This document shows positions 1-64,000 of a stretch of DNA of 64,000 nucleotides, in pieces. Under the pieces are notes generated by a model, which was given only the letters and a program-made list of their open reading frames with translations, was not told where the DNA came from and made no database searches. Every line of letters begins with the position of its first letter. Positions within the stretch are counted from its first letter, which is position 1. Location of the stretch: the NCBI GenBank assembly GCA_050736695.1, contig JBOHWH010000170.1:1973-65972 (forward strand), given 5' to 3'. The stretch is from Candidatus Binataceae bacterium (lineage in GTDB: Bacteria; Desulfobacterota; Binatia; Binatales; Binataceae). The translations under genes were made by a program, and so were the position numbers.

Positions 1-1
1 G

Positions 2-574
2 ACGGTGGTCGAGCAAAGCCTGGGCGGGCTCGAGTTCGGCGAGGGAATTCCGGGAACCGTCGGCGGCGGCCTGGTGATGAACGCCGGCGCGTTCGGCGGT
101 GAGATCGCGAAAGTGGTGACGATTGTTCACGGCGTGACGCGCCAAGGCGTTGCGCGCAATCTGACCAAAGACGAAATCAATTTCGCCTACCGGCGGACCA
201 GGCTTCCGGCTGGATTTATAATCACGCGGGTCGAGTTCGAGCTTGCCCGCGGCGATCGCGAGGCGCTGCGCGAGCGCGTCGGCGAGGTGCGCGCGCGGCG
301 CGCGGCGCGTCAACCGCGCGGAGTTCCCAACGCCGGATCGATCTTCAAAAATCCTCCCGGCACGTTTGCAGGAAAGTTGCTCGAAGGCGCAGGGTTAAAA
401 GGGCTGCGCCTCGGCGGTGCGGCGTTCTCGGATCGGCACGCGAATTTTATCGTCAATCTTGGCGGTGCACGCGCCGAAGAGGTCCGCGCCCTGATGGAGC
501 TGGCGCGTAACCGCGTCAAGGAGCAAAGCGGCGTCTGGCTCGAGCCGGAGGTCAAGCTGGTGGGCGACTGGTAG
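2..574 (+). CDS. murB: UDP-N-acetylenolpyruvoylglucosamine reductase MurB, C-terminal portion (5' end lies outside window)
   Basis: Translation GSIFKNPPG...AGKLLEGAGLKGLRLGGAAFSDRHANFIVN...VKLVGDW matches MurB C-terminal substrate-binding domain; position immediately upstream of ftsQ/ftsA/ftsZ fits dcw cluster order. Confidence 0.8.
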   Translation, partial: TVVEQSLGGLEFGEGIPGTVGGGLVMNAGAFGGEIAKVVTIVHGVTRQGVARNLTKDEINFAYRRTRLPAGFIITRVEFELARGDREALRERVGEVRARRAARQPRGVPNAGSIFKNPPGTFAGKLLEGAGLKGLRLGGAAFSDRHANFIVNLGGARAEEVRALMELARNRVKEQSGVWLEPEVKLVGDW

Positions 575-588
575 TCCGCACGCGGGAA

Positions 589-1431
589 GTGGCGTGCAGG
601 CAGCGGTGTGGTGGAAGTGGTGCGGTGGTAGAAAGGCGAAAAGGAAAAGATGCGGCGAGATGGAACTCACGGATGGTGGGTATCGTCCTGTGCGCTTTTT
701 TTATTCTGGGCGTGATGACCGGGTTCAGCACGCCCGGGCGCGCACTCACGCTGCGCGTCTGGAATCTTTTTTCCTCGTACTCCGCGCGATTCGATCGCGC
801 CGCCGCTCCCGAAAATCCTTTGCTGCAATGGGTTCGTGAGGCCACCCGCTCAGTGGAGACACAATTGGGCATCAAGCGCGCGCCGATTGCCAAGCTGCCC
901 GGAGTGCGGCAGGGCGGAGCGATCGCGATGGTCGAGCGGCACGACGGATTCTACGCGCTGTTCGCCGACGGCGCGCTGGAGGGTCCGTTCTCGCCCAACT
1001 CCGAGGGCGACCTGCCGATCCTGAGCGGCGACCGGGCGGAGAATTCGCGTGGAACCGAACTGGTCGCATACGCCGCGACGATGGTCCGCGCGGAGGCCGA
1101 GCTGTCGCATCTGGTGTCGGAGATGAGCATCGATGACGACGAAGTCGCCGCGCTCTTTTTGGATCGCGCGCGCACCGAGGTTTTGATCGATCTCGATAAT
1201 GCGCCCGCCGAGATAAGACGGGCGAATGAAGTGCTCGGGAAGTGGCGCGGACGCGAACGGACGATCGCCGTGCTGGATATGACCACGCCCGACGAAGCTG
1301 TCGTGCGCCTGGCCGCGGCCGATGCGCCAGCGCAGCATCGGCACGGTGCGGTGCGCAAGGTCTCGGTCCGTTCCGGAGACACGAGGACCGGCAAATCGGG
1401 CGCGGTGCGGAGGGAGTCCGTGAGGCGATGA
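589..1431 (+). CDS. ftsQ: FtsQ/DivIB-like cell division protein (divergent; single N-terminal TM helix); alternative start at 673
   Basis: Basic cytoplasmic N-terminus then hydrophobic helix (IVLCAFFILGVMTGF), ~200 aa periplasmic part; located between murB and ftsA with ATGA stop/start overlap to ftsA (1428-1431). Assignment mainly by synteny; sequence motifs weak. Confidence 0.45.
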   Translation: MACRQRCGGSGAVVERRKGKDAARWNSRMVGIVLCAFFILGVMTGFSTPGRALTLRVWNLFSSYSARFDRAAAPENPLLQWVREATRSVETQLGIKRAPIAKLPGVRQGGAIAMVERHDGFYALFADGALEGPFSPNSEGDLPILSGDRAENSRGTELVAYAATMVRAEAELSHLVSEMSIDDDEVAALFLDRARTEVLIDLDNAPAEIRRANEVLGKWRGRERTIAVLDMTTPDEAVVRLAAADAPAQHRHGAVRKVSVRSGDTRTGKSGAVRRESVRR

Positions 1432-2645
1432 GGAACCTGCTGACAGGATTGGACGTGGGCACCAGCAAGGTCTGCGCGCTCGTCGCGGAAGCGAGTTCCG
1501 AGGGCGATGTGGCTGTGCTCGGCCACGGAGTCGCGCCATGCACGGGTCTGCGCAAGGGAGTCGTGGTCAATATCGAAGCGACGGTCGAGGCGATTCGCGC
1601 AGCGCTCGACGAGGCCGAGAAAACCTCAGGCCTGCGCATCGGCTCGGTCGTCGCGGGCGTAGCCGGTCCGCATATCCGCGGCCTCAATAGCCACGGAATC
1701 GTCGCGGTGCGCGGCGGAGAAGTCGGTGCGCGCGACGTCGAGCGAGTGATCGACGCGGCGCGCGCGGTGGCGATTCCGCTGGACCGCCAGGTCTTACACA
1801 TCTTGCCGCAGCAATTCGCAGTCGATGATCAGGAAGGCGTGCGCGAGCCGATCGGGATGGCGGGCGTGCGCCTCGAGGCGCGCATCCATATCGTTACCGC
1901 GGCGCAGAGTTACGGCCAGAACCTGACCAAGTGCTGCGAGCGCGCGGGGATTACTCCGGCCGAGATGGTTTTCGAGCCGCTCGCGTCGGCGGAGGCAGCG
2001 CTGTTTCCCGAAGAACGCGAGCTTGGCGTCGCGCTGATCGATATCGGCGGCGGCACGACTGACATCATCGTGTTTCATGCCGGCGCCGTGATGCATACCG
2101 CCGTGCTGCCGTTGGGCGGAAATCATTTGACCAGCGACATCGCGGCCGGAATCCGCACGCCGATCGCGGAAGCGGAGAAGCTCAAGATTGCTTACGGTGC
2201 CGCGACCAATCAGGTCGTACGGCGCGACGAGATGGTGCGGGTGGCGGGTGTGGGCGGACGCGAGCCGAAGGCGATCGCGCGCCGGATGCTCACCGACATC
2301 ATCGAGCCGCGGATGGAAGAGATACTCGCGATGGCGCAGCGCGAAATCATGCGCTCGGGCGTGGCCGACAGCCTCGCCTCGGGAATCGTGCTGGTGGGCG
2401 GCACGTCGCTGCTCGAAGGCACCCAGGAATTGGCGGAGCGGATTTTTGGAGTTCCGGTCCGGCGCGGGCTTCCGATCAATCTTAAAGGGATGCCCGAGGA
2501 ATTGATGAAACCGATGTATACCACCGCGGCGGGTTTGATCCTGTGCCAGGGCACCGCTCGCGGGGTTAACGGCGTGGCCGGACGCTACGGGCGATGGGGC
2601 AGACTGCGTATTCGCTTGAGCGACTGGGTGAGAGATTTCTTTTGA
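1428..2645 (+). CDS. ftsA: cell division protein FtsA (actin-like ATPase)
   Basis: [21 protein letters not shown]... (FtsA N-terminal phosphate-1 motif), full-length actin-fold; 6-frame ORF begins earlier at 1242 but true start is ATG 1428 overlapping ftsQ stop. Confidence 0.9.
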
Positions 2646-2713
2646 CACGCCGACGAAAGAAAAACTGGAGCTGTCAGCAAACTTTGCCGGTAGGTGGTGG
2701 AGGAGGTTCGCAC

Positions 2714-4006
2714 ATGATTGAATTGGTGAGTAACCCCGATTTGGGCGCGCGCATAAAGGTAATCGGCGCAGGCGGATGCGGCGGCAACGCGATCAATCAC
2801 ATGATCGCTTCCGGCGTCCGCAATGTTGATTTTATCGCCGTCAATACCGATTCGCAGGCGCTCCAGAACAATCACGCGCCTCTGAAACTTCAGATCGGCG
2901 AGACGCTGACTCGAGGCCGCGGCGCGGGCGGCAATCCTGAAATCGGGCGCAAGGCCGCGCTCGAAGATGAAGAGCGAATCCGCGCCGAGCTGGCCGACGC
3001 CGAAATGGTCTTCGTCACCGCCGGAATGGGCGGAGGCACCGGCACCGGCTCCGCGCCGGTTATCGCCCGAGTTGCGCGCGAGCTTGGCGCGCTGACCGTC
3101 GGCGTGGTGACCAAGCCGTTTCAGTTCGAGGCGCGCAAGCGGATGGCGCAAGCGGAAGAGGGTCTGCGCGAGCTGAAGAACTCAGTCGATACGCTGATCA
3201 CAATTCCAAATCAGCGTCTGCTCTCGGTAGCCAATCGCAACACTTCCCTGCGCGAGGCATTCGCCAAAGCCGACGACGTGCTGTTGCAGGCGGTCCGCGG
3301 AATTTCGGAGCTGGTCACGGTTCACGGGCTCATCAATCTCGATTTCGCCGACGTGCGATCGATCATGTCGGAGATGGGGATGGCGATGATGGGCGCGGCG
3401 ACGGCGTCGGGGGAGAATCGCGCGGTCGAAGCGGCGCAGCGCGCGATCTCGAGTCCGCTGCTCGAAGACGTTTCGATCAAGGGCGCGCGCGGATTGCTGA
3501 TCAACGTGACCGGCGGCCCCGAGATGTCGCTGTACGAAGTGAACGAAGCGGCCAGCCTGATCCAGGAAGAGGCCGACGAGGACGCGAACATCATTTTTGG
3601 CGCGGTCGTCGATGAAACCGCCGGCAACGAAATTCGCGTGACGGTTATCGCGACCGGCTTCGGCGAGAAGGACCTGGCGTCGTTCTCGAAGTATTCGCCG
3701 TCGGGAGCGCCGATCACGACGCCGATCATGGCAGCCTCGACGCGACCGGTGGATCCTGCGGAGATTCGACCGACCCTCGCGCCGTCACCGGCGCAGATGT
3801 CGGGACAAGTGCGACAGTTCCCCGGCGGCAAACCGGTGCGCCGGATGGGATTGATCGTCGATGAGAGCAGTCTGGATATTCCGGCGTTCAAGCGGCGCGG
3901 TACGACTGACGCAAGCGGTGACCAGGAGCGGCTCGAGCCGAACGCGCTGCTCGACGGTGACGACAAGCTCGACGTGCCGACCTTCCTGCGCAAGCACATC
4001 GACTAG
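2714..4006 (+). CDS. ftsZ: cell division GTPase FtsZ
   Basis: [18 protein letters not shown] (tubulin-like glycine-rich motif GGGTGTG also present), strong SD GGTGGAGGAGG before ATG 2714; long disordered C-terminal linker and conserved C-terminal DVPTFLRK peptide. Confidence 0.95.
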
Positions 4007-4170
4007 CGGAAGATCGCAGGGAGCGCGGAGCAGCACCCTCACTCACGCGTCACGGCGATTGCTAAAAAGAGCAATCGCCGCGCCGCGTCGCCCGCGTGCC
4101 AGTGGCACCTCCCGGAGGGAGAGGGTATCTGTGGGCGCCGGAATGGCTCTTGCTCAAAACCTGGGCGCGA

Positions 4171-5952
4171 CTATTTCGCAGTCAGCGCGGCGGTCAGCTC
4201 TTGATGCTTGTCGCGCAAGGGCTTGGGCATTGTCGGGCCGATTTTGTCGAAGAACTCGGCGGCTGAGTTCAATTCGATTTTCCATTCTTCCGGCTTGATC
4301 GCGAGATCTTCGCGGAGTTGTTCGGTCGAGATCTCGAGGCCGCTGAGATCCAGGTCGGAGAGCTTGGGCACGCCGCCGACCGATGTTTTCTCGGCGCTGA
4401 CGCGGCCGCCGATCCGATCGAGCATCCACTTGAGCACGCGCAGATTGTCGCCGAAGCCGGGCCACAGGAAGTTGCCGTCTTTGTCCTTGCGGAACCAATT
4501 GACCATGAAGATCTTCGGCGGATGCTTGATCGATTTTTCCATCGCGAGCCAGTGGCCGAAGTAATCGCCGATGTTGTAGCCGCAGAACGGCAGCATCGCC
4601 ATCGGATCGCGCCTGACCACGCCGACCGCTCCCGCAGCAGCCGCTGTGGTCTCCGAGCCCATCGTCGCGCCCATGAAAACGCCGTGGGTCCAGCTCTCGG
4701 ATTCGAGTACCAGCGGAGTCGTGGTGGCGCGGCGTCCGCCGAACACGATCGCGGAAATCGGAACGCCCTTGGGATCGTTGGCGTGCGGCGAGAGCGCGGG
4801 ATTATTGATCATCGGGGTCGTAAAGCGGCTATTCGGATGCGCGGCTTTCTCCTTTGATGACTTGTTCCACGGGCGCCCCTGCCAATCGAGGAGTCCTTCC
4901 GGCGGCGGCGCGTCGGTCCCTTCCCACCAGACGTCGCCGTCGGGTGTCATCGCGACGTTGGTGAAGATCGAGTCATGCCCGAGCATCTTCATCGCGTTTG
5001 GATTCGAATGAGAATTGGTGCCGGGCGCGACGCCGAAGTAACCGTTCTCCGGATTGACCGCCCACAGCCGTCCGTCGTCGCCGACGCGCAGCCACGCGAT
5101 ATCGTCGCCGACCGTGAAGACTTTCCATCCGGCGAACGCGGGCGGCGGCGTCAGCATCGCGAGGTTGGTTTTTCCGCACGCGCTCGGGAACGCAGCCGCG
5201 ACGTAAGTAGTCTCGCCCTTGGGATTCTGGATGCCGAGGATCAGCATGTGCTCGGCAAGCCAGCCCTCGCGCCGGCCCTGGTTGCTCGCGATTCTGAGTG
5301 CGAAGCATTTCTTGCTGAGCAGAGCGTTGCCGCCGTAGCCGGAGCCGACCGACCAGATCGCGTTGTCCTTTGGGAAGTGGCAGATCAGGCGGCGCTCAGG
5401 ATTAACGTCGAGCGTGCAATGGACGCCGCGGCAGAAGTCGCCGCCGGCGCCGAGCTGTTCGAGCGCCTGCGTACCCATCCGCGTCATGATCCGCATATTG
5501 AGCGCGACATAGACGCTGTCGGTAATCTCGACGCCGACTTTTGCAAACGGTCCGAATGGTCCCATCACATACGGGATCACGTACATCGTGCGCCCGCGCA
5601 TCGAGCCTTTAAGCCATCCGCGCAGCTTGGCGTAGGTCTCGGCGGGATCGGCCCAATTGTTGGTCGGTCCGGCGTCGCGTTTATCGGGCGAGCAGATGAG
5701 GGTGAGTTGCTCGGTGCGCGCGACGTCGTTCGGATTGGAACGATGCAGGTGGCTTTCTGGTTTTTTTTTCGCGTTGAGCGGAATCAAGACCCCGGATTTG
5801 ACCGCGACCTCAGTCAGGCGGCGGCGTTCAGCTTCGGAGCCGTCGCACCAAACGATTTCGTCGGGAGTGGTGAGGGTTGCGATTTCCGCAACCCAATCAG
5901 CCAGAGCACGGCTCTTGGTGAGTGCGGATTTGGTGTCGAGGTTTGGCGTCAC
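4171..5952 (-). CDS. pckG: phosphoenolpyruvate carboxykinase (GTP)
   Basis: 593 aa; FPSACGKTN kinase-1a motif and overall GTP-PEPCK architecture (WLAEHMLILG, GDDIAWL). Confidence 0.9.
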   Translation of the reverse strand: MTPNLDTKSALTKSRALADWVAEIATLTTPDEIVWCDGSEAERRRLTEVAVKSGVLIPLNAKKKPESHLHRSNPNDVARTEQLTLICSPDKRDAGPTNNWADPAETYAKLRGWLKGSMRGRTMYVIPYVMGPFGPFAKVGVEITDSVYVALNMRIMTRMGTQALEQLGAGGDFCRGVHCTLDVNPERRLICHFPKDNAIWSVGSGYGGNALLSKKCFALRIASNQGRREGWLAEHMLILGIQNPKGETTYVAAAFPSACGKTNLAMLTPPPAFAGWKVFTVGDDIAWLRVGDDGRLWAVNPENGYFGVAPGTNSHSNPNAMKMLGHDSIFTNVAMTPDGDVWWEGTDAPPPEGLLDWQGRPWNKSSKEKAAHPNSRFTTPMINNPALSPHANDPKGVPISAIVFGGRRATTTPLVLESESWTHGVFMGATMGSETTAAAAGAVGVVRRDPMAMLPFCGYNIGDYFGHWLAMEKSIKHPPKIFMVNWFRKDKDGNFLWPGFGDNLRVLKWMLDRIGGRVSAEKTSVGGVPKLSDLDLSGLEISTEQLREDLAIKPEEWKIELNSAAEFFDKIGPTMPKPLRDKHQELTAALTAK

Positions 5953-6208
5953 TTGATCACTCCGTATCAGCGCGTCGGTTATGGTGCCTATTATGCGAAA
6001 ACCCGTACGCTGCGACTAACCGAATTGTAACATTTAGCCCAGCTAATAGTCCAATATCGCGATAAGGACTATAAGGCAAGCTTCATCGCCTGCAAAGCGC
6101 ATCGATGAAGCGTAAAAGCGACGACGGCGCCGGCATTTAGATGCGAGCGCCGTCGTGTCTGGAGAAGGTCACGGCTCAAGGAGACCGAGTCTTATCGAGG
6201 CGACTTTC

Positions 6209-6976
6209 TCAATAGGCGGCGCTCTTGCGGGTTGATTCGACCAGGCGCTGGATTTCGGCTTCGGTGAATCCCGCGAGCAGGCGGGCCTCGCGTGCGATCG
6301 TGAGCATCATGCCGTCGTCGGTCTTCAGATCTTCGGCTGCGCGCCGGCCGCCTCGGAAGTTGAAGACTTCATCGACGGTCTCCTGAAACGCGAGCGCGGC
6401 TGCGAGCCGCTCGGGGTCGCCCTCGGTCAGCTTGCGCATCCACTTCGAGCCCATCCTGACGTGCGTGATTTCGTCGGCGAGCACGTAGTCGATCGCGCGC
6501 TCGATCACCTCGTCGCCGTTACGCTGCGCGATTCGGATCAGTTGGTCGAACACGTCGCAGGCGAGGCCCTCGAGTCCGCGATTGATCCCGGCGACGCGGG
6601 CCGCCGGATCCTCGGCTTGGGTGCATCGCCACAGGATCTCGGTCTCGACGTAATCGCCCATCTTGCCGCCCATGTAGTTCAGCAGGCGCTCGAAAATTTC
6701 CGCGTGCCGGGATTCGTCCCAGACCTGGCGCGCCATATCGAGCTGGAACTCCCACGGCGCGTCGGGGAAATCGAACAGCGTGCGTCCCGCCGCTTCCATC
6801 GCCTGGAATTCGCCGGTCATGATTCCGTGCATGCGCGCGCGCAGCGCTTCTTCGTCGAGGGGCAGCGGACGGTTGTCGAGTCCTTGCTCTTCATTGATCT
6901 CGCGGACCTGCTTCCCGCGCATCAGGACGATATGGTCGGGCCGCGCAAGGCGATCGACTGGGATACATCTTTCCAT
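6209..6976 (-). CDS. ferritin-like diiron-carboxylate protein, paralog 1 (E / ExxH / E / ExxH ligand set)
   Basis: 255 aa; helices carrying EFQAMEAAG, WDESRHAE, LEGLACD, LADEITH give classic four-helix diiron site; last gene of TetR-headed operon. Confidence 0.6.
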   Translation of the reverse strand: MERCIPVDRLARPDHIVLMRGKQVREINEEQGLDNRPLPLDEEALRARMHGIMTGEFQAMEAAGRTLFDFPDAPWEFQLDMARQVWDESRHAEIFERLLNYMGGKMGDYVETEILWRCTQAEDPAARVAGINRGLEGLACDVFDQLIRIAQRNGDEVIERAIDYVLADEITHVRMGSKWMRKLTEGDPERLAAALAFQETVDEVFNFRGGRRAAEDLKTDDGMMLTIAREARLLAGFTEAEIQRLVESTRKSAAY

Positions 6977-7071
6977 CGTTCAAATTCCTCTGAGCGTTCG
7001 TTAAGGATTCGGAATCCGGGATTCCTCGCGCGGCAGCCACGCGCGGGAATGACGGGCCGATTCGGCATGGT

Positions 7072-7872
7072 CTAGTAAGCTTGGCTCTTGCCGAAGCCTC
7101 TGACCAGGCGTTCGAGTTCTTCTTCGGTGAAACCGGCGAGCAGCCGCGCCTCGCGCGCGATCGTGATGCCCTGGTCGATCTCGATATCCTTGCCGTTGAC
7201 GCGCTGCATGATTTTGTCAGCCTTGTCGACTGTGGTGCGCGTGCCGGCGAAATTGAACAGATCGTCGATACTATTCTGAAAGTCTTGGGCTTTTTTGTAG
7301 CGTTCGGGATCGCCCTCAGTCAGCTTGCGCATCCATCGCGAGCCCATCCGCACGTGCGTGATTTCGTCGGCGAGCACGTAATCGACCGAGCGCTCGATCA
7401 CTTCGTCGCCCATCTTCTGCGCCAGGCGAATGAGTTGTTCGAAGACGTCGCAGGCAAGGCCCTCGAGTCCGCGATTGATTCCGGCGACTCGCGCGGCGGG
7501 ATCCGCGGCCTGGGTGCATGACCACAGTACTTCGCTCTCCGGAAATTCGCCGTAGAACGAACCCGTGTACTCGAGCAGCTTCATGTAGATTTCGGCGTGG
7601 CGCGATTCGTCCCAAACCTGGCGCGCCATGTCGAGCTGGAACTCCCACGGCGAGTCGGGAAAATCGAACACAGTACGGCCCGCGGCTTCCATCGCCTGAA
7701 ACTCACCGGCGCAGATTCCATGCAGCCGCGTCTTCAGGAAATCCTCTTCATAGGGCATCGCGCCGTTGGGCGTCAGCCCCTGCTCGGAGCGCGCGCGCCG
7801 CGAGCGCTCGGCGGGAACCAGAATATGATCCTCGGGGCGTGCGAGCTTATCGACGGGAATCATTCGCTGCAT
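7072..7872 (-). CDS. ferritin-like diiron-carboxylate protein, paralog 2
   Basis: 266 aa, ~65-70% identical to 6209-6976 with identical metal-ligand motifs; tandem duplication. Confidence 0.6.
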   Translation of the reverse strand: MQRMIPVDKLARPEDHILVPAERSRRARSEQGLTPNGAMPYEEDFLKTRLHGICAGEFQAMEAAGRTVFDFPDSPWEFQLDMARQVWDESRHAEIYMKLLEYTGSFYGEFPESEVLWSCTQAADPAARVAGINRGLEGLACDVFEQLIRLAQKMGDEVIERSVDYVLADEITHVRMGSRWMRKLTEGDPERYKKAQDFQNSIDDLFNFAGTRTTVDKADKIMQRVNGKDIEIDQGITIAREARLLAGFTEEELERLVRGFGKSQAY

Positions 7873-7902
7873 GATGGATCTCCTAGCTGCGCGTGGCTGT
7901 TT

Positions 7903-8289
7903 CTATCTGGTCCAGGCTGACCGCGCCTCGGTCAGGTTATTTGCTTCGCGGACGGTCCAGCGGCCATCCTCTTCGCCGAGCCGGAACTGAAGCGTGAAGG
8001 GCAAGGCTGCGCGGCCGGTCAGGCGAGCTTTGGTGTACCAATGTTTCGCGATTCGCGCCTGCCCGATGATCGTAACTTTATCATATGCACCCGGTTTGAC
8101 CGAGTCCGCAATTTTGAGCATCGCCTCGACCGCCTGCGGATGCGACGCGGTCTCGACCTCGGCGCGATGGCCGGCGACGATCGCGGCAAGGAGCGCATCG
8201 GCGGCCGCGATCATCGATTGCGGCGGCTCGACGATCCTCGCGATCGGCTGCGGCCCCATCACGTTGGCGCGGTTTCCCAAGTCAGCCAT
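7903..8289 (-). CDS. small NTF2-like (SnoaL/ketosteroid-isomerase/limonene-epoxide-hydrolase fold) protein
   Basis: 128 aa; pattern ...AAIVAGHRAEVE...YDKVTIIGQARIAKHWYT...GRWTVREAN typical of NTF2-like cone fold (C-terminal GrW-x-I motif). Confidence 0.45.
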   Translation of the reverse strand: MADLGNRANVMGPQPIARIVEPPQSMIAAADALLAAIVAGHRAEVETASHPQAVEAMLKIADSVKPGAYDKVTIIGQARIAKHWYTKARLTGRAALPFTLQFRLGEEDGRWTVREANNLTEARSAWTR

Positions 8290-8653
8290 TCGGATTGCCT
8301 CGGCGTTCAGCGGCGTAATGCTGGATATCGCTCCACGGCGATCGCTTGGTGCTGAGGTCTTCCGCGTCAGCGATTACAAATTTTCCGGCGTCAGACTTCT
8401 TCCATCGGACCAGCAGTTTGGCGCCGCCCTTGGCGCCCGAGAGGCGAAGCTTGGACATGAACTGGCCGCCGATCTTCGCAAGTGCGAGGGTCTCGAAATT
8501 ATCGAACGGGCGCAGCGATGCGATCGAGGCGAGCGCCTCGCGATAGCTCTCGCGCGCCGAGTCGTCAACATAAGTATCGGCGTCAGCGCTGCCGGCGAGC
8601 AGGGCTTTGCCGTGCGCGATAATCCGATCCTCGAGTTCAGGAACGTTCATCAA
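8282..8653 (-). CDS. small NTF2-like fold protein (paralog-like of 7903-8289)
   Basis: 123 aa; ...LLVRWKKSDAGKFVIADAE C-terminal strand pattern of NTF2-like family; 8-nt overlap with downstream gene. Confidence 0.45.
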   Translation of the reverse strand: MMNVPELEDRIIAHGKALLAGSADADTYVDDSARESYREALASIASLRPFDNFETLALAKIGGQFMSKLRLSGAKGGAKLLVRWKKSDAGKFVIADAEDLSTKRSPWSDIQHYAAERRGNPNG

Positions 8654-9267
8654 CTGCGGCCGAACTTTTTCGGCCCCTCCTTCTCGGGCTCGAAGCCCAG
8701 CACTCCGCCCGAGGCCGCCAGCAGATCCTCCAGATGCGCCTGCCAGGTGGCGGCGCGGCGATACATCTGCGCCGAGTCGAGGAGATCGCCAAGCAGCACG
8801 AGGCCCTTCTCTACGTGCGAGTTTTCCTCTTCGAGAATGCGCTGGAAAATCCGAATCGTCGGCGGCTCATAGACCGGGTTGGCGGCGGTGATAAGCGCGC
8901 TGTAGTGCGAAATGAGATGCGGCTTCAGCACGCGGTAGATTCCGGTCAGCCGCTCGATAGTGTCTTCCCACTGCTCCTTGTCTTCGATCTCCTGGATAAA
9001 GGTGACGAAGTTTTCATTGGCCGGCTTTGAGACCTGCGCTTGCGTGCGCAGCTCCGGCAAGCGCTTGCCGAGCGCGTCGGTATGGAGCGCGTCTTCGTAC
9101 ACCTGCCGTGCCATCTCGAGCTTGACCGGGACTTCGGGCGTAAGTGCGATCCATCCCGCCATCATCCGCATCATGCGCTCTTCGGCGTAGCGGTAGTTCA
9201 TGATTTGGCTCACGCTCTCGCGGACGCTGTAAACGCCGTCGAGTGTACGCCTGTCGTAAAACGCCAT
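8650..9267 (-). CDS. hypothetical helical protein, possibly metal-binding (EEENSH, YEDALH)
   Basis: 205 aa, first structural gene after TetR; stop overlaps next start (8650-8653); no recognisable family from sequence alone. Confidence 0.5.
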   Translation of the reverse strand: MAFYDRRTLDGVYSVRESVSQIMNYRYAEERMMRMMAGWIALTPEVPVKLEMARQVYEDALHTDALGKRLPELRTQAQVSKPANENFVTFIQEIEDKEQWEDTIERLTGIYRVLKPHLISHYSALITAANPVYEPPTIRIFQRILEEENSHVEKGLVLLGDLLDSAQMYRRAATWQAHLEDLLAASGGVLGFEPEKEGPKKFGRS

Positions 9268-9270
9268 CGC

Positions 9271-9951
9271 TTATGACTCCTCGAACCGCGCAATCTCGGA
9301 CGCGTCGGGCCTATCGGTCTGCTTGCCGGCTCCGGTTGCGAAAAAGCGGCCTTCGATTATTCCGGCGATCTCGCGCCAGTAGGTTTCCTTGTCGATTCCC
9401 GCAAGTGCGCGCCCGCCGGTCGCCCATCCGGCGCACAGCATATGGATGATATGCACCGCGCTCTGCAGGTTCTCGAAACGAACCACGCCCGCGGCGCTTC
9501 CGCGCTCGAGCACCCGACTTACGGCGCGCAAGTAAGGATCGATCGCCGCCGCCATCTCCTTGCGATAACGGGTGCGCCGCGCGAGGTAGCGGGCCTCGTG
9601 ATACAGGACGTTGAAGGCCTCGCGATAGCGATCGATCACGTCGAGAATCGCGCGCATCATCTGGACCAGTTCGCGGCGCGGGTCGTCGCCACCACGCTCC
9701 CGGATGACCGGCAACTGCTCGATCAACTCCGACACCATCGACTCCGCGATCAGGACCAGGATTTCGTCCTTGCTGTGCAAATAGACATAGATCGATCCGG
9801 CGGCGATCCCCGCTTCGAGCGCGAACTCCTTGACCGAGGCTTCATGAAAAGATTTGCGTTCGAGGACGCGGCAAGCCGCCAGGAAAATCTGGCGACGGCG
9901 CTGGCGGACCAGCACTTCGTCGTGAGGGAGCGATCGCAAAGCCTCAGGCAT
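9271..9951 (-). CDS. TetR/AcrR family transcriptional regulator
   Basis: N-terminal HTH RRRQIFLAACRVLERKSFHEASVKEFALEAGIAAGSIYVYLHSKDEIL; 6-frame ORF extends to 10284 but TetR domain starts at ATG 9951. Confidence 0.8.
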   Translation of the reverse strand: MPEALRSLPHDEVLVRQRRRQIFLAACRVLERKSFHEASVKEFALEAGIAAGSIYVYLHSKDEILVLIAESMVSELIEQLPVIRERGGDDPRRELVQMMRAILDVIDRYREAFNVLYHEARYLARRTRYRKEMAAAIDPYLRAVSRVLERGSAAGVVRFENLQSAVHIIHMLCAGWATGGRALAGIDKETYWREIAGIIEGRFFATGAGKQTDRPDASEIARFEES

Positions 9952-9964
9952 CGTAAGGTGCGCC

Positions 9965-11308
9965 GTGCGGCGCGGGAGTGATCGCGGTGCACGGACTGGC
10001 CAGATTCTATTGAATGAACGTTCATTTGTCAACCGTTCGGTCGAACGGTCGCGGCTCTGGCGTAATTCGGACTTTCTGAAGCTTTGGACCGGCTCGACTA
10101 TTTCGGTGTTCGGGTCGCTGGTCACGGTTGTCGCGTTGCCGTTTGCCGCGATCCTGACGCTTGGCGCGAGCCCGTTCCAGATGGCGTTGTTGCGCGCGAG
10201 CGACATCGTTCCCGCGTTGATCATGGCGCTGGTCGCGGGGGTCTGGGTCGATCGGCTGAAGCGGCGCCCGATCCTGATCATCACCGACCTCGGGCGCGCG
10301 ATCTTGCTGGCGACGATTCCGGCCGCCGCGTTTGCGCATGTGCTCGGGATGGCGCAGCTCTACGCGGTCACTCTGCTCGCCGCGATCCTCGGAATCTTTT
10401 TCGAGGTTGCGTACCGCTCTTATCTGCCCTCGATCGTCGAGAGAGCCGAGCTGGCCGAAGCGAACAGCAAACTCGGCGCGAGCGCCTCGGTCGCGGAGGT
10501 GGGCGCATTCAGCCTTGCGGGATGGATGGTGCAGGCGCTCAGCGCGCCGATCGCAATCCTGATCGACGCGATCTCGTTCCTGTTCTCGGCGGCCTTTGTC
10601 TGGAGGATCAGGGCGGTCGAGCCGGTCCCGCGCACCGAGGCCTCGCGCGAGAGTATACGGCGCGAAGTGGGCTAGGGCGCGCGCTTTGTGCTGAACGATT
10701 CGATTCTGCGCGCGCTGGTTCCCGCGATCGCTATCAGCACTTTCGGCACCAGCATGTTCGGCACCGAGTACTCGCTCTATGCACTGCGCACACTCGGCTT
10801 CAAACCCGGTGTGCTCGGAGTGATTTTTGCGATCGGCGGAATCGGTTCGCTCATCGGCGCGCTGATGGTCGAACGGATTTCGAATCGCTATGGCGCGGGC
10901 CCGACGATGATCGCCGGCTTGACGCTGTGGGGGGCCGGCGAGCTTTGCGTTCCGATCGCGCGCTCGGCGACTATGCTTGGCGCCGTGCTGATGATCGCGC
11001 AACAACTCAGCGACGGCGCGGCGATGCTTTACTACATCAACCTCACCACGCTTCGGCAGACGATTCCTCCGGACACGATGCTCGGGCGGGTGAATGCGAC
11101 AGTGCGATTTTTGGTGCTGACGTGCCAGCTCGCGGGAACCTTCGCCAGCGGAATTCTGGCCGAGGTCATCGGGCTTCGCGCGACGCTGGCGATCGGTGCG
11201 TCGGCGAATCTTGTCGCGGCAGGATGGCTGGTGATTTCTCCGATCCGGAATCTGGCGGACGTGAGCGGACCTGCCGATGCCAGAGCAACCGCCGCGCCGT
11301 CGCCATGA
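9965..11308 (+). pseudogene. MFS transporter (enterobactin-exporter/EntS-like) interrupted by in-frame TAG at 10673-10675
   Basis: Two 6-frame ORFs (9965-10675, 10688-11308) are in the same frame and together form one ~440-aa 12-TM MFS protein; the stop falls in the conserved cytoplasmic loop (REVG*GARFVLNDSILRAL). True N-terminal start uncertain (probably downstream of 10013). Confidence 0.55.
10013..10049. promoter_or_regulatory. putative TetR operator region: 14-bp perfect palindrome AATGAACGTTCATT (10013-10026) and inverted repeat ACCGTTCG-GT-CGAACGGT (10032-10049)
   Basis: Two dyad-symmetric sites sharing GAACG half-sites in the divergent region between TetR (-) and MFS (+). Confidence 0.4.
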
Positions 11309-11525
11309 ACGATAACATAGGAGGACTCGTGGACTCGTCGCGCGCCCCTACGAATTTCGATCGGAGATTTCTTTCTTCGTAGGTGCGGCTCGAGAGCCGT
11401 CCGTCCCCGCTTTTGATCTCTCATATATTGATAGGAGCCTGGGCCGGGACTGATACCCTGTTTCCGCGCCGCCGTTATCGTCGGTTGCGGGGCTCAGCTA
11501 TGCTTTCCGGTCGGGAACCTCGCCT

Positions 11526-11972
11526 ATGCCCGAAAATCCGCCCAAATTTGTCAGGGAAACCGCAGTCGAGCGATTCTTCAACCAAAGCTTTGGATTTCTG
11601 CTGCGCTTCGGGATTGGCGCGGCGCATAACTATTTGCTTATCACCAAGGGCCGCAAGACCGGGCGTGAGTTCTCGACCCCGGTCAACCTGCTCGAAATGA
11701 ACGGGCGCCGGTACCTGGTCGCGAGCCGCGGCGAAACCGGATGGGTCCGCAATGCGCGCGCTTCGGGCTCGATCGTTTTGAAAAAGGGCGCCAAGCAGTG
11801 GACCTGGAAGGTGCGCGAGCTTGCGATCGACGAACGTCCGCCGGTGATCAAGGAATTCCTCGATCGATTCGCGTCGTCGGTGCAGCGCTTCTACACGATT
11901 CGCGCCGGCTCGCCGGTCGAGGAGTTTCGCGCCGTGGCTCCATCCAATCCCGTCTTCGAGCTCAGCTCCTAG
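11526..11972 (+). CDS. nitroreductase-family deazaflavin(F420)-dependent oxidoreductase (Ddn-like split-barrel)
   Basis: LLITKGRKTGREFSTPVNLLEMNGRRYLVASRGETGWVRNARASG matches PF04075 core (TGRKSG...YLVAS.GG..W..N). Confidence 0.75.
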   Translation: MPENPPKFVRETAVERFFNQSFGFLLRFGIGAAHNYLLITKGRKTGREFSTPVNLLEMNGRRYLVASRGETGWVRNARASGSIVLKKGAKQWTWKVRELAIDERPPVIKEFLDRFASSVQRFYTIRAGSPVEEFRAVAPSNPVFELSS

Positions 11973-11993
11973 CGCCTTGCGCGGGATCGCCAG

Positions 11994-13346
11994 ATGACTA
12001 TCCCGACCGAGTCCGGCTTGCCGCTCTTTGCCGAGCCGCTACCGGGCGAGTCATCGACAGGCGAGCCGCTTCCGGCATTTTACGATACCGCCGAGAATCG
12101 CGGGCGCGTGCGCTCGACCGTGTGGATCCTGATCGCGATGCTGGTTTATCAGGGTTACGCGGGCTCGATCGTCGTGGTTGCGTCGCCGTGGATCGCGAAG
12201 AGCTTTGCGCTCGGCGAGTCGGCGCTGGCGCGCGTGTTCGCGTTCCTTGCGCTCGCGGCGCTCGGCTCGCTCATCCTGTCGCGGATGGTCGATAAGACGG
12301 GACGGCGGCGGGTGCTGATCTGGTCGGCGATAGCGATTCCGCTTGCGGCGCTGGGCGCGGCGGCCGCCACGAAGCTTGTGACATTCATCGCCTGCGCGAT
12401 CGTGATGAACGCATTTCTGGGCGCGGCCGCCGCTTCCTCGATCGTGATCCTGGCCGAAGTGATGCCGATCGCGCGCCGCGCCGAGGGTCAGAGCTGGGCG
12501 GGAATCGCGGGCGCCGCGGGCAGCGGGCTCAGCGTCTTCCTGATCCCGATCATCATCTCGCTTGGGGTCTCGTGGCGATGGCTCCTGGTGATCGCGGGCG
12601 CGGGAATCGCCCTAGCGCCGATGGTTGCGCGAATCAAGGAAAGCGACCGGTGGACTGCCGTCGCGATCGAAGGCGGCGCGGAGCGCACGCACTTCTATGA
12701 TGTTTTCGTGCCGCTCTATCGCAAGCGCTCGGTCACGCTGATCATCTGCACAATGCTCGCGGCCATATCGGGCGAGGGAGTGAACGCGTGGTCATACTTC
12801 CACGCTGTTTCGACGGTGGGCCTGTCGCCGGCGATCGCGAGCACGCTCACTATCGTCAGCGGAGGCGTGGGCATGTTCGGATTTCCGCTGGGCGCGTGGG
12901 CGGCGGAACGCTTCGGGCGCGTGCCGACGATAGTGTTATCCGGACTGGCGGTCTCGACGCTCGCGCTGGGTTACTTCTGGGGGCCGCCAGCGCATTTCGC
13001 GCATCCCGCGTTGTGGCTCGGATTCGCGTATCTGATCCTCAACACCTGCGCGAACGCGTTGACTGTCGCCTCGAACTCCGCAGTCACCGAGCTTTTTCCG
13101 ACTGAATTGCGCGGCACGATTATCGGATGGTTTGCGCTGGTGGGCGCTGGCGGAGCGCTGGGCGCCGAGGCGACGATCTCGATCCTCGCGCGGCGGCTCG
13201 GCGGAATCGCGGGCGTGACCGGATGGCTGAGCCTGCTCGGAGTTCCGTCGGCGATCGCATTCGGCCTGCTGATCGACGAGACGCGCGGCCTCCCGCTAGA
13301 GGCCGCCGCCAGGGAAGAAGAATTCCGCACCGGCGATCCCGGCTAG
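11994..13346 (+). CDS. MFS transporter
   Basis: 450 aa, 12 predicted TM helices, MVDKTGRRRVLIW (MFS loop 2-3 motif). Confidence 0.8.
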   Translation: MTIPTESGLPLFAEPLPGESSTGEPLPAFYDTAENRGRVRSTVWILIAMLVYQGYAGSIVVVASPWIAKSFALGESALARVFAFLALAALGSLILSRMVDKTGRRRVLIWSAIAIPLAALGAAAATKLVTFIACAIVMNAFLGAAAASSIVILAEVMPIARRAEGQSWAGIAGAAGSGLSVFLIPIIISLGVSWRWLLVIAGAGIALAPMVARIKESDRWTAVAIEGGAERTHFYDVFVPLYRKRSVTLIICTMLAAISGEGVNAWSYFHAVSTVGLSPAIASTLTIVSGGVGMFGFPLGAWAAERFGRVPTIVLSGLAVSTLALGYFWGPPAHFAHPALWLGFAYLILNTCANALTVASNSAVTELFPTELRGTIIGWFALVGAGGALGAEATISILARRLGGIAGVTGWLSLLGVPSAIAFGLLIDETRGLPLEAAAREEEFRTGDPG

Positions 13347-13549
13347 TCTCCGCGCGCTTTTGAGATGCCCTCGCCGATCAGGAGAGGGTGCGCCGAAGGC
13401 GCGGGTGAGGGTTCCGCTCTTACTCCTCGATTACCGCCAGAATCTGCACGACCACACAGTCCGTCTCGCGCGGCGCGACTTCATTCCAGGGGAGCACCGG
13501 CTTATGCGGAGGCGTGCATATCAATTGGAATAGACGCAGAGCGGAACCC

Positions 13550-14047
13550 TCATCCGCGTGTCACTAGGCTTACAACCTCGAGCTCGGTCTCGGCGAATTC
13601 CTTGTTGGCTTCGTCCCACACGAATGCGGCGGCGCGTACGAACTTCCCCGCCCGGATCGACATCACAAGGTATGCCGTGTCCGGATAGTCTGGTTCCGAT
13701 GGATCGAACGAGCAGGCGGCCGCGCGATCGGTCGCGGAGAAATAGGCGCCGTGATCGGGATGCGAGTGATAAACGATCCGGAGCGCGAGTTTGCGGCGAT
13801 CGACCTCGTTCATCACCGCCAGATGCTCCTTCGGCTCCATCAGGAACGCGGTTCGCGCGTCGCGCGAAAACGCGGCGGGATCCTCGGCGTGCTTGCGATT
13901 CTGGATATTGGTGATCGGGCGAACTTCCTCTACCGAATCGCCGGCGGCGCTTCCAATAATAAAGCCGCAGCATTCGTTTGGAAATTCGCGCTCACCCTGT
14001 GCGACTATCGCATCGATACTTGCGCGCGTGATTGTAGCTCGCTTCAC
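13550..14047 (-). CDS. JAMM/MPN+ family zinc metalloprotease (Mov34-like)
   Basis: ECCGFIIG ... HSHPDHGAYFSATD (E-x(n)-HxH-x7-S-x2-D JAMM motif). Confidence 0.75.
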   Translation of the reverse strand: MKRATITRASIDAIVAQGEREFPNECCGFIIGSAAGDSVEEVRPITNIQNRKHAEDPAAFSRDARTAFLMEPKEHLAVMNEVDRRKLALRIVYHSHPDHGAYFSATDRAAACSFDPSEPDYPDTAYLVMSIRAGKFVRAAAFVWDEANKEFAETELEVVSLVTRG

Positions 14048-15051
14048 GTTTCCTCCGTGCGGGAATTTTCCGCGGCCATAGCCGCCGCACGCCGCCGCTC
14101 CGCGCCATGAATCATTCGGACCATCGTGGCGTTGATCGGCGCGTCGATTCCGTGACGCGCGCCGAGCTCGACGATCTTGCCGTTGAGTGCGTCGATATCG
14201 GTGCGCGCGCGGCGGTCCAAATCCGAGAGCATCGTGGGACGATGGCTGGCGGTCGCGGGAATCAGGCGGCCGTAGAAAACCTCGCGATAAGCACGGGCGT
14301 CGGAAAACGGCATCCGCACCTCCGCGCGCGCCGCAACCTCGAACGCCTCTTCGATCAGGTCATCCATAATCGCGCGCAGATCGGTGTCGGCCGCGAGCGC
14401 TCCGTAACTCGTCTCGAACAGGGCGCCGAGCGGGTTCAGCGCTGCGTTGTACACGAGCTTGGTCCAGATAATCGGCATGATATCGGCGTAGCCGAGAGCA
14501 GGCACGCCCGCCGCGCCGAGTGTCGCGGCGATTTCATGGGCGCGCGTCTCGAGCGCGGCCGCCAGCTCGCGATGCTGTTTGGGATCGGGGCCGATCGCGA
14601 CCGGATCGGCGAAGACGGTCACGTGCGCGGCGCCGGGATGCGGAATTTCCGCGCCGAAAATTACCCGTGCGCCGAGCACCCGTGAAATCGAAAAGCGTTC
14701 GGCCAGCGCCTCGATATTTCCAAGCCCGTTCTGCATCGAGACGATGATTCCGTCGCGGTCCAGCCGATCGGAAATCGCATCGGCGATCGACGCGGTATCA
14801 TACGGCTTGACCGTGCACAAAATCAGATCGTAGCGACCGCCGAGCTCCGCAGGATCGGCGGCTAGCGTCAGGCCTCGCACGCGCGACTCGCCCAGGAGTC
14901 CGGTCACATGCAATCCGTCGCGTGCGATCGCGGCGAGATGAGCAGGCCGCCCGAGCATCGTCACCCGATGACCGGCCTGATGCAGATGCGCGCCAACCAC
15001 CGAGCCGATCGCGCCCGCACCCGCGATAAGAATTCGCTGAGCCGCCATCAT
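14044..15051 (-). CDS. 2-dehydropantoate 2-reductase family protein (PanE/ApbA-like)
   Basis: RILIAGAGAIGS Rossmann N-term; KLVYNAALNPLGAL and SMLSDLDRRARTDIDALNG match ApbA_C motifs; 4-nt overlap with JAMM gene. Confidence 0.7.
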   Translation of the reverse strand: MMAAQRILIAGAGAIGSVVGAHLHQAGHRVTMLGRPAHLAAIARDGLHVTGLLGESRVRGLTLAADPAELGGRYDLILCTVKPYDTASIADAISDRLDRDGIIVSMQNGLGNIEALAERFSISRVLGARVIFGAEIPHPGAAHVTVFADPVAIGPDPKQHRELAAALETRAHEIAATLGAAGVPALGYADIMPIIWTKLVYNAALNPLGALFETSYGALAADTDLRAIMDDLIEEAFEVAARAEVRMPFSDARAYREVFYGRLIPATASHRPTMLSDLDRRARTDIDALNGKIVELGARHGIDAPINATMVRMIHGAERRRAAAMAAENSRTEET

Positions 15052-15315
15052 GGAGAAAGTACGATCGAAACGCAGTCCAAACAATCCACGGGATTTCACC
15101 TCGTCGCCGTCATTTCGCCCGCGGGGAGAAATCCCGGGCGCAGGGCTGCTGCAGGTCGCGTCGGCGCCGAGCATGGGCGGCCTCGGGATTTCTCGCCCAG
15201 AGCTCGAAATGACGGCACGGACAAGGAACTCTGATCCGAAAATTCTGAATCTGTGAAGCCCGTGTGATCGGTGGATTGTTTGACGCTTGCGCTTTCAAGC
15301 GGCTACATAGCGAGC

Positions 15316-16161
15316 ATGGAACGGACTTCGATAAGGCTTGGCGGCGTCGAGCTTTCGAGCTCGATCATGAATGCCTCGGGTCCGCGATCTGCCGAGCGCG
15401 GCGAAATCTACGAGCTCGCGGCGGTGCATCGCGGCGCGATCGTTTTCAAGTCGTGCAATCTCGCGGGCCTCGCGACGCCCGACAATCTCAAGAACGCCGG
15501 GGTCGAGCACTTCGCGGCGATCGCGGGCGAGCTTGCCCCGCGAGGCAAAAAGATCATCGCCAGTATCGTCGGCGCCAGCGAGGAGGAATTTATCGCGGTT
15601 GCGAGGCGGCTGGATCGCGCGGGCGCTGTAATCCTCGAGCTTAATCTCGCCGACGACTATGTGCTTAAGGCGCTTGCGCCGTTTGGATCGCTCGAGCGCG
15701 CCAAGGCGCTGATCGGGCGCGTGCGCGGCGAGGTCGCAGGCGTGCTCGCGGTAAAGCTTCCGCCGGCGACCGGATTGTCGGCGCGCGCGATTGCGGACTT
15801 GCTGAAATCGATGCGCGTCGCGATCGCGGTATGCCAGAACAATCTGCCCAAGGACCTGGAGGTCGATATCACAACCGCAATCGCGAAAGGTCCGGAGTGC
15901 GCGCTCTCGCATGCGCATGCGATTTTCCGCGAGAGCGAGGGGCTGCTCGATGTCGTTGCCGTCGGTGGAATCAACACGGGCCGCGACGCATATATCGCGC
16001 ATCTGGGCGGGGCGAAGGCGGTGCAGGTCGGTTCCGCGCTGATCAAAGAAGGCGCCGGCGCGCTCGGGCGGATCGATCGCGAGCTCGACGCGCTACTCGA
16101 GCAGCAGGGCAAGAGCACGGTCGGCGAGATCGTCGGCAAGCTTAGATTTGAGCCCGCATGA
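15316..16161 (+). CDS. dihydroorotate dehydrogenase-family TIM-barrel protein (PyrD-like)
   Basis: IMNASGP motif and GG-rich FMN barrel strands (VVAVGGINTG); family assignment tentative. Confidence 0.55.
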   Translation: MERTSIRLGGVELSSSIMNASGPRSAERGEIYELAAVHRGAIVFKSCNLAGLATPDNLKNAGVEHFAAIAGELAPRGKKIIASIVGASEEEFIAVARRLDRAGAVILELNLADDYVLKALAPFGSLERAKALIGRVRGEVAGVLAVKLPPATGLSARAIADLLKSMRVAIAVCQNNLPKDLEVDITTAIAKGPECALSHAHAIFRESEGLLDVVAVGGINTGRDAYIAHLGGAKAVQVGSALIKEGAGALGRIDRELDALLEQQGKSTVGEIVGKLRFEPA

Positions 16162-16257
16162 TAATACGGCTGCGTGAAGTGTTGCTCCGATTCCGGCGGC
16201 GATGGTACGGTGGTCGGTCTGAACGCGCGCTTCGCGCGCGTTTGTCTTTATGGCGCC

Positions 16258-16335
16258 GTCCCCGTCGTCTAGCTCGGCCTAGGACACCGGCCTTTCACGT
16301 CGGTAACACGGGTTCAAATCCCGTCGGGGACGCCA
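16258..16335 (+). tRNA. tRNA-Glu (anticodon UUC), CCA encoded
   Basis: GTCCCCGTCGTCTAGC...ACCGGCCTTTCACGTCGGT...GGGTTCAAATCCCGTCGGGGACGCCA; near-identical architecture to E. coli tRNA-Glu; anticodon loop CTTTCAC. Confidence 0.85.
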
Positions 16336-16582
16336 AGAGAGGCAGAGATTCTAACCGCGTTCTTATCTGGGACGAGCTATGGGAAGCACTTGTGCCGCTT
16401 TTTGCCGGTGTAAAGGCGGCCAAAATCCGCGCGCGCCGAGGCGCCGAGAAATAGCGCAAAAAAATCGATGGACGTGATTTAGAGAGGGAGTATTCTTGAA
16501 TTGTTCGCGTGACCGAATTGAATATGGTGTTCGTGTTGACGCGATGGACGCGCCGGCAATTTAGCGAACGAAGGAGAGAGTA

Positions 16583-16657
16583 ATGCCACAGCCTAACGAC
16601 AAATGTCCGTGCGGATCTGGAAAGCTCTACAAGGATTGTTGCGGCAAGCCGAAGTAG
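16583..16657 (+). CDS. 24-aa stand-alone SEC-C motif (SecA C-terminal zinc finger-like) peptide MPQPNDKCPCGSGKLYKDCCGKPK
   Basis: Perfect SD AAGGAGAG 5 nt before ATG; CPCGSGKxYKxCC is the SEC-C metal-binding motif; below ORF-track length cutoff. Confidence 0.45.
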   Translation: MPQPNDKCPCGSGKLYKDCCGKPK

Positions 16658-16908
16658 ACGTTCCCGATCTCGGATTTTGAGGGACCTCAACCTCAACGAT
16701 CATGGCTTGAGGTGAGCTCGGAATATCCGGGCTCACCTTCTCATAGTGGCGCATAATCTTCCCGGCCGTTTTTCATTGTCGCTTTGCACTTTCGTGCATT
16801 TCCGAAGCGGCGCCTTTGACTAACCGCATGCGCGTGGCATATTGAGCGGTCCGGTCAGTCCTGAATCCGGGTTACGCCGAACCGATAAAAAACCGAGGAA
16901 AAAACCTG

Positions 16909-17481
16909 ATGCCGCGAATTCCATTAGTCGAGCCCGAAAGCGCGCCACAAGAAATCAAAGACCTCTACGCGAAGTTTCCCGGCGGCGACGGGCAGCTCTT
17001 GAATGTAGTCAAGATGTTCGGGAACAATCGAAACTTCCTCGAAGGATTTTTGCACATCCTGAACGGTCTCTACTCAAATGCGAAACTTCCGGCGCGATAC
17101 CGCGAGCTCGCCTACCTTCGGGCCTCGCAGCTCAACTCGTGTCACTATTGAATTCCCACCCACGTGATGCTCGGTCGGAGCATCGGATTTACTCCCGAAC
17201 AAATTGCCGCGATGCCGCAGGCGGACGTCAGCCCGCTGTTCGACGAAACCGATCGCATGGTGCTGAAATACTCGGAGGTCCTGACTCGCGAAAATCGGGT
17301 GGATGACGACCTCTTCAACCGGCTGGCCGCGCGTTTCTCTCGCGAGGAGCTGGTCGAGCTCTGCTTCACGGTTGGGATGGCGGCGCTGGTGAATCGGGTT
17401 CACGCGACGTTTCGGACCGATCTCGACGCTTCCACCCGCGACATCGTCGGCGACGCGCCGTACTGTCCGATCGGGCGCTGA
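16909..17481 (+). CDS. AhpD-like / carboxymuconolactone-decarboxylase-family putative selenoprotein (in-frame UGA at 17149-17151 read as Sec; motif CHYU-IPTH)
   Basis: ORFs 16909-17151 and 17164-17481 are in the same frame; TGA sits exactly where the second Cys of the AhpD catalytic C-x-x-C-x-x-x-H motif is expected; hairpin 14 nt downstream. Confidence 0.7.
17166..17184 (+). promoter_or_regulatory. putative bacterial SECIS-like hairpin GATGCTC-GGTCG-GAGCATC
   Basis: 7-bp perfect stem, 5-nt loop, begins 14 nt after the in-frame UGA. Confidence 0.5.
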
Positions 17482-17568
17482 GACCCGGCGCCGATTCGGT
17501 AAAGTATTCCAATAGCCGGCCGCATCTGCTCTGATACCCCCGCTCTAGAAAGTAGGCGCGAGCCTGAA

Positions 17569-18987
17569 ATGACCGAGATTGTAATTGTAGGAGGCGGACC
17601 CGCGGGATTAGCAGCCGCGCACGAGGCCGCGGCTCATGGCGCATCATCAGTCGTGCTCGAGCGGCTTGAACGCGTCGGCGGTCTTGCGCGGACGGTCGAG
17701 CGCGCGGGCAGCCGGTGGGATATAGGGCCGCATCGCTTTTTCACCCGCAATCAGGAAATCCGGGACCTGTTCGCAGGGATTCTTGCTGCCGATGCGATCA
17801 GGGTGCCGCGGATGACGCGGATCCTGTATGGCAATAGCTATTTCAATTATCCATTGACGCCGGTTAATGCGATGGCGGGAGTCGGCGTACTATCCGGCGC
17901 GTCGATCCTGTCCAGCTATATGCAGGCACGGTTGCGGCGGTTCGCGGGCAGAGTTACTATCGATACGTTTGAAGATTGGACCGTGGACAAATTCGGCCGG
18001 CGCCTGTTCGAGATCTTCTTCAAAACCTACACCGAGAAAGTCTGGGGAATCCCATGCGCCCAAATCGGCGCGGAGTGGGCCTCGCAGCGGATCAAGGGCT
18101 TGAGCCTTGGGTCGGCAATCGGCAACGCAATCTTCAAGTCGCGCAATAACCAGGTCAAGAGCCTGATCGATGAATTCATGTATCCGCGCCTGGGAACAGG
18201 GCAGCTCTACGAAAAGTTGGCGGCCGGGATCCGCGATGCGGGCAGCCGCGTATCAACCGGAGTGTCGGTACAGGCGATACAGCGTGAGGGATTTCGCGTT
18301 CGCTGCGTGATCGCGGCTAGCGACACCGGCGCGGACGAGGAAATCGCAGGCCGATTCTTTCTTTCGAGCGCGCCGCTTACCGGATTGGTCGCGATGATGC
18401 AGCCTGCCCCGCCGGCAGCGGTGCTCGACGCGTGCCGCCGGCTACGCTATCGCAATCATATCGGGGTAAATCTGCTGGTGAACGGAAATCCATTTCCCGA
18501 CAACTGGATATATGTACATTCCAAAGACGTGGCGATGGCGCGGATTAGTAACTATTCCAATTTCTCGAAAGATATGACTGGCCGCAAGGGCTTCTCGCCG
18601 TTGACGGTCGAGTATTTTGCTTTTCCCGGCGATAGCACCTGGACGGCGTCCGACGCCGATCTGATCGAGCGCGCGACTTACGAGCTCGGAGTCAAGGGAA
18701 TTGTCCGGCGTGGCGATATCGCCGACGCATTTGTGGTTCGTAACGAAAATGCATATCCAGTTATCGAGCTGGGGTGCGGCGACCAGGTCAATATAATCAA
18801 GGCATGGCTCGACCGCTTCGAGAACCTGCTGCCGATCGGGCGCTCGGGGATGTTCAAATACAATAATCAGGATCATGCTATGGCGACCGGGATGCTTGCG
18901 GCGCGTACCGCGCTGGGAATCCGGCGCTACGATCCCTGGCTGGTGAATATCGAGGCCGAATACCACGAAGGCAGTCCCGCCGCGTGA
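17569..18987 (+). CDS. FAD-dependent oxidoreductase (amine-oxidase/protoporphyrinogen-oxidase-like Rossmann family)
   Basis: IVIVGGGPAGLAAAHEAA dinucleotide-binding motif at N-terminus, 472 aa. Confidence 0.75.
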   Translation: MTEIVIVGGGPAGLAAAHEAAAHGASSVVLERLERVGGLARTVERAGSRWDIGPHRFFTRNQEIRDLFAGILAADAIRVPRMTRILYGNSYFNYPLTPVNAMAGVGVLSGASILSSYMQARLRRFAGRVTIDTFEDWTVDKFGRRLFEIFFKTYTEKVWGIPCAQIGAEWASQRIKGLSLGSAIGNAIFKSRNNQVKSLIDEFMYPRLGTGQLYEKLAAGIRDAGSRVSTGVSVQAIQREGFRVRCVIAASDTGADEEIAGRFFLSSAPLTGLVAMMQPAPPAAVLDACRRLRYRNHIGVNLLVNGNPFPDNWIYVHSKDVAMARISNYSNFSKDMTGRKGFSPLTVEYFAFPGDSTWTASDADLIERATYELGVKGIVRRGDIADAFVVRNENAYPVIELGCGDQVNIIKAWLDRFENLLPIGRSGMFKYNNQDHAMATGMLAARTALGIRRYDPWLVNIEAEYHEGSPAA

Positions 18988-19357
18988 TCGGAGAGCTACT
19001 GGCGGTTGGTTATTATCTTTGCCGTCGGGGCGAATGCGCGCGGCACCGCGGGCGCGTCTATGGACTGGTCGCGGCGCTGTGGGATCAAGCCAGCGTGCTG
19101 GCCGACGTGATCACCGGAGCAAATCCGGACGCCGCCTACGAAGGATCGAAGCTCGCCACCAAGCTCAAGCTGTCCGCTGCATGGCTACAAAGTTCTCGCT
19201 CGCCGGCGGCGGTGGCCTCGACAGCGAACTCACCGTCGTCAGTTATCCCGCGGAAGTGCGCGACGGAAATTTCTGCGTGAGAATTCCGCAATGATTTGCA
19301 TCGCTGGCCCCGAGTCATGCGCACAAAGCGCTCGGCGGGGAAGACGATCGTTATCGG

Positions 19358-20302
19358 TCAAGCGGGCAGGGCGTCGTAATGCACGCCGGTCATCTGCTCG
19401 GAAACGTTCCACAGCCGGGTTGCGACGCTCTGATCCTTGGCGGCAGCGCTGCGTTTGACGCGGGTCGGATTTCCCCACATCTCGGCCAGGCCGTCGGGGC
19501 CGATATATTCTCCGCCACGCACATCCGGCGCCGCCGCGGCGTAGAGCGTCGGCAACGCGCCCATCGCGGCGCTCTGCGCGAACACCCGATTGGCAACGCC
19601 GAAGAGCGATTCCATGAGCTGCGAACCTTCCAGCCTCGGTCCCGCAGCCTGCAGGTTGGTCGCGGCGTATCCGGGATGACACGCGACCGCGATGATTTTT
19701 CCGGCGTGCGCGTCAATCCGCCGCTGGAGCTCGAGCGTGAACAGCAGATTGGCGAGTTTGCTCTGTCCGTACGCGCGCCATTTCGCGTAGCCGTGCTCCC
19801 AATTCAAATCATCGAAGCGGACCTGTCCCATCCGATGCGCTCCGCTACTGACGGTCACCACTCGCGCGTGATCGGCGGCGAGCAAAGGTTCGAGCAGGAG
19901 CCCGGTCAGTGCGAAATGCCCAAGATGATTGGTGCCGAACTGCATCTCGAAGCCGTCGGCGGTGCGTGCGTATGGGATCGCCATCACGCCCGCGTTGTTG
20001 ACAAGGATATCGAGCGCGCGATGGCGCGCGCGGTAGCTCGCAGCGAATTCGCGAATCGACGCGAGGCTCGAAAGATCAAGCGCCATTGGCTCGACGTTCG
20101 CGGCCGGGTAGGCCGCCTTGATCTGCGCCGCCGCCGCGGCCGCTTTGGTCATATTGCGGCACGCGAGGATCACGCTCGCGCCCTTGCGCGCGAACTGCAG
20201 CGCCGCCTCGTATCCGATCCCGCTATTCCCGCCGGTGACAATGATTTCCTTGCCCGAAAGATCCGGCAGATCTTGAGCGGTCCATTTCCCATTCGCAGCC
20301 AT
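19358..20302 (-). CDS. SDR-family oxidoreductase (retinol-dehydrogenase/WWOX-like)
   Basis: IIVTGGNSGIGYE cofactor motif, NNAG, S...Y-x3-K catalytic tetrad (YGQSK); SD GGGAGGA before ATG 20302. Confidence 0.85.
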   Translation of the reverse strand: MAANGKWTAQDLPDLSGKEIIVTGGNSGIGYEAALQFARKGASVILACRNMTKAAAAAAQIKAAYPAANVEPMALDLSSLASIREFAASYRARHRALDILVNNAGVMAIPYARTADGFEMQFGTNHLGHFALTGLLLEPLLAADHARVVTVSSGAHRMGQVRFDDLNWEHGYAKWRAYGQSKLANLLFTLELQRRIDAHAGKIIAVACHPGYAATNLQAAGPRLEGSQLMESLFGVANRVFAQSAAMGALPTLYAAAAPDVRGGEYIGPDGLAEMWGNPTRVKRSAAAKDQSVATRLWNVSEQMTGVHYDALPA

Positions 20303-20401
20303 CCGAAATCCTCCCGCGCGCGTCAACTACATCACAAGGCGCAGACTACGACCCCGCCGCCGTTTCCGCTACTCGGGCGAAACCAGTGCGGTGCGCGACG
20401 A

Positions 20402-21211
20402 TTACAGTTCCCAGCCGATGGTGGCTTTTACGAATTGGGCGGTTAGCGTGCCGGGAATTCCGAAACCGCCGCCGAAATTGAACTCGAGGCGCGGATCCAG
20501 GTAGAGATTGAAGCCTGGAACGATGAATTGCTGCTGATGGTTGAATCCGTGGCTATGAGTCACCGGACCGGTATCGCCGTAGTACTCGAGCGCGGGTTCG
20601 AGCCAGTTCCATTTGCCGCGCAGCCGATAGCTGATTGCGCCCTGGGGGCCGAATGAGATTCCGCCGTGGGTGCCGGGTCCGGAGAATTGCTTTTCGAAAG
20701 TCGGATTCGCGACCAGGAAAAAATGGCCCGCGTAGCCCTGCGCGATCAGCATGAACTCAACGTTCAGCGGGTCGTCAACCGCCGCGTGGCGCATGTACTG
20801 GAATTCGATATTGCCACCAAATTTTATCGGCCATGAGTCGGTCTGCGGAACGCCGAAATGCACTTTGCTTCGCGCGCCAGCATATTGGTATGTGCCGGTG
20901 CCGAGCTCGCCGGTGCATACGTACTGCCCGACCTCGAGCCACGGCAGCAATCCGTAAGTGAACTCGACCGTGTTGTGATATTGATAGATGGGCAACTCCT
21001 GTTTCGCATTGCCCTGCGCCGCCATCAGATTGTTGGTATGCAGCTCGATCATCAGATGACCCTGCGGGACAGTATTGGCGGTATACATCTGAAGCTCGTA
21101 GAAGTCCGATGCGAATGCGACCGCGCTCGGGCCACATGGCCGAATCGCGAACAAAGCGATCGCGGAAATCGCGCCGACGATTGTGCGAAGATATTTCGAT
21201 CCGGTTCTCAC
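20402..21211 (-). CDS. secreted Gly/aromatic-rich protein, possible outer-membrane beta-barrel (phenol-degradation MetA-like transporter family?)
   Basis: Signal peptide (AISAIALFA), alternating hydrophobic pattern, many G/Y/F/W; family uncertain. Confidence 0.5.
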   Translation of the reverse strand: MRTGSKYLRTIVGAISAIALFAIRPCGPSAVAFASDFYELQMYTANTVPQGHLMIELHTNNLMAAQGNAKQELPIYQYHNTVEFTYGLLPWLEVGQYVCTGELGTGTYQYAGARSKVHFGVPQTDSWPIKFGGNIEFQYMRHAAVDDPLNVEFMLIAQGYAGHFFLVANPTFEKQFSGPGTHGGISFGPQGAISYRLRGKWNWLEPALEYYGDTGPVTHSHGFNHQQQFIVPGFNLYLDPRLEFNFGGGFGIPGTLTAQFVKATIGWEL

Positions 21212-21539
21212 AGGCGCACCGACGGGCGATTCTCAAGAACGATTCCGAGGATATAAAATCCATGTTATTCGGGCCGACGTCCTCGAATGAGCGCGATACT
21301 ACCCCGCACGCGCGCGCAAAATCGAGCCGTCGGAACAGCAATCCATGAAGCATGCGGCGGTACCGCCATCCTGCGCTACTCATGTACCAGAGTAAAAAAG
21401 CCGCCTATGCGGGCGGCTTTTCTGAGATCGTCGATGTGGCGGCGATTTTAGATGCGGTAAGAAGTTCCGCAATGGGTCACGACTTGCGTCGGACCGACAG
21501 TCCGCGCGCGAGGAGTCGCGGCTCCTCGCACACGGAACT

Positions 21540-23528
21540 TTAATGCTGATAGGCGCCCAGATCGACCGGGTTCCTCGGACGCGGCGTCCCCATGATGTCC
21601 AGCGCCGGCACGCCGTACGCCGTCGTACCGGCACCGACGGCAGGACTGGAAGCTTGCGGGATGAAGCTGATCGCCGGATTCACCAGCATCGGATTCTTGC
21701 CGGAGATCTCGGCGGTCAGCGTATCACCCGAGCTGGAGATCGAGGTCGACGAGTTGCCGGTAGTGCCGTTGAAAGTCAGGTTGTTCGCGAACACGTTGGC
21801 CGAGCCGCCGCCGTCGAGGATTGCGGTGTTCGCACCGTTCAAGCTGGGTGCGGCAACCAGGATGTTGTTAGCCACCGCGACTCCGTTCGAGTTCTCCAGC
21901 GAGACCTCGCCGCGCCAGGTGAAGCTGTTCGTGGTTTGAGCGTAATCGTCCCAGCAGGTGTTGTTGAGAATCGTCACCGCGGTTGAATGGAACACCTTGA
22001 CGCATGCGCCCGTGTTGCCGTAGCCGACGTTGTTCTCGACCAGTATCGGCGAGCTGTAGCTGCTGTCGATACCGCTGTCCACGATGATGCCGTTGCCGTC
22101 GGTACCGCCCTGCGGATTTTCGTTCGCGTACGAGAAGTTGTTCGCAATCGTGATGTGGTAGCCCGCGGCGCCATCCGCTGCCAACGGCTCGTACACGGAG
22201 ATCCCTGAGCCTGAGCCGGTCCAGGCGCCGGCGTTGCCCGAGGTAATGTTGTTTTCGATATCGATGTAGTCGGCGTTGTTGAGCTGGATCCCGCTGGCGC
22301 TCGCGCCCGTGACTTCGTTGCCGGTCACCCTAAAATGCGCTCCTCCGTTCGACGTAACGATTCCCCACATGCCGCCGGTCACCTCGAGGTTCTCGACCGC
22401 GATGTAGGACTGCGCGTTGATGTTGACGCCCATCGCGGAGGTGCCGCTCATGCTGATGGTGGCGCCCAGAGGAGTCGAGGCGGCCAGCGTGATCCATCCG
22501 TTCGCGTTGCCCGAGTTGTTGAAGGTGACGCCCGTCGTAAAGGTGCCGCTGGCGCATACGGTGCTGCCAGGCTGGGCCGCATTAACGCCTTCCTGCAGAG
22601 TCTTGTAGGGGTGCGCTGACGACGTGCCCGGACCTGAATCGCTTCCGGCAGGCGACACGAATATCGTGCACGCAATCGCGGACGTAGGACTCGCGGTTGG
22701 TGTCGCCGTGACGGTGGGAGTCGCGGTTTTGGTAGGCGTTGCAGTCGCCGTTGGCGTCGCGGTTGTGGTGATGGTTGGCGTTGCTGTCGGCGTCGTGGTT
22801 GCGGTTACGGTGGCAGTCGCCGTTGCGTTCACGGTTGGCGTCGAAGTGGCGGTTGCGGTTAGAGTCGGAGTAGGCCTGACCGTCGCGGTGACAGTTGGCG
22901 TGATCGTCGTTGTCGCGGTCGCGGAAAATGTCGGCGTTGGAGCTTGCGTGGGAGTCGCGGTCACGGTCGGCGTGAACCCTGGGGTCGGAGTAACGGTCGG
23001 TGTCGGAGAGTGGCGCTTGCGAGGCCCGAGATTTCTGATTCTGCCGATCAGTGGTACCGAAATGATCGGATTGCTCGCATCGCTCCCAATTGTCAGCATT
23101 CCCTGATGGGTCCCCGACGGATCCGACGTGAAGCTGATCATGACAACGCATCGTGTGCCCGGCTGCAATTCTCCAACGCAGGTGTTCGACGCAACGAACT
23201 CAGCGCTCGAGGATTGGATCGTGCTGATGCTGATTGGTTTATTCTGGCGGTGATTTTTCTTGTTGATGAGGGTGACTTTTCCGGATTTGGTTTCGACGAC
23301 GGTTCCGAGCTGCATGATCTCGGTCGCCGCCGCTGCCGTGCGCGGCGTAACCTGGAGAGCCGCCGGTTCGGGGCTGGGCATCGGCAGAGCGTCCCGAGTG
23401 ATCCCGGAGGAGGGACTGCCGGGTTCATTCTGATACGCATACGACTCGGTCGCCGCTCCCAGTGCGACTATAGTCGCCACGATTCCGGCAACAACTGCGA
23501 AGAGACTTCGATTGATCGACAAAAACAT
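21540..23528 (-). CDS. secreted right-handed parallel beta-helix (pectate-lyase-fold) protein with Thr/Pro-rich linker
   Basis: Signal peptide; N-terminal beta-sandwich-like domain; ~110-aa TPTxT linker; C-terminal repeats NN(I/V)xxGN..G.G(I/V) typical of PbH1 beta-helix. Confidence 0.75.
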   Translation of the reverse strand: MFLSINRSLFAVVAGIVATIVALGAATESYAYQNEPGSPSSGITRDALPMPSPEPAALQVTPRTAAAATEIMQLGTVVETKSGKVTLINKKNHRQNKPISISTIQSSSAEFVASNTCVGELQPGTRCVVMISFTSDPSGTHQGMLTIGSDASNPIISVPLIGRIRNLGPRKRHSPTPTVTPTPGFTPTVTATPTQAPTPTFSATATTTITPTVTATVRPTPTLTATATSTPTVNATATATVTATTTPTATPTITTTATPTATATPTKTATPTVTATPTASPTSAIACTIFVSPAGSDSGPGTSSAHPYKTLQEGVNAAQPGSTVCASGTFTTGVTFNNSGNANGWITLAASTPLGATISMSGTSAMGVNINAQSYIAVENLEVTGGMWGIVTSNGGAHFRVTGNEVTGASASGIQLNNADYIDIENNITSGNAGAWTGSGSGISVYEPLAADGAAGYHITIANNFSYANENPQGGTDGNGIIVDSGIDSSYSSPILVENNVGYGNTGACVKVFHSTAVTILNNTCWDDYAQTTNSFTWRGEVSLENSNGVAVANNILVAAPSLNGANTAILDGGGSANVFANNLTFNGTTGNSSTSISSSGDTLTAEISGKNPMLVNPAISFIPQASSPAVGAGTTAYGVPALDIMGTPRPRNPVDLGAYQH
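22676..23006 (-). repeat. low-complexity coding repeat (TPT/TAT linker) inside beta-helix protein gene
   Basis: Degenerate tandem repeats at DNA level (GGCGTCGCGGTTG / GGTGGCGGTTG variants). Confidence 0.6.
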
Positions 23529-23622
23529 TGGCCCAGCTTGTGGCGGCCGTCTCGAGACGCCGCCGTTCGCCGCGCTCGTGGCGCTACAAAAAGTAGCATC
23601 GATGCGCAGCTATCAATCCCAG

Positions 23623-23639
23623 AGCGAATTTCGTGCCGT
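23623..23639 (-). promoter_or_regulatory. sigma-54 (-24/-12) promoter candidate upstream of beta-helix protein gene
   Basis: Minus-strand reading cGGCACG-AAAT-TCGCt matches TGGCACG-N4-TTGCW with invariant GG and GC at correct spacing; ~90 nt upstream of start 23528. Confidence 0.5.
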
Positions 23640-24092
23640 CTTTCCTTCATCCCTTCCCTACAAGTTGTATCATTATGGGGTTGTCTATGAGACACTTTTT
23701 TTCATAAGCTGTAGCAATGGTGCAACGCGCACCGCGCGAATTGGCTCCGCTGCCCCTCGCGATGCTTCAGCGAGTGTCCGAAATTCACACGCCTACAGCG
23801 CGCCTCGCGACTCTCACCCGGATCCGCGCCGCCGCGGCGCGCCGCAACATCGATCGCGTTCTGATTTGCGAAACTCGACCCCGAGTGCGGAGTAGCTGAG
23901 GCACTTCAGGTCGTCCCCAAGTCACGCGCCCAGATGGCCTCCGCTTCGGAAGAAACCAGCCGAGCTAGGTCGCTGGCGATAGTTCGTTTTGCACTGTCAT
24001 GTAGGGCAAGGGTTTGCTATGTTGCGTCTAGTTAATCCGACTGGCGGCCAACGGTCCGACGACTTTCGGCGGACCATACCCCGCACTTCGTA

Positions 24093-24407
24093 ATGTTCTG
24101 GAAGTTTGCAATGGAGACGACGATGGATCAGGGCAATTCTCAGGCGCACGATTATCTGATTGTTAACCGCGTCCAGTTGTTGACCGAATGCGGATGCAGC
24201 GCCTGCGGCGGCAGTTTCAGCACGAATCCGGCAGGCGACAAGGCGCTGGTGGTGACGATCGCAGAAGGCGGTCGCACTTTTATCTTCTGCGGCGGATGCG
24301 GCGACAATATCGCCGGGCGTATCGCCTCGGACGAAGTGCGCAAGAACTACGTCTGGGATTGGGCGGTGCCGCTTCGCGACGGGCGCCCGGCAACGCATAC
24401 ATCCTGA
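24093..24407 (+). CDS. small Cys-rich hypothetical protein (CxCxxC ... CxxCGxNI putative zinc-ribbon)
   Basis: 104 aa; TECGCSACGG and TFIFCGGCGDNIAGRIAS. Confidence 0.45.
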   Translation: MFWKFAMETTMDQGNSQAHDYLIVNRVQLLTECGCSACGGSFSTNPAGDKALVVTIAEGGRTFIFCGGCGDNIAGRIASDEVRKNYVWDWAVPLRDGRPATHTS

Positions 24408-24430
24408 GCGCTTAGTCCGCGCCGGACGCG

Positions 24431-25018
24431 ATGGATTCGATCAGGGGATGGCTCGCGATCGCTCCTTTAGCCGGCGCGATCGCGCGTCTGTCCGGGCGCA
24501 CCGGCCATATCTGTTTTCTGCTCGAACGCGGCCTTGCGATCGTGGCGCCGCATTGCGCGGCTTGCGGAATCGCGTTTGATCCGCCGAGTCGGGCGGGCGA
24601 GCGGTTCCGGGTAGCGCTTCAGGTCTTCGAAGCGGGTGCGGATGCGGAACTGGTTTCGAGCACGCGGATGTTCGTCGGCTCCAAGGTGCTGTTAGCCCGC
24701 GCAGGCGCGCCGCTGGGTCCGATGCTCGATCGATCGATTACCTACGTCGGGGCCAGAGTCATGGTCGTGATGCCGCGGTATCGGGACGCCGGCCATATCC
24801 CGATCCTGTTATGCCGCGCGTGCGGCGAAAACATCGGACATCATCTCAGCAAAGCAAGCGAAGCCAGCTACGGATGGGATCGGCTGGTGGAATTTCGTCC
24901 CAAGAGGTTGCTCGCGCGATGGGCCATGCGGCTAATGCGGCGTCGGGACGACTTTTCGAAATTCCAGATGCGGGCCGTCGCGAGCCCGATCGATCGACGT
25001 TGGATTCGCGCTCGTTAA
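24431..25018 (+). CDS. Cys-rich hypothetical protein, paralog of 24093-24407 with N-terminal extension
   Basis: HCAACGIAF and HIPILLCRACGENIGHHL align to the motifs of the upstream ORF. Confidence 0.45.
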   Translation: MDSIRGWLAIAPLAGAIARLSGRTGHICFLLERGLAIVAPHCAACGIAFDPPSRAGERFRVALQVFEAGADAELVSSTRMFVGSKVLLARAGAPLGPMLDRSITYVGARVMVVMPRYRDAGHIPILLCRACGENIGHHLSKASEASYGWDRLVEFRPKRLLARWAMRLMRRRDDFSKFQMRAVASPIDRRWIRAR

Positions 25019-25295
25019 CGCGAAAGTCCACCTCAAAAATCAGAAATACGTGAGATTCATGCGCGTATCGACCTAAAGCCGATCCGAATCGCGCGCGGTG
25101 TCTCCACGCGGTACCAAATGAGCGCATTTCCACAACAATTCGTACTTATGCTGGCCGTAAGCTCCTTTGACATTCCTCGGCGACTGCACTAATACTCACG
25201 CGCTGGTCATTCCGGTAACTTTGGTACGGCGATCCTGCTGTCGCGGGTGGGGACGCCCAATAAACAAGTTCCCCAGTAGGGGAACGGAGGTTTCT

Positions 25296-26606
25296 ATGCG
25301 TGTGGGGACTCGCTTGTGGGGAACAGGACTCCTGAGCGCCGCGGCCTCGATTGCGTTGGCCACATTAGTGGCCACGCCGGCCGTTGCTCAGGTTAAACCA
25401 GGTGATTTTATCACCGCCGATCAATCCGCGAAGGTCAAAAACCTCGTCTCTCCGGGAGTGCTTTACAAGGTCGAGCGCGGGATGTCGATGAAAATCGTAC
25501 CGACCGAACGAATCGATTGGCCGCCGCCGTACAAAGATGCGACCGAGAAATACTCGGCGCAAGTGGACTTGTCGGCTGACCATCGTTCGCTCGTCGGCTA
25601 TGTCGCCGGACAGCCGTTCCCGCTGATCGATGCCAACGATCCGTACGTCGCGACCAAGATCGCGTGGAACAACGTGTTCCGCCCGATCAACAGCGACGAC
25701 TACGATCTGCGCTATTTCGATTGCGACACCGTCTATACGGGCAAAAACAAGCCGTTCTTCGAAGTCGCCTACGGACAGCTCGGCCATTACGCAGGCTATG
25801 ATCTGGTCGGGCGCACCGAAGTCGATCCCCTGCCGACTGATCCGGACTTCAAGAAGACCAATCGTCTGTGGCTGTTCTTCCTCGGACCCGAACTCGCCCC
25901 AGCGAATTCGCGTGGCACCAGCTTGCTGCGCTATCGCTACGCGCCGGAAAATCAGGGCGACGACACGTGGACCTGGGAGACCGGCTCGCGCCGCGTACGC
26001 CGGCTGGACGAAGCGATCAATTCGTCGGCAACCGGAGCGCAGACTTTCGACCCCGATCATTATTCGGGCTTCAATCCGAAGACCGAGGAATACGACTACC
26101 ACTTCATGGGCGAGAAGCAGATGCTAGCGTGCGTGCGCGCCGAGCATTCGCCTGAGGTACGATGCCCCACCGATGGCGGCGGCAGTGCGTGTCCGGAAGT
26201 GTGGGAAATGCGCCATATGTACATTATCGAAGCGCTGCCCCGCAAAAGTAACAACTCCGGCGCGCTCGATTCACGTACCGTGATCTACGAAGACTCCGAA
26301 ATGTGGTTCCAGCCGTATATCGATACCTATGACCGGCAAGGTCAGCTCTGGCGCAACCATATCTACTGGTCTGCGTTCCGCGACCGTCCGGTTCCCGACG
26401 CGAAAGTCGCGATCTATCCGTTCAAGCGCGAGTTCGTGGTCGGCGCGGCATCGACGGACGTGCAGAACGCGCTGGTGACGATGTGCTACCTGCCCGGCAT
26501 GGAAACGCCGGAGCGCGAATGCTGGTACATCAACATGGGCGCGGTCGACAAGGGCTTCTTCACGCAGGAAGCCATGGTCAAGGGGGCAGTCAGCGGAGGA
26601 CGTTAA
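25296..26606 (+). CDS. periplasmic DUF1329-like protein
   Basis: SD GGAACGGAGG before ATG 25296; signal peptide LLSAAASIALATLVATPAVAQ; ~435 aa mature protein; family call tentative. Confidence 0.5.
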   Translation: MRVGTRLWGTGLLSAAASIALATLVATPAVAQVKPGDFITADQSAKVKNLVSPGVLYKVERGMSMKIVPTERIDWPPPYKDATEKYSAQVDLSADHRSLVGYVAGQPFPLIDANDPYVATKIAWNNVFRPINSDDYDLRYFDCDTVYTGKNKPFFEVAYGQLGHYAGYDLVGRTEVDPLPTDPDFKKTNRLWLFFLGPELAPANSRGTSLLRYRYAPENQGDDTWTWETGSRRVRRLDEAINSSATGAQTFDPDHYSGFNPKTEEYDYHFMGEKQMLACVRAEHSPEVRCPTDGGGSACPEVWEMRHMYIIEALPRKSNNSGALDSRTVIYEDSEMWFQPYIDTYDRQGQLWRNHIYWSAFRDRPVPDAKVAIYPFKREFVVGAASTDVQNALVTMCYLPGMETPERECWYINMGAVDKGFFTQEAMVKGAVSGGR

Positions 26607-26656
26607 GCGCGATCCGCTAAAATCTGCCTCGGGACTTACCTCAAGTCTGAATCGAC

Positions 26657-26692
26657 GCCGGCGGGATCATCGGATCCCGCCGGCTTCTTGTG
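26657..26692 (+). terminator. intrinsic terminator candidate GCCGGCGGGATC-ATCG-GATCCCGCCGGC followed by TTCTTGT
   Basis: 12-bp perfect GC-rich stem 50 nt after DUF1329-like stop; weak U-tract. Confidence 0.55.
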
Positions 26693-26765
26693 AAGCGGTG
26701 CAAAAACGGCGGGTTCACCGTTGCTGACACGCATCGGGACAGCGAGAACCGCGAGCTTCACAGAA

Positions 26766-27569
26766 TCAGGCGAAGGAGCCTGGTTTGCGCTTGGGGAACG
26801 CGAGCTGGCGCATCCGCTTGGGTGGTCCGTCGATGAATCCGATTGAATTCAGATAGAGCTCGCCGCCGAGCAGGCGGCGAAGCACCGGCGACGCGCGATG
26901 CCATACTTCTTCGCGCACCGATACAAGATGATTTTCCTGCACACGCAGGAATGGCCGCACGTAGTAAGCGAATAGTGCGCGGCGCTGTCCGGCGCGGGTT
27001 ACATTCGCACCCGTGCGATGCCACGTGTAGCCGTGCAGGATCGCGAGCGACCCTGCGGGCGCGATCAGCGGCACGCAGGTGTATTTCCGGCGCGGATCCG
27101 GATTGCAGCGCATCCGATGCGATCCGGGAACGTATTCGGTGCCGCCGTTTTCGAGCGTGAAGTTATCGAGGATCCAGATCGCGTTCGCCGCCAGCGGCAC
27201 TTCCGGATGCGGCGGCGGCACGTAGCCCGAATCCGAATGCAACAGCATCGGCTCGCCGCCCGGCCCGGTCGTATTAGAGGAAAATCCCGACAGGATAAAA
27301 TCGCCGGCGAGGACTTGCTGCATTAGCGACATCACCGCCGGATCCTGCACCGCCGCCTCGAACACCTGGCCCTTGTTGACCAGGTTGAACACGCGCTGGT
27401 TGGCGCCTTCGGATTCGATAAATCCGACTCCCGCCGCGCGCTCGGACTGATTGAGCTCGTCCACCCGATCGCGCAGGCGAGCGAGCGTCTCGTGAGGCAT
27501 AAAGTCCCGGATGAGCGCAATTCCGTCGCGCGCCAGGGTGGCAATCGTGCGGTCGAGATCAAAATCCAT
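26766..27569 (-). CDS. phytanoyl-CoA dioxygenase (PhyH) family Fe(II)/2-oxoglutarate oxygenase
   Basis: HSDSGY (HxD) and TWHRTGAN second His, 267 aa. Confidence 0.8.
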   Translation of the reverse strand: MDFDLDRTIATLARDGIALIRDFMPHETLARLRDRVDELNQSERAAGVGFIESEGANQRVFNLVNKGQVFEAAVQDPAVMSLMQQVLAGDFILSGFSSNTTGPGGEPMLLHSDSGYVPPPHPEVPLAANAIWILDNFTLENGGTEYVPGSHRMRCNPDPRRKYTCVPLIAPAGSLAILHGYTWHRTGANVTRAGQRRALFAYYVRPFLRVQENHLVSVREEVWHRASPVLRRLLGGELYLNSIGFIDGPPKRMRQLAFPKRKPGSFA

Positions 27570-27707
27570 CGCGGACGCGGACCTCCGTCGGTTCCTGAAC
27601 GATCGGTTAATGATGCAATATCCGAGGCTCGGTTGACAATCCCGCTGATGCAGGGGGCGGCTCGGGAGCCGCCCGCGGACCTGACGCGAACTGGGTTCGT
27701 TTGGGCT

Positions 27708-28250
27708 CTAATGTGCGAGCAGGAGGTACACGGTGCCCGACAGCAGCACGAGGATGCCGGGATTGATGTGCCGCCATAGCAGGATCGCGCTGACGCCGAG
27801 CGCAATTCCGAGTCCGACCGGATTCATTCGTCCGGTGACTGGACTTACGATTGTAAGCTTTGCGATTGCGAAGGTTCCCGCGCACATCAAGCCGATTGCG
27901 ACCGGCGCCATCCCGCGCTGCACCGAGAGGCGCCACGGCGAGCCCTCAAAATGTACCCACAGGCGATTCGCCAGCAAGGTGAGCACGCAGTCGGGCAAGA
28001 AAAACGCAACGCCCACGATTGCCGCGCCAAGCGCGCCCATCAGCTTGTAGCCGATCACCATGACCATCAGCATGTTCGGCCCGGGGGCAACCTGGCCCAA
28101 GCTATAGATGTCGCGGAATCCTCTGTCGCTGAGTCCAAACCAATGCACTGTCGCATGCTGCATCTCGGGCAGCACGGCGGTGCCACCTCCGACCGCAAGA
28201 ACGCCCAGCATCGCGAACACCAGACCGAGCTTAACCAGTTGGGTTCTCAT
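27708..28250 (-). CDS. chrA: chromate transporter (CHR family) short-chain subunit, C-terminal-type half
   Basis: 180 aa, 5-6 TM, GxxAxGGG ... PGP motifs of CHR family. Confidence 0.75.
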   Translation of the reverse strand: MRTQLVKLGLVFAMLGVLAVGGGTAVLPEMQHATVHWFGLSDRGFRDIYSLGQVAPGPNMLMVMVIGYKLMGALGAAIVGVAFFLPDCVLTLLANRLWVHFEGSPWRLSVQRGMAPVAIGLMCAGTFAIAKLTIVSPVTGRMNPVGLGIALGVSAILLWRHINPGILVLLSGTVYLLLAH

Positions 28251-28255
28251 GCGCT

Positions 28256-28903
28256 TTAGTGCCGGAGGTTTCCATGGCGTGGTCCGCGATGAAACGGCAA
28301 ATGCAGCTCTGCCGACTGGGCATGAGATCGTTCAGTGCCGGGACGGTACATTAGGATTGCGAGCGGTCCGATAACCAGCAACACCCAGGCGAGCGAGATC
28401 TTGAAGATCGATACCGCCGCAAAAGTGACGAGAATAATCGAAAGGTCGGTCAGTTTCTGGAACTGGCGGCGTCCGAGTTGTAGCGTCACCACCGAAAGCA
28501 TCCCCACCGCGGCGGCGGCGATTCCCAGCAGAAATTTACCGACCAGGGGATTATGCGGACGGTCGCTCCACAGGACTCCAAGCACCATCACGATCACCGC
28601 TCCCGGGATCATCAGACCCGCGGTTGCGGCGATCGCGCCGGGGATTCCGCGAAGGTTATCGCCGACGATCACGGCGATATTGACCGAGTTCAGTCCCGGC
28701 AGAGTCTCAGAGATTTCAAGTGTGGCGAGAAAATCTTCATCGGTGAGCCACTTGGATCCGCCGACGACATACTCGCGCTCGTAGGCGACTACGCCGCCGC
28801 CGAAGCTGACCGCGCCGGCCATAAAGAAGAGCTTGAACAGATCGAACAGCGCGACTTTCTTCGCCGCCGGGGTGCTCTCACTCGCGGTGCTTGACGGTGG
28901 CAT
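28256..28903 (-). CDS. chrA: chromate transporter (CHR family) short-chain subunit, N-terminal-type half
   Basis: FMAGAVSFGGGVVAYERE ... ETLPGLNSVNIAVIVG; adjacent to partner half (split ChrA pair). Confidence 0.7.
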   Translation of the reverse strand: MPPSSTASESTPAAKKVALFDLFKLFFMAGAVSFGGGVVAYEREYVVGGSKWLTDEDFLATLEISETLPGLNSVNIAVIVGDNLRGIPGAIAATAGLMIPGAVIVMVLGVLWSDRPHNPLVGKFLLGIAAAAVGMLSVVTLQLGRRQFQKLTDLSIILVTFAAVSIFKISLAWVLLVIGPLAILMYRPGTERSHAQSAELHLPFHRGPRHGNLRH

Positions 28904-29762
28904 TGCCCAATCCGTAAACCAGCGCGGTTTTGGTGGTTCCGCGCTCGATCCAGTCCGCGGCCCGCTTCTGCAGCCCGACATAGAACTGTTCCGACAACTC
29001 GCGCGGCTTTTTATGCATCGCCTCGGGCCGGTCGAACTTGAGCTGGAACGCGAACTCGGCGACCAGCGGTTTCTCGACCTCGCGCACTTTCCAAACCGCG
29101 ACGTTGCACTTGGCGCTCAGATGGCCGCCGAAATCGAGCACGCCCAACTCGAACAGGTATTCGGCGATCGATGCGCCATGCACCGGCATCATCGTGGCCT
29201 TCGGATTTGCGCCGATGGTGCCGAGCGCGGGAAAGGCATTCGAGATTAATTCGATTTTTTGCGTGAGCAGAATATTGGGCGTATCGAGTTCGCAGTTATG
29301 CGAATAGACCAGCCGCATCCCGGCCGAGCCATCGTGCGGCACCAAGATCTCTTCTTTGAACTTGATCGTGTGGATGCACGGCAGGAGCGGGCGCACATCG
29401 ACGGCCGCCGCGGTGGCTTTGTCCGAATGGCGGAACTTCAGCACCAGCTCGTGATTCGGCTCGGGCATCCCATGCTTGAAGAACGTGCGTTTACGCAGGA
29501 TGAAGCCCGCGTTGTAGAGCTTGAAGTGCGGGGTGTCGAAGAACACCACTTCGCGAACCTGAGCGGACGAATCCTCTTCCATCTTGGTCAGATGCACGCC
29601 GAACTCCTTGGCGGCGTGATGCGCGACCTTCCAGAATTTGTGAAATGACGCCGGCTTGCGGAACTTGTCCGCGTCGAGCAGGAGCTTGTACTCGCGGTAC
29701 TTGATCTCGTCGGCGGGTATCGGCTCGTAAAGAAGCTTGTTGTTTTTCGCCTGTGAGCTCAT
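28878..29762 (-). CDS. hypothetical protein (no confident family; possible CYTH/VTC-like fold)
   Basis: 294 aa from ATG 29762; Lys/Phe-rich N-terminus with EIKYREYKLLLD. Confidence 0.45.
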   Translation of the reverse strand: MSSQAKNNKLLYEPIPADEIKYREYKLLLDADKFRKPASFHKFWKVAHHAAKEFGVHLTKMEEDSSAQVREVVFFDTPHFKLYNAGFILRKRTFFKHGMPEPNHELVLKFRHSDKATAAAVDVRPLLPCIHTIKFKEEILVPHDGSAGMRLVYSHNCELDTPNILLTQKIELISNAFPALGTIGANPKATMMPVHGASIAEYLFELGVLDFGGHLSAKCNVAVWKVREVEKPLVAEFAFQLKFDRPEAMHKKPRELSEQFYVGLQKRAADWIERGTTKTALVYGLGNATVKHRE

Positions 29763-29930
29763 ACGAAATTTTTCTCGCGCTCCGCTAAGCCAGCGCCCCG
29801 CCCGCGCGCCGCGGTTCTTGACCCATCGAAGTACCAGTCTCATCGCCAAGGGTCAATTGTCCGGGCAAGCGTAGCACGAGATGCGCAGAGCGGCTTGCTT
29901 TCAATGCGAATTTTGCCGCATTTAGGGAAC

Positions 29931-31217
29931 ATGGATACCAATTCGAGCCTGTGGGTGCGGATGCAATCGGCGGTAGCCAGAGGCGTCAGCGTGTCGTTGC
30001 CGGTCTTCGCCGCCAGCGCCGAAAATGCGGAAATCCGCGATGTCGAAGGGCGCCGCTATATCGATTTCGCCGGAGGAATCGCCGTCCTCGGCGTCGGCCA
30101 TCGCCATCCCCGCGTGATGGCCGCGGCCGAGGCTCAGCTCCGCGCGCTCACCCACGCGTGCTTCCAGGTCACTCCGTACGAATCGTACGTGCGCCTGGCA
30201 GAGCGGCTGAACGAGCTCGCGCCCGGGGCGAGTCCGAAGAAAACCATTTTTCTCACCACCGGTGCCGAAGCGATCGAGAACGCGGTCAAGATCGCGCGTT
30301 ACGCGACCGGGCGGCCCGGCGTGATCGCATTCGATGGTGCGTTTCACGGACGCACGCTGATGGCGCTGGGGCTGACCGGCAAGATGATTCCCTACAAAGC
30401 GGGCTTCGGGCCGTTTCCCGCCGATGTTTATCACGCGCCATTCCCGGACGAGTTCCACGGCGGAAGTACTGCCGAGTCGATCAAGGCGATCGAGGTGATT
30501 TTTCATTCGTCGATCGAGCCGGCGCGGGTCGCCGCGATTATCATCGAGCCTGTGCAGGGCGAGGGCGGCTTTAACGTCGCCCCGGCGGAGTTCCTGCGCG
30601 TGCTGCGCCGCCTGTGCGATCGGCACGGAATAAAGCTCATCGCCGATGAGGTGCAGACCGGCTTTGGCCGCACCGGACGGATGTTTGCGGTCGAGCATTC
30701 CGGGGTCGCGCCGGATTTGATCGCGATGGCGAAGAGCCTCGGCGGAGGATTCCCGCTTTCCGCCGTGACCGGCGCCGCCGATTTGATGGATAGCGTGGCG
30801 CCGGGCGGCCTGGGCGGCACCTACGCCGGAAATCCGGTCGCCTGCGCGGCGGCGCTCGCGGTGCTCGACGTGATTCGTGAGGAAGATATTCTCGCGCGCG
30901 CGGGGAAACTTGGGACGATGGTTCGGGCGCGGCTGCACAACATGCAACACGACGCGCGGTTCGATTGTATCGGCGACGTGCGCGGAGCCGGCGCGATGCT
31001 GGCGTTCGAGCTGGTCAAGGATCGCGCGACGCTCGAGCCCGCACCCGAGCTGACTCGCCGTCTGGTCCTGCGCGCCGCCGAGCGCGGCCTGATAATTTTG
31101 TCGTGCGGCATTCACGCCAACGTGATTCGCATCCTCGCGCCGCTGACCGCGCCACTGGAACAGGTGGACGAAGGCATGAGCATCCTGGAGGCATCGTTAA
31201 CCGACGTGATCGGGTAA
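29931..31217 (+). CDS. gabT: class-III PLP aminotransferase (4-aminobutyrate aminotransferase-like)
   Basis: GabT-like layout: GRTGRMFAVEHSGVAPDLIAMAKSLGGGFP (PLP-Lys region), DEVQTGFGRTG. Confidence 0.8.
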   Translation: MDTNSSLWVRMQSAVARGVSVSLPVFAASAENAEIRDVEGRRYIDFAGGIAVLGVGHRHPRVMAAAEAQLRALTHACFQVTPYESYVRLAERLNELAPGASPKKTIFLTTGAEAIENAVKIARYATGRPGVIAFDGAFHGRTLMALGLTGKMIPYKAGFGPFPADVYHAPFPDEFHGGSTAESIKAIEVIFHSSIEPARVAAIIIEPVQGEGGFNVAPAEFLRVLRRLCDRHGIKLIADEVQTGFGRTGRMFAVEHSGVAPDLIAMAKSLGGGFPLSAVTGAADLMDSVAPGGLGGTYAGNPVACAAALAVLDVIREEDILARAGKLGTMVRARLHNMQHDARFDCIGDVRGAGAMLAFELVKDRATLEPAPELTRRLVLRAAERGLIILSCGIHANVIRILAPLTAPLEQVDEGMSILEASLTDVIG

Positions 31218-31408
31218 ATGCTCGTTGACAGTAGTTGTCGTCGGCGCGGCGGCACGCTCGGCCTCTCCATAATAAGGCGATCCCGGCGATTGCATATTCA
31301 GGCGCGACCCAACTTGATACCCCGATCGGCGGATGTTAGCTTCGCGGACGGCTGGCCGCGATAAGCTTTGCGTTGCTCGAATCTGCGCGCGGCGAGCGGA
31401 CCGCACCA

Positions 31409-32311
31409 ATGAGTGAGCATCGAAGGCTTCCTGACTTTATCGCGGTGGGCCCGCAACGCACCGGCACGACTTGGCTGCATCAGGTGCTGGCAGGCCGCGT
31501 CGGCCTGCCGGAAACCAAGGAAACCGATTTCTTTTTGAAAAATTTCGACCGCGGCCTCGATTGGTACCTGGCGTTTTTCGACGCGTGTCCAAGCGGGGCG
31601 CCGATCGGCGAAATCGACCCCAACTATTTCGGCGCAGCGGCCGCGCGCGAGCGGATTGCCGCGATGCTGCCGCGGTGCAGGGTTATCGTTTCGCTGCGCG
31701 ACCCGACCGAGCGCGCATGGTCGTCGTATCGTACGATGCGCCGCGACGCGTGGACGCGCATCGGTTTCGAGGCGACAGTCATGCGCAATGAGATCATCCG
31801 CGAATCGAGCCGCTACGCGTTCCATCTGGCCAATTGGCAGCGCGACTTCGGCGCGGATCGCGTGATGGTCTGCCTCTATGATGATCTCGAAGCCGATCCG
31901 CAGGCGTATCTTGATCGGATCTGCGAGTTTATCGGCGCGCCGCCGATCACGGTTCGCGGCACCCCTGGCGCGACCGAGCGCGTCAACACGGTCACCGAGG
32001 CTCCGCGCAACCGCAAGCTCGCGCAAAGCGCGCGCGATGCGCGCGACTGGCTCGCGATGCATCGGTGGCATCGCACGGGCCGCGCGCTCGGACGGCTCGG
32101 GCTGTGGCGCTTCGCGTTTGCCGGCGGTGAGGAGTTTGGCGCGATGGATCGCGCCGCCGAAGCGCGCCTGCGCGAATATTTTCTTCCCGAGATCGAAGAG
32201 CTCGAAGTGCTGATTGGCCGCGACCTGGACTCATGGAAGCGTCCACACGCGCGCGAAACTGTGGCCGCGGGTCAGGCAGGCTATGCCAATGCGAGCGGTG
32301 CGGGAGCGTAG
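31409..32311 (+). CDS. PAPS-dependent sulfotransferase 1
   Basis: 5'-PSB motif GPQRTGTTWL and 3'-PB motif RDPTERAWSSY. Confidence 0.8.
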   Translation: MSEHRRLPDFIAVGPQRTGTTWLHQVLAGRVGLPETKETDFFLKNFDRGLDWYLAFFDACPSGAPIGEIDPNYFGAAAARERIAAMLPRCRVIVSLRDPTERAWSSYRTMRRDAWTRIGFEATVMRNEIIRESSRYAFHLANWQRDFGADRVMVCLYDDLEADPQAYLDRICEFIGAPPITVRGTPGATERVNTVTEAPRNRKLAQSARDARDWLAMHRWHRTGRALGRLGLWRFAFAGGEEFGAMDRAAEARLREYFLPEIEELEVLIGRDLDSWKRPHARETVAAGQAGYANASGAGA

Positions 32312-33277
32312 ATGCGGGTGGCGCGCGTGTCGATAATTATTCCGGCGTACAACGCCGCCCATACGATCGGGCAGGCGCTGGAAAGCGCGCTCGCGCAGAC
32401 CTTTAGCGATTGTGAAATTATAGTCGTCGATGACGGTTCGACGGACGCGCTGGAATCGGCGCTGGCGCCATATCGCGATCGGATCAGTCTTATCCGGCGG
32501 AGAAATCGCGGAATCGCCGCCGCGAGGAACGCCGGAGTCGCCGGCGCCGGTGGCGAGTACCTGGCATTTCTGGACGCGGACGACATCTGGATGCCGGAGC
32601 GGATCGAGAAAACGGTTTCGGTGCTCGATTCCGATCCGCGATGCGTGCTGGCTTTTGGCGGCGCTCTGACCATCGATTCGGACGGAACCCATACCGGCGA
32701 GTATTCGATAGAGCCGGATTCCAATCTCAATCCCGGCCTGGCCGAAATCGTTTCGGGCCGGGCGCCGCTCAAGGCGAGCTCGATTCTGATGCGGCGTGCG
32801 ATCTTCGAGCGCGTGGGCGGCTTCGATGAGGCTGCGTTCGGTCGCACCGCCGGCGGCGCGGCGCCGTATCTCTATGCGCTCGCGAGCGAGCACGGCACTA
32901 TTCGAATCGTTGCGGAACCGCTGATGAAATATCGCGTCGTGCCGACCCGCAACCGAATGTGGAAATATGAGGCGGGGCGCCGCATCCTGGTGCGAAAATG
33001 GCGCGCCCGTTACGGCAGGAAAATTCGCCCCGCGCTCAGAATACAAATCAAGGCGTGGGTCCGTGAGTGGAATCAACTCGGCATCAACGCGATTGAACGA
33101 GTTAATCTCAAGGTTGCCCGTTCCGCGTTTCGCGCCGCGTTGCGTTTGGAACCGTGGAACCGGCAGGTAAGGGCGCATCTTCTGCGAACCTATCTTCCGG
33201 CGCGGATGGTGGCGCGGATGTCCGAGCGCCGCACCGCGCGCAAACGCGTTCAGCGCGCGGCGCGGACGAAGACGTGA
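32312..33277 (+). CDS. GT2-family glycosyltransferase 1
   Basis: SIIIPAYNAAHTIGQALESALAQT...VVDDGSTD...FLDADDIW (GT-A DxD); starts 1 nt after ST1 stop. Confidence 0.85.
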   Translation: MRVARVSIIIPAYNAAHTIGQALESALAQTFSDCEIIVVDDGSTDALESALAPYRDRISLIRRRNRGIAAARNAGVAGAGGEYLAFLDADDIWMPERIEKTVSVLDSDPRCVLAFGGALTIDSDGTHTGEYSIEPDSNLNPGLAEIVSGRAPLKASSILMRRAIFERVGGFDEAAFGRTAGGAAPYLYALASEHGTIRIVAEPLMKYRVVPTRNRMWKYEAGRRILVRKWRARYGRKIRPALRIQIKAWVREWNQLGINAIERVNLKVARSAFRAALRLEPWNRQVRAHLLRTYLPARMVARMSERRTARKRVQRAARTKT

Positions 33278-34152
33278 ACGCAAGCGCGGCCGCGAAGCTG
33301 CCGGATTTTATCGCGGTCGGACCGGGACGCACCGCGACCACATGGCTGCACGAGAAGCTCAAAGGCCGCGTCGATCTTCCCGCGGGCATCAAGGAAACCG
33401 ATTTTTTTACGACCAACTACGCCCGGGGCATCGATTGGTACGCGCGCCATTTTCGCTCCGCCTCGGGCGCGCGGCCGATTGGCGAAGTGAATCCATATTT
33501 CGGATTCCCCGAAGCCGCCGAACGTATTGCGCGCCATATTCCGCGGTGCAAAATCATCTGCACATTTCGAAATCCGGTCGAGCGAATTTATTCGTCGTAC
33601 AAACTTTGGCGCCATTACACCCAGACCAGCCTGCCCATAGACGAATTTCTGGTTAAAGTGCCGCAGATTATCGAGGTCACGCGCTACGCCAAACATCTGC
33701 CCGATTGGCAATCGCGTTTCGGCGCCGAACGCGTGCTGGTCCTGTTAAACGACGACCTGCGCGCCGACCCGCGGGAGTTTTTGGATTGCGTCTGCGATTT
33801 TATCGGAATCGCGCGATATCCGGTTCCCTCGGCTGGAGCCGGAGCGGAAATGATCAACTCGATCGACGATCTGCCGCGCTATCCGGGCGTCGCGCGCCGC
33901 GCGCGCCATATGATGTACTGGCTGGAGGAGCGGCAGGCGTACGCGCTGTTGAATTTGCTGGAACGCGCGGGAGTCTGGCGCTGGACCTTCGGCGGCGGCG
34001 AGAAGTTCGGTCCGATCGATCCGAAGATCGATGCTCATCTGCGCGAAATGTTTCTGCCGGAAATCGAGGCGCTGGAGAAAATGATCGGACGCGATCTGTC
34101 GGCGTGGAAAACTCCCGCGGACGCCGCGCCGCCGCGCGAACCCGTCCGCTGA
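33274..34152 (+). CDS. PAPS-dependent sulfotransferase 2
   Basis: GPGRTATTWL, FRNPVERIYSSY; GTG start overlaps GT2-1 stop (GTGA). Confidence 0.8.
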   Translation: MNASAAAKLPDFIAVGPGRTATTWLHEKLKGRVDLPAGIKETDFFTTNYARGIDWYARHFRSASGARPIGEVNPYFGFPEAAERIARHIPRCKIICTFRNPVERIYSSYKLWRHYTQTSLPIDEFLVKVPQIIEVTRYAKHLPDWQSRFGAERVLVLLNDDLRADPREFLDCVCDFIGIARYPVPSAGAGAEMINSIDDLPRYPGVARRARHMMYWLEERQAYALLNLLERAGVWRWTFGGGEKFGPIDPKIDAHLREMFLPEIEALEKMIGRDLSAWKTPADAAPPREPVR

Positions 34153-34160
34153 CGTTCGCG

Positions 34161-35054
34161 ATGCCGCAAGCCTCGGTCATAATTCCTATGTACAACAGCG
34201 CGGCCACAGCTGCGCGCGCGATCGAGAGCGCGCTCGCGCAGACGATCGGCGAGCTCGAAGTCGTGTGCGTCGATGACGGCTCGAAGGACGCTTCGGCGCG
34301 GCTCGCGCGGGGCTATGACGATCGCGTGCGCGTGATTGTCCAGAGCAATCGCGGTCCCTCGGCGGCGCGCAATGCGGGCGCGCGAGCCTCAAGCGGCGAG
34401 CTGATCGCGTTCCTCGACGCCGACGATATCCTGCGCCCGACGATGCTTGCGCGATGCGCCGATGAGCTGCGGGCGAATCGCGAAGCTGTGCTTGCGTACA
34501 CCGACGCCGAGATTATCGACGCATCGTCCGGCATCCTGCGCACCTCGATCGCCGGGGCGGGCCGCGCGCATGCGCCGGCGATGGAGGATCTGCTCGCGCG
34601 CCTGTGGCCGATCGTTCCCAGCACGGCGGTTATGCGCCGCTCGGCGTTCGACGCGGCGGGCCGATGGTGCGAGGCGCTGCGCTCGTGCGAGGACGTTTAT
34701 TTCTGGCTGCTCATGCGCGAACGCGGCCCGTTTTGCTATATCGCGGACCCGCTGGCCGCGAAGACGGAGGATCAACTCTTTCCCAAGGTGCTCGAACGCG
34801 ACATCGGCGCGCGCGAGTTTGCCCGCCGCGTGCGCGAACGTTATGGCGCCCGCGCCGGCGGATTGCTGCGCGACTTCCGGCGGATGAAGGCGCGTCTGCT
34901 CGAGCGTTGCGGCGCGGAAGCGATGCGCGCTGGACATTCGCGCGACGCGCGGCGATGCTTTGCGCACGCAATCGCTTATCAACCGGCGCGGATGCGCAAC
35001 TACGTGAGCATGCTCAAAAGTTTTGCGGCCTCGGACGCCGGCGCGCGCAAGTGA
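34161..35054 (+). CDS. GT2-family glycosyltransferase 2
   Basis: SVIIPMYNSAATAARAIESALAQT...CVDDGS...FLDADDIL. Confidence 0.85.
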   Translation: MPQASVIIPMYNSAATAARAIESALAQTIGELEVVCVDDGSKDASARLARGYDDRVRVIVQSNRGPSAARNAGARASSGELIAFLDADDILRPTMLARCADELRANREAVLAYTDAEIIDASSGILRTSIAGAGRAHAPAMEDLLARLWPIVPSTAVMRRSAFDAAGRWCEALRSCEDVYFWLLMRERGPFCYIADPLAAKTEDQLFPKVLERDIGAREFARRVRERYGARAGGLLRDFRRMKARLLERCGAEAMRAGHSRDARRCFAHAIAYQPARMRNYVSMLKSFAASDAGARK

Positions 35055-35998
35055 GTAACGCGACTTGCCCGCCACGGGTGTCGGTGGTCGTGCCGGTTTA
35101 CAACGGCGCCGCGACGATCGCGGCCGCGCTCGACAGTATCCTTGGGCAGTCCTTTACCGATTTCGAGATCGTCGCGATCGACGACGGCTCGACCGACGAT
35201 TCGATCAAGGTGCTCGAGCGCTATGCTCCGCGCGTCCGCGTGCTGACTCAGAAAAACTCAGGGCCGTCGGCGGCGCGCAATCTTGGCGTCCGCAATTCAT
35301 CCGGCCAGTATCTTGCCTTTCTCGACGCCGACGACATGTGGCGTACCGGGTTTCTCGAACGCACGGTCGCGGCCCTCGATAAAGAGCCGGCGAGTGTCCT
35401 CGTCTATACCGATCTCGAACTCGCCGACAGCACCGGCGTCGCGATGGGCGCGTATCTGATCGGAAAGCGCGGCGTGCCTACCGTGCAAGACATGCTCGAG
35501 CGGATGTGGCCGATCCTGCCAAGCTCGGTGATGATGCGTCGCGACGCGTTCGAGCGCGCGGGTGGATTTCCGGAAGAGTTGACCAGTTTCGAGGACGTGT
35601 ATTTCTGGCTGCTCGCGCGCGAGCAGGGGAGCTTCAGCTATATCGATGAGCCGCTGGTGATGTGGCGCTTTGCGCTGTTTCCGGCGCCGCTCAAACCCGC
35701 GGGCGGGCAGGAGGCGGCAGGGCGGATCTTCGATCGGATGCTCCAGCGGCGCTATGGGGTGCGCGGGCTTGCGCATGTCGCCGCGCGCCGGCGCGCTCCG
35801 CGCAGCATCCTTGGCTATATCGGACTGCATGCGCTGAGAAGCGGCAACCAACTGGCCGCGCGGCGCGCATTTGCCGCGGCGCTAAGGACCGATCCCTGGC
35901 GGCTCAAAAGTTACTTGCGTTATGCCCGAACGTTCTTGCCGCCTACGATCGCGCGCACGCTTTCCAGCCGCCGCACGGACGAGCCGGATCGGCGATGA
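35051..35998 (+). CDS. GT2-family glycosyltransferase 3
   Basis: SVVVPVYNGAATIAAALDSILGQS...AIDDGSTDDS...FLDADDMW; GTG start overlaps previous stop (GTGA). Confidence 0.85.
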   Translation: MSNATCPPRVSVVVPVYNGAATIAAALDSILGQSFTDFEIVAIDDGSTDDSIKVLERYAPRVRVLTQKNSGPSAARNLGVRNSSGQYLAFLDADDMWRTGFLERTVAALDKEPASVLVYTDLELADSTGVAMGAYLIGKRGVPTVQDMLERMWPILPSSVMMRRDAFERAGGFPEELTSFEDVYFWLLAREQGSFSYIDEPLVMWRFALFPAPLKPAGGQEAAGRIFDRMLQRRYGVRGLAHVAARRRAPRSILGYIGLHALRSGNQLAARRAFAAALRTDPWRLKSYLRYARTFLPPTIARTLSSRRTDEPDRR

Positions 35999-36071
35999 CA
36001 GCTTGGCACTGCGCCTGCGAGTTGTTAGCGTCGCGCCCGATGGAAAAGGAATACGAGCGCGCTATTTCGCG

Positions 36072-36977
36072 ATGAGCCCGCCTGATCCACGGCGGCTGCC
36101 GAATTTTATCGGCGTCGGACCGCCGCGCACCGCGACCACCTGGCTCTACGAGGTCATGCGGGGACACGCGGGATTTTCAGATTTCCGCAAGGAGACCGAC
36201 TTCTTCACGCGCTACTACGATCGTGGCTTCGATTGGTACCTCCAATACTTTGCAGGGTGCGGGGCTGACCTGCCGATGGGAGAGATGTCGCCGCTGTACT
36301 TCGCCTCCGACGATGCGCGCGAGCGAATCAGCCTTGCGATTCCGCAGTGCAAAATCGTCTGCTCGTTTCGCGATCCGGTTGATCGCGCGTGGTCGCATTG
36401 GCGGCTGATGGTGCGCAATCTATGGACCAAGCTCGAATTCGAGCCTGCTGCCGGCGGCATCCGCGATATCCGCGAGTCCAGCCGCTACGGCCATTACACG
36501 GCCAAATGGATCGAAAGCTTCGGCCGGGAAAACGTTCTGCTGATGTTCTATGAAGATCTGGAGCGCGACCCGCAAGCGTTTGTCGATAAAGTCTGCGCGT
36601 TTATCGGCGCGCCGCTATTTCCGCTGAGCGATTCTCCAGCCGCGCAAACCCGGGTTCATACCGTCCCGGCGCGTCCGCGCCATCGCCGGATCGCGCGCAA
36701 CCTTCGCGATATCAGGGATTGGCTGAATGATCGCCGAATGCATCGCGCGGCGAGGATTGTCCGGCAAAGTTCGCTGTGGAGCTACTGCTTCGAGGGCGGC
36801 CAGCCATTCAAGCGTCCGTCGGCAGAGGTTGATGCGCGAATTCGCGCGGCGATGAGGCCGGAGGTCGAGGCGCTCGAGGCAATCAGCGGACGCGACTTAT
36901 CGGCATGGAAGACGGGCAGGGCGCGCGTCGAAACTCAAACGCAAAGCGCCGGCGAAGTTTCCTCCGCCGGCGCCTGA
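36072..36977 (+). CDS. PAPS-dependent sulfotransferase 3
   Basis: GPPRTATTWL, FRDPVDRAWSHW. Confidence 0.8.
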   Translation: MSPPDPRRLPNFIGVGPPRTATTWLYEVMRGHAGFSDFRKETDFFTRYYDRGFDWYLQYFAGCGADLPMGEMSPLYFASDDARERISLAIPQCKIVCSFRDPVDRAWSHWRLMVRNLWTKLEFEPAAGGIRDIRESSRYGHYTAKWIESFGRENVLLMFYEDLERDPQAFVDKVCAFIGAPLFPLSDSPAAQTRVHTVPARPRHRRIARNLRDIRDWLNDRRMHRAARIVRQSSLWSYCFEGGQPFKRPSAEVDARIRAAMRPEVEALEAISGRDLSAWKTGRARVETQTQSAGEVSSAGA

Positions 36978-36997
36978 TTTCAATATAAAACCCGGCT

Positions 36998-38188
36998 TCA
37001 GGCCGAGCGCGCGGCCTTGCGCAGGTTTCGATAGGCGCGCCCCTCGCCCATTCCGTACCGATTCAGCATCCGGTAAACCGTGTAGCGCGAAACCCCGAGC
37101 AGCTCGGCGGCGCGATGACAATTGCCGTTGGCCGCCTCGAGCGCACGCATCAGGGCGATTTTCGACGCCTCACGGATTACTTCGTCGAGCGCGTAAGGCC
37201 ATGCCTGCTTGTCCGGCCTCTCGATCGGCGCGGGTGCGCTCTCCATCACCTCGGCCAACGGCGCGCGGGAGCCGATCGGCGGACCTGATTCATCGGGGAT
37301 GGCGCCTTCATAAACATGATCGGGTAAATCTTCGGCAATCAGCCGGTTGGATTCGGCCAGAATAACGGCGCTTTCGATCGCGTGAGCAAGCTCACGCACG
37401 TTGCCCGGCCATGGATACGCCATCAAGGCGTCGAGCGCGCGCCGCTCGATATGCGTGATCGCTTTGCCGAACAGATGGTTGTAATGCTCGATAAAATGCG
37501 CGACGAAGGCCCCGACCGCCTCGCGCCGCTCGCGCAGCGGCGGCAGCAGGACCGCGGCGGTGTTGAGGCGGTAATACAGGTCGTCGCGAAACTCGCCGCT
37601 CTTGGTCATCGCGCGCAGATCGCGATTGGTCGCGGCGACCAGGCGGATATCAACTTTATAACTATGGGTGGATCCGACCGGCTGGATTTCGTGCGTCTCG
37701 ACCGCGCGCAACAGCTTGGGCTGGAGCTTCAACGGCAGTTCGCCGATCTCGTCTAGGAACAGGGTGCCGCCGCTGGCCGATCGGAAATAGCCAAGCGCGT
37801 CCTCGCGCGCGTCGGTGAACGCGCCCTTCACGTGTCCAAACAGTTGCGATTCGGCCAGCGAATCGACCAGGTTGGAGCAATTGAAGGTGACGAAGGGGCC
37901 GTTTGGCGTAGGTCCCAGCGTATGCAGCGCTCGGGCGACTAATTCTTTTCCGGTGCCCGATTCGCCGTGGATCAGCACGGTAGCCTTGTATGGGCTAAGC
38001 CGGGCGATCGTTTTAAGAACCTTGCGAACCTGCGCCGACCGCACCACCATTCCGCCGATTCGTTCGGAGCCTTGCGCCAGCCCGTCAAGGCTGATGCAAT
38101 CGGAGCAGTTCGCTCCGGACTCGGTGCCATGATCGTGGGTCGAACCAATCTTCGCGGTGTCCGCCGCCGTGTCTCCGCTCTGACGCAT
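36998..38188 (-). CDS. sigma-54-dependent transcriptional activator (bEBP) lacking N-terminal sensory/receiver domain (PspF/HrpS-like)
   Basis: AAA+ sigma-54 interaction domain (GESGTGKE, GAFTDA, ESQLFGH, GNVREL) plus C-terminal Fis-type HTH; only ~45 aa precede the AAA+ core. Confidence 0.9.
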   Translation of the reverse strand: MRQSGDTAADTAKIGSTHDHGTESGANCSDCISLDGLAQGSERIGGMVVRSAQVRKVLKTIARLSPYKATVLIHGESGTGKELVARALHTLGPTPNGPFVTFNCSNLVDSLAESQLFGHVKGAFTDAREDALGYFRSASGGTLFLDEIGELPLKLQPKLLRAVETHEIQPVGSTHSYKVDIRLVAATNRDLRAMTKSGEFRDDLYYRLNTAAVLLPPLRERREAVGAFVAHFIEHYNHLFGKAITHIERRALDALMAYPWPGNVRELAHAIESAVILAESNRLIAEDLPDHVYEGAIPDESGPPIGSRAPLAEVMESAPAPIERPDKQAWPYALDEVIREASKIALMRALEAANGNCHRAAELLGVSRYTVYRMLNRYGMGEGRAYRNLRKAARSA

Positions 38189-38345
38189 CGTATGTGCCCC
38201 CCGCGGTGTCCCCGCCGCGTACCTACTTTCTGTCGCAAAGGCAGAACTACATGTTGTAGAGGAACCATATATTAAAGGCGAGTGCGGTCTGTCAAGTGCA
38301 TTGGCGATATTTTATGGATTCGTTTTAGCCATGATGGGTCGTGTT

Positions 38346-38361
38346 TGGCACTGCCGTCGCA
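38346..38361 (+). promoter_or_regulatory. sigma-54 promoter candidate TGGCAC-TGCCG-TCGCA (orphan; reads antisense into acyl-CoA dehydrogenase gene)
   Basis: 10/11 match to TGGCAC-N5-TTGCA with invariant GG/GC. Confidence 0.45.
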
Positions 38362-38585
38362 CCCGTTTGCGACTAAAAGGACCAGTTAGCGCGTCAAATC
38401 GCGGCAGGCCTTGAATTCGCTACTTTTTTTAAGGCCCGCGGCGGATGTAAACCGACTCGCAGCCGTTCAATCCGCGACCCGAACCGCCGATGCGGATAGC
38501 TCGCGTGCCTGCAAACGGGACCTCGCACGCGGTGTCGTTCTTCTCGTCATAAACGCATCGTCAGCGTATGCCGCGCGGGCCCTGC

Positions 38586-40376
38586 TCATGCTGGGACGGC
38601 CAGGCGGGCGGCGGCGGCGAGCGCGACGGGCGCGTCATCGAGCAGCAGCGAGATGGCCTCATCCTCCCGATCGCCGGCGCGTGGTGCCAGCGGATCGGAG
38701 GGGCGCAGGCGATGGTCAATCACCATTCGCGCGAGCAGCATTCGGCGGGCGTCTCCCCCGCGTGCGCCGATTTCGGCGCCCTCCCACGCCATCAGCGCAG
38801 CGCTCGCGCAATGATAAAGCGCGCCCGCGGCCAGCCGATCGAATTTCTCGTTGCGCGGATTCCCGGCAACCTCCTCGACAAAAGCGAGTGTGCGATCAAT
38901 CAGCGCGGTGATCTCTGCGCGCAACGGCTCCGGCACCGACGCCGCTTGGCTGAGCCGCGCCTTCAGCGCACGGGCCAGGTCGAGATGGCCGCGCGCCTTG
39001 CCAACGGCGCGATTAACCACGTCGAGCGCGTTAATACTGCTGGTGCCTTCCCACAGAACTCCGATATGAGCGTCGCGGATGAGCTTTGAGTTGACCCAAT
39101 CCTCGATATAGCCATTGCCGCCACGTGTCTCCATCGCGCAGGTCGCAACCCGTAAATTGTCGCGGCAGGCGCGAAATTTGAGCAGCGCCGTAAGGATGCG
39201 CATCGCGCGCTCGGCAGCCGAATCGCCGGCGCGGGCCGCGTCCATCATCACCGCGTCGAAGGCAAAGACTGAAAGCGCCTGCTCGGCCGGAACCATCGTC
39301 TTCATCAGCTGCCGACGCATTAGCGGATGCTCGATGACGGCCCTGCCGAAAGCGCGGCGATGGCGTGCGACGACCAGAGATTCGTTAAGACAGCGCCGCA
39401 TCATGCCGGCGGCGCGCGCGCCATGCGACGTCCGGCTCAGGTTGACCATGTCCATCATCTGGCGCAGGCCGCGATCGATTTTGCCCAGATGGTAGGCGAC
39501 CGCGCCTTCGAGCACGACCTCGCCACTGGCCATGTCGCGGGTGCCGAGCTTTTCCTTGAGGCGCGCGACTCGATAGCGGTTGCGATCACCGTTCTCCAGA
39601 TGACGCGGCATCAGAAATAGTCCCAGTCCGGCCGAACCGGCGGGCGCGTCCTCGGGACGGGCCAGGAGCAGCACGACGTCGCCGTCAACGGCTGAGCAGA
39701 ACCATTTGTCACCGTAAAGGCGCCAATGGTCGCCGTCGCGCCGCGCGGTAACGGAACTGGTGCCGAGGTCGGAGCCGCCGGAACGTTCGGTCATGAACTG
39801 GGCACCCTTGAGCAGCACTTCAAGGTCCTGCGAGAGCATTCGCGGCAGATAGCGGCGTTTGAGGCTTTCGTCGGCGTACCGCTCGACCAGCACCGCGCCG
39901 GTGTCGGTTACGTTGATCGGACACATCAGGCCAAACTCCGCCTGCGCAAACAGATACTGAAACGCGTATTTGGCAACGTAGGGCAGCGGTGCCGGCCAGC
40001 CGAGCACGCCCGGCTGATGCGACATTGCATGCATACCGAAGTCGGCGAACGCAATCCGCTCCATCTCGCGGTATGCGGGATGGAACTCCACCCAATCATG
40101 ATCGCGGCCGAAACGATCGCGCGCATGGAGCACCGGCGGATGCTTGTCGGCGAGTTCGGCGAGCTCATCAAGACGGCCGCCGGCCAACTCGCCGAGGCGA
40201 TCCAGATGCGGCTCCATCGCCGCGCGCAGTTTCGGCTCCATATGGAGGTCGAGCAGATCGCGCAGGGAACGATCAATGCGGTAGAAATTCAATCCGCGGC
40301 AATCGGGGGCGACCAGTTCGGAGGGATCGGCGACGGTTTCGGAGCTGGCGCGGCGATCAATAGTGGCTGGAGCCAT
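38586..40376 (-). CDS. acyl-CoA dehydrogenase, long AidB-like type
   Basis: 596 aa from ATG 40376 (SD AAGGAG); ACAD middle/C-terminal domain motifs (RDAHIGVLWEGTSSI); 6-frame ORF continuing to 40550 is artefactual read-through across tRNA-Lys. Confidence 0.8.
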   Translation of the reverse strand: MAPATIDRRASSETVADPSELVAPDCRGLNFYRIDRSLRDLLDLHMEPKLRAAMEPHLDRLGELAGGRLDELAELADKHPPVLHARDRFGRDHDWVEFHPAYREMERIAFADFGMHAMSHQPGVLGWPAPLPYVAKYAFQYLFAQAEFGLMCPINVTDTGAVLVERYADESLKRRYLPRMLSQDLEVLLKGAQFMTERSGGSDLGTSSVTARRDGDHWRLYGDKWFCSAVDGDVVLLLARPEDAPAGSAGLGLFLMPRHLENGDRNRYRVARLKEKLGTRDMASGEVVLEGAVAYHLGKIDRGLRQMMDMVNLSRTSHGARAAGMMRRCLNESLVVARHRRAFGRAVIEHPLMRRQLMKTMVPAEQALSVFAFDAVMMDAARAGDSAAERAMRILTALLKFRACRDNLRVATCAMETRGGNGYIEDWVNSKLIRDAHIGVLWEGTSSINALDVVNRAVGKARGHLDLARALKARLSQAASVPEPLRAEITALIDRTLAFVEEVAGNPRNEKFDRLAAGALYHCASAALMAWEGAEIGARGGDARRMLLARMVIDHRLRPSDPLAPRAGDREDEAISLLLDDAPVALAAAARLAVPA

Positions 40377-40492
40377 CGGACGGCGTCTCCTTAGGATGCG
40401 AGTCGCGGTAAGATCGTCCGGCGTCTGCCGCGGAATGTCAACGACAGTTGACTCCGAAACAAGTGCGGCAATTGTCTCTTGAGGAATCTTAG

Positions 40493-40566
40493 TGAGCCGT
40501 CCGGGACTTGAACCCGGGACCCTCTGATTAAAAGTCAGATGCTCTACCAACCTGAGCTAACGGCTC
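40493..40566 (-). tRNA. tRNA-Lys (anticodon UUU), CCA not encoded
   Basis: Revcomp GAGCCGTTAGCTCAGGTTGGTAGAGCATCTGACTTTTAATCAGAGGGTCCCGGGTTCAAGTCCCGGACGGCTCA; anticodon loop CTTTTAA. Confidence 0.85.
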
Positions 40567-40692
40567 GATGCACTACTTGAGAGTTGCGATGTTTACAGGG
40601 ATTCGCGTGCGTTGGAAGCCCGCGCATCCCGCCCCACACGTGGAGTAGCGCCGGCGAGTTGCGAATTCGACATTCGCTCGCCGGGTGCGTAT

Positions 40693-41367
40693 TCAGCGCC
40701 CCGCGACTGCATAGTCGGCGCTCGCCTTGGGTGCGCATCCCTCCAGGAAGATCGCGATGATCGTTTCGACTGCGACTTCGGGGGTCGCAAATTCGCGTCC
40801 GTAGCGATTGAATCCTCGCACCATCCCGAGCATCGATTCGGCCGCGAGCCGCGTATCGAGATCGGCGCGAATCGCGCCGCGCGCGATTCCGTCGCGCAGA
40901 ACATCGGAGAGCATCCGCGCCAGTTGTTTGCGCTGTTCGCGAAAATCGCGGGCCTGTGCGGGAGGGAGAGCCCTGGGATCGCGCATCAGGGCTGCGAACT
41001 CGCGCCGATTCCAAAAGAAGAGAAGAACGTGGCGCACGATGGTCGAAATCTGTTCGCGAATCGAGGCGCTTTGGGGCAGTGCTTCGCGAATCTGCTTTTG
41101 CAGCTCGACAAAGCCCGCGATTACGACCGCCGCGTACAGCTCTTCTTTGCTGCCGAAGCGGCGATAGACGCTACCCTTGCCGACACGGGCGCGCGCCGCG
41201 ACGTGATCGATCAGCACCTGATCGAACGCTCGCTCGGCGAACAGTACGGTCGCACTCTCGAGGATCCGTTCGCGCAGGAACGGCGTCGCCGGACGGCCGC
41301 GCCGCCGGTGCCGCGGGCGCGAGGACAGGGCTGTCACGCGCGGGACTGAGATCGTTCTGGTATTCAT
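40693..41367 (-). CDS. TetR/AcrR family regulator, divergent from RND efflux operon
   Basis: HTH region RERILESATVLFAERAFDQVLIDHVAARARVGKGSVYRRFGSKEELY. Confidence 0.8.
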   Translation of the reverse strand: MNTRTISVPRVTALSSRPRHRRRGRPATPFLRERILESATVLFAERAFDQVLIDHVAARARVGKGSVYRRFGSKEELYAAVVIAGFVELQKQIREALPQSASIREQISTIVRHVLLFFWNRREFAALMRDPRALPPAQARDFREQRKQLARMLSDVLRDGIARGAIRADLDTRLAAESMLGMVRGFNRYGREFATPEVAVETIIAIFLEGCAPKASADYAVAGR

Positions 41368-41720
41368 GCTTGGGTCTCCGAACCGATCGCGATGCGCCAT
41401 CGGCGCTAATGTTTCACGTGAAACATTTTGCGCGCTGAGGCGTCTGTGTTTTCGGGCGCAGGGGTGTCACCCTGCGCGCCGGTTGTCGCGCGGCAGCTCG
41501 ATATATCTCAAATATGGACTCACAGGTCCGAAATTGCAAGAATAACAACTGCGCGTCGCCTCGCGAGCGCGATACGCTCGCGAGGCTCTGGTCGCGCGTG
41601 TTGGGCGCAGTCCCGCAACGCACCAGGTTTCGCGCCCGATAGACCCAAGGCTTGCGCGCCGGACGCGGGTGACATGCTTCCTTTTCGAGTCGGCGGTGCC
41701 GGAGGTGTGCGTAGCAGACG

Positions 41721-42974
41721 ATGGATACCGATACTCCCGCGAGCAAACTGCAGAACCCCACGCTCGCTCCCGGACCTTCGATCCGCACTCGCAAGGTGCT
41801 GGCGGGGGTGCAGTGGTGGGTGTGGCTGGCGGGCTTTTCGATTCTGGCGATCGTCGCCTACCTGATGCTCTCGCGGCCCAGTGGCGGAGCGGCAGGACCG
41901 GCAGGCGCGAATGCGAATGCGGGTCGCGCGATGGCGCTGGTGCCGGTTACGGCAATCACTGCGAAGACCGGAGATTTGAACCACTACCTGACCGCGATTG
42001 GCTCGGTCACCGCGTTCAATACCGTCACGCTGATGTCTCGCGTGCCCGGCGAGATCATGAAAGTAACTTTCGCCGAAGGACAGAGCGTGAAGGCGGGCGA
42101 CCTGTTGGTCGAGATCGATCCGCGGCCGTATCAAATTCAGCTCGAGCAGGCCGAAGGAACTCTGGCCAAGGATCAGGCTTCGCTCACCGACAACAAAATC
42201 CTGCTCGCGCGCGACGAAGAGCTGTTCAAGGAAGCGGTGATTGCGCGCCAGGATCTGGACAATCAGCGCGCAACCGAGGCTCAGTTCGAGGGCTCGATTA
42301 TCAGCGATCAGGCCGCGGTCGATAGCGCGAAGCTCCAACTCACTTACAGCAGAATCACCGCGCCGATCAGCGGAAAGATTGGGCTCAGGCTGGTCGATCC
42401 GGGAAACATCGTCGCGATCAACCAGGGACTGATCGTAATCACGCAAGTGCAACCAATATCGGTGCGCTTCAGCATTCCGGAAGACGATCTTCCGCTCGTC
42501 ATCAACGACATGAAGACCAGTCCAAATCTTCCGGTCGAGGCTTGGGATCGCGATTTCAAGACCAAGCTCGCCGACGGCACGCTGCTCACGCTGAACAACA
42601 CGATCGATCAAACCACAGGCACGATCATTCTGAAAGCGGAGTTTCAGAACCTCGATAATCTGCTGTTTCCGAATCAATTCGTAAACGCGCGCCTGCTGGT
42701 CGGCGTCACCAAAGACGCGGTATTGATTCCGGCAGCGGCGGTGCAACGCGGCAACGCGCGCGGTTCGTATGTATTCGTCGTCCAGCCCGGCAAGATCGCA
42801 CAAAAGCGGATCGTGACGATCGGCGCGACTGAGGGCGATACGGTCGCGGTTGCGGCCGGACTCGAATCCGGAGAGGTCGTTGTGACCGACGGCGTTGACA
42901 AGCTGCGCAACGGCTCGCGCGTTGCGGTCCAGATGGCCGCGAATATCGCCTCCACCGGCGGCGGCCGGCAATGA
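41721..42974 (+). CDS. RND efflux periplasmic adaptor (membrane fusion protein, MdtA/AcrA-like)
   Basis: N-terminal TM anchor, coiled-coil hairpin, lipoyl/beta-barrel domains ([13 protein letters not shown]). Confidence 0.85.
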
Positions 42975-45900
42975 ATCCGTCCCGGCCGTTTATTCTGCGG
43001 CCGATCGCAACCTCGCTGCTGATGGCGGGGCTGATGCTCGCCGGCATATTTGCCTACAGGCAGTTGCCGGTCTCCGCGCTGCCGGAAGTCGATTATCCTA
43101 CGATCCAGGTTGTGACCTTCTACCCCGGCGCCAGCCCCGACGTGATGGCGTCTTCGGTCACCGCGCCGCTGGAGCGCCAATTCGGGCAGGTTCCCGGACT
43201 TAACCAAATGACCTCGAACAGTTCGTTCGGGAGCTCGGTTATCACCCTGCAGTTCGTCCTCGATCTGGATATCGATGTGGCCGAGCAAGAGGTGCAGGCC
43301 GCGATCAATGCCGCCTCGACCTATCTGCCGGCCGACTTGCCCAATCCTCCGATTTACAGCAAGACCAATCCCGCCGACGCGCCGATCCTGACCATGGCGT
43401 TGACCTCGACCGAGCTCCCGCTCGATCAGGTGGAAGATCTCGCCGACACGCGCCTTGCGGAGCGCATCTCGCAGCTCTCCGGGGTTGGCCTGGTAAGTAT
43501 CAGCGGCGGACAGAAGCCCTCGGTGCGTGTCGATGCGAACCCTACGGCGCTGGCCTCATACGGACTCAACCTGGAGAGCCTGCGCGTCGCTATCGCGGCG
43601 GCGAATGTGGACGAGGCCAAGGGCAACTTCGACGGCCCGGGGCAGGCGTACACGATTGGCGCCAACGATCAGCTTCTGACTGCGAAAGACTACGGCCCGT
43701 TGATTGTCGCCTATCACAACGGCGCGCCGGTCCGGCTCTCGGATGTCGCCCGGGTCAGCGCCGGGGCTGAGAACGTCAAGGAAGCCGCGTGGATGAATCT
43801 CACGCCGGCCGTAATCATGAACGTTCAGCGCCAGCCCGGCGCCAATATTATCGAGGTCGTCGATCGGATCAAAAAGCTGATGCCGCAGCTTAAAGCCGGG
43901 CTGCCATCGTCGGTCAACGTATCGATTCTGACTGACCGCACAACCACCATCCGCGCCTCGGTCGCCGACGTGCAGTTCGAGTTGATGCTGACGGTGGCGC
44001 TGGTCGTGATGGTCATCTTCCTGTTCCTGCGCAATATCGCAGCCACCGTGATTCCGAGTATCGCGGTGCCGCTTTCGATCGTCGGCACGTTTGGCGTGAT
44101 GTATCTGCTGGGTTACAGCCTCAACAACCTGACCCTGATGGCGCTGACGATCTCGACCGGGTTCGTGGTCGATGACGCGATCGTCATGATCGAGAACATC
44201 TCGCGCTTTATCGAGGAAGGGCAGCCGCCGCTGCAGGCGGCGTTAAACGGCTCCAAGCAAATCGGGTTCACGATCGTGTCGTTGACCGTCTCGCTAATCG
44301 CGGTGCTGATTCCGCTCTTGTTCATGGGCGATATAGTCGGGCGCCTGTTTCGCGAATTCGCGATCACGCTGGCGGTAACGATCCTGGTCTCCGCGGCCGT
44401 GTCGCTGACCCTGACGCCGATGATGTGCGCGCGGCTTTTGCGGCACAAGCCGAAAGCCCGGCAGAACCGCCTCTACCGCAAGTCGGAGCAAATCTTCGAG
44501 GATACGATCGCGTTCTACGGCAAAACGCTCACCTGGGTGCTGCGCCATGAACAGGCGACGCTGGCGGTGGCGATCGCGACGCTTATCCTCACGATCGTTT
44601 TGTACATCGTCGCACCCAAAGGATTTTTTCCGGTGCAGGACACCGGCGTAATCGAAGGCGTGTCCGAGGCGCCTCAGACCATCTCGTTTCCCGCGATGGC
44701 GGCGCGGCAGCAGGAACTCGCCAAGGTGATTCTCGGCAATCCCAGCGTGCAGAGCCTGTCGTCGTTTGTCGGAATTGACGGGACCAACACTACCGTCAAC
44801 AGCGGACGCTTTCTGATAAACCTCAAGCCGCAGGACGAACGCGACGCAACGATCACGCAGGTTATCGCGGGTCTGCAAAACGCAACCGCGCAGATTCATG
44901 GAATCGATTTGTACCTGCAGCCGGTGCAGGACTTGACCGTCGAAGATCGCGTCAGCCGCACCGAGTATCAGTACAGCCTCGAGGATCCGAATCCCGCCGA
45001 ATTAAGCGATTGGACCGCGCGCCTGATGGCGAAGCTCAAGGCGATGCCTCAATTGCGCGACCTCGCAACCGACCAGCAGAACCATGGGCTCGAAGCCGAC
45101 ATTACAATCGACCGCAACACCGCCTCGCGCCTCGGAATTGGACTGCAATCGATCGATGCCAGCCTCTACGACGCGTACGGCCAGCGGCAAGTCTCGACCA
45201 TCTTTACCCAGCTCAACCAGTACCACGTGGTGCTGGAGGTGGCGCCGGAGTTCCAGCAGGATCCGGCCGCGCTCGACGACCTGTATTTTGCCGCAACCGG
45301 CGGTGGCGAAGTTCCGCTGAGCACCTTCGGCAAGATCACGAAAACCACGACTCCGCTGGTGGTGAATCACGAGGGCCAGTTTCCGGCGGTGACGATTTCT
45401 TTCGATGTGGGCCAGGGATACTCGCTCGGTGACGCGGTCAACGCGATCAAGCGGGCCGAGGCCGACATCGGGATGCCGGCCAGCATCCAGGCCGCCTTCC
45501 AGGGAACCGCGCAGGCGTTTCAGGCCTCGCTGGCGAACGAGCCGATCCTGATCCTGGCGGCGCTGATCACGGTCTATATCGTGCTCGGCGTTTTGTACGA
45601 GAGCTACATCCATCCGATCACGATTCTTTCGACGCTGCCGTCGGCGGGAGTCGGCGCGATTCTGGCGCTGCTCATCTGCCGCGAAGATCTGGACGTGATC
45701 GCGCTTATCGGCATCATTCTGCTCATAGGTATCGTCAAAAAAAACGCGATCATGATGATCGACTTCGCGCTCGAGGCGCAGCGCAAGGACGGCAAGTCGC
45801 CGCGCGAGGCGATCTATCAGGCCTGCCTGTTGCGCTTCCGGCCGATCATGATGACCACGATGGCGGCGCTGCTCGGCGGACTCCCGCTCGCGCTCGGCAC

Positions 45901-46095
45901 CGGCACCGGCTCGGAGCTGCGCCGTCCGCTCGGGATCACGATCGTCGGAGGCCTGCTGCTCAGCCAGTTGCTGACGCTGTACACAACGCCGGTAATCTTT
46001 CTTGCCTTCGAGCGTCTGGCGGAACGCTTCGCCGGCGCGCCGTCACCCGTGCCGGTTAAGGACGCGGTGCCCGGGTCGGCGGGAGCGCAGGCTTC

Positions 46096-46099
<4 letters not shown>
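42971..46099 (+). CDS. RND (HAE1) efflux transporter permease, MdtB-like
   Basis: 1042 aa, 12 TM plus two large periplasmic loops; ATGA overlap with adaptor gene. Confidence 0.9.
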
Positions 46100-49206
<3,107 letters not shown>

Positions 49207-49227
49207 ATCTCCGGGCGAGCTTTCGTT

Positions 49228-50157
49228 TCAGCGGCTCGAGATGCGCGGGGCGATACTCGCACCGCTTATCAGGATAAGAACTTCGGAGCGCCGATTCTCA
49301 GGATCGAGCCGCGCTACAAATGCGGGAAACTCGCTGCGCCCGAGTCCGACATCGGTGCGCGCGTCGCAGCCGCATCGCGCCGCCAAGCCGTCGTTGATCG
49401 TGGCGAAGCGGTCCAGATGCAGCGCCGCGATCGGCAGCGAATCTTCGGCGATGCCCAGCTTCAAGATCCCGCCCGCGCCAAGTTCAGGAGCCTCGACCAT
49501 CGGCGTGCCGGCCACCGTCGCAGTCTTAACGACCCAGTTGCGAAACTTGTCGTCACTCATCCGGCCCGTGTGCGAGTTCTCACGCTGAAGCTCGCTGATC
49601 GCGCCTTTCAGGGCCGATTTTGTTGCGCGGCTCGAATGAGCAGGCTTGAGGTTCACGAGCTTCCACATCTGCTCCGACCATCGCGCAACTTCGGCGCGGC
49701 TGGCGCCGGGAGTCGCCTCGTAGTCCTCGGCGGCGGATTCCGCGCCCGCCAAATCGCCGCTCTTGAGCGCATGCTCGACCCGATCCGCGTCGCTCTGCGC
49801 GATCGCCGAATTTATCCGTGCGAGAAGCGGGCCGCTGTTGCTATTGGGCAGGGCCGCCGCCTCGGCGCATGCCTGCTGCTGATCGGCGAGCGGAAATGAG
49901 GGCGCGCCGATGGTGAAATCAGTGATGCACAAGTCGTCCTTGACCTCGCGCAACTCCGCGGCGGAAAGCTTTTCGGGATGCGCCGAAAGAGCGATCAGAT
50001 CGGGACGCGCACGCGCGTAGTCGCCCGCCTTCATCCGCGCCCGCGCAGAGGTTAGCGCGCTCGGGGCGCATCCGGCGGCGAGTAACGCGACGAGGCATAC
50101 TAATCCGATGCCGAGCCCGCCGACGCCGATCGAGGGCGTTTGCGAAGAATGGATCAC
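49228..50157 (-). CDS. hypothetical lipoprotein
   Basis: Signal peptide with lipobox LLAAGC. Confidence 0.5.
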   Translation of the reverse strand: MIHSSQTPSIGVGGLGIGLVCLVALLAAGCAPSALTSARARMKAGDYARARPDLIALSAHPEKLSAAELREVKDDLCITDFTIGAPSFPLADQQQACAEAAALPNSNSGPLLARINSAIAQSDADRVEHALKSGDLAGAESAAEDYEATPGASRAEVARWSEQMWKLVNLKPAHSSRATKSALKGAISELQRENSHTGRMSDDKFRNWVVKTATVAGTPMVEAPELGAGGILKLGIAEDSLPIAALHLDRFATINDGLAARCGCDARTDVGLGRSEFPAFVARLDPENRRSEVLILISGASIAPRISSR

Positions 50158-50205
50158 GACTCGATTATGCGCGCGACAGCGCTCTTTTGGGAAATGTTTT
50201 TTTAC

Positions 50206-50233
50206 GAAATTAGTGAAAAGAAATTAGTGAAAA
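50206..50233. repeat. perfect tandem direct repeat 2 x 14 bp GAAATTAGTGAAAA
   Basis: AT-rich, upstream of lipoprotein gene (-) in short intergenic region. Confidence 0.5.
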
Positions 50234-50303
50234 CTGAACGAGAAAGCCACGCGCCGGAAGCGATAGCTGGTATCGCACCGGCGCGTGCGTTTATCGCGGA
50301 AAA

Positions 50304-50981
50304 CTACGCGGTGGCTTGATAGTTCCCGTGATCCGCTGGATGTATTCGATGGATGCGATCCATCTCGTCGCGCGCGGTGCGTTCGCGAACCGAGTCCGAT
50401 TCACCAAGCGGAACCGAATCCTTCATGCTCGTTTCGTTGTACAGCGCGGCGAAAGATCCGTAACCGCTGATCACGCCCGAAATCAGGGCGGAGATTCCAC
50501 CAATCACGCCGATGACACCCACGGCGGTGAACATTGCAATTCCCATCAGTCCGAACGCGATCCAGAGAAATAGCAACGACAGATTCATCGCGGCAAATTC
50601 ATAGAACGATGCGACCCACAGCCACAACGTGACTACCGCACTGACGATAAAAACCATCGCCACGCTGTCGATCGCCACCGCACTGGCGGCATGAACGCCA
50701 AAAACGGTCAGGTGGGCCAAGCCCCACCAGCCAAAGAACGCGCCCAGAAAAGTGAACGCGGTTGCCGCGATCGGATCGCCGTATGCAAATCCCCACATTC
50801 CAGCGAGGATTTCGATCAGTCCTCCAAACAGCATCGCCTCCAACATATACGGCGCCCACGCGGTTACAGGCTGAAAGATTACCGCGACACCCATCAGGAA
50901 CACGGCTACCGCAAGTCCTGCCAACCCGAGAGGGATCGGTGATGCCAAGCCCTTGTCTTTACCCGGTCGTAACATACGCAC
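50304..50981 (-). CDS. GPR1/FUN34/YaaH (SatP-like) succinate-acetate/proton symporter family protein
   Basis: N-terminal ASPIPLGLAGLA (NPAPLGL signature variant), 6 TM. Confidence 0.7.
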   Translation of the reverse strand: MRMLRPGKDKGLASPIPLGLAGLAVAVFLMGVAVIFQPVTAWAPYMLEAMLFGGLIEILAGMWGFAYGDPIAATAFTFLGAFFGWWGLAHLTVFGVHAASAVAIDSVAMVFIVSAVVTLWLWVASFYEFAAMNLSLLFLWIAFGLMGIAMFTAVGVIGVIGGISALISGVISGYGSFAALYNETSMKDSVPLGESDSVRERTARDEMDRIHRIHPADHGNYQATA

Positions 50982-51446
50982 CTCCGTTTGGGCGGCGCGC
51001 TGATCGAGAGAGGGACGTCAGAACGCCGCAGGTTTAACGTGTGTCTTGCACACATCTAATCTCCGTTCGGCTTCGTCTCTGTCGTCGAACGGGGCGTTTA
51101 CGTTTCAATTATTAGACGCATGAGAAACGCGAAATTATTCAATGCGCAGAGGTAATTGTCGCAGCCGATGTATCGCGACATGACCGATATCGCGTCAAGT
51201 GTTCGCTGGTGTCGCACAGACAGGCATTGGCCACATCGTGTCACCAGCAGCGACAAATCCTGGTCAATTACGCCGTACTTCGTTTATTTCCATTTCAATT
51301 CGGAGAATCTGTCGTACCAGATCGAAACGCTATTCAAAGAATCCGGAGGCTCTTATCGTACCGTGTCCGGACACTCCTTGTATCAATCTCGTGCAAATAC
51401 TCGATTCAGGTGCATAAGCAGCTCGCTGCGACGCATCTGTTCGCTG

Positions 51447-51462
51447 TGGCATGACCTCTGCA
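51447..51462 (+). promoter_or_regulatory. sigma-54 promoter candidate TGGCAT-GACCT-CTGCA ~90 nt upstream of flp
   Basis: -24 TGGCAT and -12 CTGCA with canonical GG-N10-GC spacing. Confidence 0.55.
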
Positions 51463-51550
51463 CTTGTCACCCGTCGACAGCGGAAAACAACGGAGTTCAT
51501 CTCCAAATTACGTCAACACGAGCCATCGCTCGAAGGTCAGGAAAAGAGTC

Positions 51551-51730
51551 ATGCGGAACTGGATCACAAAGATGTACGTGCGAATGAATATGGCCAAGGG
51601 ACAGACAATGACCGAGTACGTGCTGATTATCGCCGCGATCGCGGTGGCAGGCTACGTCGCCTACCAAGGCCTCGAAGGCGGTATCAACGAGATCATTACG
51701 AATGTCACGAACACCTTGGCGGGCGCGTAA
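51551..51730 (+). CDS. flp: Flp-family type IVb pilin (Tad pilus major subunit)
   Basis: 59 aa; leader ...MAKG then QTMTEYVLIIAAIAVAGYVA (Flp G/xxxxEY processing motif and hydrophobic stretch); start 51551 (alternatives 51575/51590). Confidence 0.75.
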   Translation: MRNWITKMYVRMNMAKGQTMTEYVLIIAAIAVAGYVAYQGLEGGINEIITNVTNTLAGA

Positions 51731-51745
51731 TTCGTCACCGGCGAG

Positions 51746-51812
51746 CACGGATGATCTCCGTGTCGCCGTATGCATCGGCAGCCGGCGGCGGGAAAACATT
51801 CCCGCTGCCGGC
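51746..51812 (+). terminator. two hairpins downstream of flp (CACGGA-TGATC-TCCGTG; GCCGGCGGCGGG-AAAACATT-CCCGCTGCCGGC), possible attenuator/terminator
   Basis: Seen directly; no clear U-tract. Confidence 0.35.
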
Positions 51813-51992
51813 AACCGAATCCAATAGGAGAACCGAACGGCGCCAACAGAGTAGTCGCAAACTGCGATCGCTCCGAAGTTGAAGAGATCTTGAACCAACG
51901 CAGTGCCTGGATCGTGATGCGCCAATAGCCAGTCGCGCACCGAGGAATTTTAACCCGGCGGGCCGTATGAGCGGGCGGAACCGAGGGGAGAA

Positions 51993-53087
51993 ATGAGAAG
52001 ACCATTGATTTTCGCGATCCTGGCGGGGTTTGCCGCGGTCCTTGCCGCGATAATTGTTTTTTCTGCCCTTAAACGGCGTGAGGCCGAGGTGCAAAAGGCG
52101 CTCGCGAGCAGCGTCGATATCGTGGTCGCCGCGCATGACCTGGTACTCGGCGCGCGAATCGATGCGAGCGCGGTCAAGCTGGCGCGATGGTCGCGCGACA
52201 GCGTGCCATCGGGCGCCTTCACCGACCCCCAGGCGCTGATCAATTCATTCGTAAAAATAGAAATTGTCGCGAACGAACCGGTCGTTGCCGCCAAGTTGTT
52301 CATGGGCGCGAAGACCGCGGGCGTGATGCCGCTGCTCATCCCCGACGGGATGCGCGCGATGGCGGTGCCGGTCGACGAGATCAGCGATATCGCAGGCTTC
52401 GTGCAGCCGCGCGCGCATGTTGACGTGCTGGTGTCGGTGTCGGGCTCGGGCCGCGACGAGCCGTCGTTCTCGAAGATGGTCCTGCAGGATATTGAAGTCC
52501 TGGCGGTCGCGCAGGAAATCGAAAGGAAGAACGACGACCCGGAGGAAGTCAAAGTTGTGACCCTGCTGGTCACTCCCGACCAGTCCGAGAAACTCGCATT
52601 GGCGAGCCACGAGGGTCAGTTGCGGCTCTCGATGCGCAATTACGACGATAGCAAGATCGTCATGACCAACGGCGCCGAGATGCGCGATCTGCACGGCGTC
52701 GGACCTCCCGCGTTGCCCGCTCAGATGGCGATCGTGCCGCGGCATGATTCGCCTCCGATGCGCAGGCTGAGCGTGCAGATCCTGCGCGACGGAAAATCCG
52801 ACGAATCGGTCTCTTTCGTGAAAGCCGGGCTGGGAGCGCATCACATGAGCCTGATGCAGGCGCTCCCTCCGACCGCCGCGGCCGTGCCAACCGCGTCCGC
52901 GGCAGCTTCGGTTGCGGCTGCGCCGCAGCCGCCCGCGCGAGTCTCTGCCTCGATCATGGCGCCGCCGTTATTGGCGAAAACTCTGGGAGCTGACGCGGAC
53001 GTGCCCGCACGATCGGCTGATCCTCCGTTTCCCGATCCCGCCACAACCCCGTACGCGCCGGCGCCGAAGACGATTGCGATTCCGTGA
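51993..53087 (+). CDS. cpaB: Flp pilus assembly protein CpaB/RcpC
   Basis: N-terminal TM, SAF/BON-like domain, Pro-rich C-terminus; SD GAGGGGAG. Confidence 0.8.
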   Translation: MRRPLIFAILAGFAAVLAAIIVFSALKRREAEVQKALASSVDIVVAAHDLVLGARIDASAVKLARWSRDSVPSGAFTDPQALINSFVKIEIVANEPVVAAKLFMGAKTAGVMPLLIPDGMRAMAVPVDEISDIAGFVQPRAHVDVLVSVSGSGRDEPSFSKMVLQDIEVLAVAQEIERKNDDPEEVKVVTLLVTPDQSEKLALASHEGQLRLSMRNYDDSKIVMTNGAEMRDLHGVGPPALPAQMAIVPRHDSPPMRRLSVQILRDGKSDESVSFVKAGLGAHHMSLMQALPPTAAAVPTASAAASVAAAPQPPARVSASIMAPPLLAKTLGADADVPARSADPPFPDPATTPYAPAPKTIAIP

Positions 53088-54934
53088 CCGCGTGGAAGCA
53101 AAGGCGAGCAGCAATGCAGTCTCAGACATCAAACATAAACAGATTCGGACTCTGGACGGTCGCGATCGCCGCCGCCTGGGCAATCGCGATCGCCGGAGCC
53201 CGTGCCGCTTGGGCGCAAGCCGATCGTCCGATCGCGCAAGTCCCCCTGACGATCACGGCGGGTGAGAGCTACACCGTCGATAACCTGGCGCCCGACAGCA
53301 GGCCCGCGGTGCGCGTGATCGATAATCCGCATGCGCTGGTGGTTCATTCCGAGCTGCCGGGCAAGATGATTCTGCTCGGCGCCGAACGCGGACGATGGAT
53401 CATCGCCGTCACGCGAGCGGACGGCCGGCAGGCGGCCTACGACGTCGTCGTGAATAGTGTCGCAACGCCCGGTGATCCGCTCAAACCGGGCGTGAGCCCC
53501 AACGCGACCATTGGTGAGGGGCTTACCGGCTCGCGTGCGGCCCGGTCGCCATCGCCGGCACCGTCGATGGGCTTGGCCGCCGCGCCGCCGGATTCTTCCG
53601 CGGCGGGCGAGCTCGCGCCAATGGCGCCTGCGAGAGTCGCGCCGCAGCCGATTGCGAATTCGCAGACCTTCGGCTTCGCTCCCGCGGCGGCGACTGCCGC
53701 GAAAACCCCCGGCAACGATGTTCCCGAAGGCAAATGGCGCAGCGATCCCGCCGTCGCGAGCAATGGCGGCTACACCTCGCCTTCAGACTCGGGCGGTCCG
53801 GGCGCGCCCAACTTCATGTCCGACGATTCGATCGTGCTGATGCAGGGAACCTCGAAGGTGCTCGATTTTCGCCGCCGCCTCATCCGCGTCTCGATCGCGG
53901 ACTCCAAAATCGCGGACATCCAGGTGATAAATCCGTCGCAGATAAATCTGGTCGGACATGCACCGGGCTTCACGACCTTGGCGGTGTGGGACGATCAGGG
54001 CAACTACCAGGAGCGCCAGGTGCGGATCGACAGCGGCGGCAAGCAGCAGGTGATGCTCAACTGCGTGGTCGCGGAGCTGGATCGCTCGACGATCGAAAAC
54101 CAGGGCATCAATCTGTCGCTCGCGCTCGCAAACTATGGCTTCTCGATCGTTGGATTGCCGGGCGCGGTCGCAACCCCCTATAGCGCTCAGAGTCAGCTTT
54201 CGTCCTCGGGACCGCAGGGCGGCTCAGCCGGAGGAATTCTGCCATTTGGCGGCGAACTGATTCCGCTGGTTCTCTCACCGAATTTGACTTACGGGCTCGC
54301 GGCCGGAAACTCGAATATCCAGACCCAAAGCTTTTTTCAGTTTCTCGAAAATCACAATCTGGCGAAGATCCTCGCGGAGCCGCATCTGCTCGCGAACTCC
54401 GGCGAACAAGCCAAGTTCCTGTCGGGCGGCGAAATTCCGATCGTAATCGCACAGGCGCTCAACACCTCGATCGTGTTCAAGCAGTTCGGCACCTCGGTCG
54501 ATTTTTTGCCCACGGTTGTCGGCCGCAACACGATCGAGCTGTACGTCAAGCCCGAGGTTTCGGAGCCCGACTTTGCGCACGGGGTCTCGATGTTCGGGTT
54601 CACGGTTCCGGCTTTCGTCACGCGGCGCGCGCAAACGATGGTCACGCTGCGCGACGGGCAGACGCTCATCCTGGCGGGATTGATCCTGCACAACCCGATT
54701 TCAGTGGTTAACAAGGTGCCTTATCTGGGCGACGTGCCGTACCTGGGCGGACTTTTCCGCACCACTCAGCACACGATTCAGGAGACCGATCTGGTGATGA
54801 GCGTGACGCCGCGGATTGTCGAACCGCTTCCGCGGGGCGCGCGGGTTGATCTGCCGGAAGGCAGCAGGATGTCGGCCGATGAAATCAAGACTCGCGAAAT
54901 CAGTCCGCCCGACGCGTCGCGGCCGCGGTTCTAG
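53084..54934 (+). CDS. cpaC: Tad secretin CpaC/RcpA
   Basis: Secretin C-domain (NCVVAELDRSTIENQGINL ... LAEPHLLANSGEQAKFLSGGEIPIV). Confidence 0.85.
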   Translation: MTAWKQRRAAMQSQTSNINRFGLWTVAIAAAWAIAIAGARAAWAQADRPIAQVPLTITAGESYTVDNLAPDSRPAVRVIDNPHALVVHSELPGKMILLGAERGRWIIAVTRADGRQAAYDVVVNSVATPGDPLKPGVSPNATIGEGLTGSRAARSPSPAPSMGLAAAPPDSSAAGELAPMAPARVAPQPIANSQTFGFAPAAATAAKTPGNDVPEGKWRSDPAVASNGGYTSPSDSGGPGAPNFMSDDSIVLMQGTSKVLDFRRRLIRVSIADSKIADIQVINPSQINLVGHAPGFTTLAVWDDQGNYQERQVRIDSGGKQQVMLNCVVAELDRSTIENQGINLSLALANYGFSIVGLPGAVATPYSAQSQLSSSGPQGGSAGGILPFGGELIPLVLSPNLTYGLAAGNSNIQTQSFFQFLENHNLAKILAEPHLLANSGEQAKFLSGGEIPIVIAQALNTSIVFKQFGTSVDFLPTVVGRNTIELYVKPEVSEPDFAHGVSMFGFTVPAFVTRRAQTMVTLRDGQTLILAGLILHNPISVVNKVPYLGDVPYLGGLFRTTQHTIQETDLVMSVTPRIVEPLPRGARVDLPEGSRMSADEIKTREISPPDASRPRF

Positions 54935-54954
54935 CCGCCGCTTATGAGGATCTC

Positions 54955-56166
54955 GTGTCAGTGCTCGGAGCAAATTACGAAACCAGGCGCGGAACGCTGC
55001 ACGTACACTTGATGGGAGATAACGCCGAGCAGCGCGGCGCCGCGAAAGCCGCCCTGATGCTGCTGGGCGATCCGCCGCTGGAAATCGAAGAGTCGGTGCT
55101 GGGCGCGCAGCCCGCGACCAAGCCCGACGTCCTGATGGTGATCGTTGCGAATAACGAAGAACAGAGCATCTCGTGCCTGCGAGCGGAGGCGGGGACGACT
55201 CCGCGCCCGATCATCTTTGCGCTGTTGCAATCGCGATCTCCCGGCCTGGTGAAGCGCGCGCTGCGCGCCGGCGCCGACGAGTTGCTGGTCACCCCGGTCG
55301 ATTCCGGCGACGCAACCTGCGCACTCCTCAAGATCTCGGAAGCGCGATGGCGCTCGGACCGGCGCGACGGCGGTGTGGTCTGCTCGTTCGCCAGTATTGT
55401 CGGCGGAGTGGGGGTCACGACCCTGGTCGCGAACCTCGGCCTCGCGTTGCGCAAGGCGCAAAAACGCGTTGCGCTTATCGACCTCGATCTGCAGACCGGA
55501 GGACTTGCGGTGGTGCTCGGCCTGGAACCCGAGGTCACGATTCTGCCGCTCATCCGCCTGGACCGAAAGCTCGATTCGATCCAGCTCGAATCGGCGATGA
55601 TCAAGCATCCGTCCGGCCTCTATCTGCTGGCTGCGCCAAAACGAATCGAAGAGGGCGAGATGGTGAGCGACGTTACGGTAGGAACCGTGATCGATCTGAT
55701 GCGCCAGCTATTCGACTTCGTAATTATCGACTGCGGCGATCATATCGACGAAAACGCAGTCGCCGCCTGGGAGCGCTCGGAGCATCTGTTCTACGTGCTC
55801 GAGCAATCGATTACCTCCGCTCGATGCGCGTGGCGTTTCGTCGATTTGTTCGAGCGGCTTGGGCTTACCTCGCTCCAGCCGCGCTTCGTGCTGAACCGTC
55901 ATCGCACGATGCATCCAATCACCGATAAACAGATCGAAACCACGCTCGGGCGCGATCTCTACGCGCGGATTCCTGCCGACGATCGCGCGCTGGAACGCGC
56001 CGAGGTCACCGCCAAAGACCTGTGGCAAGTCGCGCCCGCTTCGCCGCTGGCGCATTCGCTCGAGGCGCTCGCGCGCCGTATCGCGCCGAGTGCCGCCGAG
56101 TCCGCAATCGAGCCCGACACCGGATTCATCGCGCGGATCAGATCCGCCTTCGCCGCCCACGCTTGA
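54955..56166 (+). CDS. cpaE: CpaE/TadZ (receiver-like N-domain + MinD/ParA-like ATPase)
   Basis: VCSFASIVGGVGVTTLVANLG deviant Walker A. Confidence 0.8.
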   Translation: MSVLGANYETRRGTLHVHLMGDNAEQRGAAKAALMLLGDPPLEIEESVLGAQPATKPDVLMVIVANNEEQSISCLRAEAGTTPRPIIFALLQSRSPGLVKRALRAGADELLVTPVDSGDATCALLKISEARWRSDRRDGGVVCSFASIVGGVGVTTLVANLGLALRKAQKRVALIDLDLQTGGLAVVLGLEPEVTILPLIRLDRKLDSIQLESAMIKHPSGLYLLAAPKRIEEGEMVSDVTVGTVIDLMRQLFDFVIIDCGDHIDENAVAAWERSEHLFYVLEQSITSARCAWRFVDLFERLGLTSLQPRFVLNRHRTMHPITDKQIETTLGRDLYARIPADDRALERAEVTAKDLWQVAPASPLAHSLEALARRIAPSAAESAIEPDTGFIARIRSAFAAHA

Positions 56167-56176
56167 GGTTTTAATC

Positions 56177-57559
56177 ATGGGGCTTACCCAACGACTGAAC
56201 AACGCAAATTCCGGAGCCGCCGCCGCGGCCAGCGCGGCCGCGCCAGGATCGCTTATCGGAGGCACCGTCAAGCGGCGCAAAGACGCGCTCGGCGATGGCT
56301 CGCGCCGGCTCAAAATCAAAGTTCACAACCGCCTGTTCGAGACGATCGATGTATCCAAGCTCGAGTCGCTCGAACCCACGGCGATGTCGGCAAAAGTCAC
56401 CGCCGCGATCACCGAAATCTTAAACGAAGAAGGGCGCCTTCTGACCGACACCGATCGCACCCGCCTGGTCGAGGAAATCAAGAACGAGCTGCTCGGACTG
56501 GGTCCGCTCGAGCCGCTTCTGCGCGATGACGATATCACCGATATCCTCGTAAACGGCCACAATCAGGTCTATGTCGAGCGCTTCGGCAAGTTGCATCCGG
56601 CAGACGTCCATTTTCAGGACGATCAGCATCTGATGCTGATTATCGATCGAATCGTTTCGCGGGTCGGCCGCCGCGTCGATGAATCCTCGCCGATGGTCGA
56701 TGCGCGCCTGCCCGACGGCTCGCGCCTCAACGCGATCATCCCGCCGCTCGCGCTCGACGGGCCGTCGCTTTCGATCCGCCGCTTCGGACGCAAGCGTTAC
56801 GACATCTCAGGACTGGTCGAAAAGGAATCCATCACCTGGGAAGTGGTCGAGTTTCTGCTCGCGGTGGTGCGCGCGCGCCTGAACGTGATCGTCGCGGGCG
56901 GCACCGGCTCGGGCAAGACGACGATGCTCAATTGCCTGTCGGCGTTCGTACCCGAAGACGAGCGGATTGTCACGATCGAGGATTCGGCGGAGCTGTCGCT
57001 GCAGCAGCCGCACGTGGTGCGGCTCGAATCGCGGCCGGCAAATCTGGAGGGCAAGGGTGAAATCACGCAGCGCGATCTGGTGCGCAACTGCTTGCGTATG
57101 CGCCCGGACCGAATCGTCGTCGGAGAGGTTCGCGGCGCCGAGGTCCTGGACATGCTGCAGGCGATGTCCACCGGACATGACGGCTCGATCGCGACGGTCC
57201 ACGCCAACTCGACCCGCGAATGCCTGGGACGCTTCGAAATGATGATGCTGCTGTCGGGGGTGTCGATTCCTCAGCGCGCGATGCGCCAGCAGATCGCGTC
57301 GGCGATCAACATCGTCATCCACGTAAGCCGCCTCTCTGACGGCACCCGCAGGGTGATGAAGGTTTCGGAAATCACCGGCATGGAAGGCGAGATGATCATG
57401 ATGCAGGATCTTTACGAATACGTGCGCGGCGACCCGCGCGCCGACGGAAAGCTTACCGGCCAGTTGCGCTCGACAGGAGTGCGCTCGCATTACGCGCCCC
57501 GGCTCGAAGCGGTTGGTTACAAAAACGATGCGCGCCTGTTCAAGGCCGCACAGCCGTAA
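56177..57559 (+). CDS. cpaF: CpaF/TadA secretion ATPase (T2SS/T4P VirB11-like)
   Basis: GGTGSGKTT Walker A, Asp box, His box. Confidence 0.9.
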
Positions 57560-57580
57560 GTACGCGCCGCCTTAATCACA

Positions 57581-58543
57581 ATGGATATTGTAATCGCCGC
57601 CGCCGCATTTCTGTTCGTGCTCGTCCTCGGTGGCTTCGTTATCGCGCGCCACAAAGGCACGCCGTGGCTCGGCCGCAACGTGATGCGCCGGATGGCTCCC
57701 GCGGCCACTGTCTCCTCGGCCGGCGGGATTCTGCGCACCAGCGGCAGGCGCAACAAGAAAGCCGCCACCCGCATCCTCGCCGGCGTGATGCGGATCCATC
57801 TGATCCAGCGGCTCGAACAAACCATGTGGCAGGCCGGCATTTACTTGAGGGTTGCCGATATCCTGCTCGTGATGGTTTTGCTGGCGGGTGCGGGAATCGT
57901 CGGCGCGGGCGCGTTCTTTAGTAGCCCTCTCATTTCGCTCGGGATTGGAATCGGGATCGGCATTCTGCCGCTGATGTACATCCGGCTGCGCCGCCAACGG
58001 CGGATGAAGGCTTTCGCGGTTCAGCTTCCATACGCGCTCGATCTGATCAAGTCGTCGATCGAGGCGGGCCATTCGCTGCTCCGCGGCTTGCAGGTCGTAG
58101 TCGCCGAATTTGGCGATCCTATCGGCGGCGAGTTCCGCTCCGTGATCGAGCAATCGCGCCTGGGTCTGCCCCTGCCGCGCGCGCTCGAGGAGATGCTCGA
58201 GCGCGTTCCGATCGAGGATCTGCGCCTGCTGGCGGTCGCGGTGCGGGTTCAGTCGGAAGTCGGCAGTTCGCTTGCGCAGATAATCGGACGGCTCTCGGAA
58301 ATTGTCCGCACCCGCCAGCGAATTCATCAGCAGATCCGCGCGCTGACCGCGCAATCGCGGATGAGCGGCTTGGTGATCGGATTTCTGCCGATCGCCATGC
58401 TCGGTGCGTTCAGCATTATCCAGCCCGCGTATGTACACACGCTGTTTTATGATCACTCGGGACAGACGATTCTGAAAGTCGCGGCGGTGCTTGATCTGAT
58501 GGCGTTCGTGACCATTCGAAAGCTTCTCAAGGTGGAATTCTGA
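57581..58543 (+). CDS. tadB: TadB inner-membrane platform protein (T2SSF family)
   Basis: T2SSF domain, 320 aa. Confidence 0.8.
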   Translation: MDIVIAAAAFLFVLVLGGFVIARHKGTPWLGRNVMRRMAPAATVSSAGGILRTSGRRNKKAATRILAGVMRIHLIQRLEQTMWQAGIYLRVADILLVMVLLAGAGIVGAGAFFSSPLISLGIGIGIGILPLMYIRLRRQRRMKAFAVQLPYALDLIKSSIEAGHSLLRGLQVVVAEFGDPIGGEFRSVIEQSRLGLPLPRALEEMLERVPIEDLRLLAVAVRVQSEVGSSLAQIIGRLSEIVRTRQRIHQQIRALTAQSRMSGLVIGFLPIAMLGAFSIIQPAYVHTLFYDHSGQTILKVAAVLDLMAFVTIRKLLKVEF

Positions 58544-58544
58544 A

Positions 58545-59480
58545 ATGTCCGCAATGTATATCACGCTCGCCTTCATTCTGCTGATGTCGGCCGCGATGGT
58601 GGCGGCGTATGCCGCGCTATTCGGCACTTCGCGCGTGCGCGACGATCGAATCACCGATATGGCGGTCAAGATGCGCGTCAGCTCTACAGGCCGCGGCGTC
58701 GCCAGGGAAATCGACTCCTCGCTCGCGCACGCTCTCTTCCGATGGGTCGCCCAGCGCCTGCCCGCGCCGCGGACCGATACGCCGAAGGCCGAGCAACTAG
58801 CGCATCTGCTGATGCAAGCCGGCTATTTGCGCTCGAGCGCGGTGCGAACATTTCAGATGGTCCGGATCGCCACCACCGGCGGCGTCGCGATTCTGACCCT
58901 GGTGATCGCGTTCGCCTCGGCACGCTCGGGGATGATGGTCATTATGTTGCTGGCGGCCGGATGCGGCGTCGGCGCATTCATCCCGAGCTTCTATATCGGC
59001 CGCAAGGCGCGCAAACGTCAACGCGCAATCGCGAGCCAGCTCTCCGACGTGCTCGACCTGCTCGTAGTCTGCGTCGAAGCCGGACTCGGCCTGTCCGAAG
59101 CGATTAAGGTCGTCGGCACCGAGGCTGAACGCCACGGACAGGTGATCGGAACCGAACTCGCACTGGTGTCGGGCGAGCTCGCCGCGGGCTCGAGCCTCGG
59201 ACAGGCGCTCAGACAGTTCGCGGATCGAACCGCGGTCGCGGACGTGAAGCCGCTTGCCGCGACCCTAATCCAGAGTGAGCAGATCGGCGCGCAAATCGGA
59301 CCCGCACTACGCTCGATTTCGGATTCACTGCGTTCCGCCCGCCGGATGCGAGCCGAAGAGGCTGCGCAGAAAACTACGGTAAAGATTATGTTCCCGCTGG
59401 TGCTCTTCGTCCTTCCCGCGATGATGAGCGTGATCGTAGGTCCCGCGATGATCCAGATCATGCAGACCTTAACCAAGTAA
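58545..59480 (+). CDS. tadC: TadC inner-membrane platform protein (T2SSF family)
   Basis: T2SSF domain paralog immediately downstream of tadB. Confidence 0.8.
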   Translation: MSAMYITLAFILLMSAAMVAAYAALFGTSRVRDDRITDMAVKMRVSSTGRGVAREIDSSLAHALFRWVAQRLPAPRTDTPKAEQLAHLLMQAGYLRSSAVRTFQMVRIATTGGVAILTLVIAFASARSGMMVIMLLAAGCGVGAFIPSFYIGRKARKRQRAIASQLSDVLDLLVVCVEAGLGLSEAIKVVGTEAERHGQVIGTELALVSGELAAGSSLGQALRQFADRTAVADVKPLAATLIQSEQIGAQIGPALRSISDSLRSARRMRAEEAAQKTTVKIMFPLVLFVLPAMMSVIVGPAMIQIMQTLTK

Positions 59481-59590
59481 GAGCCGCCAGTCGCGCTAGC
59501 ACACTCCTGCGATGAGTCACGCGCCTTTTCTCTCGCGCACGCGGCTTGACGGACGGGGCGCTATCGGTCTGCAATGGAACGAGCGCCGCT

Positions 59591-60076
59591 ATGAACGAAA
59601 CTCCGGAAAAGACCCGGGCCCTCGAGCTCTGGAACGAAGGCGTGCAGCATCATATTCTGCGCGACCTTGACGGCGCGATCCGCCTCTACACGAAATCGAT
59701 CGAGGCGTTTCCGACCGCGGAGGCATACACGTTTCGCGGATGGGCGTATCAGGGGATGGGCCGGCTCGACGATGCGATCGCGGAGTGTAAGCGCGCGATC
59801 GCGGTCGATCCTTCCTTCGGTAATCCCTACAACGATATCGGCGCCTACCTGATGGCCAAGGGCGAGCTCGACGAGGCGATCGGATGGCTCGAACAGGCCA
59901 AACTTGCGCCGCGTTACGAGCCGCGTCATTTCCCGCATATGAATCTTGGCCGCGTGTACGAAGCCAAGGGAATGATCGCGCGCGCGATCGAGGAATTCGA
60001 GCAGGCACTGAAATTCGCGCCGGCCGATTCGACCTGCGCGGCGATGCTCCAGCGGCTGCGCGCGATGCTGAATTGA
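59591..60076 (+). CDS. TPR-repeat protein (TadD-like?)
   Basis: Three or more TPR units (AEAYTFRGWAYQGMGRLDDAIAECKRAIAVDP...). Confidence 0.65.
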   Translation: MNETPEKTRALELWNEGVQHHILRDLDGAIRLYTKSIEAFPTAEAYTFRGWAYQGMGRLDDAIAECKRAIAVDPSFGNPYNDIGAYLMAKGELDEAIGWLEQAKLAPRYEPRHFPHMNLGRVYEAKGMIARAIEEFEQALKFAPADSTCAAMLQRLRAMLN

Positions 60077-60091
60077 TCCAGGAGGCCTGCG

Positions 60092-60538
60092 ATGCTCAAG
60101 GTTGCCGACCGCGCGCCCGAGTTCACACTCCCAGCCCACGACGGCAGGACGATCTCAAGCGCCGATCTGCGCGGACGCAAGGTGCTCTTATGGTTTTATC
60201 CGGCCGCGAGCACTCCCGGATGCACCACTGAAGGACGCGGCTTTCGCGACCATCAGAGTTACTATGATGAAAACGAAATTCAAATCCTGGGCGTCAGCTT
60301 CGACCCTACCGAAGCCAATGCGGCGTTCGCGCGCAATAATGGATTCAAATTTCCGCTGCTGAGCGATTGCACCCGGAAAACCGCGCTCGCTTACTGCGCA
60401 TGCGCCGATCTGAAATCGACAACGCCGGAACGGATGAGCTTTCTAATCGACGAAGACGGACGGATCGCTAAAATCTACGATCACGTCGATCCGCGTGACC
60501 ATCCGGCGCGCGTACTCGCCGAGCTGCTGGACGTGTGA
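60092..60538 (+). CDS. bcp: peroxiredoxin Bcp (thiol peroxidase, AhpC/TSA family)
   Basis: FYPAASTPGCTTE active-site motif. Confidence 0.85.
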   Translation: MLKVADRAPEFTLPAHDGRTISSADLRGRKVLLWFYPAASTPGCTTEGRGFRDHQSYYDENEIQILGVSFDPTEANAAFARNNGFKFPLLSDCTRKTALAYCACADLKSTTPERMSFLIDEDGRIAKIYDHVDPRDHPARVLAELLDV

Positions 60539-60684
60539 TCGATCCCGGGCGATGCCTCTACTTCGATGCGTATCAAGGCTATCCTGGAGTCAACTACTCA
60601 GACTAGTGATAGCCATCTATAGCGACTGAGTATTCATGCTCTCCATAGATGAATACGCGATGCAGCGGAGCGTGTCCGTTCCGG

Positions 60685-60699
60685 TGGCATCGCGATGGC
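60685..60699 (+). promoter_or_regulatory. weak sigma-54-like element TGGCAT-CGCGA-TGGCG ~110 nt upstream of second bEBP gene
   Basis: GG/GC spacing correct, -12 element poor. Confidence 0.3.
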
Positions 60700-60810
60700 G
60701 TAATGGCAAAATCCCGACGTTGATTTCGATTCAAGCGGTCGCACGATCGAGCATTGCTCGCATGTGGCGATTTGAATCACTGTGGCCTGTCATTTGCTTC
60801 ACAACCCTGC

Positions 60811-62049
60811 ATGACCACGGATCGAGATACGTCCGATCCCGCGCACGAGCGCGTGACGGAGGTAGCGGGAGTGTTGCAGCTTGGCGATCTGGGCGTCGCC
60901 GCCGCGGATTTGGAACAATCGGATCGGGTGCCGCTGTCGCGACTGGCGCAAGGTTCAGAGCGAATCGGCGGGATGGTCGTGCGGTCGGCGCAGGTGCGCA
61001 AAGTCCTGAAAACGATAGCGCGGCTAAGCCCGTACAAGGCCAGCGTTCTTGTCTACGGAGAATCAGGTACCGGTAAAGAGCTCGTCGCCCGCGCGTTGCA
61101 CACGCTCGGGCCAATACCGAACGGACCATTCGTTACCTTCAATTGCGCGAATCTGGTCGAGTCGCTCGCCGAGTCGCAGCTCTTCGGCCATGTGAAGGGC
61201 GCCTTCACCGATGCGCGCGAAGACTCGTTTGGTTATTTCCGGTCGGCGAATGGCGGCACGCTGTTTTTGGACGAGATCGGCGAATTGCCGCTCAAGCTTC
61301 AGCCCAAGTTGTTGCGCGCGGTCGAGACTTGCGAGATCCAGCCGGTCGGATCGTCGCATACCCATAAAATAGATATTCGGCTGGTGGCGGCGACGAATCG
61401 GGATCTGCGCGCGATGGTCAAGGCGGGCCAGTTTCGTGACGATTTGTACTATCGCCTCAACACGGCGGCGATTTTCCTGCCGCCGCTACGCGAACGGCGC
61501 GAGGCGATTTCCGCCTTCATCGCGCATTTTATTGAACATTACAATCGGCTCTTCGGCAAGGAGGTGATGTTCGTGGATCGGCGGGCTTTGGAAAGCCTGC
61601 TGGCCTACGGATGGCCCGGCAATGTGCGCGAGCTCGCCCACGCAATCGAGAACGCGGTTATCCTGGCCGAGAGCGATTGCCTGATCGGCGAAGACCTGCC
61701 CGAACACATCCTCGAAATAGCCGGAGCCAGTATCGGCAACGAGACCGCCCAGTCGCATGCCGCGTCCGCGCCGCAGGTTTCGGGCGACTCACGCGCGACA
61801 AATTCAAATGGCGGCGCCGGTCCGCTACTTTTGGACGAAGTGATCAAGCGCACGCTGGTGCGCTCGCTCGAAGAGACCGACGGAAATCGCCGGCGCGCCG
61901 CGGATCTCCTCGGGGTGTCGCGTTCGACGCTTTACCGGATGCTTGCGCGCTACGGGATCGGCGAAAACGGCCACGCCGATCACAGGCCAGTCGAATCCGC
62001 GCCTGACGACGGCAAAAATTGCGGCGCGGATCACGACTGGGCCATGTAG
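60811..62049 (+). CDS. sigma-54-dependent activator, second domainless paralog (start could be 60754)
   Basis: AAA+ core ~85-90% identical in protein to 36998-38188; same short N-terminus; HTH at C-terminus. Confidence 0.85.
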   Translation: MTTDRDTSDPAHERVTEVAGVLQLGDLGVAAADLEQSDRVPLSRLAQGSERIGGMVVRSAQVRKVLKTIARLSPYKASVLVYGESGTGKELVARALHTLGPIPNGPFVTFNCANLVESLAESQLFGHVKGAFTDAREDSFGYFRSANGGTLFLDEIGELPLKLQPKLLRAVETCEIQPVGSSHTHKIDIRLVAATNRDLRAMVKAGQFRDDLYYRLNTAAIFLPPLRERREAISAFIAHFIEHYNRLFGKEVMFVDRRALESLLAYGWPGNVRELAHAIENAVILAESDCLIGEDLPEHILEIAGASIGNETAQSHAASAPQVSGDSRATNSNGGAGPLLLDEVIKRTLVRSLEETDGNRRRAADLLGVSRSTLYRMLARYGIGENGHADHRPVESAPDDGKNCGADHDWAM

Positions 62050-62122
62050 CGGAGAACATTCAGCCGGCACTGATCGCGAGAGTTGGAAATTTATCCGCGA
62101 ATCGCGCACAATTGCGCTTCGG

Positions 62123-62440
62123 ATGCTCAACTCAAACGCCCTGATTACTTTCGCGGTTCTCTTCCTGCAGGTGGCGACGATTGCGTGCGCCGCACCGGCC
62201 GCTGCCGGCGCGAAAGACCTCAAGCCTCCAGCCGATCTGGTCAAGCTCGAGCGCGAGGTCTCGCTCAAGATCGCTCACGCCCGCGGCGAGGGGCCGACCG
62301 ACCCGGGCAAGCGTCGTCAACTGAGCGACGCCGAGCAACTCGATGCCAAAGCCGAAAATGAAATTGGCGCCGGCGACTTTCGCGTTGCCGAGGACGATCT
62401 GGTGAAGGCCAATGCACTCGCGACCGAGCTGCTGCATTAG
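62123..62440 (+). CDS. small secreted hypothetical protein
   Basis: Signal peptide LITFAVLFLQVATIACAAPAAA; 105 aa, charged mature part. Confidence 0.4.
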   Translation: MLNSNALITFAVLFLQVATIACAAPAAAGAKDLKPPADLVKLEREVSLKIAHARGEGPTDPGKRRQLSDAEQLDAKAENEIGAGDFRVAEDDLVKANALATELLH

Positions 62441-62513
62441 TGATCGGCCGCTTGCACCGGGATAATGCGGTTTTTTCGCCGCGTCCGCATTTGATACCGT
62501 TAGCCGAGAGACG

Positions 62514-63665
62514 ATGATTGGTCCCGACCAAATCTGGGGCGAGGCGGTTCGCACGCTTGAAGGCGGCGCGACTTTCGCGCTCGCAACTGTAATCAATGTC
62601 CGCGGTTCCACTCCGCGCGAGATCGGCGCGAAGATGATCGTCCGCATCGACGGCCAGTTCGGCACGATCGGCGGCGGATGCGGCGAAGCCGAGGTCTTCC
62701 GCAAGGCGAGGATTCTGCTCGACGAAGGGCAGGGCGCCCGGCTGGCCGAAGTCGATCTCACCGGCGATTTCGATCAAAAGGAAATCGGAACCTGCGGCGG
62801 GATCATGGACGTCTTCGTCGATATCTGGAAACCCGAGTCAGATCTCGACACCGCCCGGCGCCTGTATGACGCCGCGGCGCACAGCCGGCCGGCCGCTCTG
62901 ATCACTCTGGTCGATCCGGGAGCTGACGCCGCCGGAAAGATCGGCGCGCGCTCGGTGCTCGATCTTTCCGCGGGTAGCGCGTCGGCGCCGATCGGGATCA
63001 CGCCGCGCGCGATGGCGCAGCTCGGAGTCCGCGCGGCCGACGGAACCGCGGTGCTGGTCGAGGTCAGCGAAAACGGCGGCGCGAATCCGGTTTCGCGGAT
63101 CGAATCTTCCGGCGCCCCGCGTCTTTTTCTGGATCCGGTCTCGGGCGCGCAGCGTCTCGTGATCGCGGGCGCGGGCCATATCGCGCAGCCGCTGGCGGCT
63201 CTGGGCTCGATGCTCGGGTTCCACGTCACGGTTATCGACGACCGCGCCTCGTTCGCGAATCGGGAGCGGTTTCCTAACGCCGACGAGATTATCGTCCGCC
63301 CGTTCGGCCCCGCGGTCCAGGCGCTCAACCTCGATCGCCATTGCTACCTGGTTTCGGTCACGCGCGGCCATTCGTTCGACGAGGACGTAGTCCTGACCGC
63401 GCTGCGCAAAAGCCACGGCGCGTTTATCGGGATGATCGGATCGCGCCGCCGGGTCAAGGCGACGCTCGATCGAATCGGCGCGATGGGAGTATCCAAAGAG
63501 CTGATCGATCAAGTCCATGCGCCGCTCGGCATAGATATCGCGGCCGAGACGCCCGAGGAAATTGCCCTCTCGATTATCGGCGAGATCGTTCGCGAGCGCC
63601 GCGGCGGAGTGCGCGACGAAGCCAACCTGGGCGTGAAGGCCGGGCGCCTGCGGCCGCATCGCTGA
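62514..63665 (+). CDS. xdhC: XdhC/CoxI-family molybdoenzyme maturation factor
   Basis: XdhC_CoxI N-domain (ATVINVRGSTPREIGAKM...GGGCGEAEV) and Rossmann XdhC_C (LVIAGAGHIAQPLA). Confidence 0.8.
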   Translation: MIGPDQIWGEAVRTLEGGATFALATVINVRGSTPREIGAKMIVRIDGQFGTIGGGCGEAEVFRKARILLDEGQGARLAEVDLTGDFDQKEIGTCGGIMDVFVDIWKPESDLDTARRLYDAAAHSRPAALITLVDPGADAAGKIGARSVLDLSAGSASAPIGITPRAMAQLGVRAADGTAVLVEVSENGGANPVSRIESSGAPRLFLDPVSGAQRLVIAGAGHIAQPLAALGSMLGFHVTVIDDRASFANRERFPNADEIIVRPFGPAVQALNLDRHCYLVSVTRGHSFDEDVVLTALRKSHGAFIGMIGSRRRVKATLDRIGAMGVSKELIDQVHAPLGIDIAAETPEEIALSIIGEIVRERRGGVRDEANLGVKAGRLRPHR

Positions 63666-63666
63666 C

Positions 63667-64000
63667 GTGGCCGCCGATCGTATCGACGCGATTTTGCTTG
63701 CCGCCGGCGAGTCGCGCCGGATGGGATTCCCCAAACCTCTGCTCCACCTCGGGGGCGACACGTTCATCGCGCACACGCTGCGCCTGATACTTCCCGCCGT
63801 CGATCGCGTCGTGATCGTGCTCGGCGCGCACGCCGAAAGAATTCGCGCCGCGATTCCCGCCGCTTCGCGAATCTCGATCGTCGAGAATCCCGGCTACGCG
63901 CAAGGCCAGCTCTCGTCCCTGAAAATCGGTCTCGGCGCTTTTCCACCAGAAACCTGCGCCGCGATGGTGCATCTCGCGGACCATCCTCTTGTCACCGGCG
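63667..64000 (+). CDS. MobA-like NTP transferase (MocA-type molybdenum cofactor cytidylyltransferase), 3' end outside window
   Basis: AILLAAGESRRMGFPKPLL nucleotide-binding motif; GTG start overlaps xdhC stop. Confidence 0.6.
   Translation, partial: MAADRIDAILLAAGESRRMGFPKPLLHLGGDTFIAHTLRLILPAVDRVVIVLGAHAERIRAAIPAASRISIVENPGYAQGQLSSLKIGLGAFPPETCAAMVHLADHPLVTG

Follow-up and report, generated by a model that had tools for sequence, protein, structure and literature searches.

A run of six genes lies on the minus strand of the 64,000-nucleotide stretch of DNA analysed here (the window), which comes from an uncultured soil bacterium of the Binataceae (Table 1). A tetR gene is followed by genes for a 205-aa protein (h205), two small proteins (s123 and s128) and two large paralogs ("up" and "dn") of the DUF455 family. 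The gene order, the strand and the limits of tetR that had been given in a sequence-only reading of this DNA agree with the ORF coordinates.

Table 1. Genes and features of the locus (positions in the window)
Feature	Position	Strand	Basis
sigma-70-type promoter TTGACA-17 nt-TAGAAT, 5′ of tetR	10004..10032	-	11/12 consensus positions
perfect 14-bp palindrome in promoter spacer, putative TetR operator	10013..10026		conserved copy
tetR (TetR-family repressor, 226 aa)	9271..9951	-	ORF and TetR Pfam matches
h205 (degenerate DUF455-like ferritin-like partner subunit, 205 aa)	8650..9267	-	ORF, AlphaFold2, hhalign
s123 (NTF2-like small protein, 122 aa from ATG 8650)	8282..8650	-	paralogy to s128
s128 (NTF2-like small protein, 128 aa)	7903..8289	-	AlphaFold2 and Foldseek
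DUF455 paralog "up" (266 aa, full diiron ligand set)	7072..7872	-	PF04305 match
intercistronic spacer, 95 nt, GGAATCC/GGATTCC palindromes	6977..7071	-	sequence
DUF455 paralog "dn" (255 aa, full diiron ligand set)	6209..6976	-	PF04305 match
hairpin, 16-nt stem (88% complementary), then CGCTTTT; likely operon terminator	6121..6156	-	inverted repeat and sequence

A TetR-headed operon

The h205 ORF begins 3 nt past the tetR stop codon, the s123 and s128 ORFs share the 8-nt overlap claimed for them (ATGGCTGA), and s128 is followed by a 30-nt spacer with an AGGAG before "up". A 4-nt overlap had also been claimed; it exists only with the upstream TTG start of a "123-aa" gene. The start codon of s123 is most likely ATG 8650, which gives 122 residues and a 1-nt TGATG overlap. 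The resulting MNVP/MKVP N-terminus is kept in most close orthologs, and public gene calls also begin there.

The TTGACA...TAG/TAC layout of the promoter is kept in most orthologous loci despite otherwise divergent flanks. The palindrome in its spacer, AATGAACGTTCATT, occurs as a single exact copy within the whole window. About 60 of 70 orthologous loci have the identical palindrome, in most cases in or beside a TTGACA-type promoter motif. This palindrome is a putative TetR operator, to which the repressor would bind. The tetR product matches Pfam TetR_N with 32.1 bits (cut-off 24), barely exceeds the cut-offs of TetR_C_24 and TetR_C_29, and shows a weak, sub-threshold resemblance to the FadR/FasR-type acyl-CoA-sensing TetRs of NCBIfam. 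It is 56-88% identical among orthologs. The nearest relatives outside the Binataceae likewise begin with a TetR whose C-terminal type is the same, and in one of them (L135) the promoter has a 24-bp palindrome of its own. At the other end, the hairpin at 6121-6156 was absent from the output of a consensus terminator scan; promoter-like sites for PEPCK were found downstream of it.

The TetR-h205-s123-s128-DUF455-DUF455 block is present in about 70 of 80 Binataceae genomes or loci, with protein identities of 28-97%; thus, the genes are real, and the co-conservation that had been proposed as a check was found. The promoter, the conserved operator-like palindrome, the tight or overlapping junctions and the terminator show that the six genes form one TetR-headed operon, as had been supposed.

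Two further features of the sequence-only reading fared less well. The 95-nt spacer between "up" and "dn" contains GGAATCCcGGATTCCGAATCC and has the palindromes described, but it is not conserved: across 64 orthologous loci this spacer has a median of 31.5 nt (range 12-177 nt), and the long ones hold unrelated inserts. Judged by this comparison, the palindromic spacer is strain-specific. The divergent MFS gene, taken for the exporter of a pathway, is broken by an in-frame TAG at 10673-10675 and is missing from most orthologous loci. It is a probable pseudogene.

Two DUF455 proteins and a degenerate partner

Both large proteins match DUF455 (Pfam PF04305), a member of the ferritin-like superfamily without an assigned function, with 107.1 bits for "up" and 97.4 bits for "dn" (cut-off 34.3), and they are 63% identical to each other. 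The full E/ExxH/E/ExxH set that had been claimed is present in both (E57/E62, E89xxH92, E137 and E170xxH173). It is invariant in 84 orthologs of "up" and 71 of "dn", and also in distant relatives family-wide; the loss of ligands in homologs, which had been named as a point against the claim, was not seen. The Pfam matches and alignments thus establish the two proteins as ferritin-like DUF455 members with a strictly conserved diiron ligand set. Six positions split the two lineages, for example F110 in "up" versus Y109 in "dn".

Earlier, the two proteins had been placed in the class of MiaE, Coq7 and AurF. They share the broad superfamily and the type of ligand motif with these enzymes, but no operon protein gave a Pfam or PDB sequence match to any of the three. 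The solved sequences nearest to the DUF455 profile are bacterioferritin (E 2e-6) and symerythrin (E 1.3e-5), both marginal, and the alignment puts the DUF455 ligands onto their dimetal ligands. R2lox, acyl-ACP desaturase and aldehyde-deformylating oxygenase (ADO) have the same helix-borne ExxH/E/ExxH motif; E-values over this whole group run from 2e-6 to 1e-2. The E-values of these matches are driven by the shared ligand motifs. The DUF455 proteins belong to none of these families and differ from them in length and partners.

Are the DUF455 proteins then ferroxidase- or rubrerythrin-like detoxifiers of peroxide or iron rather than oxidisers of a substrate? The aligned ligands of bacterioferritin and symerythrin, together with weak Pfam matches to Rubrerythrin, Ferritin and DUF892, are what such a function would predict. 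I consider it unlikely, since the similarity is marginal and motif-driven, the regulator is a TetR and not of an iron- or peroxide-sensing type, the DUF455 proteins exceed ferritins in length by about 100 residues, and their partners are a dedicated degenerate domain and the NTF2-fold proteins. Moreover, clusters of RiPP-like, sugar-catabolic and CoA-ester type contain related modules. Neither a published function nor a solved structure of DUF455 was found in the literature and resources searched, and for this reason the oxygenase chemistry is deduced from the ligand motif.

The 205-aa protein, regarded before as an unknown helical protein, has no Pfam family above cut-off. Its AlphaFold2 model is indeed helical, a 7-helix bundle (pLDDT 80.8), whose structural neighbours include PaaA/C and ADO, with MiaE ranking low. 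By hhalign it aligns with DUF455 (96.3% probability, E 1.8e-9), and its invariant K115 occupies the position of the DUF455 ligand E137. On these profile alignments, h205 is a degenerate DUF455-like ferritin-like domain. Orthologs are 70-91% identical and have an invariant C-terminal G-R-S tail, while the metal ligands of the domain are unconserved in distant relatives. In other lineages, an h205-like domain lies N-terminal to DUF455 in fusions of 400-480 aa (E down to 1e-46). Of 84 further loci, 72 have an h205-like gene within 2.5 kb of a DUF455 gene, with five different arrangements among them. The count of 72 is biased upwards, because the metagenome loci were ranked with a fusion protein as reference. 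Thus, h205 is a regular partner of the enzyme.

The pair of h205 and DUF455 resembles PaaC beside PaaA, or the beta subunits of multicomponent monooxygenases. As in PaaA/PaaC(/PaaB) and the alpha/beta/gamma hydroxylases, a diiron subunit is accompanied by a ligand-depleted homologous subunit and small accessory subunits. The score for Pfam PaaA_PaaC is 16.2 bits against a cut-off of 28.5, which is no significant membership. In contrast to those systems, the operon has two ligand-complete paralogs, small proteins of NTF2-like fold, and no reductase or effector gene.

The NTF2-like small proteins

The NTF2-like nature of the small proteins, also claimed before, stood up to structure prediction. 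The AlphaFold2 model of s128 (pLDDT 88.5) consists of three helices and a 4-stranded sheet, and NTF2-like proteins make up nearly all of its top Foldseek matches in the PDB (best E 3.6e-4, TM about 0.6), among them KSI, an LEH-like epoxide hydrolase, BaiE and AtzH. The model thereby shows an NTF2-like fold for s128. In sequence, s123 is a paralog of s128 (29% identity and E 1e-7 by BLASTP; 99.1% probability and E 1.9e-18 by hhalign), hence of the same fold family. Proteins of the s123/s128 type were detected in Binataceae-type loci only. The s128 family has 233 clusters among 5.8 billion, and all the source names given with them are either Binataceae or related MAG labels. Both genes evolve 4-5 times faster than the core, s123 being the fastest-evolving gene of the block.

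The invariant residues of s128 include Y69, R79, H83, Q101, R103, W111, E115 and W126, and its N-terminus MxDLGxRxNVMGPQPI hardly varies, although the model shows it as disordered. A terminal R-S-(A/P)-W-(S/T) motif, seen in s123 within a conserved C-terminal K-R-S-P-W-S-D, is strongly conserved in both proteins and lies outside the modelled secondary structure.

The small proteins could be enzymes in their own right. The DUF455 proteins would then oxidise or epoxidise a small molecule, and the NTF2-fold proteins would be free-standing downstream enzymes such as an epoxide hydrolase, isomerase, dehydratase or cyclase. Such a role is conceivable because the polar residues Y69, R79, H83 and E115 are conserved; a few polar residues are invariant in both small proteins, and the structural neighbours named above point the same way. 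A TetR or PadR regulator in the subclade points to a small-molecule inducer, and a second Binataceae cluster adjoins luciferase-like monooxygenases and an enoyl-CoA hydratase. I regard this reading as possible but doubtful. Neither family matches Pfam, including SnoaL, LEH and KSI, and no s123-family member does so; a catalytic set of the Asp-Arg-Asp (LEH) or Tyr/Asp/Asp (KSI) type is not evident among the invariant residues. The rapid evolution of both proteins also argues against it, as do the many lineages whose h205-DUF455 module works without them. In addition, their copy number follows that of DUF455: the second cluster has h205, one s128-like gene and one DUF455 gene, a ratio of 1:1:1 versus 1:2:2 in the window. 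The earlier scheme of oxidation followed by NTF2-type hydrolysis is possible and was singled out by no test here.

In eight related loci, h205 and DUF455 genes (at least two on a complete contig) occur together with a precursor-like peptide, which has a leader YxxPx(L/I)...E(V/I)LxxFQ and a core with an invariant WW. Between them, these RiPP-like loci also encode a PqqD-like RRE, an HPr-kinase-like protein and an Asn-synthase-like protein. By analogy, the DUF455/h205 complex might oxidise residues in the conserved termini of the NTF2-fold proteins (e.g., W126 and W106 of the R-S-x-W motif), or these proteins might present a peptide substrate; the shared terminal motif and the disordered N-terminal peptide of s128 would suit such a role. 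I find this very unlikely. Genes for a precursor-like peptide, RRE, kinase or cyclase are found neither in the window nor in any Binataceae locus, and the DUF455 proteins of RiPP type are among the more distant relatives of those in the window. The closest relatives are two-gene units headed by a TetR or PadR. Only analogy connects these clusters with the NTF2 termini.

A proposed inducible diiron oxidase

The reading I favour, with about even confidence, is that the locus is a TetR-autoregulated operon for an inducible multi-subunit ferritin-like diiron oxidase or oxygenase of the DUF455 family. TetR would repress the operon by binding AATGAACGTTCATT within its own promoter and would leave this site upon arrival of a small-molecule inducer. 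The two DUF455 paralogs probably form a heterodimeric catalytic core, which probably activates O2 or a peroxide at the E/ExxH/E/ExxH dimetal site. As a regular partner in which at least one ligand is gone (Glu to Lys), h205 would be non-catalytic. The small proteins s123 and s128, as additions specific to the Binataceae, most likely serve as subunits with an accessory or substrate-handling role, one for each DUF455 paralog. Docking to the core may occur through their conserved terminal peptides. On this reading, the five non-TetR proteins would form a complex.

There is precedent for NTF2-fold proteins as oxygenase subunits. The beta subunits of Rieske aromatic-ring-hydroxylating dioxygenases have an NTF2-like fold and are non-catalytic structural subunits. 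Sequence similarity to them was not detected for the operon's proteins, and the alpha partner there is a Rieske/mononuclear-iron protein, unlike the ferritin-like partner here.

Some points speak against the proposed oxidase. The nearest solved sequences by profile are not oxygenases, and a mirror-tree comparison gives a weak signal for specific pairing of NTF2-fold and DUF455 proteins, which favours h205 and "up" over "dn". Further, neither a reductase nor a ferredoxin is encoded in the operon, and no ORF of the window has a 4Fe-4S motif; electrons would be supplied from outside the operon. Some related systems have a gene for a 2x[4Fe-4S] ferredoxin; ferredoxin genes lie beside or inside the module in loci L085, L086, L137, L150 and L165.

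Within DUF455, the clade of the window is set apart by tandem paralogs, the h205 partner domain and NTF2-fold partners, features described in none of the papers found. Most likely, the operon encodes an iron-dependent oxidising enzyme of several subunits from uncharacterised protein families.

Layout, promoter and repressor of the operon

Every minus-strand ORF that the sequence-only reading had assigned to the operon was found in place: tetR, a gene for a 205-aa protein (h205), genes for two small proteins (s123 and s128), and two DUF455 paralogs, here called up and dn. Only the start of s123 had to be changed. The proposed 8-nt overlap of s123 with s128 stands, but the proposed start of s123 probably does not; since the N-terminal sequence MNVP or MKVP is kept in most close orthologs and the public gene calls share the same ATG, a start at this ATG is more likely. 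The block of six genes is kept in about 70 of the 80 Binataceae loci. The window itself belongs to a Candidatus Binataceae (Binatia) genome. The up protein has an identical sequence on three public contigs, and its best 80 genomic relatives are nearly all labelled as Binataceae, Binatus or "delta proteobacterium" MAGs. A hairpin lies 3′ of the last gene, and PEPCK downstream of the hairpin has promoter-like sites of its own. The DUF455 locus is a robust and well-delimited target for function assignment, with its chemistry beyond the reach of sequence.

Features of the operon and of related loci (L-numbers denote genomic loci compared with the operon of the window)
Feature	Position	Strand	Remark
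Promoter TTGACA-17-TAGAAT	10032-10004	minus	near-consensus, 11 of 12 consensus positions
Palindrome AATGAACGTTCATT	10013-10026		in promoter spacer
tetR	9951-9271	minus	ORF
h205	9267-8650	minus	205 aa; starts 3 nt past tetR stop
s123	8650-8282	minus	122 aa; likely ATG 8650, 1-nt TGATG overlap
s128	8289-7903	minus	128 aa; 8-nt overlap with s123
DUF455 up	7872-7072	minus	266 aa; preceded by 30-nt spacer carrying AGGAG
Long paralog spacers	6977-7071; L054, L058, L059, L060, L062		
DUF455 dn	6976-6209	minus	255 aa; preceded by 95-nt spacer
Hairpin	6121-6156	minus	16-nt stem, then CGCTTTT
Split MFS gene	9965-11308	plus	in-frame TAG 10673-10675
PF04075 gene and second MFS gene	11526-13346	plus	
Ferredoxin genes	L085:1963-2250, L086:3755-4048, L137, L150, L165		L137, L150, L165: between DUF455 and h205
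Precursor-like ORFs	L095:352-519, L104:2689-2928, L107:4459-4626, L108:2011-2175, L112:3736-3903, L149:3120-3278, L167:730-891		52-79 aa
Precursor-like ORF	L116	minus	motif from nt 6588 of reverse complement, 8902-nt locus
Second, TetR-less cluster	L015:6959-11859, L033, L126		
Lone extra DUF455 copy	L051:5494-10624, L045, L050, L055, L056		
Protein of about 180-193 aa	L087:6862-7413, L109:6495-7046, L113, L117		no Pfam match

The spacer of the promoter holds a perfect 14-bp palindrome, of which no other exact copy exists within the window. About 60 of 70 orthologous loci carry the palindrome upstream of tetR, and in most of these it is in or beside a TTGACA-type promoter motif, with unrelated flanking DNA. 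From this conservation at the promoter amid unrelated surroundings, I infer that the palindrome is the TetR operator. A second operator-like site (8638-8651) was dropped; it has three mismatches, and as many matches are expected by chance. The TetR protein reaches 32.1 bits for TetR_N (Pfam cut-off 24). With this HTH domain and a palindrome overlapping its own promoter, it is predicted to be a TetR-family repressor of an autoregulated operon. It missed the NCBIfam equivalog cut-offs for the acyl-CoA-sensing FadR and FasR types (57.7 vs 200 and 38.3 vs 330 bits); the sub-threshold resemblance may point weakly to a lipid or a CoA ester as ligand.

The 95-nt spacer between the paralogs, with its GGATTC/GAATCC palindromes, is present as described but is not conserved. 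In orthologous loci, the spacer has a median length of 31.5 nt (range, 12-177 nt), and the long spacers elsewhere are occupied by unrelated hairpin-forming inserts. Since the palindrome is not conserved, a regulatory role for it was dropped. The inserts of the long spacers are GC-rich, differ from genome to genome, and recall small REP-like elements.

The divergent MFS exporter suggested earlier did not hold up. Its gene contains an in-frame TAG at a codon for which the ortholog of a close relative (L010) has Glu, it occurs only in the closest relatives, and it is absent from most orthologous loci; thus, no regulator paired with an intact and conserved MFS efflux gene was found here. The same split is seen in the public contig carrying that region, and the gene may be either a pseudogene or the product of a shared sequencing error. 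An F420H2_quin_red-like gene takes the divergent place in most other loci, and past it there is usually a second MFS gene. Both kinds of neighbour, which most Binataceae loci keep on the divergent side of tetR, are present in the window too: a PF04075 gene (F420H2-dependent quinone-reductase-like) and another MFS gene.

The DUF455 paralogs and their degenerate partner

Both up and dn are members of PF04305 (DUF455), with 107.1 and 97.4 bits, respectively (gathering threshold, 34.3), and they are 63% identical to each other. The candidate diiron ligand set recognized earlier (E57/E62, E89xxH92, E137, and E170xxH173) is invariant in all 84 up orthologs and all 71 dn orthologs. Thus, conservation was found where loss of the ligands in homologs would have pointed to inactive proteins. 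Residues E57, E89, R91, H92, E137, D169, E170, and H173 do not vary among 26 diverse relatives with identity down to 26%, and in 17 fusion proteins, described below, the DUF455 domains keep the equivalent residues without exception. In profile comparisons, bacterioferritin (2e-6) and symerythrin (1.3e-5) have dimetal ligands that align with the ligand motifs of the DUF455 family; the alignment is weaker for acyl-ACP desaturase, aldehyde-deformylating oxygenase, and R2lox. A ferroxidase or peroxidase stress protein is a rival reading, which I consider improbable. Since up and dn each form a conserved lineage of their own, with six discriminating positions, a heterodimer is suggested rather than redundancy.

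No functional study of DUF455/PF04305 was found in the literature searched. Sequence and profile searches of the PDB revealed no solved structure closely related to the DUF455 paralogs, and those with the up protein and with the h205 and s128 profiles gave nothing informative. Membership in the PaaA/PaaC family of phenylacetyl-CoA epoxidase was not supported (PF05138, 16.2 bits vs cut-off 28.5), no PaaB-, PaaD-, or PaaE-like genes exist in the operon, and no 4Fe-4S ferredoxin motifs were found in the ORFs of the window. Encapsulin cargo was dropped as a candidate function: TIGR04535 gave 12-14 bits (cut-off 125), and none of the examined neighbours is a shell gene.

The 205-aa protein had been described as unknown and helical. 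It is helical, being modelled as a seven-helix bundle (pLDDT 80.8), but it is not wholly unknown, because it turned out to be DUF455-like in a profile-profile comparison (hhalign: 96.3% probability, E 1.8e-9, 156 columns). It reaches no Pfam cut-off, showing weak matches to DUF892, DUF455, Ferritin, and Rubrerythrin, and with 15.9 bits for PF04305 it is not a member by the Pfam test. The structural neighbours of its model are weak and mixed, comprising heme-oxygenase-like and ferritin-like proteins. The hhalign alignment pairs (E58/D59)..H62 of h205 with E89xxH92 of DUF455, and E148xxH151 with E170xxH173. The ligand set is nevertheless incomplete: an invariant K115 occupies the position of the ligand E137, no clear equivalent of E57 appears in this alignment, and H151 is lost in distant relatives.

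Secondary BLAST matches of h205 fell on DUF455 domains. A DUF455 query against 1.84 billion representative proteins returned many fusion proteins of 400-480 aa, whose N-terminal halves are 27-39% identical to h205 (E-values down to 1e-46) and whose C-terminal halves are DUF455. Of 84 further loci, 72 have an h205-like gene or domain no more than 2.5 kb from DUF455, a count biased upwards by ranking the loci against a fusion protein; 10 of the remaining 12 are truncated at a contig end. The two are fused or arranged as h205-DUF455, h205-DUF455-DUF455, DUF455-h205-DUF455, DUF455-h205, or DUF455-ferredoxin-h205. Among distant relatives, the DUF455 domains retain their metal ligands but the h205-like domains do not. 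Thus, to judge from fusion, adjacency and ligand loss, h205 is the regular and probably non-catalytic partner of DUF455. As a degenerate structural partner, it would resemble PaaC and the beta subunits of multicomponent monooxygenases.

The small NTF2-fold proteins

The earlier guess of an NTF2-like fold was right. The s128 model (pLDDT 88.5) consists of three helices and a four-stranded sheet, and nearly all of its top Foldseek matches in the PDB are NTF2-like (E 3.6e-4, TM 0.55-0.6); s123 is a paralog of s128 by BLASTP (29% identity) and hhalign (99.1%, E 1.9e-18). No Pfam match was found for s128. Its family makes up 233 clusters among 5.8 billion, all the source names given being Binataceae or related MAG labels, and its gene recurs in Binataceae loci.

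In contrast, the proposed enzymatic type of NTF2 protein found no support. The window proteins and their orthologs match no SnoaL, LEH, or KSI family, and Pfam searches with 26 and 42 orthologs of the small proteins yielded only single marginal matches to Tim44 and DUF4864. At the sequence level, the invariant residues of s128 (Y69, R79, H83, Q101, R103, W111, and E115) and s123 (K67, R82, W83, and D98) do not reproduce the Asp-Arg-Asp set of LEH or the Tyr/Asp/Asp set of KSI. A sequential pathway, in which oxidation is followed by the action of an NTF2 enzyme, shares the confirmed fold but not these catalytic sets; it is unlikely, though it keeps some weight.

The features of s123 and s128 may instead be those of accessory subunits. 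The N-terminal peptide of s128, MxDLGxRxNVMGPQPI, is nearly invariant and is disordered in the model, and both proteins have a conserved C-terminal motif R-S-(A/P)-W-(S/T) in common. Their rate of evolution is 4-5 times that of the DUF455 proteins, and they were detected only in Binataceae-type loci. The ratio of h205, s128-like, and DUF455 genes is 1:1:1 in a second Binataceae cluster and 1:2:2 in the window, which would be in keeping with accessory subunits that pair with the DUF455 paralogs. A mirror-tree analysis gave a weak signal for specific NTF2-DUF455 pairing. The second cluster, which lacks TetR, is present in some Binataceae; in L015, genes for two luciferase-like monooxygenases and an enoyl-CoA hydratase come after it, and an FAD_binding_4 oxidase gene is divergent.

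Related loci and the proposed enzyme

The closest relatives outside the Binataceae (52-56% identity) are units of TetR, DUF455, and h205, in this order. In L145, a downstream PadR regulator takes the place of TetR, and L135 has its own 24-bp promoter palindrome. From these TetR or PadR units, small-molecule-type regulation is predicted to be a feature of this subclade. In five loci from several unrelated lineages, small 2x[4Fe-4S] ferredoxin genes lie beside or inside the DUF455-h205 module, and these ferredoxins are plausible candidates for electron donors. The fused h205-DUF455 forms are found in loci resembling sugar catabolism. One subclade has a conserved protein of about 180-193 aa after the split h205-DUF455 pair, which may be another lineage-specific accessory protein. 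A solitary additional DUF455 copy, with about 80% identity to up, occurs in some of the same Binataceae MAGs; in the one locus examined (L051), it is surrounded by radical-SAM/SPASM, transglutaminase-like, and chagasin-type inhibitor genes and by the gene for a 484-aa protein whose N-terminal domain is of the 2x[4Fe-4S] type.

Eight loci of the multi-DUF455 type encode a precursor-like peptide, with a leader YxxPx(L/I)xxMxxxE(V/I)LxxFQ and a short core having an invariant WW and often a C-terminal Cys. The ORFs adjoin h205 and DUF455 genes (at least two where the contig is complete), and between them these loci have PqqD-like, HPr-kinase-like, Asn-synthase-like, and formyltransferase genes. 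They may represent a new RiPP class in which ferritin-like enzymes do the tailoring, a context not described in the literature searched. No RiPP-type precursor peptides were found in the window and the Binataceae loci, and for the operon itself a protein- or peptide-modifying system is very improbable. It is conceivable, at rather long odds, that DUF455 and its h205-type partner form an unrecognised diiron oxidase class acting on peptides or proteins besides small molecules, and that the termini of the Binataceae NTF2 proteins (R-S-x-W and MxDLGxRxNVMGPQP) are modified sites or substrate-delivery handles.

The best-supported reading of the operon is an inducible, TetR-repressed, multi-subunit diiron enzyme. 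Its catalytic core would be the two ligand-complete DUF455 paralogs, with h205 as a degenerate structural partner and s123 and s128 as lineage-specific NTF2-fold accessory proteins, and its electrons would come from outside the operon. The resemblance of TetR to FadR/FasR, together with enoyl-CoA hydratase and thiolase neighbours of paralogous and related clusters, hints weakly at lipid or CoA-ester chemistry. Each part comes from a known superfamily (ferritin-like, NTF2-like, or TetR); none of the resources searched describes their combination, namely tandem DUF455 proteins, an obligate degenerate DUF455-like partner that occurs as a fusion elsewhere, and orphan NTF2-fold proteins.

Binataceae are an abundant uncultured soil lineage, whose metabolism has been described from genomes only. 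Proteins of the ferritin-like DUF455 family are widespread and keep their dimetal site intact. The locus and its relatives give biochemistry a defined set of subunits (two ligand-complete paralogs, an obligate degenerate partner that is fused to the enzyme in other lineages, and two NTF2-fold accessories), a likely repressor-operator pair usable for an inducer screen, and candidate ferredoxin donors. If the enzyme is an oxygenase, it would have a new architecture among diiron enzymes. The RiPP-like clusters that share its module would suggest new peptide-tailoring chemistry.

Follow-up and report, generated by a model that had tools for sequence, protein, structure and literature searches.

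The locus at 16909-17481 of the window (by which we mean the whole 64,000-nucleotide stretch of Candidatus Binataceae bacterium DNA analyzed here) raises the question of whether the two short open reading frames that gene callers report in it are two genes or a single gene interrupted by a TGA that is read as selenocysteine (Sec). An earlier note on this DNA had favored the latter, proposing an AhpD-like protein with Sec in its redox motif. Our analysis supports that interpretation through a conserved TGA, homologs with Cys in its place, a constrained hairpin downstream of it and the linkage of relatives to sel genes. We conclude that 16909-17481 is very probably a single Sec-encoding gene for a ~21-kDa protein with the AhpD/carboxymuconolactone decarboxylase (CMD) fold, in which the UGA at codon 81 most likely specifies Sec.

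We first consider the frame itself. The two open reading frames (16909-17151 and 17164-17481) are offset by 255 nt, i.e., 85 codons, and are thus in the same frame, as the earlier note had maintained. Translation of the forward strand gives one frame of 190 codons, closed by the TGA at 17479-17481 and interrupted only once, by the TGA at 17149-17151, around which the residues read S-C-H-Y-TGA-I-P-T-H. The coding score of this frame is +0.23 and +0.40 bits per codon in its two halves, against about -0.6 in the shifted frames; the mean for the genes of this genome is 0.37 bits per codon. The features of the locus are collected in Table 1. The consensus scan found a single promoter-like match, with 0.6 expected; it precedes the start codon by ~65 nt and hints weakly at a promoter role.

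Table 1. Features of the predicted selenoprotein gene and its surroundings, in window coordinates.
Feature	Coordinates	Strand	Basis
Sigma-70-like promoter match: TTGACT, 16 nt, CATATT, with TG	16816..16843	+	Consensus scan
Shine-Dalgarno-like GAGGA, 9 nt before the ATG at 16909	16895..16899	+	Read from the sequence
Complete coding sequence, predicted AhpD/CMD-fold selenoprotein, 190 residues and TGA stop	16909..17481	+	Single frame, Pfam, coding score, orthologs
Glu66 (GAG), 12 residues before the first motif Cys	17104..17106	+	Invariant in 64/64 orthologs
Cys78 (TGT), first residue of C-x-x-U	17140..17142	+	Invariant in 64/64 orthologs, as TGC or TGT
In-frame TGA, predicted selenocysteine codon, residue 81	17149..17151	+	TGA in 68/68 loci; aligned to Cys in homologs
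His85 (CAC) of C-x-x-U-x-x-x-H	17161..17163	+	Invariant in 64/64 orthologs
SECIS-like hairpin, 7 perfect pairs and a U-G closing pair (17165/17185)	17165..17185	+	Folding, covariation
Cys186 in the C-terminal CPIGR motif, conserved extra cysteine	17464..17466	+	Ortholog comparison

If the internal TGA were a genuine stop, the locus would hold two small genes, or a split gene whose 80-aa and 104-aa pieces assemble after translation. This is how public gene calls and the NCBI annotation present it, with an 80-aa protein (P0121) followed by the 104-aa open reading frame. When the joined protein was used as the query, more than 115 database clusters came back, almost all consisting of 104-aa proteins that correspond to the post-TGA part only (63-99% identity); the first 80 residues as the query likewise gave more than 115 clusters, of 80-81 aa. 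The latter include P0121, a 100% match of 80 aa annotated at NCBI as 'carboxymuconolactone decarboxylase family protein [Candidatus Binataceae bacterium]'. Given so many clusters of both C-terminal and N-terminal pieces, the split is universal in public gene calls. Against its reality, inspection of the sequence upstream of the GTG/ATG at 17164-17169, at which gene callers start the 104-aa 'fragment', found no Shine-Dalgarno-like motif comparable to that before the ATG.

The domain architecture likewise speaks against two genes. When the joined protein is searched with Cys set at the TGA position, the Pfam CMD domain (PF02627) matches residues 43-107, i.e., across the TGA at residue 81, with an E-value of 3.7e-15 and a score of 56.1 bits (cut-off 23). 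The AhpD core domain model (TIGR00778, ahpD_dom) is also passed, at 41.6 bits against a cut-off of 27.8. Together with the motif C78-x-x-U81-x-x-x-H85, these matches place the protein in the AhpD/CMD superfamily, bearing out the family assignment of the earlier note, and a cut at the TGA would sever a CxxC redox motif that lies within one domain. Within its clade, Glu66 and the stretch C78-H-Y-U81-x-P-T-H85 are invariant, and the members share a signature consisting of the invariant CHYU[IVL]PTH, the motif LVNRVHATF and, usually, a C-terminal Cys. The last of these, Cys186 in the window protein, is nearly invariant among the Binatia-type sequences; a Cys is found near the C-terminus in most other clades and is absent from loci L054-L060 and the Chloroflexota-type sequences. 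A structure model built with a fragment alignment on P0003, the sole apparently full-length database match, was poor (pLDDT 62, and below 50 in the active-site region).

Scanning a single genome for each GTDB species recovered 78 related loci. The motif is present in 68 loci, counting the window itself and L079, the locus of P0003, with identities of ~41-99%; the metagenome-assembled genomes (MAGs) that carry the orthologs are labeled Binatia, Gammaproteobacteria, Myxococcota and Chloroflexota. The codon at the motif position is TGA in all 68 loci and never TAA or TAG, whereas the terminal stops of the same genes use all three codons (TGA 38, TAA 15, TAG 12), a disparity that a genuine internal stop would not predict. 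Full-length orthologs are present in the 64 complete loci: they start ~80 codons upstream of the TGA with a conserved N-terminus (M-x-R-I-P-L-V-E-P-E). Moreover, the stretch of five codons that separates the TGA from the putative restart (I/V-P-T-H-V), motif His included, is conserved as protein, again contrary to the expectation for two genes. The orthologs thus do not look like pairs of separate genes: they have one conserved frame, with conserved coding sequence on both sides of the in-frame TGA and an N-terminal half that is itself conserved.

The same comparison bears on a third account of the TGA, as the mark of a pseudogene, a sequencing error or a genetic code that assigns TGA to an amino acid (codes 4 or 25). 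Two observations could be taken in its favor, namely that P0003 shows W at the position of residue 81 and that a Binatia chromosome (L067) retains only a truncated remnant of the gene. The W of P0003, however, is a TGA in the DNA of L079 that was rendered with a different genetic code; the locus does not give the deposited protein under code 11. A sequencing error would have to recur in 68 independent assemblies, and a pseudogene is at odds with the coding constraint on both halves. TGA is an ordinary stop in this window, where it ends 11 of the 21 long genes as well as the present gene, and the G+C content is 62%; a code with TGA as sense is therefore excluded. This account is effectively refuted, and we assign it a negligible probability.

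Outside the subfamily the picture at residue 81 changes. In distant homologs from Alphaproteobacteria and Actinobacteria (L069, L070 and L072-L076; 30-36% identity), the motif is CxxCxxxH, with a Cys aligned to the TGA, and two solved structures, 2gmy (CAFCVDMH) and 2ijc (CAYCVNMH), have Cys at the same position. The window protein and these homologs thus form a Cys/Sec pair. The check proposed in the earlier note, whether orthologs carry Cys at this codon, accordingly gives Cys in the distant homologs and TGA in all of the orthologs proper; no Cys form was seen within the subfamily (identity of at least 41%, 68 species).

We then examined the hairpin that the earlier note had placed 14 nt downstream of the TGA, and found it as described: a perfect 7-bp helix formed by GATGCTC (17166-17172) and GAGCATC (17178-17184) around the loop GGTCG (17173-17177). 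The apical loop (GGUCG in the RNA) follows the UGA by 21 nt (17152-17172 lie between), and this spacing is free of indels in all 68 loci. By itself this hairpin is weak evidence: the fold of the 71-nt segment does not stand out from shuffled sequences (z = 0.19), and among the window's 1678 TGA triplets, 28 (1.7%) precede a perfect stem-loop of 7 bp or more with SECIS-like geometry. Only the comparison with 67 other loci lifts the finding far above chance. In the gap-free RNA alignment of the 68 loci from the TGA to +45, the helix (positions 18-24 with 30-36) is paired in 99.3% of the cells, against 17-46% in controls with a slid 3' arm. Three of the seven pairs show compensatory changes (A-U to G-C, G-C to C-G and C-G to U-A), and RNAalifold recovers the same helix along with the U-G pair. 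The minimum free energy (MFE) of the hairpin lies between -8.0 and -17.5 kcal/mol across all 68 loci and is -11.9 kcal/mol for the window type; a few orthologs have a 3-nt loop on a stem of 9-10 bp. Such conservation with covariation is not what two separate genes would predict.

Synonymous sites provide the single strongest result for an RNA element. Among sequences with the majority residue, the codon entropy is 1-2 bits at codons 61-85 and again from codon 93 on, and drops to ~0 for most of codons 86-92 (GTG in 51/51, CTC in 63/64, GGT in 63/63, CGG in 40/40 and GTC in 53/53), with Ser91 encoded only by AGC or AGT. This low-entropy stretch is exactly the hairpin; hence, selection on the nucleotide sequence is superimposed there on the constraint from coding. 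Codon 87, for Met, has no synonyms.

The published bacterial SECIS model comprises a loop of 3-9 nt with G in its first two positions (usually G[G/U]), a stem of 4-16 bp, a UGA-to-loop distance of 16-37 nt and an MFE of -7.5 kcal/mol or lower (PMC13188914). The window hairpin agrees with it on all four counts, with its 5-nt GGUCG loop, a stem of 7-8 bp, a spacing of 21 nt and the MFE given above. Like a bacterial SECIS, the window hairpin sits inside the coding sequence just after the UGA; its own apical loop starts with GGU. In the E. coli fdhF SECIS, too, GGUC is part of the apical loop, and the G-U in it is essential; a difference from the fdhF element and from the bacterial SECIS more generally is that no bulged U is evident in the window hairpin. 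No Rfam family matched the hairpin at E-values up to 10 in a permissive scan of 17100-17260, and a scan of the whole window at the gathering scores returned two tRNAs only and no SECIS family. The proposal of a bacterial SECIS fold is thus upheld by the geometry, though not by a covariance model. We therefore regard the hairpin as a constrained RNA element that fits the published SECIS model and is predicted to bind SelB.

The Sec machinery was next sought around the gene and its orthologs. Consistent with the earlier note, tblastn found no selA or selB and, with a provisional query, no selD in the 64-kb window, nor does the window contain a tRNA-Sec, a result that would suit the reading as two genes. 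The same four genes were missing from the Binatia-labeled flanks, and selD was not found in the flank of any ortholog. In contrast to the expectation for two unrelated small genes, selA and selB directly adjoin the ortholog in nine loci (L020, L022, L023, L024, L032, L035, L042, L044 and L045; tblastn, Pfam), where selA is identified by the Pfam SelA domain (PF03841, E-value 5e-157) and selB by its GTP_EFTU, SelB beta-barrel and SelB winged helix domains. ARAGORN predicted 11 tRNAs in 60 related loci; seven of them are tRNA-SeC (UCA), each less than 10 kb from the ortholog, such that seven of the nine selA/selB-linked loci have a tRNA-Sec within 10 kb. In L020 the ahpD-like gene, selA, selB and tRNA-Sec follow one another on one strand, while in seven loci selA-selB is divergent and starts ~100 nt from the ahpD-like gene. 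All nine linked loci come from MAGs labeled Gammaproteobacteria or Pseudomonadota, and no Binatia-labeled locus is so linked; for the lineage of the window itself, the Sec trait is suggested by the conserved TGA and the SECIS-like hairpin. Weighing the public gene calls and the empty window against the conserved TGA, the undivided domain, the hairpin and the sel linkage, we hold termination at codon 81 to be very improbable.

A comparably small probability attaches to the possibility that the UGA is read through as a residue other than Sec: Cys, delivered by a tRNA(Sec)-like tRNA(Cys) with SelB, or else Trp or Cys by near-cognate suppression. Some bacteria are known to have tRNA(Sec)-like tRNA(Cys) species, the identity of the inserted residue lies beyond what sequence comparison can show, and the Sec machinery of the Binatia lineage is predicted from such comparison. 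On the other hand, the genes that adjoin the relatives are a canonical selA (Sec synthase) and selB, along with a tRNA with the UCA anticodon that ARAGORN calls tRNA-SeC. The position corresponds to the catalytic Cys in a redox motif, where Sec/Cys exchange classically occurs, and a Cys product would predict TGC or TGT in some of the 68 species, where it is seen in none.

With Sec as the preferred reading of codon 81, the following sequence of events can be proposed. The hairpin would be bound by SelB carrying Sec-tRNA(Sec), Sec would be inserted at UGA 81 in place of termination, and translation would run on to the stop at 17479-17481. The product would be a thiol/selenol oxidoreductase of the peroxidase-related kind. 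In the AhpD of M. tuberculosis, the second Cys of the CxxC is the nucleophile, activated via a relay of His, Glu and water; Glu66 of the window protein is, we presume, the equivalent of the proton-relay Glu. Since the predicted Sec occupies the position of the AhpD nucleophile, with a His at +4 and an invariant Glu, we infer that the selenolate at 81 would be the attacking nucleophile and that Cys78, the presumed resolving residue, would resolve the intermediate as a selenenylsulfide. By analogy with the AhpD-type CxxC proteins, we consider this specific redox mechanism somewhat favored, with less confidence than the Sec assignment itself.

How does the gene relate to known systems? Among the CxxU selenoproteins reported from the Sargasso Sea were an 'AhpD-like protein' (27 sequences) and a 'CMD domain-containing protein' (4 sequences) (PMC1088965; Zhang, Fomenko and Gladyshev 2005), and the GOS data held 299 'AhpD-like 1' and 70 'AhpD-like 2' sequences (PMC2398784). 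In a 2026 review, the AhpD-like and CMD-like proteins are classed as 'predicted with high confidence', i.e., predicted rather than verified (PMC13188914), and AhpD-like/CMD-like selenoproteins form an entry in BSepDB. Thus, AhpD/CMD-type CxxU selenoproteins were already known in 2005, the families having been described over 2005-2008, and the window gene is effectively an unmodeled subfamily of them. The Sargasso CMD-domain selenoprotein AACY01102305, ~190 aa long, has the same PF02627 domain and CxxU as the window protein, and its ...LNQCAYuTSHNVTLGRALGF... aligns with ...LNSCHYuIPTHVMLGRSIGF... of the latter, Sec falling on the TGA. The two share 25% identity over 158 residues (E-value 1e-15); given this low identity and the signature of its own, CHYU[IVL]PTH and LVNRVHATF, we treat the window clade as a subfamily separate from the Sargasso CMD-like proteins.

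AhpD-like 1 and 2 (COG2128/TIGR01926; NF041238, 'CFYUT') share with the window gene the superfamily, the CxxU and a SECIS just downstream; an AhpD-like 1 read showed only weak similarity to the window protein (E-value 2e-4 over 38 residues). All 22 members of the subfamily that were tested match TIGR01926 (best E-value 8.4e-19), with the window protein below the cut-off at 44.3 against 81.8 bits, and NF041238 gave the window protein 17.8 bits against a cut-off of 175. The best-scoring NCBIfam model for all 22 members is NF053654, 'YciW-related (seleno)protein' (residues 1-155), a family that also contains Sec forms; as this is an equivalog model with a cut-off of 310, the 63.1 bits of the window protein do not make it a member. 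None of the selenoprotein-specific NCBIfam models reaches its cut-off for the subfamily.

Among solved structures, a profile search gave E-values down to 4.5e-19. The Cys-type structures 2gmy (Atu0492), 2ijc, 2o4d (PA0269) and 6e8l (AhpD) belong to the same fold family by sequence, and further Cys-type relatives are the 'peroxidase-related' 2pfx and 3c1l and the debrominase Bmp8 (6ohi). Their CxxCxxxH aligns with the CxxUxxxH of the window at identities of no more than ~30%, with Cys where the window has UGA, and none of these solved relatives has a known partner that could be transferred to the window protein.

We also compared the genomic neighborhoods. The neighbors in the window (an FAD oxidoreductase, an SDR, a PanE-like protein, a JAB protein, a DHOD-like protein and an outer-membrane protein) are not conserved beside the orthologs. 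Across the loci, as judged from reading the sequences, the commonest neighbor is a FadB-like enoyl-CoA hydratase/3-hydroxyacyl-CoA dehydrogenase (19 loci), followed by luciferase-like monooxygenases (12 loci), Baeyer-Villiger-type monooxygenases (10) and acyl-CoA dehydrogenases (8), a pattern suggestive of oxidative lipid or hydrocarbon metabolism. As for further TGA-split genes, a codon-score scan of the window found none besides the present gene and false positives, of which 59546-60538 was rejected as a TPR gene with a Cys-type Bcp peroxiredoxin after it and 22624-23253 as lying antisense to a real gene. When all loci were scanned for Cys/Sec pairs, spurious GC-rich frames dominated the output, and the present gene was the only usable case.

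The principle at work here is a textbook one, in which Sec takes over from the nucleophilic Cys in a CxxC redox motif and a SECIS follows directly. We also entertain, with considerable doubt, the idea that the CHYU[IVL]PTH clade, which has no curated model, is an obligately Sec-containing subfamily; it is prompted by the lack of any Cys form above ~40% identity in 68 species and by the adjacency of selA, selB and tRNA-Sec in one lineage. If true, this would speak against a generic peroxidase-related protein and for a role in selenium or Sec-pathway homeostasis, or for a selenoprotein on account of which genomes keep the Sec trait. The near-invariant SECIS-like element and the adjacency to the Sec genes would in any event make these loci convenient for tests of SelB-SECIS recognition outside model organisms. 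The main value of the finding lies in annotation. The subfamily occurs in at least 68 species-level genomes from several phyla, and is represented almost only by 80-aa and 104-aa fragments. We found no literature on selenocysteine or selenoproteins in Binatia or Binatota; a dedicated model would correct hundreds of records and would add Binatia-type soil and groundwater bacteria to the users of selenoproteins.

The Sec machinery genes selA and selB directly adjoin the ortholog of the predicted selenoprotein gene in nine loci of other genomes, all from MAGs labelled Gammaproteobacteria or Pseudomonadota. In L020 and L022, the ortholog is co-directional with selA and selB; it is arranged divergently, with an intergenic region of ~100 nt, in the other seven (L023, L024, L032, L035, L042, L044 and L045). 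A tRNA-Sec lies less than 10 kb from the ortholog in seven of these nine loci, and no selD was seen in their flanks.

A second recurrent neighbor is a ~700-aa gene that looks like a FadB-type enoyl-CoA hydratase/3-hydroxyacyl-CoA dehydrogenase; at 19 loci, spread over several phyla, it lies no more than 4 kb from the ortholog. These loci comprise L056 and 18 others (L011, L015, L018, L021, L026, L030, L036, L037, L038, L043, L046, L049, L053, L054, L055, L058, L060 and L062); no such gene lies next to the window's copy of the selenoprotein gene.

Coordinates of the features in the window and in the loci of other genomes
Feature	Sequence	Position	Strand	Remark
tRNA-Glu (UUC)	window	16258-16335	+	~570 nt upstream of selenoprotein gene
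Cys186	window	17464-17466		motif CPIGR, near C-terminus
662-aa protein	window	21540-23528	-	
V/G/A-rich ORF	window	22624-23106		rejected
Tandem repeats	window	22720-22871		24 and 36 nt
TPR-repeat gene and Bcp-like peroxiredoxin	window	59546-60538	+	same frame
TPR-repeat gene stop (TGA)	window	60074-60076	+	
Ortholog with selA/selB	L020	4027-8149		
Ortholog with selA/selB	L045	828-4986		
FadB-like gene	L056	74-2161		ends ~30-45 nt before selenoprotein gene start
Partial copy	L067	10001-10267		
DNA behind P0003	L079	73-660		

Four ortholog-bearing environmental MAGs (L009, L024, L044 and L047) have the record titles 'Klebsiella pneumoniae' or 'Klebsiella sp.', which are almost certainly wrong labels; the taxon names given for the loci therefore call for caution.

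On the Binatia chromosome OZ243979.1 (L067), only the last ~90 codons of the gene are left (FDATDRLVLRY...CPLGH); since the sequence upstream of them is unrelated, this copy appears to be either a truncated remnant or the product of a rearrangement. The sole 'full-length' database protein of the family, P0003, displays a Trp at the Sec position. As the underlying DNA (JGI contig Ga0672834_0378309) has a TGA there, a code that reads TGA as sense was apparently used to translate this contig. NCBI contig CDHSXZ010000111.1 (L080) bears an identical gene copy; if this contig and the window are colinear, its position 1 is the tRNA-Glu (UUC), and that assembly therefore breaks there.

Two further stretches of the window were rejected as TGA-split genes. 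One, resembling a TGA-split gene, is instead two genes: the TGA is the stop of a TPR-repeat protein gene, and a Cys-type Bcp-like peroxiredoxin (…YPAASTPGCTTE…) begins just past it in the same frame. The other, a V/G/A-rich ORF, is a spurious antisense frame of the gene for a 662-aa protein, which has an N-terminus resembling a signal peptide, a long repeat linker rich in Thr, Pro and Ala that contains tandem repeats, and a β-helix-like C-terminal half.

The predicted selenoprotein features an extra Cys near its C-terminus, which is kept in most ortholog clades in the motif forms CPIGR, ACPLP, CLLP and TCPL and is lacking in the L054-L060 group of loci and the Chloroflexota-type orthologs. It might serve as a second resolving residue or bind a metal as a ligand.

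Follow-up and report, generated by a model that had tools for sequence, protein, structure and literature searches.

What do six close-packed genes for sulfate- and sugar-transferring enzymes make, and on which acceptor do they act? The question is raised by a locus in a metagenome-assembled genome (MAG) of Candidatus Binataceae, an uncultured soil bacterium. The stretch of DNA analysed, here called the window, is 64,000 nucleotides long, and at positions 31409-36977 of its plus strand lie three genes for PAPS-type sulfotransferases (ST) and three for GT2 glycosyltransferases (GT).

A compact operon of six soluble proteins

The gene order ST-GT-ST-GT-GT-ST, proposed in an initial annotation, is real, and each gene is an open reading frame on the plus strand at the coordinates given below together with its surroundings.

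29931..31217, plus strand: class-III aminotransferase (GabT-like); Pfam Aminotran_3, E 4e-128; conserved left-hand neighbour
31409..32311, plus strand: ST1, 300 aa; Pfam Sulfotransfer_3 and Sulfotransfer_1; heparan-sulfate NDST/3-OST-like clade
32312..33277, plus strand: GT1, 321 aa; Pfam Glycos_transf_2, E 1e-35; xED motif lost, may be inactive
33274..34152, plus strand: ST2, 292 aa; Pfam match; PAPS-type motifs conserved
34161..35054, plus strand: GT2, 297 aa; Pfam Glycos_transf_2, E 9e-34; DDGS, DADD and CED motifs
35051..35998, plus strand: GT3, 315 aa; GT2-family glycosyltransferase by Pfam
36004..36018, plus strand: sigma-54-like -24/-12 sequence TGGCACTGCGCCTGC in the GT3/ST3 gap; one mismatch to TGGCAC-N5-TTGC
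36017..36042, plus strand: conserved intergenic motif GCGAGTTGTTAGC(G/T)TCGCGCCCGATG, upstream of ST3
36072..36977, plus strand: ST3, 301 aa; PAPS-type sulfotransferase by Pfam
36990..37008, minus strand: hairpin resembling a terminator, at the activator gene's 3' end
36998..38188, minus strand: sigma-54 enhancer-binding protein, 396 aa; Pfam Sigma54_activat, AAA_lid_14 and HTH_8; convergent with ST3

Read from the DNA, ST1 and GT1 abut at TAGATG with a 0-nt gap, the GTG start of ST2 overlaps the stop of GT1 in a GTGA, 8 nt separate ST2 from gene GT2, a second GTGA overlap joins genes GT2 and GT3, and a 73-nt gap precedes ST3. Both overlaps and the two longer gaps had been given correctly before; the ST1/GT1 gap had been put at 1 nt. 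The genes are supported as a compact operon, and none of the six proteins contains a transmembrane segment. The convergent, sensor-less sigma-54 activator described downstream is also there, with 20 nt between its stop and that of ST3 and with no receiver, GAF or PAS domain detected by Pfam.

The sulfotransferases resemble heparan sulfate enzymes

All three STs match Pfam Sulfotransfer_1 and Sulfotransfer_3 (E 2e-13 to 2e-20), share 40-48% pairwise identity and carry GPxRT[GA]TTW, then KETDFF, then R-[DN]-P...S, at positions that are invariant or nearly so in an alignment of 25 homologues. In ST1 the alignment shows R17, E38, R97 and S105 to be kept; R17 aligns with K162 of 3-OST-3 in the 5'-PSB and E38 with the catalytic Glu of that enzyme, and R97 and S105 form the 3'-PB. 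The view of the STs as paralogues with intact 5'-PSB and 3'-PB stands, and a check for loss of the PAPS-binding site found both elements and the catalytic Glu in each of the three.

In a PDB profile search the best match to the STs was 3rnl (E 1e-26, full length), followed by the NDST1 sulfotransferase domain and 3-OST-3 (E about 1e-22), with cytosolic SULTs distant. The AF2 model of ST1 (pLDDT 90) gave the same three as best Foldseek matches, with TM scores of 0.61-0.66 to 3-OST/NDST and about 0.4 to TPST/SULT. By sequence and predicted fold the STs therefore appear closest to the animal heparan-sulfate NDST and 3-O-sulfotransferases. The top match, 3RNL from Alicyclobacillus acidocaldarius (TM 0.66/0.80), is an uncharacterised structural genomics entry and so carries no functional information for the Binatia STs. 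Among characterised proteins, the best matches in both sequence and structure are the animal NDST1 domain (1nst) and 3-OST-1, -3 and -5, which have in common with the Binatia STs the 5'-PSB, the 3'-PB, the aligned catalytic Glu and a homologous C-terminal segment, although identity is only 20-24%. In the 5'-PSB the Binatia STs have Arg where both 3RNL and the animal enzymes have Lys, and unlike the latter they are soluble and without a Golgi stem or deacetylase domain. Natural GT2-ST, ST-GT2, GT4-ST and ST-GT4 fusion proteins occur within the same ST subfamily and support a probable coupling of the two functions.

Two of the three glycosyltransferases keep the full motif set

Glycos_transf_2 matches all three GTs (E about 1e-34), which are 31-42% identical to one another, in keeping with their earlier description as paralogous GT2-family enzymes. 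GT1 keeps DDGS and DADD and has GGAA where its orthologues have GGED and where genes GT2 and GT3 have xED. Only two of the three GTs therefore have the full set of catalytic motifs; GT1 may be inactive, and with its ED motif lost part of the block may be decaying. The GT1 gene is missing from the otherwise syntenic locus L012. GT3 belongs to the GT class most widely conserved in Binatia arrays (orthologues 55-84% identical), and its AF2 model (pLDDT 88) has a GT-A fold with a C-terminal helical bundle; its Foldseek matches include 6p61, K4 chondroitin polymerase, CgT and TarS.

The GTs, with their GT-A/GT2 fold, are most like enzymes that build glycans, K4 chondroitin polymerase, CgT, TarS and WrtF among them. 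Among the best matches of solved structure are KfoC, the E. coli K4 chondroitin polymerase (2z86; 111 bits to the K4CP A2 domain, TM about 0.63), and the Pasteurella heparosan synthase PmHS2 (8vh7). Both are two-domain polymerases, the likeness is at the level of a generic GT2 catalytic domain, and a Leptospira GT, CgT and SpsA score like K4CP. Similarity to known GT2 enzymes is generic, and sugar and acceptor are not readable from it.

Array content varies between conserved flanks

The block represents one form of an array whose gene content varies widely. Among 29 arrays delimited by the flanking genes seen in the window, ST and GT genes are arranged in 14 different orders, ranging from a lone S to SSSSSGGS, with one to six STs, zero to four GTs and one to nine genes in all; the exact order SGSGGS is confined to the closest relatives. 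The repeated module of one ST per GT that had been read from the window is therefore not a conserved design. Duplication of ST-GT pairs, which had been put forward for checking, is also disfavoured: the closest STs are ST1 and ST2 and the closest GTs are genes GT2 and GT3, and these incongruent identity patterns argue against it. The array at L046 is a single ST3-type ST with no other array gene, which suggests that the acceptor is made elsewhere.

In the LOS classes of Campylobacter jejuni and in O-antigen loci, conserved flanks surround strain-specific glycosyltransferases and tailoring enzymes, and the Binatia array may be comparable to them in its variable content between conserved flanks. 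Sulfotransferases are rare in such hypervariable loci, which usually contain core or flippase genes or lie next to them. An array of this kind was not found in the literature searched, in line with the initial impression that the layout is unfamiliar among characterised systems, and to our knowledge Binatia have not been reported to make a sulfated glycan.

A lipid-linked surface glycan as the probable acceptor

Scans reaching about 10 kb to either side of the array and covering the large open reading frames of the window (a few smaller or hit-less ones aside) turned up no gene for Wzx, Wzy, a priming transferase or a glycan ABC exporter, and the window contains no PAPS-synthesis genes. Domain scans bear out the absence of this machinery from the unit. 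The conclusion once drawn from it, that the target may not be a de novo polysaccharide, is weakened by the relatives. Genes for STs 43-48% identical occur together with GT2-family genes in classical Wzx/Wzy polysaccharide clusters of Acidobacteriota MAGs, beside genes for Wzx, Wzy_C, polysaccharide deacetylase, methyltransferase and acetyltransferase. A second type of Binatia locus has the layout ST-(ST)-GT-[ABC half-transporter]-GT-ST-ST. The transporter gene, present in five of eight such loci, reaches 566-569 bits against a cutoff of 602 on the MsbA model and may be a housekeeping MsbA that sits there by chance; one locus of this second type also encodes an ArnT-like PMT_2 protein. Other Binatia arrays include GT4, methyltransferase and NAD-epimerase genes, and downstream of one lie genes for an epimerase and a PfkB+SIS fusion, which may be heptose-pathway-like (ADP-heptose pathway).

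For the acceptor and the cellular location of the array product we infer, with moderate confidence, that soluble cytoplasmic enzymes act on a lipid-linked glycan of the cell surface (LPS core, O-antigen or EPS), which they extend and sulfate; this reading rests on the contexts of homologues only 43-50% identical. The six genes would be co-transcribed to give glycan-tailoring enzymes, in which GT2-family members would add sugars from nucleotide sugars (genes GT2 and GT3 look active, GT1 doubtful) and three heparan-sulfate-type STs would move sulfate from PAPS onto sugar hydroxyl or amino groups. The acceptor would be anchored at the inner face of the cytoplasmic membrane, as lipid A-core, lipooligosaccharide or an undecaprenyl-linked O-antigen or EPS unit, and other parts of the genome would encode priming, flipping, polymerisation and export. 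A multiply sulfated glycan, in line with the oligosaccharide proposed earlier, is the likely product. The block would be one allele of a glycan island that occupies a fixed chromosomal site in Binatia and varies between strains; if this is true, strains with different sets of STs and GTs would carry different sulfated structures at their surface.

It is unlikely, in our view, that the enzymes instead make or modify a small molecule, for example a glycolipid or oligosaccharide solute bearing sulfate, or a glycoside of a hopanoid or carotenoid. Machinery of the Wzx/Wzy type would then be superfluous, and priming, flippase and polymerase genes are missing within about 10 kb in every first-type Binatia locus; the solubility of all six proteins and a squalene-hopene cyclase near the array in L005 fit as well, and precedents exist in the sulfation of trehalose by mycobacterial Stf0 and in sulfated Nod factors. 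The STs, however, fall in the polysaccharide-acting NDST/3-OST clade and not with Stf0 or small-molecule SULT types, their relatives lie in Wzx/Wzy clusters and beside an MsbA-like exporter, the hopanoid-gene neighbour is limited to one lineage, and arrays with up to six STs fit a small solute poorly. Glycosylation and sulfation of a protein (S-layer, Flp pilin or a secreted beta-helix protein), where the glycan could be assembled first on a lipid carrier or added directly, seems highly improbable. In other genomes the array is not consistently linked to an oligosaccharyltransferase (PglB, PglL or AglB type) or to a target protein. The sulfated N-glycans of archaeal S-layers, built on a lipid carrier, are a precedent, a secreted 'choice-of-anchor' beta-helix protein is encoded 8 kb upstream, and a second short activator in the window (60754-62049), 73% identical to the one beside the array, adjoins Tad/Flp pilus genes; yet about 15 kb separate that pilus locus from the array, and the two are not syntenic in other loci.

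A further possibility, which we regard as rather doubtful, concerns the flanks alone and is compatible with the lipid-linked glycan reading of the six genes: the aminotransferase and the activator would be an ancestral amine-catabolism pair, with the ST/GT genes as unrelated cargo of a recombination hot spot between them, tied to neither in regulation or function. The aminotransferase scores 585 bits on the TIGR00700 GABA transaminase model, above its equivalog cutoff of 507 bits, and across Binatia loci it lies anywhere from about 15 nt to over 1 kb from the array; the spread of one to nine genes between the same flanks fits too, as does the lack of any excess of sigma-54-like promoters upstream of array, aminotransferase or activator. 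Against this, the activator remains beside arrays that lack the aminotransferase (L012, L022, L034 and L054), and the trio of aminotransferase, array and activator recurs in L005, a different genomic context. The aminotransferase lies upstream of the array in most Binatia loci, and its membership in the ST/GT system is uncertain.

The activator is a conserved right-hand neighbour: in about 38 loci its gene follows the array in convergent orientation, usually at most 125 nt away, and in most of them an ST3-type gene adjoins it. Comparison across loci revealed no conserved sigma-54 promoter tying it to the array, and TGGCACTGCGCCTGC was not found in the GT3/ST3 gap of the closest orthologous loci. 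Any role of the activator in the array is one that we infer. The motif GCGAGTTGTTAGC(G/T)TCGCGCCCGATG aligns in the window and in L007, L008, L010, L011, L012 and L051, with one copy per locus; it folds into a weak hairpin only and has no match in Rfam.

Comparison with known sulfation systems

The synechan (xss) cluster of Synechocystis sp. PCC 6803 makes a sulfated exopolysaccharide (Maeda et al. 2021, PMC8205485). There too PAPS-type STs and GTs are encoded side by side and are proposed to act on a lipid-linked unit at the cytoplasmic face, and a dedicated transcription activator adjoins the cluster, with XssQ/R/S as regulators where the Binatia array has its neighbouring sigma-54 activator. 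In contrast, xss combines two STs and eight GTs with Wzx, Wzy, PCP and a priming GT, whereas the Binatia array has three of each (relatives up to six STs) and no polymerisation or export genes.

Rhizobial LpsS (Sinorhizobium meliloti) and NodH sulfate, with PAPS as donor, a lipid-anchored surface or secreted glycan of Gram-negative bacteria, and LpsS is the nearest functional precedent for sulfated LPS. These are single genes, however, and not ST/GT arrays, and LpsS is annotated as Stf0-family, whereas the Binatia STs have no Stf0-type Pfam match. On the GT side, the NodC model scored 30-37 bits on genes GT2 and GT3 (cutoff 550 bits), with GT1 not among the matches listed.

The array and its chromosomal setting

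The array consists of six plus-strand genes within 31409-36977, in the order ST1-GT1-ST2-GT2-GT3-ST3, set between an aminotransferase gene and the gene for a sensor-less sigma-54 enhancer-binding protein, hereafter the activator:

29931-31217 (+), GabT-like aminotransferase
31409-32311 (+), ST1, sulfotransferase
32312-33277 (+), GT1, GT2-family glycosyltransferase
33274-34152 (+), ST2, sulfotransferase
34161-35054 (+), GT2, GT2-family glycosyltransferase
35051-35998 (+), GT3, GT2-family glycosyltransferase
36072-36977 (+), ST3, sulfotransferase
36998-38188 (-), activator

In Pfam the sulfotransferases (STs) match Sulfotransfer_1 and Sulfotransfer_3 and the glycosyltransferases (GTs) match Glycos_transf_2 (E about 1e-34 for all three). 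The six-gene block, its gene order, the families and the convergent sensor-less activator, all described in the initial annotation, are borne out by the ORFs, Pfam and the DNA. The junctions also stand as first described, with GTGA overlaps at GT1/ST2 and GT2/GT3 and gaps of 8 nt at ST2/GT2 and 73 nt at GT3/ST3, except that ST1 and GT1 abut (TAGATG, 0-nt gap) and are not separated by 1 nt. The stop codon of the activator gene lies 20 nt from the end of ST3. Pairwise identity inside the array is 40-48% for the STs and 31-42% for the GTs, and none of the six proteins contains a membrane-spanning hydrophobic segment.

The window is ordinary chromosome. Ahead of the array lie ftsA/ftsZ, PEPCK, an MFS transporter, a DUF1329 protein, PhyH, a split chromate transporter and the GabT-like aminotransferase; beyond the activator the window continues with an AidB-like acyl-CoA dehydrogenase, a TetR gene paired with an RND pump, the Tad/Flp pilus locus and a further short sigma-54 activator. 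A compositional signature of horizontal transfer was looked for and rejected, the G+C of the block (0.63-0.66) being much like that of its surroundings. No PAPS-synthesis, Wzx/Wzy, priming-transferase or glycan ABC-exporter genes were found among the window ORFs scanned. The RND pump (41721-49206) was weighed as an exporter and rejected: its partner is the TetR gene, and the annotated 10-kb flanks of four other Binatia genomes showed no RND gene. The same array proteins, 100% identical, occur in the Candidatus Binataceae MAG GCA_975255925.1 and in a Logan assembly, and almost every homologue is from a Binatia MAG or a soil metagenome, with Danish soil and peat among the samples that yield such MAGs.

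Elsewhere in the window, a 662-aa protein (21540-23528, minus strand) is probably a secreted surface protein, given weak matches of the beta-helix and 'choice-of-anchor D/Q' kinds; the ORFs next to it (19379-21211) matched no family. Two tandem DUF455 paralogues lie at 6209-6976 and 7072-7872, both on the minus strand.

Integrity and type of the sulfotransferases

We looked for three elements in the STs: a 5'-PSB loop of the form G-x-x-K/R-[ST]-G-[ST]-[ST] after strand 1, a catalytic Glu base about 20-28 residues past that loop, and a 3'-phosphate-binding (3'-PB) motif, R-x-P...S, where the helix that follows strand 3 begins. The loops read GPQRTGTTW in ST1, GPGRTATTW in ST2 and GPPRTATTW in ST3. 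Their basic residue is Arg and not Lys, a variant also seen in NodH and TPST; this residue, R17, aligns to the PSB Lys of 3-OST-3 and NDST1 and is invariant in 25 homologues. At the expected distance lies E38, within a KETDFF motif that is likewise invariant across the 25 homologues and aligns its Glu with those of 'GAEPHFF' in 3-OST-3 and 'EEIQFF' in NDST1. The 3'-PB motif R97-[DN]-P99...S105 is invariant in all three STs and the same 25 homologues, and aligns with VRDPVTRAIS of 3-OST-3. The PAPS-type binding motifs claimed in the initial annotation are thus all present, and no copy has a broken PAPS-binding site.

A profile of the three STs best matched 3rnl, a bacterial sulfotransferase without an assigned function, followed by the NDST1 sulfotransferase domain and 3-OST-3/-1/-5 (E 1e-22 to 1e-15); matches to cytosolic SULTs were far weaker. 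The AlphaFold (AF2) model of ST1 (pLDDT 90) gave the same picture in Foldseek, with TM scores of 0.61-0.66 to 3-OST-1/3/5 and NDST1 compared with about 0.33-0.45 to TPST and SULT. The invariant 5'-PSB, catalytic Glu and 3'-PB, with a predicted fold nearest 3-OST/NDST, indicate that ST1-3 are intact sulfotransferases of the carbohydrate, heparan sulfate (HS), type. In sequence and modelled fold they are bacterial relatives of the heparan-sulfate sulfotransferases.

Variation of the array among Binatia

Among 185,579 species genomes scanned, 71 loci were recovered, and in these we mapped the ST, GT and flanking genes. The Binatia site is fixed: DUF1329, PhyH, two ChrA genes, a gene for a 293-aa unknown protein and the aminotransferase lead into the array, which is met from the other side by the convergent sigma-54 activator. 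Between these flanks the content varies widely. The 29 arrays that lie between the same flanking genes contain 1-6 STs, on average 3.0, and 0-4 GTs, on average 2.3, in 14 different orders (with S for ST and G for GT, examples are S, SGS, GSGS, SSG, SSGGS, SSSGGG', SSSSSG and SSSSSGGS), and some carry in addition a GT4, a methyltransferase or an NAD-epimerase gene. The exact SGSGGS order is confined to the closest relatives (L007, L008, L010, L011 and L013).

The repeated ST-GT module proposed at the outset does not survive this comparison: the 'alternating module' reads too much into a single allele of an ST/GT island that is hypervariable. Nor do the paralogues point to its duplication. The closest ST pair is ST1-ST2 (48%) whereas the closest GT pair is GT2-GT3 (42%), and since these patterns are incongruent, simple duplication of an ST-GT pair is unsupported. 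Since other genomes contain orthologues of each paralogue at 60-88% identity, the paralogues are old. Start/stop overlaps between adjacent genes are common in other arrays too. They were first taken as a sign of coupled, stoichiometric expression; they fit co-translation in an operon, without showing stoichiometric modules.

The glycosyltransferases and motif loss in GT1

All three GTs keep the DDGS and DADD motifs of the N-terminal, Rossmann-like domain that binds the nucleotide sugar in inverting enzymes of the GT-A fold. The GT3 model (pLDDT 88) comprises a GT-A domain and a C-terminal helical bundle, and resembles GT2-family enzymes that build glycans, among them a Leptospira GT, K4 chondroitin polymerase, CgT, WrtF and TarS. 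Solved structures give no specific assignment for the GTs, as the matches are generic GT2-family catalytic domains. The acidic catalytic-base motif, xED, is CED in GT2 and FED in GT3, and in GT1 it is replaced by GGAA (within 'GGAAPY'), because of which GT1 may be inactive. GT1 orthologues have GGED, GGEG or GQD at the same position, some being short of one acidic residue, and the GT1 gene is absent from the otherwise syntenic locus L012. The loss of Glu-Asp in the window's GT1, its partial loss in orthologues and the absence in L012 together suggest that the GT1 class is decaying. The initial assignment of three GT2-family enzymes holds for family, DDGS and DADD, with the xED motif kept in two of the three.

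Comparison with known systems

The nearest known system in function is the synechan xss cluster, which contains two STs and eight GTs together with Wzx/Wzy/PCP. In contrast, no xss-type Wzx, Wzy, PCP or priming GT was found near the six genes or in Binatia loci of the same aminotransferase- and activator-flanked type. Such Wzx/Wzy-type genes do surround homologous STs in three loci (L064, L069 and L075) from lower-G+C MAGs labelled Acidobacteriota. The Nod-factor system differs as well. The NodC model scored 30-37 bits on GT2 and GT3 against a cutoff of 550, GT1 being unlisted, and NodC is a membrane synthase whereas the array GTs have no TM segment. No NodC-type synthase with a NodIJ exporter adjoins the STs, and no NCBIfam model matched them. 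Rhizobial LPS sulfation offers a functional precedent, but LpsS is annotated to the Stf0 family, which had no Pfam match on the array STs at E <= 0.01; only Sulfotransfer_1 and Sulfotransfer_3 were matched.

The array probably belongs to sulfated-glycan biosynthesis, an already known kind of pathway. Sulfated bacterial glycans are regarded as rare, and the synechan paper (PMC8205485) states that none had been reported outside cyanobacteria. Two papers describe prokaryotic GAG-type sulfotransferases and pathways as unknown or poorly known; one of them, a granular-sludge study, calls the bacterial pathways for sulfated GAG-like polymers 'not well known' and cautions that the reference enzymes known so far may not be the right ones. 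LPS and EPS both go unmentioned in the main Binatota genome paper, and our literature search returned no publication joining Binatota with a sulfotransferase. What is notable here is the high ST content, the HS-type enzymes, the absence of export genes and the spread across an abundant, uncultured soil phylum, which keeps a variable array of one to six such STs at a fixed chromosomal site. The locus also groups its candidate enzymes compactly: three HS-type STs, all intact, and their partner GT2-family enzymes could be expressed heterologously.

The probable acceptor

The contexts of related STs bear on what the array might modify. In L064, L069 and L075 the STs are 43-48% identical to those of the window and stand beside GT2-family genes in the company of Wzx (Polysacc_synt), Wzy_C, polysaccharide deacetylase, methyltransferases and FemAB/GNAT acetyltransferase; these clusters are a classical lipid-linked repeat-unit pathway. 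Their polysaccharide deacetylase raises, by analogy, the possibility that N-deacetylation of the NDST kind precedes N-sulfation. A second Binatia ST/GT locus adjoins secA-argJ-Rieske, and in five of eight cases (L039, L040, L042, L045 and L048, at about 9900-17000 in each) it has the order ST-(ST)-GT-[ABC half-transporter]-GT-ST-ST. On the MsbA lipid-A exporter model (cutoff 602) the half-transporter reaches 566-569 bits, compared with 188 bits on PglK, and L048 encodes an additional ArnT-like PMT_2 protein. An exhaustive search placed 209 clusters in the ST subfamily at E <= 1e-30, with natural fusions of the types GT2-ST, ST-GT2, GT4-ST, ST-GT4 and ST-FkbM-methyltransferase. One Binatia genome (L046) has a lone ST beside the activator, so the acceptor of that ST has to be synthesised elsewhere. 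Behind the L003 array come an epimerase gene and a PfkB+SIS fusion gene, which, judged by the ADP-heptose pathway, may be heptose-pathway-like.

Taken together, the Acidobacteriota clusters, the MsbA-like locus, the fusions, L046 and L003 favour a role in which the array enzymes probably tailor a lipid-anchored surface glycan in the cytoplasm. The carrier would be LPS core/LOS or an undecaprenyl-linked unit, with the core glycan machinery encoded elsewhere in the genome. A sulfated surface glycan of this kind would bear on soil aggregation, metal binding and recognition by phage or predators, and its enzymes would be new sulfotransferases for making sulfated oligosaccharides. A bolder version, which we consider rather unlikely, is that Binatia use these HS-sulfotransferase homologues to put a strain-specific multi-sulfate pattern on LOS or a GAG-like surface glycan, each ST paralogue having its own positional specificity, possibly with N-sulfation. 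If the GAG-type reading were true, the array would represent a prokaryotic glycosaminoglycan-type sulfation system, and would provide a genetic origin for the sulfated GAG-like polymers that chemical methods have revealed in environmental biofilms.

Flanking genes and regulation

The aminotransferase scores above the GabT equivalog cutoff, and its distance to the array varies between 15 nt and over 1 kb; on both counts we rejected its identification as a sugar aminotransferase. It is a conserved neighbour whose membership of the array is uncertain. The activator has AAA+, lid and HTH_8 domains and no sensory domain by Pfam. It is convergent with the last array gene in about 38 loci; the distance is usually no more than 125 nt and the neighbour mostly an ST3-type gene. 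In L005 it accompanies the array in a different genomic context. In L005, from one Binatia lineage, a squalene-hopene cyclase gene (5402-7432, minus strand) lies just upstream of the aminotransferase-array-activator unit.

A PEP-CTERM/PrsR-type EPS system was considered and set aside: on TIGR02915 the activator scores 302 bits, below the cutoff of 503, its match is confined to model positions 133-382, and the receiver domain is absent. Sigma-54 control of the array was likewise not upheld. The only good -24/-12 match for the array, TGGCACTGCGCCTGC at 36004 before ST3, is absent from the same gap of the closest orthologous loci, and across about 70 loci the DNA 5' of the aminotransferase, of the activator and of the array's first gene was no richer in sigma-54-like sites than random segments. 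The GT3/ST3 spacer does contain a conserved motif at 36017-36042 (plus strand), GCGAGTTGTTAGCTTCGCGCCCGATG, with one variable base, GCGAGTTGTTAGC(T/G)TCGCGCCCGATG. It occurs once per locus in the window and in L007, L008, L010, L011, L012, L013, L051 and L055, and the orthologues have a second TTGTTAG copy about 20 nt ahead of it. A structured RNA was rejected for this spacer (no Rfam match, and only a -4.5 kcal/mol hairpin). The motif may act as an internal promoter or as a binding site for a regulator. Between the activator and acyl-CoA dehydrogenase genes there is a one-mismatch sigma-54-like sequence, TGGCACTGCCGTCGC (38346-38360, plus strand), with no evident plus-strand gene downstream.

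The second short sensor-less sigma-54 activator (60754-62049, plus strand) sits after the Tad/Flp pilus locus. It is 73% identical over 357 aa to the activator at the array, and the HTH regions of the two are near-identical. With one such protein at each locus, pili and surface glycan may be co-regulated. The Tad locus itself (51993-59480) encodes RcpC/CpaB, a secretin, a CpaE-like ATPase, CpaF and TadB/C, and its first gene is a small Flp-type pilin ORF (about 51552-51730, plus strand) containing KGQTMTEYVLIIAAIAV. A sigma-54-like -24/-12 sequence, TGGCATGACCTCTGCA (51447-51462, plus strand), lies about 90 nt 5' of this ORF in an intergenic region of low G+C (0.56).

Follow-up and report, generated by a model that had tools for sequence, protein, structure and literature searches.

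The window, that is, the whole 64-kb stretch of Binataceae DNA analysed here, carries a Tad (type IVc) pilus cluster on its + strand (51551–60076), recognised from its open reading frames and Pfam matches. The cluster opens with flp (51551–51730, +), which encodes a 59-aa prepilin of the Flp type; its processing motif is G/QTMT-EY. The start codon lies at 51551, not 51552, giving the leader MRNWITKMYVRMNMAKG followed by QTMTEY. Around the processing site the product reads ...AKG/QTMTEYVLIIAAIAVAG..., with the G/XXXXEY motif and a hydrophobic core. Against the Pfam family Flp_Fap it scores 18.4 bits (E=0.0019), below the cut-off of 32.2; the processing motif and the genomic context back its identity as a Flp protein.

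The machinery genes follow on the same strand: cpaB (51993–53087), with RcpC and SAF domains and CpaB homologues; the cpaC secretin gene (53084–54934; Secretin and T2SS-T3SS_pil_N); tadZ/cpaE (54955–56166), encoding a ParA/MinD-like protein according to Pfam; the cpaF/tadA ATPase gene (56090–57559; T2SSE); and tadB (57581–58543) and tadC (58545–59480), both matching T2SSF. The Pfam search therefore recovers a machinery set of CpaB/RcpC, secretin, TadZ/CpaE, TadA/CpaF ATPase, TadB and TadC. An NCBI protein from a Candidatus Binataceae MAG, annotated as Flp pilus assembly protein CpaB, shares 100% identity with the CpaB of the window. A gene for a TPR protein, also assigned with Pfam, closes the cluster (59546–60076, +), followed by an AhpC/TSA peroxiredoxin gene (60092–60538) and then by the gene of a sigma-54 activator, here called EBP1. 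The interval between flp and the TPR gene leaves no room for a prepilin peptidase (TadV/CpaA) or for the minor pilins TadE/TadF. Upstream, flp is preceded by 569 bp of non-coding DNA (50982–51550) with 51.1% GC, compared to 62.0% in the window, which corresponds to the AT-richer stretch of 570 bp described in the first-pass annotation of this DNA. Its far end is bounded by a GPR1/FUN34/YaaH transporter gene (50304–50981, −).

For comparison, we assembled 80 related tad loci from species-representative genomes, found through CpaB homologues. Almost all of them come from Binataceae or Binatus MAGs, and their CpaB identities range from 47 to 83%. The loci could be sorted into types. In type A, which includes the window, Flp ends in ...GLEGGIN.I.NVT..., and the gene order hyp-flp-cpaB-(cpaC)-tadZ-cpaF-tadB-tadC-TPR-(AhpC)-EBP1 is kept. 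Type-B loci contain two to four tandem flp genes, and their Flp proteins end in ...VGYQTMG..VDGKL; they include L016, L032, L044, L046, L050, L051, L054, L055, L057, L059, L063, L064 and L076–L080. Many genomes carry both types together. In seven type-A loci (L012, L021, L022, L023, L027, L047 and L053), tadZ comes directly after cpaB and the cluster has no cpaC secretin gene.

Two uncharacterised proteins accompany the type-A clusters. A predicted lipoprotein of 309 aa, with the lipobox LLAAGC, is encoded divergently from flp (49228–50157, −) and is conserved in this divergent upstream position in nearly all type-A loci (44–86% identity). It has no family match in Pfam or NCBIfam and could be a Tad-associated component that has gone unrecognised. 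Both the window and L010 have the GPR1/FUN34/YaaH transporter gene inserted between the lipoprotein gene and flp. At the other end, a small ORF (approximately 62123–62440, +) comes right after EBP1. Counted from an internal Met, its product has about 105 aa, and the N-terminus resembles a signal peptide. Its position is kept in most type-A loci (43–68% identity), and it has neither a family match nor an equivalog-level name in NCBIfam. NCBIfam likewise offers no equivalog-level name for EBP1, its paralogue EBP2, flp or the divergent lipoprotein.

The -24/-12 element upstream of flp

A sigma-54-type -24/-12 promoter element, TGGCATGACCTCTGCA, is located on the + strand at 51447–51462. The first-pass annotation had reported a near-consensus motif with exact GG/GC spacing at this position, about 90 nt before flp, and both the coordinates and the description were correct: the GG (51448–51449) and the GC (51460–51461) are exactly 10 nt apart, and 90 nt separate the GC from the flp ATG. 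The element agrees with TGGCACG-N4-TTGCW at 10 of the 12 specified positions. The two off-consensus letters are a T at position 6 and a C at position 12, the latter position never showing the consensus T in the compared genomes. Judged on the window only, the motif does not exceed chance expectation: the degenerate pattern yields one match against 0.14 expected, with at least one match in 14 of 100 shuffled sequences, and the consensus with two mismatches allowed yields 19 matches against 22 expected. The significance of the motif comes, therefore, only from its conservation across genomes.

This conservation was assessed in the 75 loci with enough sequence upstream of the first flp gene to be testable. 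The pattern TGGCAY-N6-TGCW was found on the coding strand, at most 320 nt before the first flp, in 64 of them. Four further loci carry it 322–374 nt upstream of flp, and two others differ from it at the last letter only. A background scan of both strands over 2.83 Mb retrieved only 11 matches outside the 320-nt regions (0.004 per kb), four of which are the sites located 322–374 nt upstream of flp. The probability of finding the pattern by chance in a 320-nt region is about 0.001, and none of these flp-upstream regions contains it on the minus strand.

The sequences of the motif differ between locus groups (TGGCATGACCTCTGCA, TGGCATGAGTGGTGCA, TGGCACGAGAGATGCT and TGGCACAAGACGTGCT, among others), and the spacer reads GACCTC, GAGTGG, GAGAGA or AAGACG depending on the locus type. 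The letters that remain invariant across loci are TGGCA and TGC, which form the sigma-54 core in the GG-N10-GC register, while the bases between them vary. Even loci whose CpaB is only about 50% identical and whose flanks defy alignment keep the motif. Since the spacers differ and the distant flanks cannot be aligned, the conservation of the motif reflects more than the shared ancestry of neutral sequence. In the window's own subgroup, the flanks share about 67% identity, and eight of ten aligned sequences have the 16-mer unaltered.

That AT-richer intergenic DNA produced the motif by chance would fit the expectation and the shuffles obtained for the window, and also the behaviour of a second near-consensus site. 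This site, TGGCACTGCCGTCGCA (38346–38361, +), lies in the spacer upstream of EBP2, one mismatch away from the sigma-54 consensus; it points into the 3′ end of an acyl-CoA dehydrogenase gene on the minus strand, is not conserved in the orthologous region of locus L056 (where GG is replaced by AG) and has no Rfam match, and we treated it as a chance occurrence. The recurrence of the flp-upstream motif in the same place, at a frequency so far above its background, refutes such an explanation for 51447–51462, whose probability is practically nil. A further candidate, TGGCACTGCGCCTGCG at 36004, was discarded, as it lies in a coding overlap with no enhancer-like site nearby.

From its sequence conservation, then, 51447–51462 is very probably a real sigma-54 promoter of flp in Binataceae, as had been proposed for the window, and transcription of flp would depend on sigma-54. 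A search for ORFs with an RpoN box gave no match in the window and the 1.4 Mb of fetched loci, where none had been expected; rpoN is presumably present in the genome, given its many sigma-54 activators.

Adjacent activators and enhancer-like sites

EBP1 (60754–62049, +) is encoded where the tad cluster ends, 9.2 kb downstream. This sigma-54 enhancer-binding protein has a Sigma54_activat AAA+ domain at residues 75–240, with the Walker A motif GESGTGK and the L1 loop GAFTDA, and a C-terminal HTH_8 domain (Fis-type HTH). Its true start is likely M20, at 60811. EBP2 (36998–38188, −), encoded 13.3 kb upstream, is a paralogue with 73% identity to EBP1. Both proteins match Sigma54_activat with E=1e-63 and share the Walker A GESGTGK and the GAFTDA loop, and their HTH recognition helices are nearly identical. 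The presence of two sensor-less activators within 10 and 15 kb had already been pointed out, and the distances hold; what the first-pass annotation expressed as mere proximity is better described by the position of EBP1, the likelier cognate, as the last conserved gene of the tad cluster.

Neither EBP1 nor EBP2 has a Pfam domain before the AAA+ domain, and REC is absent from both. In the EBP1 family, the conserved part begins about 15 aa before the GGMVVRS / AAA+ core, and the preceding N-terminal tail of 30–55 aa is variable and not conserved among 29 orthologues. In L012, L018, L019, L022 and L024, the open frame upstream of the AAA+ domain of the EBP1 orthologue is too short to accommodate a domain. 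Judging from these sequence features, the EBP1 family is genuinely sensor-less. An EBP1 orthologue (64–83% identity) is encoded on the same strand, 6–10 kb after cpaB, in every type-A locus with a full downstream flank. The earlier suggestion that a domainless activator serves flp is thus strengthened by the finding of one orthologous family of such activators syntenic with the tad cluster.

The first-pass annotation had also recommended a search for an IHF site and for upstream activator sequences 80–150 bp upstream. A putative upstream activator sequence of the GT-N12-AC dyad type, GTACCGTGTCCGGACA (51358–51373, +), lies 89 nt before the T of TGGCA, and its region holds the perfect palindrome GTGTCCGGACAC at 51363–51374. 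A dyad about 88 nt upstream of the promoter element is conserved in type A: in 36 of 39 type-A loci, the pattern GTNNNS-N5-SNAC keeps a fixed distance to the T of TGGCA, at −85 to −90. Its type-A form is GTNNCG-N4-SGGACA, with most loci reading TGT-N11-ACA, and it is absent from the corresponding position in type-B loci. The loose version of the pattern is common in the background (1.2 per kb), so it is the fixed position, rather than rarity, that speaks for the site; elsewhere in the window, the enhancer motif does not occur above chance. EBP1 would be the protein that binds GTACCGTGTCCGGACA.

Two other conserved boxes flank this site. The first, TGTATCAATCTCGTG (51378–51393, +), lies between the enhancer and the promoter and corresponds to the alignment block TGTCTCATTCGC / TCTCAGATTCGC. 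In the window it resembles the IHF site TATCAA-N4-GTG with one mismatch, but relatives do not keep the IHF-like letters. The second, CAGATCGAAACGCTATTCA (51318–51336, +; alignment columns 176–196), reads ATCTGAAACACTATTC in relatives.

Type-B loci have a different enhancer and a different activator. Of 29 loci, 28 have the element GTTGC-N6-GCAAC at −89 to −92; its background frequency is 0.023 per kb, and no type-A locus has it. It is usually extended by a third GTTGCA, resulting in GTTGC-N6-GCAAC-N5-GTTGCA at about −90, and the promoter motif is mostly TGGCACGAGAGATGCT. The neighbouring activator is a convergently encoded REC-AAA-HTH response regulator (Response_reg, E=1e-23) with a GSFTGA loop. 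Enhancer type and activator type change together, and this offers the strongest evidence at hand that the neighbouring activator is the cognate one.

A third tad group (L017, L040, L049, L071 and L074) keeps a sigma-54-type site before flp (TGGCACAAGACGTGCT and similar sequences). Its neighbouring REC-AAA-HTH protein has no GAFTGA loop and, in L040, the one member scanned with Pfam, also matches the VpsR domain. That the motif is kept although the neighbour lacks the loop indicates that adjacency is not always a guide to the activator. It also lends some support to a reading of the 16-mer as the operator of another DNA-binding protein, or as part of a sigma-70 promoter region, with a coincidental likeness to sigma-54 sites, since the regulator next to one locus group lacks the loop that contacts sigma-54. 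However, the invariant letters are precisely those of the sigma-54 core in its register, with the intervening bases free to vary, a sigma-54-class activator is syntenic in nearly all loci, and no sigma-70-like -35/-10 pair was detected on the + strand upstream of flp. We consider this reading very unlikely.

If the promoter is a real sigma-54 promoter, its activator could be EBP2, or a mixed EBP1/EBP2 hexamer as in HrpR/HrpS, instead of EBP1 alone. The identity between the two paralogues, their shared lack of a sensor and their nearly identical recognition helices would allow it, and in L056 orthologues of both bracket the tad locus. There, the EBP2 orthologue (377–1537, −) lies 2.6 kb upstream of the locus, beside a tRNA-Lys(UUU) gene (1836–1912, +). 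A tRNA-Lys(UUU) gene (40492–40566, −) also adjoins EBP2 in the window, where the tRNA, an AidB-like dehydrogenase gene, a TetR gene and an RND efflux pump (41721–49206) occupy the space between EBP2 and the flp region. The presence of the same tRNA gene beside EBP2 in both loci suggests that the TetR/RND-pump segment was inserted next to it and separated EBP2 from flp in the window. Against EBP2, L056 is the only locus in which both paralogues lie within 10 kb of a tad locus, and the orthologues that are universally syntenic are those of EBP1. A role for EBP2 at the flp promoter is possible, but we regard its acting there in place of, or together with, EBP1 as rather unlikely. On its other side (33154–36977, +), EBP2 neighbours genes for two sulfotransferases and a family-2 glycosyltransferase, possibly for a sulfated glycan or exopolysaccharide; a convincing sigma-54 site for this cluster was not detected.

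Leader, hairpins and a model of flp transcription

Given the usual distance of 12 nt from the GC, transcription is predicted to start at about 51473, which would produce a 5′ UTR of 78 nt (51473–51550, +) with a ribosome-binding site. RNAalifold predicted two conserved hairpins in this leader, at 51492–51504 (GGAG/CTCC) and 51519–51532 (CGAGC/GCTCG), both on the + strand. Across 10 orthologous UTRs, nine pairs were obtained, two of them with compensatory changes, and the GGAG/CTCC hairpin becomes GGAA/TTCC in relatives. These two small hairpins downstream of the motif might be taken to mean that the conserved block acts as RNA, within a longer flp leader started further upstream. However, the motif lies outside all predicted pairing, its two short blocks with a free spacer show the conservation typical of a DNA site, no promoter was found further upstream, and Rfam gave no match in the flp region (and only two tRNAs in the whole window). 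An RNA-level function of the block is, accordingly, scarcely credible.

A conserved GC-rich stem-loop without a U-tract lies at 51775–51818 (+), 45 nt after the flp stop codon. In the window its 20-nt arms are 85% complementary; a 12-bp stem is kept in 10 of 10 relatives, and 6 of 25 predicted pairs show compensatory changes. This structure is likely an attenuator or an mRNA-stabilising hairpin that separates the pilin gene from the machinery genes. By limiting read-through or by stabilising the pilin message, it would probably leave the pilin in excess over the machinery.

We consider it highly probable that the sigma-54 promoter at 51447–51462 drives flp, and probably also cpaB–tadC, under activation by EBP1 from GTACCGTGTCCGGACA. 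In this model, the sigma-54 RNA polymerase holoenzyme would occupy 51447–51462 as a closed complex, and EBP1 hexamers would assemble through their Fis-type HTH on GTACCGTGTCCGGACA (51358–51373), about 100 bp upstream of the start site. DNA looping would bring EBP1 to sigma-54, and ATP hydrolysis would open the promoter. Transcription from about 51473 would then yield the 78-nt leader, and predicted read-through from flp past the conserved hairpin would probably extend to the cpaB–tadC machinery genes. As EBP1 has no sensor domain, the output is presumably set by the abundance of EBP1 or by a partner protein. The neighbours of EBP1 are the TPR protein, the AhpC/TSA peroxiredoxin, the small exported ORF and XdhC, none of them PspA- or HrpV-like.

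No + strand terminator was found between tadC and EBP1, so co-transcription and positive feedback are possible. Direct autoregulation of EBP1 through a sigma-54 site was also considered and rejected. The candidate TGGCATCGCGATGGCG (60686–60701, +), about 70 nt upstream of the EBP1 ORF, has the GG-N10-GC spacing but not the TGC core and recurs at the same position only in L006 and L010, making it at best a weak sign of such autoregulation.

A broader proposal is that the main Tad pilus of Binataceae is placed on a dedicated sensor-less sigma-54 switch, controlled by feedback, by an anti-activator or by EBP1/EBP2 hexamer formation, among orthogonal pilus circuits. We hold this to be improbable as it stands. 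If it were true, EBP1 could be co-transcribed with the tad operon, and the resulting positive feedback could create a bistable piliation switch; alternatively, EBP1 could answer to an anti-activator or form HrpR/HrpS-like mixed hexamers with EBP2. The paralogous tad loci, with their receiver-domain activators and different enhancer, would then constitute orthogonal sigma-54 circuits for different pili.

Relation to known systems

Binataceae belong to the phylum Binatota; they are abundant in soil and peat, uncultured and without genetics. The predicted elements described here would make up a complete cis-regulatory model of their main surface adhesin, comprising promoter, enhancer, activator and leader, in which each paralogous Tad locus has its own sigma-54 activator and matching enhancer. 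We found no description in the literature of Tad regulation in Binatota, nor of a sensor-less activator linked to Tad pili.

PilS–PilR and RpoN control the type IVa pilin gene pilA in Pseudomonas aeruginosa, Geobacter and Myxococcus, and this regulation is classical for type IVa pili. As predicted for the window, a separate sigma-54 promoter with upstream activator sites serves the major pilin gene, and the machinery is regulated separately or less strongly. The pili differ, however, type IVa in one case and Tad/type IVc in the other, and PilR is a response regulator driven by the PilS kinase, whereas the system in the window has neither kinase nor receiver.

The architecture of EBP1 is that of PspF and HrpR/HrpS, sigma-54 activators without an N-terminal regulatory domain, and it implies control in trans (as by PspA and HrpV) or through the expression level. 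Like them, EBP1 consists of AAA+ plus HTH only, and the genome encodes two close paralogues, as with HrpR/HrpS. EBP1 is not an orthologue of PspF (246 bits against a cut-off of 443 for TIGR02974, and 222 against 529 for NF008622). It also differs from these systems in having no PspA/HrpV-like partner nearby, and in that its target would be a pilus instead of a regulon for membrane stress or type III secretion.

NifA-type enhancers read TGT-N10-ACA. Most type-A loci have the similar TGT-N11-ACA (aTGTACCGCGATGCGACAc), in a dyad about 100 bp upstream of the predicted start site, but type A has one more base in the spacer, and the window carries C in place of the outer T (cGTACC...GGACAc).

The closest regulatory precedent is DVU2114, a response regulator of Desulfovibrio vulgaris Hildenborough that targets Flp-like pilin genes and an assembly operon in DAP-chip and that figures in the organism's sigma-54 regulome (Rajeev et al. 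2011, PMC3333781; Kazakov et al. 2015, PMC4641369). As proposed for the window, a sigma-54-class activator encoded near a Tad/Cpa-like cluster has its target upstream of small Flp-like pilin genes, and relatives conserve the binding motif together with these genes. DVU2114, however, has a two-component receiver domain and a GAFTGA loop, whereas EBP1 has GAFTDA and neither a receiver nor another sensor. In Binataceae, the arrangement resembling DVU2114 is that of the paralogous type-B tad loci, not that of the window's locus. GAFTDA is also the loop given for DVU2106, a characterised activator. For Pectobacterium, it has been shown that flp/tad is not controlled by VasH, a sigma-54 activator.

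The first-pass annotation had called the arrangement uncommon. This holds for the sensor-less activator, which is indeed unusual, but not for sigma-54 control of a Flp/Cpa pilin, for which DVU2114 is a precedent, and the paralogous tad loci of Binataceae themselves use receiver-domain activators. The result is a useful and well-supported annotation, a solid regulatory prediction and not a conceptual surprise or a new kind of system. With it, sigma-54 control of Tad/Flp pili would no longer be limited to the one precedent in Desulfovibrio, and what it adds as new is a family of sensor-less activators.
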